A DNA stretch of 64,000 nucleotides from Lingula anatina (Eukaryota; Animalia; Brachiopoda): the NCBI GenBank assembly GCA_051362555.1, contig CM120646.1, positions 14,322,001-14,386,000 on the forward strand, in the 5' to 3' direction. Below are positions 1-64,000 of the stretch, in pieces (positions within the stretch are counted from its first letter, which is position 1; each line of letters starts with the position of its first letter). Made by a program: the position numbers and the translations under genes. The notes beneath the pieces are model-generated. The model was not told the origin of the DNA, made no database searches, and saw nothing but the letters and a program-made list of their open reading frames with translations.

Positions 1-3000
1 GTGGCACTCAAGAGACTAAAACCATTTGCTGTTTTCCCGTTAATTGAAAAATGCGTTGGTATTGCGTGATCAATTAAGTAAGCTTTCTTGGCACCAGTTA
101 CAATGTAACTGGAAACCAGTGACTATGATTTTAATGAACCACTATAGCTTTGGCAGGGAGAGAACAGCGACACGCCTTTTTCATTTCCCTCCAATCGATT
201 TTTTTTCGTAAACAACCAAACATCACCGCCTAAGGATACCATTTTCAATTAGACTGTAACAAAGGAAGGCATTCTTGTAACTCGCAATAAATTCTTTAAT
301 AAATTCCGTTAAAAAATCACACTGTCGATCGTCTCGCTTATTTTTTTTCGCTAGGACACTCTTTCTATCCCAGAGGGTCGAACTTCACTGTATCAACAAA
401 AGTGACTTTTGACAAAGATGACCTTTGACCTGACGGATTTATAGGCCATCATTTCGGACTTACCTGAGTGACTGGTAGTAAGTATGGACCTAATGTGGGG
501 TGTCAGCTAGCTTATCACTCATCAGACCGTGTACGGGGCAGCAATCTACAGCATATACTTAAAGCCTCAATCTGAACATATCTACATCTTCAAATAATTA
601 TACACAAGTACATACTATATATTTTATATACTTCTTTACCATATCGGTTTGATCCCTGAATCTAAGAAACATTATGTTGGATTCATGTTGTACCGCCTAG
701 TGGACAGCGACAATCTCGAGAGTAAGCACACAACTTAATCCAATACAATCACCTACGTCTTGTTTTATTTACTTTAACGTCAGTTTGAACACTTAACGTT
801 GAGAACAAGAGTGTAAATCATGAGGAAAGGTGACTAAAACGCCTCCTTTTACACTAAAACCTGAGGAGGTTGCGCCTTTGGTATTCCAATGCGTCACAAA
901 CACACGAGTACAATTTCACCTTGCTATAGATTGATTCCTATAAGAAGTCCATTGATTCAGGTTTCTTCACTATTTGTAGAAATAAAGTGAAAAATAAATA
1001 AAGTTGTAGAAATAAAGTTTGTTTTTTCCTTCGCTGATAACCCACAGCTGGATTGCACAACTATTAACGTGTTCATTATCGCATTTCTTTTATTCTCTCG
1101 ATTATTTTTTACTAATTAATCTAACTTTCTCTCGTTGAGTCACGTTCGTTTGAATTCCTGAATGAATTATGTGCGCCAGGTTAGTTTTTTTTAAACAAAC
1201 TTTTGCTTTCGTGAATAAATGGACGAAAAAAAAAGTAGAAAACTACATTAAAGAGGGTCGTTTGTAGACGGACAAAAGCTTACCTTTTCGCTCGGGAGTA
1301 CTTGAAAAGTTGACTTGACGACAATTCAATCAGACATTGACTTCTTAACTGTGTCTCGGTCACTTGCTTTTCACTTCACAGCCTCAACGTTCTAGTGGCT
1401 GAAAAATCCAAGAATGGTAGTATCGTCAGGAATAACTAGTCACCTCTTCTTGTACAAGATGCCGCTTAGGTATGTTCTTTGCGCCTAAGTTTAAAAAGTC
1501 GCTATATAACTTCCCGCATGCCATGCCCTGTCAGACAAACGTTGCATTATGTGTACCCACCGCATCGCTGAAATGGATGGCATCAGATATCCACGCTTGG
1601 GGCACGGCGACTGCAGATGGCGCCACTAGCGAGCTCCGGCCCACTCAAATGATCCTGATCTAATCCCAAGCGATTTTTCATTTTATTTTTTTGAGAATTT
1701 TCTCGAGGGATATTAGGTGTTTTGATGCGGCGACTAAGTCCAAATGTGTTTGCCAGGTGCAACTTCAAACAAACGCAAGAAGATAAATATTAGCATGGTG
1801 CTTATGGCCAAAGTTAAACACGTTATGGGTCATTCTCACATCAACTGACCGTGTTTGTTTATGGCTGTTTGACCGTTATTTCCATGTTTAGCATTCACGG
1901 GCCAAGTAAGCTCGCCCGCCAGCGCAGGTGTACTTCAACAGTACGTAATTATTGATATCCCAGCTACATAACAACATTTAACCCCCCACCCCTCCCCTTT
2001 TTTGCCTATTTCATCTTTTTGGTGAAAATACACATGCATGTTGTACAGGTTCCAATTCATTGTAGGTCTTTCTGTCATCTCCTCTCTCCTCCAAATAAAA
2101 ACAACATAAAACAAAATAAGCTGTTTGTCAAATCTGCCTGGAGTTAAGATTGAAGTAGATAAGAAAGAGCTTTATGCTACGGTATGTATTTTCGTGGCAC
2201 TTAAGCATTCACTGAAATCCTGCATAAACCCAGACGGCTTATCGGTTGTAATATGTTTAAACATTGGCAGGATCTTAACTGAGATCCGGGCGGAATTTTT
2301 CTCGCCTCAAAATTTACTTTGCAATAAAAATTGACGACGTGCTTGAGTTTTGGACAGTTTCCATACCGCGTAGGTAAATTATACGTCCACATATTATTAT
2401 ATGTTAATAATTAAATGTGGCTAGACATGCAAAATATTGTATTGGACATATAAACTTTCTTTATTGATATTGGTTTCTTCAATTATTCCATTCTTTGCAA
2501 TAAGATATAACATGTTGGATTAAACTGCACACGGTGCACAATTGCTGAAGTATAATAATGTTGATGTAGTTGAGATTCCTGCCAAAGGCCTTTGAAACAT
2601 CATTCCTTTACGCTTTCTTTCTTTCTTTTTTTTCCTTTGATAAGCATTGCATGAATATCTACCTAATCTTTAATTTGATATAGCAACAGAATATGAAAGA
2701 CTTACAAAAACGCAAATAAGCAATTTGGGACAAGCCGAATTGCCCAAACATTCTTAATTTATCTTCTTATTATCTGACGTCTACCATTTTTATCTTGTCA
2801 AGGTGAGAATCTTTGCATGGTATTTCATCATTATCACAGGATATCACGGCATCCTGCCTAATTCAAGAGATCACGGATTCTCGTGGAACAATATTTGACT
2901 TCCCTAACATACATTCCAATTTGCCATGCTGCATTTTACAGTCTGATGGAAGTGTAACTGGCACATGTAAGAAGACTATCACCTCCACTTATCCAGTCCA

Positions 3001-3345
3001 CAGTTTTATTCACACAGTGCATTAACTAAGACCATTTGCAGTCTTCAGTTCTACATATCAAGTCAGTCTGGTCCATAGAAGGAGCGGCGTTCTTTGTAAA
3101 GCATCTCAATTTCAGTTTTATTCATTTTTCATGTTATGTTCATTATGATGCCCGATATTTACCCCAGCTAAATAACAGCTACTCATTGCAGGCTGTCTCA
3201 GTTACACTTTTCATTATTCTCGTGTTTTGTTGGTTCATTGTGTCGTCGAGTGTTTACACGTTTAGCCACGTTTTAGCTCGATTTTCTTTCTGAGTCATTT
3301 TGAGTTCAGTTACCACTCATTTCGCTTTGATTGCTCTGCAGCGAG

Positions 3346-3347
<2 letters not shown>

Positions 3348-3392
<45 letters not shown>
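3348..3392. repeat. (AAT)n microsatellite
   Basis: Direct reading. Similar (AAT)n tracts occur at ~8166-8213, ~49552-49590 and ~55596-55656. Confidence 0.9.
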
Positions 3393-3394
<2 letters not shown>

Positions 3395-5548
3395 AGGTGT
3401 AAACCTATGCTAAAAATAATTTCTCCCCGTAACCATCATAAGTGCTATATATTAAGCTGGGTAAGAAGCCCACATTTTTGCATGTCAGGACATTTCTGGC
3501 TCCAGTTTCATTAAAGAGCTTAAAAGCCCCAAAAATGGTTTAAACATTCATACGAACATTTGAGTCTAATTTCATCCAAGATAAATCAGTAATAGTCCAC
3601 TGAAATAAAACACTACGTCTTTTTTATATCAAGAAACGCATAGAATATGCTTTCAGGCCAATGCTTGGTTTTAAATGGTTAACTGTGGATATATTATGAA
3701 ATAAAGTAGACCTCAGCTCTTGGTCTAAAAGTTAAGACCAATTTTTGGACTAAAGCACTTTTATGATTTGAGCTAAAGCTTTACACAGTGTATCTGTTCT
3801 GTTGATCAATGAGCGTAGTGAGTGGGAGGGTTAAACGGTGGTCAGGTCACAAGAAGTGGTGTCGTTACCGCGGGTGGTGGAAGAGGGAGGAGGGCACAGG
3901 TTACACAGGTACGTGTATAACTTTTTACCAATCAAAATGAATGGGAAATGGATATCATGAATTGCAAAAAAAAAAAAATAATAATAATAATAATAAAAAA
4001 AGGATGTTCAGATAGTATATTATATAGTGGAAATAGTATAATTAAAACCACTTGTATGTCGGGTTCTCGAACTAAATGCTATGAAGTCTTGTTTCCTCGG
4101 CTCTGAGGAAACGTGCGTTTACTAATTACGAGATTTGCTTTTGGGTAGGTACGTCATTGGCGTCTACAATACTCCCCGCCCCCTTAAGGAAATTTAAACA
4201 CAATCCATTAAAGAAGAGATAAAATAAGCAAATAAACAGATGAACAATTTTACCTTCCGTGTAAAGATAAATGTCAAATGTACCCTGTGCAAAACTTTCT
4301 GTTCATCAGTACAAATTTGTAAAAAAATTTCTTAAAATATGAAAAACCTTTCTATATAAAATAAATAAATAAATAAATAAATAAATAAATGAATGAATAA
4401 ATAAATAAATAATACCACTACCGGAGAAACACATTACAAAATCAACAAGCAACTCTTTCCTTTTTGGCAAGTCTATAAATCATGTAAAGAGCCTAAAATA
4501 CCAGGAAATCGGTATCAAAAAGACAGTCCTACACGTAGATCCATAGATACCCCAACCCTTCTCAGTTGTATCACATGCCTGCGTACATTCATTTGTACAG
4601 GAAACAGAAGTGAAGATGAAAGATACAGGGATAAGAACAGTAACCTTAAAATAGGGCAACATTAAGCGGAGATCTACAGCGGTCTTCCCTTTGAGACTTA
4701 CAAGCTCCACAACATGTGCCTACACACGAAAACGATACCGGATGCCTCCATTTAGGAATCCTTTGCTTACAATTAGCTCCCTGTATTGGTGCTATGAAGG
4801 TTAGGGACGCACGTTTCAAGGATTATGAATTTCATGCGTTAAAATCAATGAAGGATGCGGAAACGGGTTGAGTAAGGAACAACTCTACATTATAACTGAA
4901 GTTAACATGACGCCCTACCACCCATGCAGTGGATGCTAAGCGGCAGTCTTCATTTTTTTCCTGTAAAAATTCTTCGTTTTATAAAATAAGTTATACATTT
5001 ATCTGAAAGATGGAAAAGAGGGGTATCCACGGTGAAAATAAAATTATGTCCCGGACCGTAGGCATAAGTCATAGCTGCCTATATCTTTGCTCAAAGAACG
5101 ATATAATTCATTAAATGGCGCGCTTACAGTAAGATAAACCGTACTAAATAACCGAAAATTGACCGCCGTCTGGTGAAAGATTGACTTGCCTGGTGATTAA
5201 CAGAGAGATCACAAACCTACAGGAGCAAAACAAAATCTACCAAAGTGACCACATGGCTACACACAGGTGCAAAATACATTGACCACCACCATGGACATTT
5301 CCATCTTCGAGTACGATGTCGGTTTCTTTGATAAGTCCGCCGATACCGACACCTTTCTAGTCGTGTAACAATCCCGAACACAAAATGTCCGTGGAAATAA
5401 CATGCTTGCCTCCTGAAGAACTGAGGGTGGTCCTGCTTTTCAGAGCAGAGAATTTACACCGGTTTCGGAAATGATTTTACCTTCCTTCGACAAGATATCT
5501 GCGCGGGCGGTCTAAATTGCTGATGATGCCGCTCCCCATTTTTTCCTA

Positions 5549-5580
<32 letters not shown>

Positions 5581-7244
5581 GCATCATCATCCACATGTAA
5601 CTGTGCTGCTACTTTCGACTCCAGGGTTTTGCTTAAGTTGGAAAATGGAAAGGTTTACGGAAGAGAGGGAGAGGAGTAATTTGCCTCGTAAAGAGCCTAA
5701 AATACCAGGAAATCGGTACCAAAAAGACAGTCCACATGTAACTGTGTATATATAACACATATATATATATATGTGCTGTGGAACCATGCCCTATGCCTAT
5801 GCACTCAGGAAAAAATAAAGAGATTCATGTATATCCGCCTATGCCCCTCTTGATTTTCAAATTGTCGAGCGTCGGTCACTCTACCACGTCCAAAAATATT
5901 TTGTCATCATTAGTTATCATGAAACAACACAATTAAGTAAGCGAGTTGGTTAAAGAGGATGGTTTCCAATAGACCCTCAAATATAGGTCCTATAAGGGTG
6001 CGCTCTCTTGGGTTTCAGAAAAAACGCTGACCTTTAAACATTTCTGTGGTACATCTATCATCTCAATGTTTTTGAACAGAGTGAGAATTCTTGCAGCGAA
6101 ATAATCCATTAAAATAGAATTGATTTTAATCAAGTTTGCGGTACTTTCCTTTGGTGAAAACTGCCAATCTCACCCTTTCTATTAATCAAAAACAACAAAA
6201 GAACGAGACACTTCCCCGATCAATCTGCCTTTCAGTCCTAACGAATTTCTCTTTTCGACATTGGTGGGATTATCCGACTTTCGGTGTGTTACTACAATCA
6301 TCTTTCAATCTAATGAAGTCTAATGGTTAGAACATGACACTGAGTGATAAAATGCTAATGAACCATAGCTCATTACAACTTCACACAAGTAATTCGGTTC
6401 TTTTGGTTTAGAAACAGAACAAAACGACATGGAGAAAACGACTCATACACATTTTTTTCTTCAAAAATTTTATATATGGAAATGTAACTTAATTTTTTCG
6501 ATGTATCTGACAGACATTTAATATAGCAAGCAAAATATTTGAAATTAACATTAATCACATTTGTTTCTCTAATGCTAATTACGCCTGATACCTCTTGCTT
6601 TTTTCTTTTTCTTTCTTTCTTTTCTTTTCTTTTTTTTTGAAAGAACTGTGAACGATAATTACTTTGCGATCTGAACCAACATGAGATCATTCAAAGTCGT
6701 TGACATAATACAGTTTTAGCGTTTCTATTGGAAATGATAGCCTCTGTTCATCAGGCGTTGATTCTGTGTATTGATTCCACTGCGCCTGACGTAAGAAGAG
6801 AGGACGCAGACAAAATATTTTCGATATTATCACTAATATTTTCGTCTAGTAGCCAGCTCGTTTGCGTCATATCTGAGCTTTCATAACTCATACATCACGC
6901 TCACAGATTCTTATCAAGCCATCTCTTCCTATCCTTCATTTTATGGACAAACCACCGCCAAATGCTCAATAAAGACAGTTATTACTTGAACATCTAAGTA
7001 TTCAAAAACTATAATTGTTGCACGTCAATAACGCAACGGCAGGTAAAAGATAATTCAACCAAGATGCTTACTGCACTATAAATCAATTTCGATCGATCCA
7101 ATTTTCCGTTGAATACTCACGGTAACATATTTCTCATCATTACTGCAGCAACTTTGTTGACTGATCGCTTATCTCTGTAGCCTTGTTTATCCTTCAGTGA
7201 TTTACTGATAAACCAGTCAAAATAAATATTTACCAGACCCATAC

Positions 7245-8164
7245 TCACACCTTAACTTTTGTAGTATATGGCCGTACGTTTTTCTCCCATTCTAATCTAA
7301 ACCCAATAAAAGATGACAACAGCCCTCCCCCGGCTCCAAAACCCTTACTGATAAACTCAAGCGAAGAAAGCGGTATCAAAATATCAAGAATGTCTTTCGC
7401 CGCTTCCAAACGAGCGGTATGGAAATCTTTGCGTAAAGTCCCCGTCGACTCGCGGTTTTCTTCGCCGTGCCTTTGGATTTTTTTCGCACGGATCATCAGC
7501 AGTTGTAATTTTCGCACGTCACGGGCGACCAGGAATATTTGACCAACGAGCCAAAACCACGAAGCTCTTCTAGACCATTTTTTCATGTCAACCTAATAGT
7601 AGAAAATAAGTGTAAGCACAAAATTATCTTAATATTTAGTATAAAATGGACAGTTAATTACACCTACACTGCTTTCCACTCACAACACTGCAAAAGTGGC
7701 ATGCTACAATAATGATGATGGTGGGGATTAAAGTTGAATAAAAGTTAAGTAAATAAATCTTATGAGATCTACAGACAACAAAATTATAAACAATGAAAAA
7801 ACAGACATCATACGTTTCCGACTATTAGCAGTAGCTTTAGATTACTTCCCATCATCAATATCCATAAGACAAGATGTAATGAAATCAATATTAAAATCAC
7901 GTAACCATAAAATAGATTCAAAATTCAGTCACCTGCACTAAGTTGACTTTCCCCAACCACAATAAGTGATCGATGAGAAGCCAGAGAGCTTTGCCAAGCA
8001 TCCCACCCAGTATCGTCACCACTAACGCATTGTCTGTGACTTTGGATGCATCCACAGCCTTTTGCAAAAATTCTAGTGATGTTGCAAGTCTAAATACTAG
8101 AATAAAAAAGGAAAGCATATAACAAGCATTTTGCGTTTTGAGGTGGATTTTTTATATAACTAGC

Positions 8165-8221
<57 letters not shown>

Positions 8222-8969
8222 AATAAATAAAGAACAACAAATATGTATGTCTTGTGAAATTGGGAACTTTGCTTCTGTTATGCAGTGATTACCTGTACAA
8301 GCTGGGCAATGTAGTTCACCTTGTATCAAAGAAAATAATCACAAGATTTATTTTTAATAAATGAACAATTGAATTTCTAAAGGGAGAAGTCACAGTATTA
8401 TCATTAATTCAGTACTCATTAGAGTATAAGGAAACTTACACTTTCTGGATGTGGTCATAGCAGCCTCTAGTTTTTGAAACCATTCCTGTAGATCCCCTGC
8501 AGTCTTTCCCTGCCTTGCCATATACCATAGAACCAGTCTAGATGCATATTGGCAAATTCTATAAAGTGAACCAGAAAGTTTATCATTATTAATAATTATG
8601 TTCAATTTGAAATATATACATGTAAGTATGTAAGGGTGATCATAATGACAAGTACCTTTTCACATTTCATTTCATTCTTTCAAATCTTTCTATGAATCTT
8701 TGTTTCTTTCTTTCCTTTCTTTTTTCTTTCTTTTTTTTCTTCAATGGTTTATTCATTCATTTATTTGGGGGTGATATAGGGAATGATGTAAATATTTTTT
8801 TCCTCCAAATATTTATGAAGATAATTAACATCTGTGAAACGTGTAGTACGTACAGTACTGTATTAGTAGATGTCCCAAGGGCACAGGTAGTAACACGCTC
8901 GGTCAGCAGTTGACAGAGCTCCAACATACCAGTGCAGATAAAATTATTACATAATTATGCCACAAACCT

Positions 8970-9041
<72 letters not shown>

Positions 9042-9763
9042 TGCAAAAAAAAAAAAACAAAAACAAATGGTTTATACATTTTGCAGTGAGCAAAGAGATC
9101 AAAGTCTGTCCTATGTTTTGTGTAGATACCTTTGCACAGGTATATGTTGAACAAACCATCTTACTCTTCTTTGATGATAACTATGGGACCGTAGCAATAC
9201 TAATAGTCCGAATGTTCAATAGTCCAAAGGTTCATTGGTCCGAATGCTCACTACAGAACCTTCGGACCAATGAACCCTTGATTAAAACCCCGATAAAAAT
9301 GTTACCAATTTTGGGACCAATGAACCTTTGGACTATCGAGACGCCCCCGATAACTTCAATATTACTAGTGACTGTAATTTCAAGACATGGATGTTATAAC
9401 TAAACGTTTTAATCTGCTTTTCAGTGATCATGATGTTATGTCACACCCACGTTTCTTAGAGCCTTTGTCTATGACAAACGTGCATCGGTTCAAAAAATAA
9501 GGACACCTGCTCTTATCTGTACATTACTCCATCAGGCATTATTATAGTAACTCACGGCCGGTAACTCACTAACTGACTTCCTGAACACCGCAGTGCAGCC
9601 GGCAAGCTGATTTTATAAACACAAACTACTGTGATCAAAATGACAATGGTGTCGAGATTAAAACACAATCACCAAAAGCATTTCACCTGTATATTTTGTC
9701 TCTGGAAGAAGTATAACTGTTGAATTTGATTATATCACGGACGATGCTCCCGTGTGTTGACAT
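7245..9763 (-). CDS. PEX11: Peroxisomal membrane protein PEX11 (PEX11A/B-like), 4 coding exons, ~235 aa
   Basis: Exons on the minus strand: 9763-9687, 8558-8440, 8096-7933, 7592-7245. All introns are GT-AG and phases match (708 nt). Translation MSTHGSIVRDIIKFNSYTSSRDKIYR-ICQYASRL...AAMTTSRKLFRLA...LIDHLLWLGK...DILIPL...GGGLLSSFIG carries the PEX11 hallmarks RDKxxRxxQY, SRKLFRL, DHxxW and the C-terminal GxxSS helix. Confidence 0.9.
8970..9040. repeat. Compound (CT)n(CA)n microsatellite
   Basis: Direct reading. It explains the spurious THTH/CVCV ORFs in the track. Confidence 0.9.
9185..9348. mobile_element. Small foldback-type MITE in PEX11 intron 1
   Basis: The left arm has repeated AATAGTCC(G/A)AA / GGTTCATTGGTCCGAA units. 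The right arm has their reverse complements (TTCGGACCAATGAACC, GGACCAATGAACCTTTGGACTAT). GGG...CCCCC termini are flanked by GATAACT on both sides (9176-9182, 9349-9355), a TSD-like duplication. Confidence 0.6.
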
Positions 9764-10802
9764 ATCGGCCTAACTCTTCTGCGTTTGGAGATTTGGTTTT
9801 ATATTCAAGACAAGCAAAGGCAGTTTTGTTATAATATAATAAGCAACCACTCCAGCCATAACCCCCAATCCCATCCCTGGGTGTCTTTAGTATATTTCAA
9901 CAAAATTAACTGCCCAAAGTACTGAGTAATGCTACTATACATTAAATTCTATTTGATGCTCATTTTAAGAGATAAATAATCAAAAACAACTTGTTCTGCT
10001 GTTTTCACTTTGATGGAAGTCACACTTCACATCACTTTGAAAACAATTTTTTTAATCATTATGTTTTTTATTAGTAAGTCATATTTGAACAATTATATAA
10101 CCGAAAATGTTCACAATACATCTTTACAGTTGTTTGGATAATTTGCTTTATTGGAGAATCCCTCATCTAATTTTGCATTTACAAATAAAATTCTGATAGG
10201 ATGAGTCTTATATATCACAAACAAAACACATTTTTAATCTATTTTAAAAAGCCTGCTCTGTAATACAACTGTACCCTAGGTCCCAGATTTCGGCATTGCC
10301 AGCTTAATCTTGATTTCTTACATAAACCACATCAGAATAAAGCTTACCCATGGAAAGAAAGAAGGTACAGTGAACAAGTAAACTCTACAGTGCCCCATCA
10401 CACAGGGTTAACAACTGTTGAGCAGAAGTACATTATTCAACTTTTCTTTAATTGCTAAACCTGCCACCCCCCCCCCCCTTTAATTGTCTTGTTACTACAT
10501 GAATGCACTTGTAGTTTAAAATGTTCAACATGCATCTTTTTATTAGTTTCATATTCCTACTGTAACAATATTGTTTACAGAAAAGCAAGAGTATTGTCAC
10601 TCACTTTTGCTCTACATCTGCTTTTTACATTCAAAATGAGTTCTTGGAAAATCATAGTCCAAGATCTCCTCAACTTCTGCTACATACATATATATTTATA
10701 TTCTTTGTATAAAGGACTCCGAGTTAGGTCTTCCTCTATGTCCTCCATCTTCCTCTGTGTCTCCTTTATAGAAAAGTTCAAAGATCTCTCATTCCCTTTT
10801 CA

Positions 10803-12020
10803 TCAGCTTCTAGCTTTTATAAGTAAGTTTTTAGAAAACCACAAGGGTCTCTCCTTTTTAACTTCTACTACATATTTCCCTTCATACATAGGTCTCTGGT
10901 CTTCCTCCCCATCATAAATGAGCGCTATTTCTCCTCTAGGAGCCTTATAGTTCCACTCCTCGGGCATGGCATCACGAATTGCTGCAGTCTCTTTCTTGAC
11001 TCTTTCATAGCAATTGCCTGTAAAAAAATTGAATAATCATTTAGAAAGTCAATAACAATAATAATCTGTTTCAATGGCATTTTCTACATTTTGCACAACA
11101 TATATTATTCTCACCAATTATAGGTTACTTTTTGTGGCAACTTATGTACGTTTTATTTATATTTAAATATTTAATCATGGTAACCGCATTCTGTTTTTCC
11201 TCAGTAAAATAATAATTAAAAAATCATCTAATACAATAACATCTACTTACTCTTTCAATGTGTGCTAAGTATACAAACATGCCTCCTTTTGCTTTCAACA
11301 GACTCATATAATCACCAGGTATTCTGTATTCTACTCAACCTAAGGAGGTGGTGTGTTAATCTGTTAATCTGTTAATCTGACTGCATTTATCGAGAGTTAA
11401 TCTATACAGAATGCTAGTTTCATTGGGAATGTGGTCAATAGTCTTGGTGTAAGACTTACCACAAATAGTGCTTCTTTCATGCCAGTGACCACAGGTGAGG
11501 CATGGCACAATATGCTTTTTAGGCAGGGCATTTTCATAGTGTTTGGGTATTTGCATTCTTCTTGTCATCCTACGCTCAATGGACCTCCTCTTTTTGGGAA
11601 CTGCTGCCCAACAAAGACCATCCCAGTCAAGACCTGAGGACCCATCATTCCTTTCTTGTGTTGGTTGGTAACTTTCCATGCCTGCCAAGGTAAGGGCAGG
11701 TGGTGGCCCTACATTGAACATTACAAAAGATGATATCTGCATTAATAAGAGCACTCCCACTTTTTAAAAACACCTAAAAATTGTAACGATAAATGAAAAT
11801 AAAAGAGCACATGACATGTATCAAATTTAGGGATAATTTTTATGCACTAGCTTATTAATTTTCATTAAAACGTTATCAAGTAATCAATGAGCATATAGGT
11901 TACGGCTACTTTGAAACAATTAATTAACATGCAAAAATGGACATATTTCTCTTCTCAACACTTTTCTGGGAATAAAATGTGCCTTTTTACAGACTAAAGA
12001 TTACACTTTCACAGATTACC

Positions 12021-12063
<43 letters not shown>

Positions 12064-12242
12064 ATTCCACGCTAGCTCACAGAGCCGCTCTCGTCGTTAA
12101 AACATACAGTGTTGTGAATGCATCACTTGCTTAGGTAATGAAAATAATTACCTCGCCAAAGTACTGTCTGGACTGTTCTTATGAGCTGAGTTTCAAACCT
12201 TTGCAGTGCAGCATGACACTTCAGCAGCATGGCTGTCGCCAT
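10803..12242 (-). CDS. MRPL32: 39S mitochondrial ribosomal protein L32 (bL32m), 3 coding exons, ~184 aa
   Basis: Exons 12242-12152, 11708-11460, 11017-10803, phases consistent (555 nt). It has a presequence-like N-terminus, the WAAVPKKRRSIERRMTRR mature-start motif, zinc-ribbon cysteines CLTCGH...ICGNCYERV and a C-terminal KKERPLWF. Confidence 0.92.
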
Positions 12243-12560
12243 TTTGCAAGTGTTGAAAAGAATTCATATTGCATAAGAAACGGAATTTCATTGGACTGGT
12301 TTTTATATAGGTCACAAATGGATTTTGGGTTTATTAATGGCCTATTCATCTTTAAATCGGTTTAGATATCAATTCCAATACTTAATATCCAAGAAAATAG
12401 TGAAAGGTGATACATAAAATACCATATTTTGATCAAACTACGAAATTTGCATCAAATAAATGTTTGACCTAATTTTGAAGTAACAAATCAAAAGCTGCGA
12501 TTTATTGGGTATGAGAAGCCTCGTTCTCATAAAAACACAGAGCAACAAGAAGCCGGCAGC
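12243..12560. promoter_or_regulatory. Bidirectional promoter region shared by MRPL32 and PSMA2
   Basis: The divergent ATGs at 12242 (-) and 12561 (+) are separated by 318 bp. CCAAT-like boxes occur on both strands (ATTGG ~12290, CCAAT ~12375, ATTGG ~12505). GCCATTTT (YY1-like) overlaps the MRPL32 start. Confidence 0.7.
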
Positions 12561-15355
<2,795 letters not shown>

Positions 15356-17221
15356 AAAATGGGACTTAACCGACTGGTGAAGTGCTGTCTGTCGTGTATA
15401 TTTTGACTGGTAGAATGTCAGTTCTCATCAGGTGTTGAAATGTAGGACTTAAAAAAAGGCAAGATAAAACTGTGCAGGTTTTTCAGACTTCGAGACATGG
15501 AAGTGTTAAAGAACTGTAAACGCTTAACCACAATGCCATGGTGGAGAAAATGTTGCATAGGAAATTACTGGGATTTCTAATCAGTATCTAGAAATACACA
15601 CAGAATAAGCTTGTGGTAACAGCTGAAAGAAAAACGTTCATTGTATGTTGGGCTGTAAGGAGCTGAAGTAAATGCAGAAATTGGCACCAGATTTTTCAGA
15701 TACTTTATAAACCATCATAACTAGAAATCGTTCTCAAGTAATAAAAAGACTTTGTGAAAAAATTGGTGTTTTGCTAAGTGAAACATGTGGTGATACAAGT
15801 TAAAAATATTAATCTTTTTTTGTAGAATGTTCAGACACAAGAAATTGAGATGCGCAAAAGAGATAATGTTTCAAGCCCTAAAACCGTGAATGGTGCTATA
15901 ATGCACCCTCAGTCATTTCTTCAACCCTACATAATGAAAAAAGACCAAAACAGCAATTTTAATAATTAATATTTAATTCACAACTGAGCCCAATTCATGA
16001 TCCATAACAAATAAAGATCTCTGTAATAGGCATGGTTAATAAATTTACAGAGAATGCGCAATCGTTTTGTAATTTTTTCAGTTACATAATTCAAGCTATA
16101 TATAATATAAAATGACTTGATAATAATGTATGATCATAATCCTCATACTCAACAAATTATATACAGACTGAAACTATTTGTTAATTGAGCTAAGAGTGCC
16201 AGGTTGGCATCACTCACCAACGAAGTTATTTACACACTTCTCAAAAAATTAAGAAAAAAATTGTAAAAAGACTGATATAACTCAAAACATAATTCATCAC
16301 AAACAATATACAAAAATGTATTGAATAAAATTGCAGATAAGACATTGCATATGAGTGAACTTAACAATACAGCACTGTAGAGACAATGGGAAAATATATC
16401 TAAGCAAAATTCGTAATTATATTTGCCATGAGACGATCTGCAATTCAGTACACAGAAGAAATGGCTTAATGGGATTCTATTTAATGAGATACAACAGCAT
16501 GACAGCGGACACTTAAAAAGGACATCATTCTAAATACATGCAAAATAAAGATATTTTAATGAATGTGTACAAAGTTTGGAAGTAAATAATAGGAATAATT
16601 ACTTGTTTGAAGGTTAACCAGTAAGAATATTTAATGTACCCATGAAACTAATCCAACACTTTATCTTAGTGTTCCATTTGTCGTGTTGTGTTGAGAGGTT
16701 TTACCATGTAATTTCCTAAGTTTGCTAATGCCTGGAAGCCTGTATCTTTCAATCCGAATCAATCGGCAGTGCTGATTTTGGAGGCTCAGTCTTTTACATA
16801 ATAGTTCATATCTGAAGCTGTCAACCTCTTAAAACATGCCACTACACAGGGGACATTATAACAGTCTATGTGAAAAGGTCTAAAGCATGCTACACAATGG
16901 AATGCAAGATGGAGAAGTTTCATATTTGTTGCTGGAAATGGAACTTTTGCAGCTCCATGGCTTTACCATTGTATGTCATTCTGTTCTCTAGACAACTTAT
17001 CAAAATATACAAACTTAAAGACACCATTAATCCAATATTTAGATTTTTACTGATGAGTTTAAGAAGAACAACTAAAGGCTTAGAAGAAAATAAGTAATTG
17101 TTATTAACAGAAAAAAAAATAAAATAAATATAATGATTAACCAGCCTTTTTGAAAATTGAGTAAAGTCATAAATTTCCCATTAAAATTATAATAAAAACT
17201 AAAATCAACACCAATATAATA

Positions 17222-20200
17222 TCACAGTCCTAATTTTTTCTTCTTTTTGGTCTTCTCTTCTTTCTTTTCTTCTTCCTCTGCCAGTCGCCTCTCAAGGGCT
17301 TCTCGTCTCATTTGTTCCGCGTCCTAAAATACAAAATTTAGTACTACAGAAAAAATCATTTAATCAGAAAAAGGATACCATGGTTTCAATGATGAATAAA
17401 AAACATCATTCCTTTATTATAGCATCTCAACTTTGTCTTTGAAATACAAACATTATTTTCAAAAATACTTCAGTCTACTGTTTCAATTTGAACTTAATTT
17501 TTCTACCATTATATAACTTATAATGAAACACGTCTTTACTGATAATTCAAAGACTGTACTTTAATAGAAAATTTAAAATGAAATGAAAGTATACATTTTT
17601 AAATCTACAGAATAAATATATAACAATGCCTAATCCATATAATAAATAACCAATCACAAACCTTTACTGGTGTTGTCTCCGTACTTTGCTTGCCATCTGA
17701 TTTTGCAGGGCTCTTTCTCTGCCACCCCTCGCCCATCAAAGATGGCGGAAGGCGTTTGTCTCCAAAAGACTGTGCAGCACCAGAAACGTCATCTCCTGCC
17801 GTCTCCATATTATTGTCAAATGTATCCTCTGCAAAATTTTCTTCCTCATCTGTAAGCAGTTGCAAAAATATCTCAAAATGTGAAAATCATTTGTTTCATT
17901 TTACACATAAATAACTAAATATTTCATAAAGTAAACAAACAGAATCTGTTGCTCCACACTTATATGAATTTTGATGGGAATCTATTTATCTTTTCACAGG
18001 AAGACCCCATCTCAAAATTATAAGTAAGAATCATGGTGCTATTTTGCAATGAAACAACTTAATGGGGTCGTGCCTCAGGTACTTTCCATCAGTGTGCAGT
18101 TTTGAAGCTTGCAGATCAAAGATCATGAAATTGTAGGGTAATTATTATTACTATAAGATTTTTTTTTGTTTTCGTTTCTGCATTGACATTGAAATTATTA
18201 CCATCTTCTTTAGTTTCTGTTGGTCTTTCAAGCCATGCCTGTTTAACTGCAATATCTCTGTATAGTTGCCGCAACCCTGAATCTGAAGGTCCAGTGAACA
18301 CTTTCTCCAAAAATGATGTGGCTGTGTCTTCAAATCCCTGGAAAATTGAGACAAATGAAAGTTTGGAAATGTGTTGTCCCAACTTCAACATGAACATTGT
18401 TCAACAGTTTCAAATCTACCCAGCCTGTTAAATTACACTCCAATAGGGTAACTGTGACTTGATTACACCTAGACATTAGATAGTGATTATTCATTTACCT
18501 TTAGTTACAAAGGTAAAAGGACATTTTATAATGTAACAAACAGCAATTATTATGTTTCAGGATACAACTCAAGATGCAGCAAAGAATTTTTTAAAAAATA
18601 CAAAATACTTGGCTTTCATACCTGGGAGTTTACCATATTATTCAAAAATGCTGTTTCATCAAAAGGGGCTGTCTCTATATGCTCTGAAAATAATTATCAA
18701 ACATCAAATCACCACTGGCAATAATATTAAAATATACAGATGTGGAATCAAAGGCATTTTAACAATTTAAATCAGTTTGGTGAACAGTTTTCAAACTCCT
18801 TTGTCCCTGGCAGTGAATTCAATGACAACAATGAAAGACAGAAGCATGTTCCTTTGATTTATAAATAAAAAGAAATGGCTGTAAATGATTTCACTTCTGT
18901 TCAACATTCAGAATCATAATGAAATCAATTAAGCATAAGCTCCTACTCACTTCTAGATGTTCTGACACCCTGTGTCTTGTAATCTTCTATTTCCTTGTTT
19001 TTACTTTTGATCACCTGCACCAGTTCCTCCTGCCTTCTCATTAGTTCTGTTACCATGGTGAGCAAAGACTTGGTCATGTGATCATAGAACTAGAAAATGG
19101 AAAACAAACAATTGCCAAATGGCATTTATCTTTAAAAAGTTAGTTAACCCTGCAAACTGCAATGATGTTATGAAAATTAAAAAAAACTATAATAAATAAT
19201 TTTAAAATAATAAAAAAACTGATAACTAAAACTAAAAGAGGCTTTAATATGTTATGTCACTTACGTAGTACTCAACATTTAAAGTATGTACTTTTTTTAT
19301 TCTATCAACATGCTCCTTACAATTATTCCTTGTATTCAGCAATAGCCATTTATCCAATTTATAATTTAATAAGATTTAGTCATAGCTATGTTATTTCATG
19401 GACGATAAGGCAACCTCAGCAAAAATGCTCTTTTACTGTAGTTTAGAAAACTCAAATAAAAATGTATTTTACACAGATCCCAAAAAGTACGCCAGACAAA
19501 CAGTGTGCTACCTACCAAATCTCTATGAGCAGACTGAAGGTGGAATTTCCAAACAAAGGGAACACCTTCCAGCAGTCCACTTAATGTCAGTAAAACCTTG
19601 GAGCCATCTCCATCTCCCATGCTGAACAGGGGCCGTACAAAACCTGGGAAAAGAAAAGACAGGTCAGCAAACTATAAATCAGCTGTTATCTCTTTCTTTC
19701 AATGTGATGGTCAGTCATCCCTTTTTTATTTACAATGTTACGGAATAGAAAAGAAAAATAGTCATTTCATGTGTAAAAATTATGCCTTAATAACAAATAC
19801 ATTGGGAGGAGGGGGATTTCAATTTAACCTCTGTTATTTATCACATGGATTCATCGTCTTGCCTTCTTGACATTCTAATTTGAAATCTGTCAAATTTAAT
19901 TCATAAATACAGTTTTGTAAACATCTGAAAAGCATTAACTAGTCTTAGAAAATATTATTCAGTCTTCCAAAATAAAAGTTTCTTTTTGTGATGGATTCAA
20001 TGTCATGTTAAATATTTGATAGTTCTTAAGAGGAATAATATCATAATGAATAAGAAAATTTTCATAATAAAATTTGTGAGGATAGTTTAACAAAGAGAGA
20101 GAGAGAGAGAGAGAGAGCTGTAGCCTGCATCACTATTATAAACAGACATGGGCAGTACAATGACTCACTGATAGCATATTTTGTCCCTTCCTTATCATCC

Positions 20201-23200
20201 TCCATACTGGTTCTGATATGCTCCAACAGAGTTTCCACTGGAGCTTCCATGTTAGGATTCAGCTTCTAAAAATTCATAATTTCAATAATTATTTTCTTGC
20301 CGATACAATTGCATGCTGTTCATCACTCATTTTCTTTTAGCAACCAACACAAATTAAGGTGTAAAAATGGTGGGCAGAGCTTTTGGAGTTACTTTAATTT
20401 CTTTTAATGAAATATGTAATTTATGTTGAAATTTTAAATGTCATAATTTGATATGGATATATTCTATGGACAATAATATGGTCATCAATAAATCAAAATG
20501 TCATCTTTTTTGCTTTAAAAGCACAAGCTACAGATACCAGTACAACTGAGACATTTGTCTGAATTCAAGGACGTGGATGAGTCAGGAAGCTCTTATGGAA
20601 GCCCAGAAAAGATGAAATTCTAATTTATTAATATGATTTATTTTAAACTTTTAAATTTTAATCTACATCAGAGTATGCTCTATTACGGTCGTATCATAAA
20701 ACAAAAGAAATGGCCTGTAATAATAAAGACTGTGAATTTATCATTTTTGCCAAAGACAAGATGTACACAATCAAAGGCAATTATGGGTGTACACTGTTTA
20801 CTGTTGGGGACGGTTTTTAAGGGGAGTCTTTCCAACTATTTGATAAATCTCAGTAATTTCGAATGGACAATTTAATCCATACATGGCCAAACATAAATTG
20901 CATTTTATAATGATAATACTGAAGGTTTTAAAGGGAAAGGACACTGCATATCACTGCTTTTATCCATATTATGCTGATGTCGCATCTTCTGCAAATGTAA
21001 TACACATAGGTCACATTCACAACAGTCCAAAGATCAAATACGGCCGACAAGCTTGAATGCTTGTTGCGCTATCCCCATGGGGATTTCTTTTCACTGTCTA
21101 TCAGAGGATTAGATGGCAAGCTTTTGAGTGGGTCGACATATTTGATCTGCAGACTAGTTACTCCACTGTTCTCAATGCAGCCTTAATGCCACATCTGACA
21201 GTCGATAAGAATCTTAAGTTCAACATCTTATTTCACCAATTTGAGATCGAAATATTTATTTCTTTATCTATTTTATCTTGGTTTTGTAAATGTTTAATTT
21301 CTGCAGAAGAAATGACATCTTAAAAGAAAAAAATACACAGATCTCAAACTTCTTGTCATGTACAAAACACATTACAAACAATAAAACTTTGTTATCAATT
21401 GTTAATGCTACCACTCATAACAATAACTTACATCTACACAGGGCTCTGGTAAAGCTGTACCTTTTATCTGTCTTTTCATAAGGAGCATAAGGGGCACGTG
21501 AACATGAGGGTGAAAGGATCATAGTTCTTAATAAGGACAGGGTATCCTGATGTAAACTTAAAGTCGATGTCATAGGAGTTCAGTGGTGTGTTATTCTTAA
21601 GGGGCTCGGCGGGCAATGCAATAGCACTGTAAAATATGCTATTTTGGAGTGTTTGAAATACATATTTAACATGGAGGGTGAAACAGAAACATGGCAATAT
21701 AAGAGTGGGTTTTATTCACAGTCCTTGGCTGAAAATTATCCTGAAAGTGAAATGTGAAAATAAATCAATTCAGAAAATGAAACATAATCATTACTTGGAG
21801 AATAGTGATAATTTTAATAAAAGATATAAAGCTCTTACTTATAAAGTGAAAAAAAGAACGCCTTGATTCACCATAAACAGTGCCTTTTATGTATCCAAAC
21901 ACTCAAAAGGATAAAAGATGAAGATAAAATTTTTATGTTTCACAATTACACACACATTAGGAAAAGAGATTTTTTGATGGATATGCTCACATTAGGATAT
22001 TAAAACAAAATGTCACTCAAAATAGGTTATAAATACCATATCTATTATCTGCCCTTTTCAACAGTTAAAAAAATTAAATCTATCAAAATCTGCCTATCAA
22101 AGGAGGACAATATTCCCTTCTGCAATTAATAAAATACTTAAAATTAGTCTTTAATAAGTGTACACATTTTCTTATTTATAACACACTCACATAGTAAGTG
22201 CTAAAAATTTAAGATCCACATGTTACACTAAACAAGCAGCTTACTGTGTATGTTTGGCAAATTCGGTTATACTTAAAGGCGGAAAGACAAGGAAAGACGC
22301 GAAAAGACAAGGAAAGACAGGTTAATTGAAGTAATGATAAGATATTGAGGGTCATATATGTCTAATATGATACCAAAAGTGCTTGAAATGCCCTTAAATA
22401 AGAAATCCAGTCACTTTGCAGTGGTTTAAATACACAAATATTCAAATACGAAACTTCGTCCGCCATCTTGGATTTCCGTAGCCGGATCTAGTGTCCTGTC
22501 TTGTGAAGCGCCACCTATCTTAGTGATTCTAGCAGACAACATACAAACTGCAGACAATACTGCAGACAGATATTGGCAAACTAAGAAGATTGAAGGGTTT
22601 TATATCTAGAACTTCATATACGTAAGTGGATGAAATTTTAAATGTCTCCTCATTAATATTACAAATGATATAAATTTAGCAAAGGTTTTGTCATTTTGAA
22701 GACGTTTTGAAAGAATATCCCTGAAAAACTGAGCTAAAAAAATTTAAAAATAGTCGTTGTTTCTTTGAAAAAAATTGCAAATCTACCGGGGTATTGTGCT
22801 TGGTATTTAAAATGCAATAAAACAACTCTCTTTCCCCTTTTTATAAATTAACAAAAATTTTATTCTCTTTCAAGCCCGTAGCCAGCATTTTCAGAGGGGT
22901 GGTTCTCTTTTTCAAAAAGGTGGACCTTTTGACCCCCCGAACCCCCCCCCCCCCCCCTGGCTACGGGCCTGTCTTTTATCCTTGGTTCTAAAATGACGGA
23001 CAAAATTTATAAATTGGGTTTAATAGCAAGAGTTGAAAACAAAATGTCATAAGTATTAGGTGTTTTCTAAAAAAAAAATTGTCTTTTGAAGATTTCGTCT
23101 CTTTTTCTAAACAAAATTTATCACTAAAAGACTGAGTGCCAATTTTTTTTTTTTTTTTTTTTTTTTAATTCAAAGCACAGGTATCCTTTCATTTTTGTGG

Positions 23201-26200
23201 GGAAATTACCATAAAACATTGGTAAATGACAATATTTTTATAAGTATCAACAAGTTCATTTTAACACCCACAGTTAGTTTAAGGGGATTAGTTCTAAATT
23301 TATTTTTCTATTTGTATAGAGCCAATATCACTTTCAGTAAAAAAAAATCATACTGGTTGGTATCAATACAAACTGATAAAGGTAGATCATCAAAAGCTGT
23401 AATATTCTTCTTGTTTAAAAATTCATCTAGAGCTTAGATTTTTCATGCATCTGTACAACAAATATTGCACATTTTTCATCCATTCATACACCAAATATTG
23501 AGCATGTTTTTAAGAAAATTTATTGAGTTCCAATGTATTTCTAATGACGCACCAGTAACAATTATGAAAGAAATTCCAAAACTATGGAGTTCACACCCGC
23601 AATGAAAGAATACAATCTTAAATAATTTGGTACTTTAAATTGCATGTATTAAATTAAAATGCTATATTTTATAATATAACTAAATCATGTTTTCCAAAAA
23701 TACAAATGAATTGCAACTCAAATGTTATGTGAATGAAATGGCAATTATAATAAATTAGCATGATGTAATCTTTAATTTTGAAATAGCACTTTCATCTCAG
23801 AACTCACAAGACTAATGAAATGCTACTGATTAATAGGCCATGGTGAAAAAATATGAAAAAAATGTCTCATGAAAACATTGCTCAAAAAAGGAATAAATGT
23901 ACGTTCAGACAATAAATACAAATTGGCATCTGTACCAACTTGCCTCATTACCAAATTAAATCTGATGCATATCTGTATTTCAAATTCATCTCAACACTGA
24001 GAAGATTCACAAAATGCTACTACTAAATATTGCTACACACTAATAGTTATAAGGCCACAGTGAAAAAATATATACTCAGCATGACTCAGGAAAACATTGC
24101 TCTAAAATGAGTAAATGTACGTTCAAACAATAAATACAAAGTGGCATTTGTACCAACTAGCCTCATTACCAAATTAAATCTGATGCATAATTTCAACACT
24201 GACAAAATACTACTACTAATTATTGCTACACACTATGGCAAAAAAATATATTCAGCATGCTTCTGCACTTCAACAAAGTTTGTGCTATCTTATTATTGCT
24301 TGAATGAAACAGTTTTTGCTGCTCGTCGCCTTTTTGTCTGACTAGGCTTCCTTCCTTTTGCTGCAGATGTAAGTACACTTAAGCCATCATAAGAAGCCAT
24401 ATGTTTGTGGAACTTTGGTTCTCTCAAGAATTTCATAATGTGTCTGGTCCTGGAATCTGCTGTCTTGTCATTCCAAATGGATCGTTCTACAGCATAATTG
24501 GCAAATTTGGCATCAAGCTTGAACTGTCCTCTCCCAATCAATGCTCTTTCAACATCTACATATTGAGCTTGGACTAACTGATGAAGAGAATTGATCAGGG
24601 TTGGGATGTCTTGTAAACTCCACTGGACCTTCATTTTAAGCATGTGATTTACTGATTCAGCATTATTGTTAGTCCATCCTGAGTGCACTTCCGGCCTGTC
24701 AATGATTGTTTGGACATTTTGTCTTATCAGTGGATTGATCCTTTGGTTGTAATAACCTTCAAATGTAGGTACTGTTTTCCTGATTTGCTCTATCACGTAT
24801 TCATTGCGGATGTCAAACATGACCACACTGTCGGCTGCAGACAACCCATTTTCTCCAAATAAAATGCTACTGATTTCTTTTCTAGCATGCAATGGGGCAC
24901 CAACAATATCTTGCAGATTCTTGCTTACATTGGCCTTCAGATGTCGTTGGCAACTAATGATATTTGCATTACTGAAAGCAAATTCCACTGCCTTTTTCAA
25001 TGCTTTCTCATCATCCATTCCTATAATTGGCCCCTGTGTTGTTTTGTCCACTTGCATTGCTATTGTTGAGAAAAACTGGGCGTATGTCTGCCAGTCAGAA
25101 TTGCCATGAATGAGTATGGGTCCTATGAAGATGGGATGCTCATTAGTGCTTGTTCTCCTCAAAGAAATGTTCTTAAAAGAAGTTGCTGTCACATGTAACT
25201 GACCTAAATTAAAAGTTTTATCTACTCCAAGGATGGCGGATTCAGATTCCTGGCCACAGAAACAAAATCTTTTTAAGTCTGCTATCTGTTTGTCTGTGAA
25301 TAGGGTGATAGATGGCACTTTTTGGGAGGAGTGCACTATGCTTTGTATGAAAGGGTGGCTGTGCATGTTGGTATGCAAAAAGTTGAAATTAGCTGCAAGG
25401 TTCCCAGCTCCCGTTGAATTTCTGCTTTCCTGCTTCTTCTTGGTTTGATAAACAGTATTCTGAACCTGTCTAAGATCGGCTGGTTTGTCTCTTTCATTAT
25501 CATTACTTATTATCATCTCTTCGTAAATCTCTTTCGGCTTTTTACCTCCTTTTGCCTGTTCCCTTATCTTTTCTAGTACCGGCTTTGCAGTTCTTTGATA
25601 AGGAGGCGCCCCTTTGGCTGCATTCCCCCCATGTGGAGCTGGTGGTGGCAGTTTACCGATGTATTCCACAATTGCCACAGGAATTCCTTTAATCCAAGAA
25701 ATCCTTCTCTTGTACGTACTGTCTCTTTTTAACGTGGCATAATTTCGCTGCAGTCTGACAACCTCTGTTGGTTGGTCTTTCATAAGACAAAGGACCTTTT
25801 TGCCATTGGAGCGTTTTTCTGTGTAGTACTGGCCATCTTTGAGCAGGACTGTTGTCCATTTTCCATCTCTTCTGCCCATATGTGTTACAGGGGAGTTACT
25901 ATTTTGCCACACCCCACAGTCATCAACGAACTGACTATTTTTCCCTTCACTACGTCTTTCTTCATTTTCCTTGTTGTCAACCAAAAAGCGAACATTTTCT
26001 TTTCTCCCATCAGGAATGTGATTCAGAGTCTCTGGCAATGATTGTAAAAGTTCGATGATATCACCTGCTTCCATATACTTGTTGATAGGTGCACCAACAA
26101 GCTCAGGTTCTACCTCCAGTGACGGGTCGTCTGTCTCAAAGCTGTGGTTTTTTGGTGATGCAGAGGAATTATCAGTAATACTGGGATCGTGGGTAGTGGA

Positions 26201-29200
26201 AGGAACAGGCTGTGACAGAATGTCATTCTCATCAATGTCCACCAAACCTATGGGAGTTGCATCATTCTCATCAGTGTCTACCAAACCTATGGGAGTTGTA
26301 TCATTCTCATCAGAGTCCACCAAAACTATGGGAGGTGTGTGACTGGATCTTATTTTACTTCTTAGTGTAACAAAGTGATCTGGCCGGAATTCATGTGCTG
26401 TTTCAGGTGTTCCAGAGCTTGTCCACATAATCACTGTAGCTGGAGCACCATTTTGGGATACCCCACGACCTGCAATGCGTCTAGACAATGGGGTGGAGAG
26501 GAAGTTATCATTTAGCACAGGTGGGCAGTACGATCGTAGAGGCACCTTCAGAGCAGCACTGATGGCATACATATGACTTAATCCTGCCCATCTTCCTGGT
26601 GTACAGACAGCTACAACTTCATTATTGTAGAGATCAATGAAAGCAGTGTCCTGTCCCAATTGTCCACAATATTCAGCATGGTTGCAATCATACGCTTCCC
26701 TGTACATCAGCATTTCAATTCCTGCCAGCAGACGAATGTGTAAATGGTAGTCTTCACAATCAAAGAGGCCGAGTGAGACAGCTCTATATAAACAATTTCC
26801 ATCTGTCCCAACTGCTAAAGGTGAATGAGTCTTTAGAAGAATGGGTTGAAACATTTCCAATATTTTCCTTGATACAGCGTCTTCAGGATGTTGTATGAGC
26901 ACATTGGGAATATCAGGGATACAGATGCCGTAGGTCTTCAAAAGATGATGTTCTGACTTAGCTTTCTCAGGTGTTCGTGTAGAATCAAGGCGAGTAAGGG
27001 CAGCTTCAAAATTGTACATATTCCCTCTGAATGCACATTTGCCACATATAAAATCCAGTTCTTCTGAGCTCCATTCTTCAAAAAGAGATTCTGACATAGG
27101 AACACACTGCCTGGAAAAAAAAATGAGAATTTAAAGTGACATGTAACTAGTATTTTTATCTATTTATTCTACTTATGTAAAGATGAATTTAAAGTAAAAA
27201 TAATTGCTTTAAAACCAGATCAAAAGCCACAATATAGATTCAATATGACTTGGAGAAATATCTAAAGATATAATGGAAATGGGAGATAAATTTCATTATT
27301 TATGAAATGTCAATCATTGTTCATCATAAAAACTGTTTACTAGTAATACCAAGGGAATTAAGTTGTACACACAACTGGCCTTCGAAAATAGAATATTTTT
27401 TGAATAGGGAGAAAAGAGGAATTTAAGTATAGAAAAGTATAGAAAAAAAGGAAACATTTTTAAAGAAATATCTCAAATATCTCTAAAGCCATACCAGTGA
27501 ATAACAATTTAGCATAACAACAATCATTTATGTTATAAACAATAACAAAATAAAAAAGCCTCTGTCACACCAAGTGTAAATGGATGCAAGTATTGTACAT
27601 GAGAGGTATTGTATGCACAACTTTGAGCGAATAAAATCACCATTTTCCGCATGTAAAAAAAATTGATTTGTGTGTGGAATTGTTTCTTAAATTTTCCTTT
27701 TAGCATTTGAACATACATAAACATTTGTCTGCAAACTAGAAACGCATACAACGTAAACCTTATGTGCCCCTTGCATTTGTCTGTGCATGGGTCATTTTCT
27801 CAGATGTAAGTGCTGCACACTAGGTGACAGCCCCTAATTTCATATAATTTAAACTAACATATACTTAATACATTTGAACTTATGAAATAATACAATGCAA
27901 ACTGTCAAAAATACCATTTTTTCAAGACAATTTTTGTGTCCATACTGCTTACAGTTTTGCTGAGATGGCTTCTACAGGGCCTCACAAACAACAAATGGCA
28001 TTTGTCACTTTGAGTTTAAGTTTGTGATTGCAAATTTCAAAGTATGGTTGTGAAAATACTTATTGCAAGCACAGCAAAAAAACTTTAAATGATTTTGCCA
28101 TGCAGATTTCAAAGTTCAGTGTTCATAAAAATCTTTTTCTTGACTATTTTTAGAAAGGCAAAATATATGAGAAACTGATGAAATAAAGCTTCCAGAGAGA
28201 GTTCATATCCATAAAGTTATTTGATTGCATAATACTATATATGATAAAAGATTTAACAACATGTTTATATAATAAAGTAACTAAATCGTTAAGATGCATA
28301 AGCTAATTAGTTCAATAATGGGACAGTTAACATGCCAAGAAGTGAATCTAAGGAGAAACCACTTATATGCAAAATAAGACATAACTTCATCTAAACTTAA
28401 CTGATCAAGGTAATTTTTGAACTTGATCGTACATTATTCCTATAAATCAGTCCTGCAAGTTTTAAAGCAAAATATGACAGTTTTTTTAATAATGGTGGAT
28501 AAAATATGCTAAAAAGAGCAAAAAAAAAAAAAAAAAAAAAAATGGCAAAACTTTTGGAAATGGTCTGATCAAGCTGATTTTCAAAACTATACCTATTTTT
28601 ATTAAGTCAAAGACAAAATGTCTGTACATAAAAAAGTGGCTCTAAAAATTATTGCTGTCTTTTTATTTAATAGCACTTTCTTTCAATGATTTTGATATAA
28701 TTGTAATGTAGGATTGCATAAAATTTAGACATTTGCTGAAAAATGTCATTTTGATGTAATACTTTAAAATAAGATCACAGAAGAAGCCACCTTATCAAAT
28801 GTGTAAGTATTTAATGATAAAACTTGATCAAGGAAAAGTATGATAATATCAGAATGTCAGGTAACTGTATTGATTGCAATAAAGGAATGACTTTTCCAGG
28901 TAACTTCTTTGATCAGAAAATGTCAAGTTCAGTATTGATATTATCTGGCAGTGATTAGTTAATTGGAATGTCAGGTAACTGTATTGATTGCAATCAAGGA
29001 ATTACTTATCCAGGTAACTTCTTTGATCAGACAGTTACATAACATGGAGTAATTAAGTTAAAACTTAATTTGCAACCATCCAGATAACTTTTTGATGATC
29101 TATGATCATTGAGAGATTGACTAGATCACAAAATTGTTGCTTCCTTGAATTGATCAGCGAAGCAGGTACATCTTTCCACATGCCCTAGAGGTTGAGTAAA

Positions 29201-32200
29201 TGACACTTGTAAGTGAACATAAAGTGAAACAGACATTCTGGTTACATGTTTTCAGGCCTGATACAGTAGGTATGCGAAAGTACATACATTTCCAAGTCTT
29301 CCTAGTAATTATGATGGCATATGCTTATTAGTAATGCTTGAAAATAAAATATTATCATCACCACTTAATGTTTTTGGTGATGTTGGGTATAATTTTTAAA
29401 TCAATCTTGATATATATATCATTATAATTTATTAAGCTTTGTTTTACCTGTTATTTAGCAGTGGACAAAACGTCCTTCCACGATGCCTACTTGATTTTTT
29501 TAATATGCAAAATTTTCAAAAAACATCTCATGTGACATTCTCATTTTTCTCATTCTGGCATTTTCAAAGCGAACTTGAACTCTCATTGACCTTAAGCCTT
29601 ATGCTTGATACATATTTTACTTACATTATAATTTAATGTTGAATTTGCAATTAAGCATAATGTATTTTTGCATCAGAACTGGCAGTAGCCTATTTTGTGC
29701 TTTGTTATTTTCTGCTTTTTGTCTGTACATTTGACAGCTTTGCTGCCTTGTTGAGACCATGAAACTGACAACTCCATGGTTCTAAAAAGGAGATGCAAGC
29801 ATCGCTATGGTTGCAGAATAAATGCCCAATGATTGGTCAGTTGTCAGTATGTTTTTTAAATCTCTTTAACAGGACTACGAGACACAGTAAAAATGCCGCC
29901 CAGTGTAAAGGGGGCTTTACAAATTCAGTGAAACTTCTTAATCAAATGTCTATTAATCCAAAGACACAAATCTGCCCATAATGATTTGATGCCTGTACAT
30001 ATATATTTCAACTACTCTCCTCATATTAAATATATAGCTGTTATCATTTTCTCTACATTTTAAAAATTTAGTAGATTTTTATAGTCACACACAATGCGAA
30101 AGGTTTTAAAAACATCAGGAAAACAGAAAACATATTGCAGATTAATTAGTGAATATATTTCTGATTTTTAATAATTATTGTCACAAAATTGCCATTTTCT
30201 TAAAATCTATTATTATGATATTTGGGGAAGGGAGACAACCAAAAAAAAAATTACTTTTTTACTTTGTTTTACTTCCAAGAAAAAGTATAGAAATTGTATC
30301 TAACTTTAAATACCTAAGAATTATTTTCTAGAACCAGATTGGACAACTAAAATATTGAGAAATTGTAGGAAATGGGTATTAAAGCAAATAGCCATGATGC
30401 ACTGCTAAATATGGAGACCACAAATAATCAGTGGACTGCAAACTAGATAATTTCAACAAGGCAATTAAACCAATTGTTTTTTTTATGAATTTAAAATATA
30501 GAGCCATTGTAATTAGCAACTCATTTTTTTGTGCAACTATTTATTCAAGTTATAATGGTCAACTCTTAATATCAAGGTATATGATGAACTTGGTTGATAC
30601 TCACTCAAGGTTAACGTTTAAATCAGAATGGTTACTTTTTGGGCAAAACTTCTGCATTGTACTTAATTAATTACATACATTGTGTTATATTGTTTCTAAT
30701 TATAATGCATCATAGTATATTTTTGAGAAAAAATTTCCGATGAAAGTATATTTAAATAAAAAGGCTATTTAGGAATTATACAAAAATATATAATAAAAGT
30801 ATATAGTGTTTAAAAAATATTGTTTTTCATACTCTCAAGGTCCAGTTTGTATGAAAATGGAGAAGTGAAAATTTTTGTTCAGCAAAAGAACTTAATAAAT
30901 ATAGCCTTAGGAATTACAAACATCATTTAACTATAGAAAAGTACCTGTAAAAATTATCTTATAAATAATCATTTTTTCATGTAACATGTAACACCAAAGT
31001 ATCTATTGAAGTAGGAATGGAATAATAAAGTAAGAGAACAAAGAATCTGTACCCTATGCCAGAAAAATGAGATTAGAGATGAATTCCATTCTATTTTCAA
31101 TACTGTACTGCTAATATTATTAGATATTATAGAAACATGCATTTAGCTTAATATCATTGTCAGCATGCCAATGTTATGAAATTATATCACTTATTTAATG
31201 AAAAAAAAAATGACAGCTTTTTGCAGAATTCAATAAAATCATCATAAAGAGAGTCTCTTCTCCAGGTTATATTTGTGAATTATCTCTACACTGTTACCAG
31301 TTTATGAGAATAAACTAGTCATAGTATATGATTTATGAGAATAAAATAATCAAAAAATCTGTAGGGACTGGCTTATGATGTAATTGTCAGATAAAAGAAC
31401 AAATCTCTATTGGTTATACCTTGTATGTTATCAAATGATTAACTGGACATTCCATTTTACTAATTTCATGTATATAATTATTGAAAATGACCATGCCCTC
31501 CCATCATCACATTTCATTATCAGTCACCTGACTATTTAAGGTTTAGCATAAGGTTGCCTCTGTTTTAATCATCTCAAATTGTACTATGATTTTGAAGCTA
31601 GTTAAATTTTACATCCATATCATCATGAAAATTCCAGTAAAATGATGGCATTTAAATAACAGCTATTGGAATATGTATTTCAGGTAAATTCATTTCAACT
31701 TTAGGATGATCTTGGAAAAGGAGATTGGTGTTATGGCTCACCTGTCTCTACTTGTTGCCCTTGTTAAGTGCCCTTTCAAAATGATTAGATAATTTGTTTA
31801 AATAAACTAAATGACTGAAATAAATTAAATTACAATATTTCCTGAATCCTACCTCTTTATCAATCAAAAAGCAAAAATAAACCAAAAAATTACAGGATAA
31901 ACAGCATACATCTGTACGTGTTGAACAGCTATGACAGGGGAAGAGACAGTGACTAGATAATATACACTGAGTGTATATCAAAATTCTACTCGGCTACTAT
32001 TTTTTTTAAACCTATATAGCTCATAACACTACCAAATTGAAGGAAATTCAATTTAGAAAATATTTAATTTTTGCTGCAGACAGTGATCCCAATCAGCAAA
32101 ACTACACTAAAACATACCCATTATTTGTTGAGCTAGATTACTAAGAAATAAATTAACAAAGGAAGCAACATAACACTCTTGATTAAAGTTCAAATAATAA

Positions 32201-32986
32201 CGATAAAAAATGAATTGGTAAACATTTTTGGCATAGAGTATGACTTTGCTATTCATATCATCAATTCTGCTTACCTGTGTGTCCATTTTTTGCAAGAAGA
32301 ACACTCAATGACGTCATAACTGCAAGCTGTGGAGCAGACACTGCATGGGTAACGAATCTTCTTAGGTTTCATGTTATAGTTGGTTTGACATGGATCTTGG
32401 AACTGTATACACAGGGCTCCACAAGGAAACTGAACTAAAACCTGCACTGTAGGTGGACTTTAAATACAGCCCGACAGTCAGGTACTCTTTGATTGGTCAT
32501 GGTCAAATTGAGGGGCAATTAATTTGAAAGATGAGTACTTACCTTTAAGCATTATCACAATATCTTCCAAAAATGTCACTTGTTCATAAGAACAATGGTT
32601 AAGCCACAATCTTAAGTCTGGCTTACCTGTTACTGACATCAACTACTCACCTGTCACAAATTATCTTTATCTCTATCAACTAGCAAAAATCAAAAACTGG
32701 TTATTAACACCAATGGTTAACTGGCAATCTCAAGTTCAGGCCTCAGAATCAAAGAAACACTTACCTGAGATTTTTTCATATCTCTTTTAGCCTGTAAAGA
32801 TCACTTTTTTATTTTATTTTACACTTTTCACAATATGACCCAAAAACTTACAGCTATAACTTAAGACGCAACAAGCTGATATGTAATCCCCTTCTCCCCC
32901 TCTTCATTTAGATCTATGTGTCTTGATCTAAATACCACTGTGTAGACATCACACCTGCTTCACAAAAAAAAAAAAAAGAAAAAAAA

Positions 32987-33038
<52 letters not shown>

Positions 33039-34962
33039 TTACATTTACTAATAAATATATCGAACATGTATATGTCTTGTATGCGTAACTACCATACTTT
33101 GTGAAAAATACTTTCCTTAAATGCATTTAAGTAAAGCCTGTTACAATGGATATATTCAATAAAAAGGGTAATAAAGATACAAATATCATAAGACCTGATC
33201 TGGTAGAGATCTGATAGCAAATATTTCTCTTCATCTCACTGTCTAGCTAACATAATTTAATAGACAGAATCAGATTTGATGGAAAAGCATCATTTAAACA
33301 AGGTGCAGATCTATTATTAAATATTAACTTCACAAACTATCAAGAAGCAAGAATAATATTAACCAAGACAATTGAGCACTTAATTATCTTCATAAAAATT
33401 CCTGTTAAATGAAAGAGTAATTTTAACACACTTGGTCGAAGTCAATTTATATTCATAAGAACAATGGTTAAGCCACAATCTTAAGTCTGGCTTACCTGTC
33501 ACTGACATCAACTACTCACCTGTCACAAATTATCTTTATCTCTATCAACTAGCAAAAATCAAAAACTGGTTATTAACACCAATTGTTATCTGGCAATCTC
33601 AAGTTCAGGCCTCAGAGTCAAAGAAACACTTACCTGAGATTTTTTCATATCTCTTCTAGCCTGTAAAGATCACTCTTTTATTTTATTTTACACATTTCAC
33701 AATATGACCCGAAAACTTACAGCTATAAATTAAGACGCAACAAGCTGATATGTAATCCCCTTCTTCCCCTCTTCATTTTGAAATCTATGTGTCTTGATCT
33801 AAATACCACTGTGTAGACATCACACCTGCTACACAACTAACCGTTTTTGCTATTCGCTTAATCATAATTGAATAATTACCTGTCATCATGTTTTATAAAG
33901 GAACAAAATCTTGGTTAAAATGTGTATAAGAACCCGTTATTCACACCATTAGTTTCAAACAGGTTTATAATTTAATACACTTCTCACGTTTTAAAAACTA
34001 TTTGGGTTTATACAATATTTTAAAATAAATTTAAGCTAGTAAATTGCTATTTTACTGTTGTCTGCTAGGGCCTTATATCATTCATAATTATATCTAAAAA
34101 ACAAGGAGTATTGTATCCAATCACCCAGATTTCAAAGCAGTTCTAGACATAAAACTCCTCCAATGTTTTAATTTGCAAATATTTTAGCTGTCTGCAGTTT
34201 GTATGTTGTCTGCTAGAATCACTAAGATAGGTGGCGCTTCACAAGACAGGACGCTAGATCCGGCTACGGAAATCCAAGATGGCGGACGAAGTTTCGTATT
34301 GGAATATTTGTGTATTAAAACCACTGCAAAGTGACTGGATTTCTTATTTAAGGACATTTCAAGCGCTTTTGGTATCAGATTAGGCATATATGACTTTCAA
34401 TATCTTATTATTACTTCCATTAACCTGTCTTTCCTTGTCTTTCCGCGTCTTTCCTTGTCTTTCCGCCTTTAAGTACCACCCTGGCAAATTTGGACCTTAG
34501 ATATATTTCATTTGTTGTCATAATGATAATCCAAGCTAATACTCAATGCTCCGGACACATTTACCATCACTGTGGATTATAATAAATCATTTGTACAGTA
34601 TGTATTCAATCCTTCAAGAAATAGTCTATGCAAATATCCGTTGCTCCCATGCCCATTCTGAACCCCCCCCCCCCTCCCCCCCATCCTTTCACATAGCCAT
34701 ATCGCATACCATATCACCAAATGCCATTATTAACCCAATATCATAACAGGAATCCCACCTCAACTCGTTTCTTGAAATCCTCCTCTTCCACGTACTCATA
34801 CCAAGCATTCTTCAAGTCTGTCAGACATATCTCGTACGTGTTGTCTTGGAAGTTACACTTCACAAAGAATAGAGATTCGTGATCACTGAAATTGATTCGC
34901 CTCCATGGCTTGGAAGTTAATGTCGGTGTCCACGTCCTCCTCCATTCTAATTCGGCAGTCAT
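17222..34962 (-). CDS. NHEJ1: Non-homologous end-joining factor 1 (XLF/Cernunnos), 8 coding exons, ~351 aa; intron 1 (20266-34758) hosts a transposon
   Basis: Exons 34962-34759, 20265-20169, 19643-19516, 19089-18951, 18683-18622, 18337-18202, 17849-17662, 17323-17222 give 1056 nt in frame. Head-domain motifs are PW...YEICLTDLKNAWYE...KRVEKLNPNMEAP and LEGVPFVWKFHL. The coiled coil reads KNKEIEDYKTQG...RKHIETAPFDE. The basic C-terminus KKKKKLGL* resembles the XLF Ku-binding motif. Confidence 0.88.
22264..22556 (+). repeat. Left terminal inverted repeat of the MULE element
   Basis: Begins CGGTTATACTTAAAGGCGGAAAGACAAGGAAAGAC and is the reverse complement of 34189-34481. Weaker similarity continues to ~22611 / ~34141. 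Confidence 0.92.
22871..22971. mobile_element. 101-bp MITE nested inside the MULE
   Basis: TIRs CAAGCCCGTAGCCAG and CTGGCTACGGGCCTG (1 mismatch) surround an internal poly-C tract. TCTTT flanks both sides (22866-22870, 22972-22976). Confidence 0.7.
23790..24260. repeat. ~220-bp tandem duplication downstream of the transposase stop codon
   Basis: The block GAAAACATTGCTC...TAAATGTACGTTCA.ACAATAAATACAAA.TGGCAT.TGTACCAACT.GCCTCATTACCAAATTAAATCTGATGCATA occurs at ~23871-23971 and ~24090-24189, with partial flanking copies. Confidence 0.8.
24293..32372 (-). CDS. PHD finger + OTU-like protease + MULE DDE transposase fusion protein, 2 coding exons, ~971 aa
   Basis: Exon 1 (32372-32275, MKPKKIRYPCSVCSTACSYDVIECSSCKKWTHR, phase-2 donor AG|GTAAGC) joins exon 2 (27110-24293, acceptor TTTTTCCAG|G). 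The join gives QCVPMSESLFEEWSSEELDFICGKC and completes a C4HC3 PHD. OTU motifs are DGNCLYRAVS (Cys 26792-26794) and PDHFV (His 26375-26377). MULE residues are GVDKTFN (D 25220-25222), GMDDEKAL (D 25013-25015), CQRH, and TNNNAESVNH (E 24656-24658). No stops or frameshifts. Confidence 0.9.
26224..26335 (-). repeat. 3 x 39-bp coding tandem repeat (13-aa units) in the transposase linker
   Basis: Encodes PIVLVDSDENDTT / PIGLVDTDENDAT / PIGLVDIDENDIL. The DNA unit CATTCTCATCA.TGTC.ACCAAACCTATGGGAG repeats at a 39-bp period. Confidence 0.9.
28852..29031. repeat. ~66-bp direct repeat pair (period ~114 bp) in the transposase intron
   Basis: GAATGTCAGGTAACTGTATTGATTGCAAT.AAGGAAT.ACTT.TCCAGGTAACTTCTTTGATCAGA occurs at 28852 and 28966. 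Confidence 0.85.
32431..32497 (-). promoter_or_regulatory. Putative core promoter of the transposase gene (CCAAT, TATA-like, Inr)
   Basis: On the minus strand: CCAATC at ~32491-32496, TATTTAAA at 32466-32459, and Inr-like TTAGTT with its A at 32436, which is 30 nt from the TATA-like box. A second Inr-like TCAGTT has its A at 32431. The ATG is at 32372. Confidence 0.5.
32583..33836. repeat. ~385-bp near-identical direct repeat pair inside the MULE
   Basis: TTCATAAGAACAATGGTTAAGCCACAATC...GTGTAGACATCACACCTGCT occurs at 32583-32965 and 33452-33836. The copies are separated by poly-A, (TA)n and unique sequence. Confidence 0.9.
34189..34481 (-). repeat. Right terminal inverted repeat of the MULE element
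   Basis: Ends ...GTCTTTCCGCCTTTAAGTACCACCC and is followed directly by the TSD TGGCAAATT. Confidence 0.92.
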
Positions 34963-35247
34963 TTTGGGTGGGATTTTTTCAGGAATTTCTCAATTATTTG
35001 GCAGGATGACTATCCTGGAAATATCATAAATAAAAATTGAAAAGAGTGCTTGTGTAATTCAAGTTTTGCACGCGGTATACGAATGTCACGTACCTGTCGC
35101 TTCTACAGTTCTTCGTTTCACTTTAGATCTAGGTCAATGCTCACTTCGGGCTGGTTGAAAATGGGATGAATTGATTTGATAAAATACCTCTATAAGTGCG
35201 GAAATAAAAGTGGCCTATTTTTGGCTTTGGATCATAAACAGTAGGGT
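34963..35247. promoter_or_regulatory. Bidirectional promoter region shared by NHEJ1/XLF and GGACT
   Basis: The divergent ATGs at 34962 (-) and 35248 (+) are separated by 285 bp. A probable short XLF 5'UTR intron is present (minus donor CAG|GTACGT ~35093, acceptor TTTCCAG ~35014). An ETS-like GCGGAAAT lies at ~35198. Confidence 0.6.
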
Positions 35248-37139
35248 ATGGCCTCCCTAACTTTACATCGTGTTTTCGTTTATGGGACGCTTAAAAGAGG
35301 TGAACCTAACCACCATGTTATGACTAATACTGAAAATGGGACAGCAAAATTCGTTGGAGAAGGAAAAACGACAGAATCATGGCCACTGGTTATTGCTTCC
35401 AAGTACAACATCCCGTTTCTACTTCATTGCAAGGGCAAAGGGCAGGTATGGTATGGGGTGATGAAAATTGAAATAGCTTAAAAATAATGTTTAAATAATT
35501 TTATAAAAGTAAAGTGGAAGTATTACGTGTCTGATAAGTAAAATTTGTCAGATGTTCAAAACATTTAATTAAATTTAAATAAATTCTGATTGAAAATGAA
35601 TTTAAAAGTAAATTAAATTGAGATACTGAGTACTAGCAATGTTACATGTAGTACTATAGTCATAATCAAAGTAGTAGTAATAATAATAATAATAATAATA
35701 AAAATAATAATAATAATATATTGAAGATCACACTTATGAGGGGCTCATTACAGCAAGAGATGGTAGTGTATTTCAGTTCCCAAGAGCAATCAAGATTTTA
35801 AAAAAATTATGGCGAACTGGAAAATAATGGGGTTTGGATACAGTGTTTTGATTGAATCACGATTAACAAACAAGATGAGGTTAAAATTAATAACTAGGAG
35901 TAAAAGATACTGTAGGTGGAATCAAGATATGTTTTCATGAGGCACTGTGTCTCCACTGTTATGCTTTACCTCCACCCCCCCACCCCTGAAATAAGAAAGA
36001 AACAAACAAAGAAGGAAATAAAAAGAAATAAATACTTCCTTTACCTGTAAACCACCCATCATCCTGAGGATCAGAGTCTGATGTAGAATTTCTCTTAAAA
36101 AACTGATTATAACTTTGACTTGATCTCATAGATACAATATTAATAATATTTTTTTGCAACAAAAAGTACTAGTAAGTTAGTAACTATATTACTAAAATGG
36201 TATTTCTAAGAAACACTTAACGTGAAAACATTTTCTAAAATACATTTTAAAGGACATTTAAAAGACATTTTAAGAGCTGCTTGGGTGTATTTGATAAAAC
36301 CATAAAATTACTGAAAAGTTACCCAAGGTATAAAAGTCCTTGAGGCTCTCACTTTTAATATCTGGGTACTTTGTAGCTTATAAAACTGTTCTCTTCTTGT
36401 TGGTTAAAGGTGGTGGATTTTGTGCTCACTAATACCTAACAACCATTTTTATCAGCAAAATGATCCCACTGCTTACAGCATGACTTTGCATGAATATTTT
36501 GTGCTGGAAAATGGCTTTCAAACACTAACAGATATGGTCCATCTGCTTTTGTTTATTTGCCCTTTGTTTTTACCTATTTCTATGTGGTTGAGAGGCTTGG
36601 TATTAAACTTTGTGATATCAGCTGTTTAAATTTTAATGATATTTCTTTGTTTAAAGTATTTGAAAAAAAAAAGACAGCGGTAATGGGTTTATGACACTTT
36701 TATTTTTTTTCTTCAAATCTGAAATGTACAATTTTTTTCACAGCTGTCCATAAGCTGACAAACCTTTTATTTCCACTCTTTTGATAGGTATCTTTGTATT
36801 TTTTTCCATTTTCAGCTTGTCATTGGAGAGGTGTATGATGTTGATGATGAAAAAATGAAGGAGTTGGACCTTTTAGAAGAATATCCAAAATTTTACAACA
36901 GAATAAAAATCCCAGTATACATTTTAAAAGATAAAGATGATGATTTTGGAAACGATAAAGACATTTTGTGTTGGGTGTATATTTTAGAGAAGTTCAAACC
37001 ACATTTGTTAGAGTTGCCATTTTTGAGTAATTATAGCTCCAAGGGAGAGCACGGTCTGGAGTTTTGTATTGACGCTACACATCCCGAGTCTGCAGATCCA
37101 ATGATAAACCTCAAAAATGAAATAAAAGAGATGGATTAG
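35248..37139 (+). CDS. GGACT: Gamma-glutamylamine cyclotransferase (GGACT/AIG2-like), isoform A using the proximal last exon, ~173 aa
   Basis: Exon 1 (35248-35445) has HRVFVYGTLKRGEPNHH...WPLVIASKYNIPFLL and a phase-0 donor. Exon 2A (36816-37139) follows TTTTCAG and reads LVIGEVYDVDDEKMKELDLLEEYPKFYNR...CWVYILEKFKPHLLELPFLSNYSS. Confidence 0.8.
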
Positions 37140-38355
37140 GATTTTTGTCAGACAACAAGATACTGATGTGTTTATTTAGGAAAGTCACAAAGAAAGTCAC
37201 AAAGAATATTACTTTTTGTAATCACATTTACTTAGCATGTAATGCAGCATGAATATTGATAAACTTGTTTCATTATGCTTGCATGACACATTGATTTTCA
37301 CCAAAAAATAAAAAGAAAGAAAAAAAATTGCATGGTAACAATTTGTTTTCCAAACAGGCCAACTACATACTGGCAAAGTTTCATGTTCCAAAATTTACTT
37401 GTGGTACCAACATGGACTACTAATTCTTCTGTATAACATTGCTCTTTTTCTGCTAGCAAAAAGTTAAAGATGCATATTTCAGGAAAATTGAAAGTCATTA
37501 TGATTCACAACTAGTGACATAATGATACAATCACATCCAATCTTATTGTCCTATATATATTTAATTATGTTTCAAAACAGCATGGGTTGTGGTTATGGTT
37601 TCTTTACTGGTTAATTGCATGTTGAACCATGCTTGTACTCTGTGTTCTTTGTTATCTTTTAACTAACATTAATTTACCAAGTACTCGATATATCTGTATA
37701 CTGAACGAGTTTTGGTACAGAAGTGGGCATTTTGTTTGACATATTGAATCATCTTACAGGATTATGTATGAAATATCAGGATCATAGTATAGTATTTGTA
37801 AAATGGTTTACTTAAAAATATTCTCAAGTTAAGTACCAGTAGATTTATACTATATATGAAATAGTGGGAGCTTTGTGTTGCGAGAAAGAAAGAGGAGCTT
37901 AATTAGTTACTATTATAATAGTAAGAGAAAAATATTTTATGCCTCTTACTACATATGCTGCCCTTTCTACTATCAGACGTGCTGATATAATTTCAAATTA
38001 GACTTCCATTAACTCATTTCAGAGGGTATTAGGAGAAGTACATGAAATAGACGACAAAATGAAGGCATTCCTAGATGACTTTGAAGGCCACCCAAATTTC
38101 TATGAACGAGATAGAATTGGCATTGAGTTTTTAACTGAAAGGACTGGATTGGAATCTGGGTATGTGCCATCAGTGGGTGAAGTGATCCAGTGTGAAACTT
38201 ATTGGCTAAAGAAATTTAAACCTCATATGTTGGAAAAACAATTCCTAGAGAATTATGATGCAAAGGGACCACACAATCTTCCTTATGTGGCAAGGTATGC
38301 ACGTCATCTAGAGCATGCTACTTACAATGTCATAACAGATGTCAGACAATCCTGA
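35248..38355 (+). CDS. GGACT: Gamma-glutamylamine cyclotransferase, isoform B using the distal last exon, ~176 aa
   Basis: The same exon 1 joins exon 2B (38023-38355, acceptor ATTTCAG, phase 0). It reads RVLGEVHEIDDKMKAFLDDFEGHPNFYER...CETYWLKKFKPHMLEKQFLENYDAKGPHNLPY. The FLDDFE catalytic motif is as in vertebrate GGACT. Confidence 0.88.
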
Positions 38356-40301
38356 ATAGCAGACGGTGGATCAAGTGCTACATATGTACTATATGTACTT
38401 CTTTGAACAATACCAAAGCTTATTCTAGCAAATAATTGTAGCCAATTTTTTACACACATTCATGTATTTGTATTCAAGTTTGAAATTTATATTATTTTTT
38501 AAATTAATGAGTGATAACAAATATGTGCAGACAATCAGAATACTTATTGATGAACAAGTTATTTAAGTGAGTAATTTTTGCATTTATTATTAATATTATT
38601 GTATATTGTTCAATTGTTATTTTTTGTATGCATGTATTTCAGTGAGTCAGTTGAAGATATTGAGGACTTAGATAACTTCTGACTGAAGATTGCAGTCATT
38701 AAAGAAACCTTTAATTTAAGTTGTATAAAAAGACAATTATTGAAGTTTAACACATTCTATTTCTTATAATGCATGATACTACTGGTACTTTGAGCCAATC
38801 AGAATGAGATGCAGAAGACATTTTGGTAGAATATTGTACATGTCAGTGATTGTGTAAATCGAATCGCTAAGATGGAAACTACAGGTATATACTCACTATA
38901 CTCTAACAACTCATGATGTGCTACATGTACTTGTGTAAGCACTCAATTGTTTCAAAAACAAAAGTGGATCGAGTGGAACTGTGACTTTTCAGTTACTGTT
39001 GAGTATCTTGCCTATCTCTCAATTAAATGTAATTGCTAGTACATGCGGTTTTCTGTTGTTTATGGATGTTGAAGCACTGAAATACATAACAGCATGACAC
39101 GTGAAGCAGAAAGAAATCCCACCTGCAGCAAAATGTAAAATGGGAGTACAATAAGGTACAACATTTCTTTGGTTTCGCCGTCTCAAAAAGAAAAAATAAA
39201 TAAAAATCGGTAAATAACACAAGGGTGAACCGATAAGCATTCTTATATATACTTTGCCATATAAATGCGGGTTAATATGTTATCTCTATAAATATATGAC
39301 TAAACGCCTTGCTATAATCAACCCCATTCGAGGCTGTTCATGTACACTTGAGAAAATAGCATCAAAGGGGAATTCCCAATTTGACCTTGACCTACTCTCG
39401 AGTGCAATACTTTTAAAAATTACAAAATTGGGAAAGTTATTTTTGTTAAAACATAATTACCCGTACCTAAAAATATTATTTATTAAAATGGGTTTAAAAT
39501 AACTTAAAACTGAACAAATGTTTGGGTGAATACAGCAACAGCATAGAAACAGTTAGCGAGTACATAGCCTCGTTTTTGACTGTTGTTCATTATGACGTCA
39601 TTGCCCGGCTAGGACCAACATCTTTGACACTGCCGCGGATATCAGGAAGAATAATTTCCATATTTTCTATTATAGGTGGGATTATCTTTGAGTATTTTAA
39701 TGTTAAGCAATGGCAAACATATTGTGCATTATTTGGTTTTCATTTTTTTTTAAACATGGAAATGATAAACTGATAGTTTTTAATTGAATTCGACTTGTGA
39801 AATACTACTAAACCTGTTTTTATTATAATATTTATGATAAAGATAATATGATATAATTAACGTCAAATTCAGTATTGTTGTGATAGAAATACTCGTAATT
39901 TTTGTTGCTAAATGAAGAAATATATATTTATAAGATGTAAATATTGTCATGTATTTCTTGTTACACACTAGCTTCTTTTTCAATGCACCGGTATTACTGT
40001 TTTGATATGAAAGTTAATTTAAATTTAATTAAAATGTATCTGGTGTAATTATCAGATGATTTGAAAAAAATAAATAAATAAATAAACGTCTATTTTGAGA
40101 AAATCACTTACATTAAGACAACAATAACTTCTAGCTTAGAACTGGATAGGAATATTTTTCTCATTTTCTAACTTTTTATCAAAGAATGTATATCTTTATG
40201 AAACCTATAGGAACTAGTACACTGAAGTGGCAGATTTGAAGAATAAAATTGCTGAAGAAAATTTTTCGTGGAAATCAGAGGAGGACTGTCATACTATCAA
40301 C

Positions 40302-41146
40302 ATGGCCAATCCACCATCCCCACAAAGCAGTGGAAGTGACATGGACTGTGAGATTATAAACCTGGACTCTAATTTCATCACATTTGAAGACATTCAGGAG
40401 AATTACATGCCAGGTAGACCCTATGGAATTCAGTTGTGACATGATTTTGCATGGGTGATAATTTGACCAGTGAAGTGAATTTATTTATTGGTCATAATTT
40501 TATGTCAATTATATTTGGCAAGCTCTTCAATTAACAAAAGAAGTCAGCATCTAATCACCTACATGTAGCAGTAAAAGGCCTATTGTGTGTGTGTGTGGGC
40601 CCAGCATAGAACTACAATATTGGTTTAATTTACAGTCTGATTTAATTCATTTAGAAGGTTTGGTGGAATTATAGAAACACAAGCATCATGTGTCTGGACA
40701 CAAATAAAAAAAAGTGCTTATACAATATTTTGTTTTAGCATTTATCTGTATGACAAACGTTATAGCTATTAAATTATGATAATAAGAAAAATCAATTTTA
40801 ATCAAAGTCTATAATTTTTTTCTCTTGAATTTTAGGAGCAGACATCTTTGTGACATACAGAATTGGGAAGCACTTTATTCCATCCAGCTGTGACTGGATA
40901 GGACTGTTTGGAGCAGACTGGATATTTCCCTCCCAGGTCCTGACCTATAGATACGCTCCTCAGGGGCACTCTGGCCACCCCCACCTGAGGAGTGTGCTGT
41001 TTGATGCCAGGAGCCTCCCTGTAAGTTTTAACAGGCCTTTCTGTTTGGATGGTGGACATTTATTTATTTATTTTTACTTTTTTTTAATCATTATACTAGT
41101 AGATAATCTTCCAACAAATATCATTTTTTTTTTATTGCAACAAATA

Positions 41147-41229
<83 letters not shown>

Positions 41230-42590
41230 CTTATTATCTTATTATCATAATTTCCTAATAGAAATTTTAACTATAAGAAAAACGAAAAAAAATATTAAAA
41301 GGAAGGGGAAAATGATGTATTGATATTCATAACTTTAGCACTGTCTTGTTTTCTAATTTACTTGCAGGCTGATAACAATGAGGCCTCCTACCAATTCCTG
41401 TACATAGCAAGAGGAGACCAGGTGATAGGCACCAGCAAGCTGTTCAAAATACACACCTTTATACCTGAGACTGACCTGGTCAACTTTGAGTTTGTTGACC
41501 ACAGTGTGGACTTTTGTGACCCTTTCACCGTCATCAAAACAGCTCCAAGTCAGAAAGGTATGAAGGGGTCACCGGAGAATAAGATACAGTAAACAATCTG
41601 GAAACTGGCTGTGAAATAGCAAAGTATCTGTAAAGTGGCCATGAGTATCAGAAGTGAAATTCAATTTATTTACAGCATTTGGCATTTGAAGTTATTTCCT
41701 TATTTTAATGCGCTATTTTTTACCTAAATTGTCTTTTTTTTTTTCTCTGACCACAAAACCTCAGACTAAAGCATTTTGATAATGTTGCCAAACACATTTT
41801 TTAGATAATTTTTTGGGGTGTCCAACATATCAAAGTAATTTAGCATTTTTTTTTTCAAATCTGTATATACTATTTTGGCATGTGTACTTTTTCTTTAGGG
41901 ATCCTGAGGTCATTTGAGGTCATTAAAGATCCTGAGTTTGACTTCCCAGTGGTCAGGCGATGCTCCTCTGACCACATCACCTTAACTTCAAACTGGTCAG
42001 ACCAGAAAAAACACTGGACTGATCTTTTGAAACTTGAACTGGACTTGTCGGAGTCCAGCTCGACTAAAGACAGCAGCACACCAGATGAGCCCGATTTTCT
42101 TGATAAAATCAACCCCGATCTGTTTCACTGTGACATTGGAAAAGCTCCCACAGATGACCACTGGAAAGATTTGCTCAGTATCGACCCTGATATCTTCAGT
42201 TATGATTACGTTAAGTCAGAGAAGAAAAAAGAGGAGAAGAAAGTGACTCCTTGTGAGCCACAAGCAGCTGTGACAGAGCAGGCACTTGTTCCATATGTCC
42301 CTATATACACATCTTCCAAGCAGACAGTGGTATGTTTCCTATTTCAGTATTTTGCTTTAGCATTATTTAATTCAGTTTGTACCAAAAACCTCAGATTTAT
42401 CCTACTGCATTGTCCTTTTGGTCTGCAAATCTACTGGTCTAAATCAGAAACCCTGGCCATTCAACTGAAGAAATTAACAAAGTTTTATTGGCCCAGCTTT
42501 AAGTCACTGGCTTTGGTGTGGGGGCCAGTATTGACATTGAAAACTGTGTAGGATTACTCTTTATAAGAATAGAAAATAGTTGTTTTCATG

Positions 42591-42665
<75 letters not shown>

Positions 42666-45600
42666 TTTTGAAGGGGTATGTGGTGGTTGTATAGTCTAGT
42701 TATAATCAAGATTTATTTTTCCTTTTCAGGTTTGAATACCTGTAGGTTTGATTTATAAACATGATGGGAATTTGAAATAAAATAAAATAAAATAATATAT
42801 TGCAATATGCAAATAATATAAAATTTTAATTTTTGCAGGAATCTAAGGTTGCTGTTAACCCCTTCATACAGTCTCTGCTTGTACTTGCTCTGGCCAAGAT
42901 ATCCCAGCGAGCAAGGTATAAGATTGAAAAACCCTTGACCTCTACAAATGTGATGAACAAAGTTGCATCTTCTCCCCCATCCAATACCGAAGACAAGCCT
43001 GCCACGAAAGACGCAACTGAGAAGAAGCCAAAAGCACTGTGAGTTTGAAAAGGAGAAGATTAGCTAGAGCTTATGATTATTATATTTAATAATGTTAACT
43101 TTATGGTTCTTACTTGGTAAATTAAGATGTGCAAGTAAAGCTGGAAATGAAAATGGATCTTAATGTAACAGTGATGTTAAAACCTTTGAGATGACTACTT
43201 TGTTGAAAGGGTCTACTAGATAAATGTTCAATATAAATGCATCTCATGTTAGGCAAAAGTTGAACATATTCGTTTTACTTTATAATATTTGTGTTGGAAA
43301 TTTTATTGTATGCTATCTTAACAGTTCAATAAAGTGCCACAACTGCAGAAGGCACCTGAGGAACTTTTTGAGGTTGAAGAGGCAACAAGTAGACCTTCAG
43401 AACAAAATCACCGACCTTGAGTCCCAGCTTGAAGCATCAGACTCTCTCCTGCTATCAAAGGTAATACGGTCTCTGTCAAAACATTTTAGCCTGTTGGTCC
43501 TTCAAGCCACTTGGATATTAAAATCCATTGGCCCAGTAAAAATTCTGACCATAAACTGACCAGTCATATGTACAGCATTTTACCCACCTGGTCCTTGGAG
43601 TTTTACTGGTCATTGCCACTTGTTGTGTCATGGTTTTGATTATGTTAGGGTTCATTTCCCATTTTTTATGTACAGACACAGATGTGTCTGTACATATAGC
43701 CATCATCTGCGTCTGTCGTCGCCGTCGCCGTCGTCGCTGTCGCCGTCGTCGCCGTCGTCGCCGTCGCCGTGCACTTTTACCGATAACACGATAAGTGGAA
43801 AACCATTTTACCTTTTGACTTGAAACTTGCAGAACTGATGAATATTCATAATATGCAGGTCAAGTTCGAAAATCAGCATGATCGGGTCACTTTTAGGGAA
43901 TTTATGCTGTTTTTTCACTTTTTTCAGCATATATGCAGCACCGATAACACGATAAGTGGAAAACCATTTTACCTTTTGACTTGAAACTTACAGAACTGAT
44001 GAATATTCATAATACGCAGGTCAAGTTCGAAAATCAGCATGATCGGGTCACTTTTAGGGAATTTATGCTGTTTTTTCACTTTTTTCAGCATGTATGCAGC
44101 ACCGATAACACGATAAGTGGAAAACAATTTTACCTTTTGACTTGAAACTTACAGAACTGATGAATATTCATAATACGCAGGTCAAGTTCGAAAATCAGCA
44201 TGATCGGGTCACTTTTAGGTAATTTATGCTGTTTTTTCACTATTTTCAATATAAATGCAACACTGATAACACAATATAAGAAAAACGGATTGGCCAATTG
44301 TAATTATACTCACAGGAGTGGTCAATCTTACTAAAACGCAGGTTGAGTTCGAAAATAAGCATAATCGGGCCATTACTTAAGAAGTTATACTGTTTTTTCA
44401 CATTTCCTCAGATTCAATTATTAGGCATGTTAACAGTCTCATTATTTAACTAATAAGATACGTAAAAGTGTTTGTTTGATATTTCCTGCATCTTTACAAC
44501 ATTGTTAGTTGATTATGTAAAAATGATGGTAAACTTGATATCGTGTATTGTGTAATAAAGTGTCAAAAATGGAAATAAACTCATATCATATCATATTGCA
44601 GTTTGTTAGATTCAATCATCAACTATGTTCAGAATCTCAGAATGGAGGAAATTGGACATTTAACACTGTTCTATTGATATTTTTCCCATCTCATCAATTT
44701 TCTTAGTTGGTCATATAAAAATGGAAGTATACTGTTTATTTTGTTTTGTTTAAAAAGTGTTAAAATGGAAATAAACCCATTTCAGAACAGTGCTGTCTTT
44801 TTTACAGTTTGGCATTTTTAAGATGTGACTTTGAAGTTCCATGAGCCTGCAGATCTTTGCTAGTCACATTTTCTGAATATCCATGATACTAATATTTTAT
44901 GATTAAAAATTGATGGTCATTATGCTGTAAAACATTATGTAATATTGCATCAAAATTTGAAGAAACCCCTATTTTGGGCACTGCTCCCATGATGACCATT
45001 TAAGGAAAGTCATGTCACTTACTGTTCTCAAACTTACAGGAAAGAAACATGGGACTAAAATACAGCTTCAGTAGGCAATGCAGTCTGTTTGGTAAATTTT
45101 TCTGGTAGTTAAGCATTTTTTTTGTGAAAATTTAATTTTTCACATATTGGCATTTTCAATGTATGACTTTGAAGTTCCATGATCCTGAAGACCTTTGCTT
45201 GTCACATTTTCTGAATATGCGTTATACTAATATTTTATAATTAAAAATTGATGGTCATTATGCTGTTAAACATTATGTAATGTTGCATCAAAATTTGAAG
45301 AAACCCCTGTTTTGGGCACTGCTCCCATGATGACCATTTAAGGAAAATCGTGTCAATTACTGTTCTCAAACTTACAGGAAAGAAACATGGGTCTAAAATA
45401 CAGCTTCAGTAGGCAATGCAGTCTGTTTGGTAAATTTTTCTGGCAATTAAACAGTTTTTTGTGAAAATGTAATTTTTCACATATTGTCATTTCCAAGGTG
45501 TGACTTAGAACCTCCACGGGCTTGAAGACCCATGCTAGTCACATTTTCTGAAAATTCATGACACTTATATTTAATTATCAAAAATCGATGGTCATTATGC

Positions 45601-46574
45601 CATTAAGCATTATGTAATGTTGCATCAAAATAGAAGAAAACACAATTTTGGGTGCTGCTGCCTTGATGACCATTATGGGAAAACTGTGTTACTTATGACT
45701 GTCAAACTTTCAAAAAAGAAACACAGGACTAAAATGCAGCCTGAGTTGGAAAAGCAGTCTAATTGGCTTCTTTTTCTGGAAGCTATACATTTTAGTGTAA
45801 TATTCATTATCTTTTTGGCATATGCATTGTGGGACTCAGAGCTCCCATGAACATGAAGCCGAATGGTAATCATATTTTCTACATGTCCATCCTATTTATA
45901 GTCAATAAACAAAAATTGGTGATAATTATTCTCTAATTTATTATGTAATGTTACATCAAAATTGACAACAATCTTTTTGCACTGCTACTGCAAACATTAT
46001 GAAAAGAATACTGTGCTACTTATTATCATTTTTAACTTACAAGTCAATTTTTAGGATTGGCCTTCAGCTCATATGAGAAAACCAGCTCTATTGGATTATC
46101 ATTTTTATTGAATTTATGCATTTTTTGTGAAATTTTCATTTTTCTCATTCTGGCACTTTCTAAGTATAAACTTGAACTCCGATGGGCCTGAAGCCTTATG
46201 CTTTTAATTTCGTCTGTGTTACCTGTTGTGCATAAGTTGATGTTGACTGTGCAGTTAAACATAATGTATTATTGCATCAGGATTGGTAGTCTCCTATTTT
46301 GGGCATTATGGTTTTGTGCTTTTCTTAAAGTGTGACTTATGGGCCTAAAGACCTTTGAGTGGGTCAGTCTGTAAATTACCCTTGGGTATCACTAGATTAA
46401 TTTCAGAGTTATAAAGTCATTTGCCTTAATAGGCCATTAAATGAGATTACATAAAGCACACTTGTTGATATTTCCCTGTAAACTCCCAAAGGTAAAGCTC
46501 TCTGCTAGATTAATAATAAGGAAGCAGTGATAATTATGCAGGTAAATTTTGTTTAATATTGCAAATAAGTTTTA

Positions 46575-46660
<86 letters not shown>

Positions 46661-49548
46661 AACTGGAAGATTAAAAGTTTGAATAGCATCTTCATTGGAA
46701 TTATATTTACCTCAAGCTCTGCCAAGGAGGTCATATTTTCACCCCCGTTTGTCTGTCATCCACATAACACAAAAAGTTATGGACTGATTTTGCAGAAATT
46801 TTCAGGAACTGTCGGACAATGAGGACAATGATTAATTTTTGGTGGTGGTCCGGAACAATAATCAATCAATTATCAATAATAATCAACAATTGCTGCCTTG
46901 GCAGAGGTCTGCACTCTCAAAGTGCTTTTCTAGCTTTGTTATGTTTTCCTTTATAATTTTTTCTCAAACACTTGCATTTGTGACTTTTAACTCTCATCTG
47001 CCTGGGGCTCTGCACATTTTCTGTATTTCCACATAAGCAGTTGTATTGTTTTTTATGTCTTTAAACATTATGTAATATTATTTTATGCACTGTCATCATT
47101 TTTCAAATATTGAGAGTTTCATAATGTGAATTTGAACTCTCATGGTCCTGAAACTGTAATTTTATTGAAGGGGTGGACCATCTTCTGGGTCTTCCTGAAG
47201 ACAGTCAGGTTATTAAGTTTATATTGACTGGTATCTATTTTTTTCTGTTGGAAGACCATCAAAATGGAGGATGGATCAACATAGATACTTTGTAATACTG
47301 TCAGAAAATATCTCTGGGTCCGCTCCTGTTATTGACCATGTTACCTGTTGTGCAAGATTAAAATTCAGTGTTGACTGACAGTGCTATTATAAGCATTATT
47401 TATTATTGCATCAAAATTGACAAAATGACCTTTTTTGCATCTTTATTTTCTGTTTTTTGTCTGTACATTTGACAGCTTTGCTGCCTTGTTTTTCTATTTT
47501 CCTGTCAGTAATAACATAAAAAAGCATATGTTTGTCAAGGACAAAAAGAAAAGAAAAACAAAATTATTATTTGAAATGTGTGTAAGATGGCCCAGTTTCA
47601 GAAAGAACAAAGAAGAAGAGTTCATTATGGCATTCACAAAATCACTAAAATGATTTCTTATTTCCGTCATGTTAATCTAGTCCAGTAGGTGACAATGTAT
47701 TGTGCTTAAATTAACCTGAAATCTAATATTCCAATCAGATATAATAACAGTTGCAGACTTTTATTAGAGTTATAATATTAAGATATATTTGATGAACCAT
47801 CACATGGAAATACAGCCTAAGTATATACTAACACACAAGTTTTATTCTAATTTATTGATTTATTATTTTTTATATATATTTGATATTATTATTATTAAAT
47901 TTTCTTTTCTTTTTTCTTTCTTTTTTTTTTTTTTTTTTGAAGAATATCTTAATGGAGGAGTTCTCCAAGCAGGTGAAAAGTCTGGTATCAGAGAATGGGA
48001 AGCTGGTGGCCATTAATGAGAAGTTGTATGAGGAAAAAGTCAAAGCTGACAAAGAAAATAAAATCAAAGACATCCTTCAGCAGTCTGTTGACAGGTAGTT
48101 TATTATTATTATTTTTTGTTTGTTTGTTTGTTTTTTTCAAATCGATGGTGTTCACTAAAATGAACGAATAAATAAATAAAGGAAGGATTGATGATGAAAT
48201 TATGTGGTGATATTAATTTCATTTATAGACAAAAACTTAAGGTGCATTGTGCACATCTCAAATAATCCTTATTTTAAGCCGTGCATCATACTTAGATTCC
48301 AGAATCATATTTATTTATGGAAATGTCCAGTTCAAACCTAAATTTATACCTTCCGTCAACCATTTCTAGGCTGACTTTTTCAATCAAGATGGACAGTCTT
48401 GAACAGGACAAGAAACAGCTGACCAAGGAGGTCCAGTCTCTCAAGGCCCAGATCAGGAACTTGATGAAACTCGATGAGGTGAAAAAACTTAAAAAAGAGA
48501 TGCACCGATTGAGGTCATGCCTCTTCTCAGAGGAACTGAAGGTAAGTTGTCAGTGACAAGCTCACTGCTGTCTTTACTGCAACCTAATCTCCTTGCCTGC
48601 ATTTTGGGCACCTGTGTTGTGATACTTTGAATTTGTGTAAAAGAAAATTTAATGTTCAAAACTTTTTTAATAAATAAATTACTTCAGCTGTTTATTATTG
48701 TATTGAATATATGATAGCCTAGCTGTTGGTCCCATTTTTTGTCCTAACATTATAAATACATTGATTAAAATGATAAATCAAGTATTTTAAACCATTCAAA
48801 AAATAGAAAAAAATTTTAAAAAAAGAATTATTTTTCATATTATCATTCAACTTCGCTTGCTGTCATTTACAAACAATCTGAATGTTTCTGAGAGACATAT
48901 GCCTTAGTTACACAGGCATTTTTTTGTGAACACTGCAGTAGGACATGATACAGCATATACTTAGTTGCTTTTTTTAAATTTGTATACAATTAAGACTAAA
49001 TATGTTCTTGTAGATCACTTTCCTGACCAAAGAGAAGGAAGACCAATGCCGGGAGATTGCCACACTGAAGAGGCAGCTAAGACAGAAGGAAGCAGAGTTT
49101 GACTTTGCTTGGGCACAGAAGGTTGGTCATTTGAAATATTTAAATGTATAATGCATGTTGTTAAGATTGCTCCTTATTTTATTATAATTATTTTTAAATT
49201 ATTGACTTTTTCAGGGATGGGATTTTTCTATTGACTGATTTCCGACTTTTTGGGTGGTGTTGTTGCTTACAACAGATATGAGATTTTTCCAATTATTGGC
49301 AGATTTCTGACTTTTTGGGAGCCAATAAGTCTCATCACTGCTGATTTATTATTGTAAGACAGTTGTCATAATTATTTCATTTTTTTTTTCATTTGTGAAA
49401 GGGAATTTTATACAAAATAAGTGAAAAAAGAAATTGTTTTTAACAATATTAAATGGATTGTTATATGAAATAGGAAGATACTGTAATTTTATTTATCATA
49501 ACAAAGCTGCTATGTGAATTTTTTTCTTTGTAATATAGACGACTGCAG

Positions 49549-49591
<43 letters not shown>

Positions 49592-50890
49592 ATATAAGTA
49601 AAATTGTCACATCGTTAATTTATCTGATACATCACTGAATTCAGAGAGAGCAGACCAGTCAGCTAGACGAGGCAAAACAGATGATACAGAACGGCATATA
49701 CATCATCTCCTCACTGTATGCACGGGGGTTCCACACCGTCAATCACCAGGATGAAGGTAAAATGAAGTTTTTAAAAATGCACATTTTATTATCGTAGTAA
49801 ATTTTACATTATAGTCAGTGCAAATGCCCAATAACTGCACCCTGCGTATCAGAGGTTGCTGGAAACTGACCCACACTGTCAGCAGCTATTTCACTGGTTG
49901 GATGGCTCTAGTGGTAGAAAGCTTGCATCCCCTGCAGAAAATTATGGGTTTATTTCCCATGGCTTGGTCAACCAAAAGACCATTGTCAAAACCTAACACA
50001 GTCTGGTTGTCATGAAATAATCTGAGATTATGAAAAATTACATTGTGACTTATAAGAAAATTGAAGGTAATTACAAAGATATTGCAGTAATCATTTCAAC
50101 AGAGGAAATTGTCCTATTTTTCAGGTCACAAATTGGACATAGCTACTACTCTGAAAATTGCTGGAGTTGATGCAGAGAACCCACTCTATTACCCTGGTAT
50201 GGAATGATACTAAAATGTTTCTATGCTTGTATTAGGACGTTATATTAAATATGAAGCATTTGCTGACCAGTTAAAGGACCATGCTATAATATATTCTTTT
50301 GTAACATATTTTCCATCCCTGAACTGTTTCTATCCCCTCTTTGGCGGTCACTTTAGTCTATAATTATAGTTAAGCTCTGTTGAAAATATTTTGATTGTAT
50401 TCATTCCTCATGGATAACGAAGACATAGTTTTATGGAAGGAGGAAATTGGTAAAGGAGTAAAAGTTGTTTATTCATGGCTTTCTGCTCCAAAATAGGCAC
50501 TTTTGTCCACGAATAAAAGTTTTTAATAGTATCTTATTTGTATTTATTTAATTTTGTCGTAGGGTTTTATTTTTTTATGTAAATTAATTCTTAATTTTCA
50601 ACACATCTAATAAATTTTCAAATTCATAATCCTATGTATCTCATATGTAATCTCAGTTTCAAAGAAAAATATTGACATGTCTTTTTTTCTCCATTGTCAG
50701 ATATTGTTGTACCTGTAGCTGTGAAGAGCAAACTCGGTGAACTCATTCAGGTATGTTTTCTGTTCTGTCAAATAATACTTGTATTGACATTTGAGGTGCT
50801 AACTGATTAGGTTCTCAGTGTTGATATGTGATATAAAGTCCTCTGTTGATCCAACCAGTGTCAATAAATACAAGTAAAGTAACACACGCG

Positions 50891-50929
<39 letters not shown>

Positions 50930-53248
50930 TAGACTAAATTCCCATGGTTAGAAACTGTTGCATATAGTTGCAATTTGAATTGCAATTCAATTCTAGTAAT
51001 AACCAATCAAAAAAATCAGTCTTCATTAAATCAGAGCCCGTTTGGCCACGGGCACCTTTGCCCCATCCACTTGTTAAGCATGTCATAACTTTGATCTGTA
51101 TGTATTGTGTACCATGACCAGCAAGAAAGTTTCATGAATTCTGTACCATTTCATGAATGCTGTACCATGAACATTAATAGCATGTCATAATTTCTGTACC
51201 ATGAACAGAAGGCTGTCAGGGACAAAGCAGCCGCAGCCAAGAGTCCAGTGCAGTGTCCAACCCCAAGCCAGGACATCCAGGAAAGGATCACCTCCCTGAA
51301 CCATGCTCTGGATGCCTCAGCCTTGGTCACTTCACATGTAAGTATTACAGTAACCAGCAACTGAAAAGAAGAATGTTTTTACAGAAAGTTAATAAAGTTG
51401 AGAAGCGATGACTTAACAATTTTTTTATTAATGAATGTTGATGAATCTGGCAATTAATACTAGGAAAATTAAGTACAGGATGATCGATTCATGACAAATA
51501 TCCTATTGTCACTGTTTTTCTTTTTTTTTTTTCAATTTTTTATCAACAGTTTCAAAAGAAATGTAAGCATGCAGCCATCCCCCTTCCTCCCAAGGTGCCG
51601 TCTCTAGTGCCTTTCTTCAAGCCACTCCCTTTGCAGTACTCAGATGTGGTCAAGATGGATCCTCCAGCCACTAAAACTGCCCTGACCACTGGCTTGACCA
51701 GTGTTATGGACATTGTCAATACTGAGCCCAAGAAAGGTGTGAAGTTTGATGAAATGGTCACAGTGAAGGTAGAGGAGACACTGAAGAAAGCTGCGGTCAT
51801 TTCTCAGGTTGCAGATGTCAGACCTAAGGTAACACACATAATTTAAAACAATTAATCTGTTTCTGGGAATTTCATCAATTTTCCCATATTCATTAAGGTA
51901 ATCTACATCTTAAATCATTGGTGAAATATGTCTAATTCATATTTATTTTTATACCATTAGAAAGTGGAAATTAGAAGAGAAAGCTTCTTGTTAAAACGTT
52001 TTATTTCTCTCTTTGTCTGTTTTTGGTAGTTTTTTCCAACTATAATTATCTCTGTTGATGATTTAAACATCATTGTGAACAGAATAGTAAATGACCTATT
52101 AAGGTTTCAAGTGATCAATACTTTAGCAATTTAAAATGCCTTTTTCATGTTTGATTTATTTCTATCTTTCTCTAGACTCCCATGGGCAAGCAAAGAACTG
52201 TGGCAGAGAACCGCGCTTCACACCGTTACAAACCCTACGACCGTAAATCTGGCAAAAGATCCCAGAGCCAGGAGGTTAGAATATTAATACACATATATTT
52301 GACATCTTTGTCAAATTTTTACTTTCACAGTGTTAAGATTTAAGTAGGCTTAGTTTTTAAGTTATTTCTTCTCTTGTTGCCAAATTGATACTTTCCAAAT
52401 ATTTTTCGGACGAATTTCCAAACTACTGGGGTACATGTACATTTTCTTTCTCTTTTTATCACATGTTGTACATTGACATACTTAATATTTGCTTGTGATT
52501 TGACCAGGTAAGAGAAATCATCCGTGATCTCTCTGCTGCAGAAGAATACTCCCCATTGAGCTTCAGTGATCAACAGCACTGCAAACATCACGGTGCCAGT
52601 AGCGCAGCAGCCTTGGCTCGGATGGAAGATCTTTCCCTGGAAGAGGAGAACATTGCCTCAGGAGGTGCTGCCTCTCCTTTTGCTTTTATCTCAGCAGACT
52701 TCCCACAGCCTAAAACATCCTTGGCTCCTGCCGCAGTGGACATCAACAACAACGTGGAGGAATTGGAGGAGGAGGAGGATCTTGAAGGGCAAGAGGTATC
52801 TTGGGGCAGCTTCACGGATCTTGCCAATCGCAAACGACCAGCTTCTCCAGTTGCCACGGCCTTGGAAGATGGGGCTCTTCTTGGCGCAACCGCTGCAGTC
52901 GTGACTGCTGATAAGTCCGAGACTCTCCCACTGGAATCCCAGCACAAAGTGCACTGTACTTCGCCCACCGTATCTTATGGGGCTGCTTCTCTCCCTCCCC
53001 GTTGCAAGAAACCCGCCAGGAAATTCGTCCGATATTACAGAAAGAACTACAGCAAAGGTGGCAAGAGTTCATTCATCCGCACCTCATCCCAGGGAAAAAC
53101 TGACAAGACCAAAGTTGGGGAGTGTCTTGACAACAACGCCTCTAGCGAGCAGAAAGGTAACAGGGACCGGAAGCGGCCCTTTCGTTCCTCCACTGCAGGC
53201 CAGCGTTGGAACAGTTCCTTTCATGCCTACAGTGGATCAAGTGAATAA
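40302..53248 (+). CDS. SKICH-domain + coiled-coil protein (TAX1BP1/CALCOCO-like N-terminus), 16 coding exons, ~1055 aa
   Basis: Exons 40302-40413, 40836-41020, 41368-41557, 41899-42329, 42839-43038, 43325-43460, 47943-48094, 48370-48541, 49014-49121, 49645-49756, 50125-50196, 50701-50750, 51209-51337, 51550-51828, 52176-52274, 52508-53248 give 3168 nt in continuous frame. The SKICH signature is ITFEDIQENYMPGADIFVTY...DWIGLF...VLFDARSLP...YQFLY...IGTSKLFKI. Exons 6-10 encode a heptad-rich coiled coil. The distal exons are less certain. Confidence 0.75.
41151..41227. repeat. (CT)n microsatellite
   Basis: Direct reading. Confidence 0.9.
42591..42668. repeat. (TTTA)n microsatellite
   Basis: Direct reading. 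Confidence 0.9.
43661..44403 (+). mobile_element. Helentron-associated (HINE/DINE-1-like) element with a 161-bp internal tandem array
   Basis: A T-run is followed by the hairpin ATGTACAGACACA-GA-TGTGTCTGTACAT (~43668-43695), then a (GTC/GCC)n microsatellite (~43715-43770). Then come 161-bp units starting 43779, 43940, 44101 and ~44262 (last one degenerate). The right boundary is uncertain. Confidence 0.65.
44809..46325. repeat. ~337-bp tandem repeat, about 4.5 copies, degrading rightwards
   Basis: Units begin TTGGCATTTT...TGACTTTGAAGTTCCATGA.CCTG.AGA.CTTTGCT.GTCACATTTTCTGAA at ~44809, 45147 and 45484, with diverged copies at ~45815 and ~46148. Confidence 0.8.
46579..46658. repeat. (TA)n microsatellite
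   Basis: Direct reading. Another (TA)n tract lies at ~32990-33033. Confidence 0.9.
46706..46933 (+). mobile_element. Short non-autonomous Helentron/HINE-like element
   Basis: It has subterminal inverted repeats CTCTGCCAAGG (46717-46727) and CCTTGGCAGAG (46896-46906), a GTTTGTCTGT microsatellite remnant, a 3' hairpin GCACT-CTCAA-AGTGC (46911-46925) and a TTTTCTAG end. Confidence 0.65.
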
Positions 53249-55595
53249 AGGAACTGGCCGTTACTCAGAAATTGAAAACTGTGATAGAGTGGATGACGTA
53301 GAAAAACTTGTTAAAGACTCGAAGGATACCCAAAACTGTTTGATAGACAATAAACAGAAGCCCGTTTGTTTTAATGAAAATATCATTTTTAAGCAACCTC
53401 CTTCTTTCATTCCTCAGCTTCGATCAACTTTTGTTCGGGAATCGCGGCCCAGAATGTCAGGCGGTCAGTCACAGGCAGACGATACGATCTTCGACACAGA
53501 TGTGGCGTGTGTCCCTGATATCGTTTTCCGAGGAATTTCTGTTTGGACTCGAATATATAAAGCTTTTGCAGGATGTATTTGGCCCAAGCGCTCTACACGC
53601 AGTAGAGTTTATGACGTTTAAGTTTCTGATGAAAAGTCGATCATCCAGTCAGGTTAATATTAAAAGCAAAAAGGACTAGCTGATATTTATACGTCACATT
53701 TGCATCACTTTGTGGGGAGATGAAAAAGAAACGATGCTAACAGTGTGCGAGAAAGTAAAGGAAATCGTACATTTCTCAAACATATGGTTCACACTTTCAA
53801 CTATTTTCTACAGCGGAATCTAATGTTACTTGTGTTAAGTCGTCATTTATCTATTTTCTTTTGTATGGAAGACATTTTGTTGAGAAATTTATCATGTAGG
53901 GTTTATATAGCATGGTAATTCTGAAAGTAATTTTCTCACTGGCTTTCTTCCGACGGGCTTCTTCATTTGCGGTGGTTAGGTCCGGTCATTGGTGAACAAT
54001 TGCCCCATATTATCTAAGATTTACTGCCCTTTTATAGGGGTCGTCCTCTCAGCGATCAATTAATTTTCAAGATCGCTATTTGATGACAGTCATTTGGGGA
54101 GCCAGTACCTGGCCCTTTTGAATGATTTTGAACTCTGAGATTTAAACAATAGTGCAATTATCGTGCAATTGACAGACGTGGTCATCATATAGAGCAGTTT
54201 AATGGCATTTGCCCTGGATTTTTATTTATTTATTAAGTGACTCCTTATCTTCATACCACGTCAAATTATATTTTATTCTTAAGGAATTGTGCTGTGATAA
54301 GCGGTTAGCAGAGAAAGCGAGTTGGGTGATTTGGATAACAATTGTAACAGATTTTCGCTGTATGTTAAGTATTGCTTTAACCGTTCCATTTAGAATACTT
54401 GTGGTGTTGTTTGCTTGCGATTTCAAAACGTGCACCAAAAATACAAAATTGGGACAATACGAGGACTTCAGCTGGACTGAAGCGATGTCGTAAATTACTG
54501 CAAAAGTGACCTAATAAACTTGATAAGAAAACTGCATTGCTGGTTGTTTTCTTAGAAAATGGGATAGCACGTTGCATATGCAGAAAGTGATGTTAGGAAA
54601 TGGTATTTTTCATTGCAACGAGCGACAATTAATGAAGGCAGCTCTTTTAATTTGACCAAAATCTTTACCCATAGCAATGTGCTTTTTGCGACTATTAAAT
54701 TGCATCGACTGCATACACTAATTTCAAAGAACCTGACCCAACTATCTGACTACAAAGTGATTTAATGCAATAAATGGAATATATATTTATCAAGAAGATA
54801 AACGGTACACGTGCTGTTGCTATTGAACGTTTTTACAGAATTCCTGGAAGCGCGCTGCTCCAACGTTTCGAGGCCTTAATTTCACCCAAATATCCCGTTA
54901 ATCATTAGGTCACACAAAATTAATGACTAAGTACTTTTGAGGGCAAGATTCTTGTGAAGTTAGACAATTAAATAAGAAATAATTAATGAGTATTGTCTCG
55001 ACTCCTTGTTTACCCAACCTGCGATCAAATGTGGCTGGTTTTGCGCAGTACAAGCTTTAATTTGTTTGTTTACCTATTTGCTTAATCATTTTTTAATTTT
55101 ATTTCTATTTGGTTGTGTGTCATTCTACTGACTCAACTGTTTTCTTGTTTACCTACATGATTGATACCGTATACTTTTACCCCCCAGATGGCTTGCCAAG
55201 TTTCGCAAGGATTGATAAGGTCATAGATACGCACTCCCACCCCTTCCTCGAAGAAATGTTACTAAGCATGTATCAACAAATGTAAGGGTTGGGGGGGGGG
55301 GGGGGGTAACCAAATTTGGGTAAAAATTTTATTTTTTCACAGTCAAAGTTTCCTTATAGCAGGGTTATTTATTCATTTGTCATAATTTCTTGTGTATGTA
55401 TTCATTTGCTATGTATGTATATATATTCTAAGACCAACTTGAGTAATGAAATGTGGGATAGATAAAATTGAACGCAAGCAGTAGCATGTCCAGTGGTATG
55501 TAGTGTATTAGTGTATGAGGATTCAAAGATTTGCTGCAGCCCCCCGAGTTCATACTGAGTCGGATCTTTCTGGATACACCCTCTCCAACTCTTGG

Positions 55596-55657
<62 letters not shown>

Positions 55658-58600
55658 TTGATTGCTACAATTATCACAGAGATTTTGACCCAAATGAGTA
55701 TATTATTTTGCATGGCACTTTTTATGAAATAATTAATATATTACGTATTTCTGCGTATTGAGCAAGTGCCCCACACACAGAGCTTCACGCCAAGTCCCGC
55801 CTCTACTGCCAAATAAATTCCTCAGTTAACTGTCCCCCTTACCGGTCAACATGCCACGTGCTTGTGAAAAAATGTGTATTATGTACAGCTGGACTTTTAT
55901 GACAATGGGCTCAATGGTTATTTAATACAGAGGAATGTGTGTTGGTGACGAAGAAGACCTTCTCGTGTGGGCCGTGTCACAGCCATATCGATACCCTTGC
56001 CGCCCACCTTAGTTTTGTGTTATGTACAGCCCCACTATACGGGATAATATTGTTGTTTAAGAATCTGAAAATCAATGTGAAAGAAACGTTGTGATTAAAG
56101 AGTTTGTCAAGTCTTATCTGAATAACATCAAATTATATTATTTTAATTAATCTCATTACCAAATTATATATTATTTTCGTTTATTTATTTCATTTTGTTT
56201 TTCGTTTCATTTTCTATCTTAAGTTAGAGGTGTGTATCGCGACTTTGGTACATTATTTGCTGACCAAATAACCAGTTAGACCTAAAGTGCAATTTGCCTA
56301 GGGCATTTTAATTGCTAATCTACTTCTTATTGATTCTGAATGGGATAGGTCCTTAGAGACCATAGAAATTAGACGAACCGACCAATATTGAGTCGTGATT
56401 ACCCCTAGTTAATGTATTGCCGAGTACCGGTCATTGACAGGGATATAACACAAAACTTGTATGTCCAGAATGAAAAGAAAAACAAAACGAGCTTTTCTTA
56501 CATATCTTATTCTGAATTCAACACCGGAATAAGATTATTCACGTAGAAATTCAAAGATTACACTTATTTCAAAGCAACCACAGTCAAATAAAATTTTGAT
56601 TTTAAATAAGTAAATGGATAGATATCTACCGTTTGAATTAAAAATGAGTTAAAAAGAGGAAGAGAAGCATGATAAGGATGCAGTTATGTACAACAGATCA
56701 GTTATTTCAAATACAGCTGGCAGCATACTATGCAACTTTGACTTACTCTGCCACTCCCCTCCACCACCCCCCCCCCCCCCCCCACCCCAATCCCTAGCAG
56801 ACACATTCGCCCAGAAATGTGACTTTCAACAACGCCAGTCTCCGCCACTTACTTAATTTCTAAACTAACAGTCTGTTGAATGGTACCAATAATTAAGTTT
56901 CCGGGGGCCAGGCCCATCTGTTAACATTTTGCAAGTTATGAAATCAAGGACACTTTTAGGGATTTTGTGGTAGAAGAATTACTTTAACAAATCTTTCTTT
57001 CTTCACGGTTTAACATTGTGTTTGCTAAAAAACTATGTAACTAAGATTTTTTTGTCATTAATTCATTCTTCAAATATCCAATAACCGTTCTTTAATTCGC
57101 CAAAGTCTAGTATATACGCGGTGACACCGTTTGGGACAGCAATAGGCACACTCTTCACGTACATATCGTAACCAACAATTATCATAGGATTATGCATTGT
57201 ATTGCAACGATGTTGTTAACATCTTAAGTAACTCAATGAGTGTTTGCCAACTACAAGATGCCTTGTTCTACAAGGAAGTTCCTGTCTATTCCTAATCAAA
57301 TCAAACATGTACTTCCTATGGGAATGCAGGAATTACGTTTTGACTAGTACCATATCGATGGATGCGCGCTTTTGGTGTTTTAGGAGAATAGCAAAGTCAT
57401 CTGTGGCGTCGCATCACCTGTTACTGCATGGATTACAAAAAAACTGACACCAACAGATCTATCTCAATTTTTGATTAGATACTCAACCAGTAATACAACA
57501 TTTTACTGAAGTATCATGGGTGCATACCATTGCCCCCATGGTACTGGTGTTTGGGGATTTGAATTGTCTGAAGAGCAGACAGGCTGGTATCAGCAGAATT
57601 ACCCTTTCAGTTCTGATTAAATATCCAACAGCTAATTAGAAATAAACACAACATATGCTTAACCATCACGGGTACATTGCATTCTACTGTTACATAAACG
57701 GTGCCTTAGTTTCAACCATCTATAAACTCTCGTTCTAAACGCAGATCATATTCTTGCATGCAAATGGAAAACTAATTATATTTCCTATATTTGTGAATTG
57801 GAAGCCGCCCTTTCTAGTGATGTATCAAGTCTTATTCTACTTTCATTATGGAGACGTGGTACACCCTGGTTCTCATAGTTTACAAGAGAACCATCAGCTT
57901 GCCTGAGGTACACGGTATGCTTATGATAATATCTGAAACCCAGGGTGGTAACCCAATGAAATTTGGTACACAAAATTGATAATTTGGGGAGGCGGTCAGA
58001 TGGATTCTTGTCATTTTAATTATGGTTGTATTTTAATCACGATATCTTTAAATACAAAGGTGCAAAATATGTTATCGTTTCAATATAGCGAAATATTTTT
58101 TGTCCATATAATTGCAAATATACATGGCCATATAAAAGTGCCATTAAAGATGTGGGCTTTCTTACTAGAGGCGTCGGTTTAAGTACTAACAGAACCAGTT
58201 TTATATGCGCTGTAAGTTTCTGTGACCCATTTCTCTGTCAAAGCTCTTAATTACGACAGACAACCCGCCCGATGTCCGACCTATCTGTAATACCCTTAAA
58301 AAGGAAATCGTTTAGGTTATACATCTCGAGGGAGAGGGACTTTACGTCAAATTGAATGCTTCTCGACGGTGTGTTTTGCATTATATTTATTTTATTAGAT
58401 TAATCATTCAATATCTGTTTTGCAAAATCTCTCCCGAGACTCGTGAGTCAGCGGCATGGTGGTTTGTAACTAATTCACAACGACGGTTGATTAAGGTTGT
58501 GTTAGGTTGTGTTTTCACTTCCTTCCAAGACATACAAACAGTGGTTGTTGCACTGACGTAGAAGAAAGTATCGGGTCAAAATAATTTGAAATGGTATCAC

Positions 58601-59238
58601 TTGGAATAATATTATTTGCTTTGTTTAATTATCAGAAATCGGTTCTGCATTACGACAGCAAGTGACTGAGTTCTGCTTAAATTCAATCAGCGATGCTCTT
58701 CGTGCAATTAAGAGGATTCAGAACATTACGCATGCTAGGTGCATGGTCTTACTCAAATTACACCTAATAAAATGTTTTATTTTTCCTAGTAAAATTTTTC
58801 TTGGTAAGCGTTATATTGAATTTCTTTTATTTACCAAATTGTCCGTAATTGAAATCTGATCAACGGAGGAGGCGCACCTTTCTTTCAAAACAATAGCAAA
58901 CATAGGCGAAATTGTTAGAGCGTGTACATACTAGGAATTCTCCTCTATCTACAAAGTGCGATATTGACTTGTGCTATAACCCCCAATTGAATTAGGGGAA
59001 AATGAAGAGCTATTTGATTCCTCAAAGTCAGTTTTATTGATCTAGCCCCTTCGTTTTATCTTTTTTTCCCGCTGATATTGAAATCGATGTAAACTTGGGC
59101 TTTCACAGCGATTACCGCCACCATTACTTCAGAGTGTCAGGGAATGCAATGACGGGGGTCGGTTTCGAAAATAACATATGTCAAAATTTTTTCACGGCAT
59201 TGAGAGCGTTATTTTACTCTACATTTCAAAAATTCAGT

Positions 59239-59278
<40 letters not shown>

Positions 59279-59313
59279 CAGGGGGGTGATCGTTGAAGGT
59301 GATTGTGTATTAA

Positions 59314-62300
59314 GAGCGCGTCCATGAGAAAGCCAGACAGATCGGTCAGAAGGCGGCAAGGTGGGGGTCAGCAGATTTTAATAATTTTTGGTGTGGTAAA
59401 CCATCAACATAAAAGATATTGTGAGCCACTGGCTTTCTTATTTTGGATCATTAGTTTTAGAGATATGGGGGCAGATCTTTTATTGTCAATTTTGCCAAAA
59501 TATAGCATTTTTTAGCTCTTGAAAAGTTATAATTTTAAATATTCTTTTAAAAAATCATGTACATCATAAGGAATTATTTAGGTAAGCCACATGATAGGTT
59601 AAGGAAAGACCTTTAATACCCAGTACAGATTTTTTGAAAAGACACTGTCATGACCACACAAGGTTGATTCTAATAAGGCATGTTTTCCGTATGCTTGACC
59701 CCCTCCCCTTCTTTAAATGCACACAACTTCTTTTTTGCAGGTTGTATCCATATAATTTTGGTATGTACTGATAGAAAAGGGTTGAAAAATAAATTTTGTA
59801 AAATAAAATCTATGTTAAACCTTGTAAAATTAGAACTATAACAATTTTAAAAAGGGCCTAAAAACGAATATTTTTATACTATTTAAATGCTAAACTGTTT
59901 CTTCAACTAAATTAATAAGTCAAAACCATGTATAGGTTTGTGAAAAGCCCTTAAAATAATTATGTTTGCCCTGCAGACGAACTTATGAAGCGAAAATACA
60001 TTTTTTAATTTGTTTATGTTGTGGAAACTAAATGTAAAATAACGATGCTAACTCTGTGACCTATTTTCAACATGGCGGGTACTAGGATTATCACCGGAGC
60101 AACTGTGGAGCAAAGCACATCGTCTTCACAGTGTTAAAACATAATACTTTCTTAAATTTATGAAGAACACGCACTAGAGATGCTTAGGTACATCTCAGAA
60201 GGATTGGTGTGCACCAGAATATAACAAGAAATGACCATAGCAGCTGGTCGTCCTTAGAAAGTGCATTTTTTGGTTGAACCACTTCAGACTTAAGTTATGA
60301 CTGTTGTCAGGCTTGGGTTCCTCAATATATCTATCTATCTCATCGATTTAGCTCTGGATGTTTGTTGTAAGGTAAGTGATCAGTGGTGGCATACATATAC
60401 TAGAATCAGATACACTAAAAACTCAAACCAGTTTAAATAATAAGTTTGAATATTATTCAGTAATATAAAGAATATTAAGCAAATTTAAAAGACGTACTGG
60501 TATATTTCAGTTCACAGAGTTTTACTTGATTTCTGTTTCATGGTAAACATGTATGCTGAAAAGAATTAACTGTGTATCTAACTTATGAAGTATATTTTTG
60601 CATTAAATTCTAGGGCTTTGTTACATGTGTTATCATAACACAAACAGTTAAGGACTATACTGAGCTTGAAGACGGCTTCATTAGAAATTTCTTACCCAGA
60701 ATCAAAGGTATGTAACACACATTCAGGTTCAAGTTTTGGCATTTTAGGGGATGTTACTTGTGCCAGTTTTTTATATTTTAGTTTCATATTCACTATGCAG
60801 ATTTATGTGTGTTTACAATGAAGTTGAATTTAACTGCCTAGCTTTATGTGACTTTGTAACACTGTGTGCTTCAATTTTCAAGACTTACATATTACACAGG
60901 ACACTTGTAACTAAAGGTACTTTAGTAAAATCAGGAAAACTTTACGGTCCATTATGTTGTTCATGTTGCTTTGCAAGGGGGCGTGCCTGACAATTAAGCT
61001 GATTACAACGACTGAGCCCGAGTGTGATACTCCGCTAAGATAGATTGATCCTGCTACTTTATAGTTTCTATTCTGAACACAGTAAACCTCTGTTGTTGTA
61101 AAGCATTTATTGATGTTATGTCTATTTTTCAGATTTTACATCCTAGGTCTGTATGTGAACCTTGACCTGGACAATCTTACAGACAATAATAGAAAAGTCA
61201 CCTGAAATTGCACAGGCAAATTCATCAGATTCAGATGTGAGCACCAACTTTGTAATGCCTAGAACACTTCCACGGAGAAGAAAAAAGGTTTACCTTTTTC
61301 ATTTGTTTCTTTTTCTGTCATGAAATTCTGGTAGCTACAATCATGCATATTTGATTTCCTTTTTTATACTTATGCAATATGTTTGATCAGAATATTATTT
61401 AGTAATTGTTCTTATACAGCAATTAACATGAGTTTAAAATATGTTTAATACATTTTCTTTTGACAGCCTGTCCTGCCATCTTCAGGTAGACGTAGAAGTG
61501 GATATCCTGGCACACCTCTATTGGACTTAGAGCCACCTTGGGTCAATCCCCCATAACAAATGTGCATCTTAGGCTTGGCAATCTCAATCAGTTTTGTAGG
61601 AAAGAAGGATTGTCGCCATTGAATTGACAAATATTGACCATTGACAGTTCAGTCACACTAAACTATAGTGGCATGTTGCTTCAAGTTACCACACTTATTC
61701 TAAGATTGCTGAATTATCATTACTGTAGGAGACCCTGGATCTCTCAACCAGAAGAAGAAACTTGGGGATCAATCAGATTAAAATCTGCGGAACACTACCC
61801 ATCACTGTTGTGTTTAGTATATGGAAAATATGACCGTGATATTGGAACCTTGGAGATTCATAACTTGATTTCACTCCTGTAAAAAGTAACTGCTTTGTTC
61901 TTTTACTGTCCAATTGATAATATAAAAATAAAGTACTCCTCCTGTCATTGTATGTTGCTGACTCTGTTTTAATTTTCTTTATAGAAAAAGAATATAGATA
62001 TAAAGATTTCACATGTATTTACAAAGCCTATGAATCATTTGAAAGGAAAAAGGATGGTTGAAAAATGCAGTATAAATCATTTCAAGTGGATTAATTAGTG
62101 TTGCACTTGAGAAAACTGATAAAATGAGACAGTCATTCCCTTTTACCTTTAGATGCTGATGACACTGGATATGCACAGTAATAACTTATTAAATGGGGGG
62201 GGGGGGAATAACTTGTCACTAGTAATTTAAATTTATTCAGAAGTTGTATGGCTCTGTTTGAAAAGAATATTATTTGAGCAATCCTGTGTTACAGATCTCA

Positions 62301-63069
62301 AAATAAAAAACCTGCAAAAAAAGGGGCCTCTTGATTATTTTGAGGAATTATGGTAACTGTATTTTGGGACAGATTTGATGGCAGCCATTTTGTATTTATA
62401 AAAATTGGATAGATTTGCCCTTATCAAAGCATAGTTTGAATTCCTGGCTGTGAGTCTTTGATTAAATTTGATTATTGGAAGGTATTATCTCAAAATGTAC
62501 TGATATCTTGATTTCGGCCGTTTGGTTTTCTGCTAAAATTGCTATAGTTTGAGGCACTTTTTCAATATCTTCTGTTGTGTTTAACACACTTTTTAAATGT
62601 TGTATGATGAGACCAATATATGCTTAGGATCACTATAAAATTTTATGGCTGTCAAGCCTGCAAAAAGAGAGATATGAATGCTTGAACATTGCTTGGTAGA
62701 AAAGTGAGTTTGGGGGGTGGGGTCATAAAAATGGGCGTGGCTCCTTAGTTTGTGGGTTAAACTGAAATTTAGTAACATATTCTCAATGGCAAATGGCTGG
62801 TTTAAATAGGTAAATTTTCAATTAATTTTAAAAAGTCATCAGTTTTGACATATTTGCTTATGAAGTGGCTTTATTGACCGAAGCTGAAAATCAAGCCAAA
62901 AATGGCCAAAACATATAATATCATATTATAATTATATCTAATGATTTCTTTTGGGATTGTTGTCTTCAATCTTAATATCTCCTATATATGCAACAATATT
63001 ATGAATTTGGTTGAAATCTGTTGACCCCCACCTTGCCACCCTCTGACTGGTCTTATCATGGACACACAC
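59314..63069. mobile_element. Degenerate TIR DNA transposon with TTAA flanks (Kolobok- or piggyBac-like), ~3.76 kb, no intact ORF
   Basis: TTAA sits at 59310-59313 and 63070-63073. The left end GAGCGCGTCCATGAGAA...GTCAGAAGGCGGCAAGGTGGGGGTCAGCAGATTT matches the reverse complement of the right end, GTGTGTGTCCATGATAA...GTCAGAGGGTGGCAAGGTGGGGGTCAACAGATTT. Confidence 0.6.
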
Positions 63070-64000
63070 TTAAATTACATCTTTATAGATATATTTAGAT
63101 GTGACAGATGAAACATTTTGATGCCTACATCCCCTCATCTCTAACCACGACAGATATAGCCTGCTATAGCCTTACAGGGATAACAACTCTTCTTATGAGA
63201 TCCATATTTCACGATAAATATATTGCTATCAACTCATAGAAATAGAATAAATTCTATTTTACCACCGATACGGCGGTTTTGGCAATTATTTTGGAATTTG
63301 TGCTTGCCATCGAAACATGTGACCTTCATAAATGGCTACCCGCTGAAATAATCTCTTAAAACCGAACTTTTTAGAAAAAAAAAACAGACTAATTATGAGT
63401 GTCGAAACGGATTCATTAACCATCGGTTAGTATGAGAAAATTGTCATTTACCCCAGGAAAATCCATTTTTTGGTCCAAAATACCACTTCTTATCCCTTTA
63501 ATGTCACTACGAATTATTGGCCCAATAGACAGATTACTAAATCAATTTAAATCCACCTTCACTCTCGTACTTTTTTTCGCCCTGAAAATAATTTACTTTC
63601 GGTGAAATCTAAATCGGTTCACAACACAAACATCCGTCTGCCAATCGATTTAAGTCAAAGTTCTTTGAATACAGTGTTTCCTTAAATTGTGTTTTACGCC
63701 AGGGCCAGGTTATGTGTTAAGACGGGTCGATAAGGCGCGGGGTACATTTCCAGTTATTCTTGCTGAATAGGATTAACCTGTCTTCATTTCTTAAATTGCA
63801 GGCAGAAAAATGAGAATCAAAATATGCTACAAAACAGCGAAATAATTCAGGAATTGAGAGAATTGGACACAAAAAAAACTTATAATAATCTGCCAAATTT
63901 ACGTTTATGTGACGTGCTTCACAGATGTTGTGACGTCACAAAACCCATATCACCTTGAATTGCTTTCGAGTCTGCCTTTCTCCGTGTAATGATATAATGT

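Follow-up and report, generated by a model that had tools for sequence, protein, structure and literature searches.

The window, the whole stretch of 64,000 nucleotides analysed here, contains a complete DNA transposon of the Mutator family, likely a recent one: an element of about 12.2 kb with a transposase gene inside 292-bp terminal inverted repeats (TIRs), bounded by a 9-bp target site duplication (TSD). The same 9-mer stands at both ends, at positions 22255–22263 and 34482–34490; the duplication is exact, and chance would produce it at about 6e-6 per position. The TIR arm that lies towards the 3ʹ end of this gene (22264–22556, plus strand, 292 nt) is 95% complementary to the CpG-rich arm at the 5ʹ end (34189–34481, minus strand). 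A fainter match continues the left arm to 22613, and four 10-bp subterminal repeats occupy positions 17–56 of this arm. Mutator elements (MULEs) are recognized by TIRs longer than 100 bp and a TSD of 8–10 bp, and both are found here. An earlier note on this DNA, which described the transposase, had not reported the TIRs and TSD between which its gene sits.

Upstream of the coding region, two 385-bp direct repeats with 96% identity (32583–33836, minus strand) carry splice-site-like signals and are likely duplicated untranslated exons; RNA reads bear variants of the upstream copy. The element lies within intron 1 of the host DNA-repair gene XLF/NHEJ1, on the same strand, 268 bp past exon 1 (34759–34962, minus strand; Pfam XLF, E 9e-13, with splice sites). 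Exon 2 restarts at 20265, and further Pfam matches to XLF cover 20170–20265, 19531–19671 and 18946–19089. The XLF start codon is 472 bp from the insertion, and a CpG-rich head-to-head promoter adjoins. We considered a functional link between the element and XLF; it is unsupported, this being one intronic insertion. As an insertion near a gene start, too, this is one case. In run X2, a flank contig extends 100 letters beyond the TSD; these letters, which were not displayed, are unlike the element and are compatible with an empty allele.

The transposase gene and its core domains

Two coding exons on the minus strand encode the predicted transposase. Exon 1 (32275–32372, 98 nt) supplies the start codon, behind an upstream in-frame stop, and the first half of a PHD finger; exon 2 (24293–27110) is an open frame for residues 33–971 and the stop. 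The phase-2 intron between them (27111–32274, 5,164 nt) has GT-AG ends, with donor AG/GTAAGC and an acceptor that follows a T/C tract, and splits the C4HC3 motif of the PHD finger in the codon following its His. It contains nested high-copy repeats, and DNA depth is very high near 28300–28470 and 29540–29750. The joined exons translate to 971 residues with a single terminal stop, in agreement with the uninterrupted frame first proposed in the earlier note. Homology points the same way: a GT intron at the same codon and phase is found at locus L002 (both sides) and at L016 (donor side only), and the closest paralogue, P0010, and intronless relatives have the entire PHD finger in frame. We reject an artefact of mis-joined exons, given that this fusion is also present in relatives that have no intron.

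The splice is thus supported by homology and not by the RNA reads that had been suggested as a check. No 27110/32275 joint was present among the joints listed (three in one set, 15 of 38 in another), at low depth; the reads cover 6 of 9 same-species runs, at 6–25% of reads each, which makes the absence weak evidence either way. Exon 1 drew no sense RNA reads in the same-species runs, and this counts against the reading that we favour below. Sense depth over exon 2 was 0.6–5.7 in runs X14 and X15, and in another set RNA depth there did not exceed 0.55 in three of the four runs.

The catalytic domain (24590–25327, minus strand) is that of a MULE. The residues D663, D732, C753xxH756 and E851, named in the earlier note, are confirmed, and among aligned relatives they are largely kept (first Asp 84/88, second Asp 78/82, His 78/83, Glu 72/76). 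Pfam matches on the large exon to MULE (E 4e-4) and OTU (E 5e-4), and on the small exon to PHD (E 0.024), are all below the curated cut-off; the best Foldseek match of the DDE domain is the ISCth4 transposase (E 5e-6). The (C/D)xxH motif after the second Asp and a Trp before the Glu (W845, ahead of E851) constitute the MULE signature, as the DDE triad is defined in the available text of PMC5499845. No Pfam match to FLYWCH or SWIM was found in 30 relatives, and the Phantom MULE table allows “none” for the finger.

Between the catalytic domain and the N-terminal module lies a region (25610–26092, minus strand) with the motif string DDCGVW...YKRRISW...IVEY...PHG, previously noted as putatively DNA-binding. 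The predicted structure (pLDDT 94) bears this out: it has a WRKY-GCM1 fold, as do the N-terminal DNA-binding domains by which MULE transposases are recognized, and its closest counterpart is the CAMTA CG-1 domain. All six VIA matches at Z of 5 or more are of WRKY-GCM1 type (Z 5.1–7.3; Ssr4, GCM, NAC, WRKY and two fungal WOPR-type chains); just one Cys and one His are conserved, which is not a full zinc-ligand set. In Atlas, the top four structures are CAMTA, at TM 0.52–0.54, a match that Atlas rates under its naming bar. Pfam CG-1 (PF03859) is the sole family matched by more than one fragment of the domain: 3 of 17 fragments match (best E 3e-4), as do 3 of 73 members of another set, with no match for the window's own domain. 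A relative with three tandem copies, P0095, scores 27.4 against a cut-off of 23.5. The spacing of 15 between Tyr and Trp is the same as that of CAMTA3 Y103 and W118 (PMC10417383). Foldseek returned nothing for the model at E 0.001 or better, and the domain profile matched no PDB sequence. CAMTA and vertnin sequences were not reached by word-indexed sequence searches, and literature searches did not find a link of this domain to CAMTA CG-1 in print.

The PHD finger, OTU protease and SIM-like repeats

The second half of the PHD finger (27032–27110, minus strand) completes a C4HC3 motif with a cage Trp two residues ahead of the His and an aromatic residue ahead of the first Cys. The family profile ranks Pygopus (Pygopus 2, E 6e-11), MLL1 PHD3, Dido and BPTF best. 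The exon 1 residues Y8 and W30 align with Y341 and W366, given as Pygopus cage residues in the available text of PMC2726290; the first is aromatic in 13 of 16 rows and the second is Trp in 18 of 19. The finger thus resembles these readers in sequence and in its cage Tyr and Trp, and differs in being fused in cis to a transposase and in having no counterpart, in the family alignment, of the Asp352 lip of Pygopus, the latter counting against our preferred reading. Judged by its sequence, it is one of the fingers that recognize H3K4me2/3, a mark of active chromatin. This suits a role in targeting more than one in recognizing silenced chromatin, and corrects the earlier interpretation on this point.

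The vertnin-type OTU protease domain (26354–27013, minus strand) is intact, as had been claimed: D136-G-N-C139 and H278 place the D-x-x-C loop and the catalytic His in an OTU fold, and relatives retain the Cys in 57 of 60 cases and the His in 61 of 68. Foldseek returns OTU matches, with Cezanne, OTUD1, OTUD3 and OTUD5 the nearest solved structures; a single-sequence PDB search gave only a spurious match to penicillin acylase and OTUD1 at E 0.12. With the profile, 38 of 38 matches to solved structures are OTU-family proteases of ubiquitin/ISG15 type and none is a SUMO protease. Removal of SUMO by this domain, one of the activities first proposed, is therefore unlikely as judged from these matches. 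The domain is under purifying selection, in line with the earlier expectation of non-neutral evolution: for the pair L042/L046, dN/dS is 0.13 for the OTU domain and 0.15 for the DNA-binding domain, an estimate for the OTU from one pair, most others being saturated. The near-identical pair L031/L014 has an OTU dN/dS of 1.3 on nine changes; these are decaying copies, and the value counts against our preferred reading.

One possible task for such a protease is to clear ubiquitin signals at the excision break and so alter the repair pathway that closes the donor site. Repair functions were proposed for the OTU and Ulp1 domains of Ginger1 in the available text of PMC2836005, MULE excision leaves hairpin ends for the host to repair according to that of PMC5499845, and the identity of the nearest solved OTUs is compatible with such a role. 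However, the position in XLF is that of a single insertion, for which a preference for gene starts is explanation enough, and we consider steering of repair unlikely.

Three 39-nt repeats follow the OTU domain (26222–26332, minus strand), each encoding an acidic, SIM-like stretch of 13 residues (residues 293–329) at the start of a disordered linker (residues 288–366). The repeats are there as previously described, but repeat 2 misses the SIM pattern, and the triple region matches no relative except its own near-identical record. The distance of the first repeat from the catalytic His is conserved in the family. In the 25 residues that follow the OTU domain, a SIM-like motif occurs in 10 of 61 cases against 4.5 expected with an ELM pattern set beforehand, an enrichment of about twofold, and in 11 of 61 against 1.1 with a pattern picked post hoc. 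The antiparallel pattern gave no signal (3/61 against 2.5 expected), the first pattern used missed IDLT-type motifs, and the motif is missing from P0010. By this comparison, the triplication is specific to this copy, and just one SIM-like motif appears to recur among relatives, directly after the OTU domain.

Transposon silencing depends on SUMO. The protein might serve as a self-encoded anti-silencing factor, as the earlier note suggested, its DNA-binding domain delivering the OTU to the TIR promoter of the element itself, there to dock on SUMOylated repressors and remove, for example, ubiquitin from H2A, so that the element stays transcribed. The juxtaposition of SIM and OTU fits this scheme, as do low sense transcription in some RNA runs and TIRs that retain their CpGs (observed/expected 0.83, and 0.92 in the 34189–34481 arm, against 0.32 in exon 2). 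Against it, the PHD finger groups with readers of an active mark, the OTU matches ubiquitin-type and not SUMO proteases, exon 2 is scarcely covered in three of the four runs mentioned above, and the fused protein would exist only after the element was already expressed. We regard this explanation as unlikely, if less so than the steering of repair.

Relatives, proposed role and comparison with known systems

The order PHD-OTU-DBD-DDE (DBD, DNA-binding domain) recurs in 14 of 155 proteins; 28 more are OTU-DBD-DDE, 49 are DBD-DDE only (many of these are probably partial gene calls), and P0009 is PHD-DBD-DDE without OTU. Named hosts include a brachiopod, lancelets, a prawn and a horsehair worm. 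Viral contigs contained no relative (0/44 pattern matches), and the family is absent from the available text of PMC10027918 and PMC13290587. Pairwise identities in the OTU domain are correlated with those in the DDE domain (rho 0.33; 0/999 permutations). Seven of 82 loci have distant inverted repeats. An exact-match TSD search gave a candidate only at L012, in repetitive flank, and L067 matches at 8 of 9 positions by eye; L015 and L028 look like other elements. At L007, the four domains lie inside 79% inverted repeats with the TSD absent, and among the loci compared only the window has all four domains, TIR and TSD.

Could the PHD and OTU domains be captured host fragments with no role? MULEs do capture gene fragments (PMC6431247, available text), and many relatives have no N-terminal part. 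However, the catalytic residues are kept across relatives at 32% mean identity, and the low OTU dN/dS and the conserved intron tell the same story; this possibility is already largely refuted, and we give it scarcely any credence. A derivative of the element without PHD and OTU retains just what follows the linker, and six of its seven displayed substitutions are synonymous. This is also what might be expected if the OTU cut a polyprotein in its disordered linker to free a DBD-DDE transposase, as suggested for a Medicago MULE-OTU fusion in the available text of PMC1702500. The linker alignment has no conserved cleavage motif, and every solved match is an isopeptidase that acts on ubiquitin-like tags; we consider self-processing improbable.

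We lean, with some reserve, towards a role for the PHD, OTU and SIM accessories in targeting active chromatin and in stripping ubiquitin from a SUMO-marked transposition complex, guarding it from the host. Binding of the PHD finger to H3K4me2/3 would bias insertion to gene starts, and SIM and OTU would together form a SUMO-targeted deubiquitinase, with the transposase itself or proteins at the cut as its substrates. By analogy with known relatives, the CG-1-like domain would bind the TIR ends and the 10-bp subterminal repeats, and the DDE domain would, as in Muta1, excise through hairpins on the flanks and insert with a 9-bp stagger. The module aids and is not essential, since lineages without OTU exist. 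In two runs, DNA depth is roughly twofold higher for the derivative than for the full element; this, and the absence of OTU from P0009, count against targeting and protection as we propose them. The PHD finger of RAG2 is a functional analogue, and a transposase guided by a PHD finger would offer a natural counterpart of RAG1-RAG2 targeting. The reason for the presence of ubiquitin or SUMO proteases in transposases has drawn speculation since 2006–2010, and literature searches turned up no functional test of an OTU-bearing transposase. The question can be put to a direct test with this element, which is intact, has defined ends and comes with a natural derivative that has lost the module.

Several known systems share parts of this architecture. 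MuDR-6_HM of Hydra (group 14) and MULE-Cg of oyster (group 15; Dupeyron et al. 2019, PMC6446971) are likewise animal MULEs with one ORF; an “Ovarian Tumour Gene” motif is listed for group 14, and MuDR-2_Cgi has 296-bp TIRs; by description, group 14 lists no zinc finger, TIR or TSD, and no PHD, SIM or DBD is described. In the available text of Bao et al. 2010 (PMC2836005), Ginger1 transposases and Ulp1-bearing Mutator elements also fuse OTU or Ulp1 to a transposase, one family having Ulp1 and PHD, and a role in repair is proposed; they differ in an integrase-type DDE and C-terminal accessory domains, and OTU and PHD together are unlisted in the table. The Medicago MULE-OTU and the Ciona and C. 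elegans MULE-PHD fusions (Babu et al. 2006, PMC1702500) combine a WRKY-GCM1 DBD with OTU or PHD, but C-terminally and in separate proteins, and the available text mentions neither CG-1 nor CAMTA. Muta1 of Aedes resembles our element in its long TIR, which bears a terminal motif and subterminal repeats, its 8–9-bp TSD and its DDE domain with (C/D)xxH and Trp before Glu; it belongs to a FLYWCH-type clade with no protease or PHD, as far as the available text of PMC5499845 describes it. Maize Mu also inserts preferentially in H3K4me3 regions and gene 5ʹ ends (PMC2774946), and its group has no listed PHD, which speaks against our preferred reading.

Host proteins share single domains. The N-terminal domain of vertnin (VRTN) superposes on the OTU region at TM 0.81 over 213 residues (Atlas, paralogue) against 0.58 for OTUD1, which upholds the link to vertnin drawn earlier, though for the OTU region only; vertnin is without the catalytic site (PMC10318531) and has helix-turn-helix domains (PMC3024977) instead of the CG-1-like and DDE domains. 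CAMTAs share a predicted, weakly CG-1-like fold and differ in having TIG, ankyrin and IQ and no DDE; the transposase and its relatives have no Pfam matches to TIG, ankyrin or IQ, and DDE comes after the DBD instead. Host CAMTA and vertnin domains may descend from such elements. The idea behind this architecture is not novel: a Hydra MULE with an OTU motif has been tabulated, and transposases with a protease plus PHD are catalogued in print along with the same repair hypothesis.

Gene model and domain order

The two-exon gene proposed in the earlier note was reproduced on translation. Across a 5,164-nt GT-AG intron, a 98-nt exon (32372-32275, minus strand) joins the large exon (27110-24293), giving a frame of 971 aa with zero internal stops, and every motif named in that note lies where it had been placed. 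The public Lingula anatina gene model, P0001 (806 aa), starts within the OTU domain and lacks the PHD finger and the catalytic Cys. The anticipated reads across 32275/27110 did not materialize in six RNA runs: no such joint was among the joints listed (three in one set, 15 of 38 in another). Exon 2 had a sense-oriented depth of 0.6-5.7 in runs X14 and X15 and of ≤0.9 in X13, with X10, X11 and X16 close to zero; across the same six runs, exon 1 had zero sense reads and the intron had a depth of about zero in unique bins. Because the RNA runs listed no joint, support for the splice is drawn from its relatives. P0010, a paralogue with 47% identity, carries PHD, OTU and MULE parts within a single gene model, and the related locus L001 has the entire domain order in a single open frame. 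Locus L002 has a GT-AG intron that interrupts the codon following the PHD His and matches the intron of the window gene in phase, and L016 has the same donor.

A total of 4,478 representatives were recovered at E ≤ 0.001, and the named hosts are invertebrates. Among 155 proteins, classified with profiles made from the same family, we counted 14 PHD-OTU-DBD-DDE, 28 OTU-DBD-DDE, 49 DBD-DDE (DNA-binding and catalytic domains), 41 DDE only, one PHD-DBD-DDE and 22 other partial forms; many of the short forms are probably single exons. The DDE residues are conserved in 93-95% of aligned rows, and the DDE model (pLDDT 86.8) matches the transposases of ISCth4, Hermes and P-element. The architecture is real, intact and conserved, inside a known superfamily. 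A metagenome-assembled genome of a bacterium, labelled Sedimenticola, contains two members of this family of animal transposons (L081 and L082, whole contigs), likely as host DNA brought into the bin.

OTU, SIM-like and DNA-binding modules

All 38 solved-structure matches of the OTU domain are OTU-family enzymes, in agreement with the proposed fold. Among predicted structures, vertnin comes closest (TM 0.81); its own OTU site is dead (PMC10318531). Relatives retain the catalytic Cys in 57/60 cases and the His in 61/68. Mean identity among relatives is 32% for OTU vs 38% for DDE, and the OTU and DDE distances are correlated. Non-neutral evolution of the OTU part, also at issue in the earlier note, is upheld by the sole informative unsaturated pair (dN/dS 0.13, equal to the 0.15 of the DBD), although a decayed near-identical pair gave 1.3. 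OTU domains of the same type occur without a MULE match in P0166, P0167, P0169, P0170 and P0171, with BED and C2H2 fingers alongside in P0169; the module may be common to other transposon families too.

The three acidic SIM-like repeats are present, as a 39-nt tandem expansion, but the triplication was not found in relatives, where a single SIM-like motif recurs ~15 residues past the catalytic His. Enrichment of this motif was modest with a pre-set ELM pattern (10/61 vs 4.5 expected; 14/196 in later windows) and strong with a post hoc pattern (11/61 vs 1.1 expected; 3/196 in later windows).

The DBD model is confident and has a WRKY-GCM1 fold with middling Z scores (5.1-7.3), the fold usual for MULE DNA-binding domains (PMC1702500). 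Four CAMTA clusters are the predicted structures closest to the DBD, and Pfam CG-1 was matched by 3/73 proteins and 3/17 domain fragments. The searches are concordant and hint, weakly, at a relationship between the DBD and CG-1/CAMTA. P0095, a relative without DDE, has three tandem CG-1-like domains above the Pfam CG-1 cut-off and is, on its domain content, a possible domesticated transcription factor.

Insertion site and deletion derivative

The element spans 22264-34481 (12,218 bp, with its gene on the minus strand). Its TIRs are 292 bp long, an exact TSD of 9 bp flanks it, and four subterminal repeats of 10 bp are present. Inverted repeats at the related loci L012, L020 and L067 likewise start (C/G)GGT and hold short tandem repeats. 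Short very-high-copy repeats are nested in the element's intron (28303-29752) and lie near the left TIR (22880-22971); 29531-29752 is similar to 46126-46323 and 47357-47490. The whole transposon lies in the first intron of the host XLF/NHEJ1 gene (34962-18119, minus) and shares its strand, having inserted 268 bp into the intron and 472 bp from the start codon. The site adjoins a CpG-rich promoter common to XLF/NHEJ1 and a head-to-head GGACT-family gene (35248-38355, plus). Should transcripts read through, or be mis-spliced, into the untranslated exons of the element, XLF/NHEJ1, an end-joining gene, could be affected. Over both the flank and the OTU part, depth in run X2 is about half that of neighbouring bins, and one flank contig extends 100 letters beyond the TSD and differs from the element, a pattern compatible with a polymorphic, recent insertion.

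The two alike downstream exons of the GGACT-family gene (36759-37139 and 38002-38355) suggest alternative last exons or a tandem duplicate. Elsewhere in the window are exons of PEX11 (7245-7592), mitochondrial ribosomal L32 (11356-11763) and a SKICH-domain gene (40829-41100), tandem arrays at 43779-44400 and 44780-46216 (units of 161 bp and about 337 bp), and a 238-aa open frame (52905-53621) within a GC-richer block holding several overlapping ORFs.

In two studies, DNA contigs connect 26286 with the untranslated repeat lying upstream, at approximately 33499, a placement made because accompanying variants identify the upstream repeat copy. This derivative is missing the PHD exon and the intron, together with the OTU and the first of the SIM repeats, and retains DBD and DDE. 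Its depth in the two studies (112.8 and 10.2; the OTU part has 54-58 and 5-6) is about twice that of the full element. Among the substitutions listed in its exon 2, 6/7 are synonymous and the seventh is Ile to Leu. The first in-frame Met past the join is Met379, at the DBD start; from the reading frame, a short transposase starting there is possible. Since deletion derivatives move in trans, abundance alone does not prove the PHD/OTU module dispensable.

Proposed mechanism and comparison with known systems

How might the added modules serve the transposase? The TIR-binding DDE enzyme would perform cut-and-paste transposition, by analogy with Muta1 (PMC5499845). The PHD finger could keep the transposition complex on H3K4-methylated chromatin. 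SIM and OTU together might strip ubiquitin off SUMO-marked proteins at the complex, countering the pathway of SUMO-targeted ubiquitin ligases. The single insertion near the XLF start agrees with PHD targeting and is not unique to it, because maize Mu also prefers H3K4me3 regions (PMC2774946). The earlier note put forward a candidate anti-silencing role; this is no better supported than targeting with self-protection, and we give it lower odds, as we do the steering of repair at cut sites and self-processing of the protein.

The PHD finger is closest to those of Pygopus, MLL1 PHD3, Dido and BPTF, and conserves two of the three cage walls of Pygopus (PMC2726290). In a full-text literature search, with subscription journals outside it, we found no publication with the N-terminal PHD-OTU-SIM order and none tying CG-1 to a transposase. 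An OTU motif is tabulated for Hydra MuDR-6_HM (PMC6446971), MULEs with C-terminal OTU and PHD fusions are published (PMC1702500), and so are OTU/Ulp1/PHD in Ginger1 (PMC2836005) and OTU in Helentrons (PMC6431247). To these known systems, the present element adds a testable intact copy, a natural deletion form, and the links to CG-1 and vertnin.
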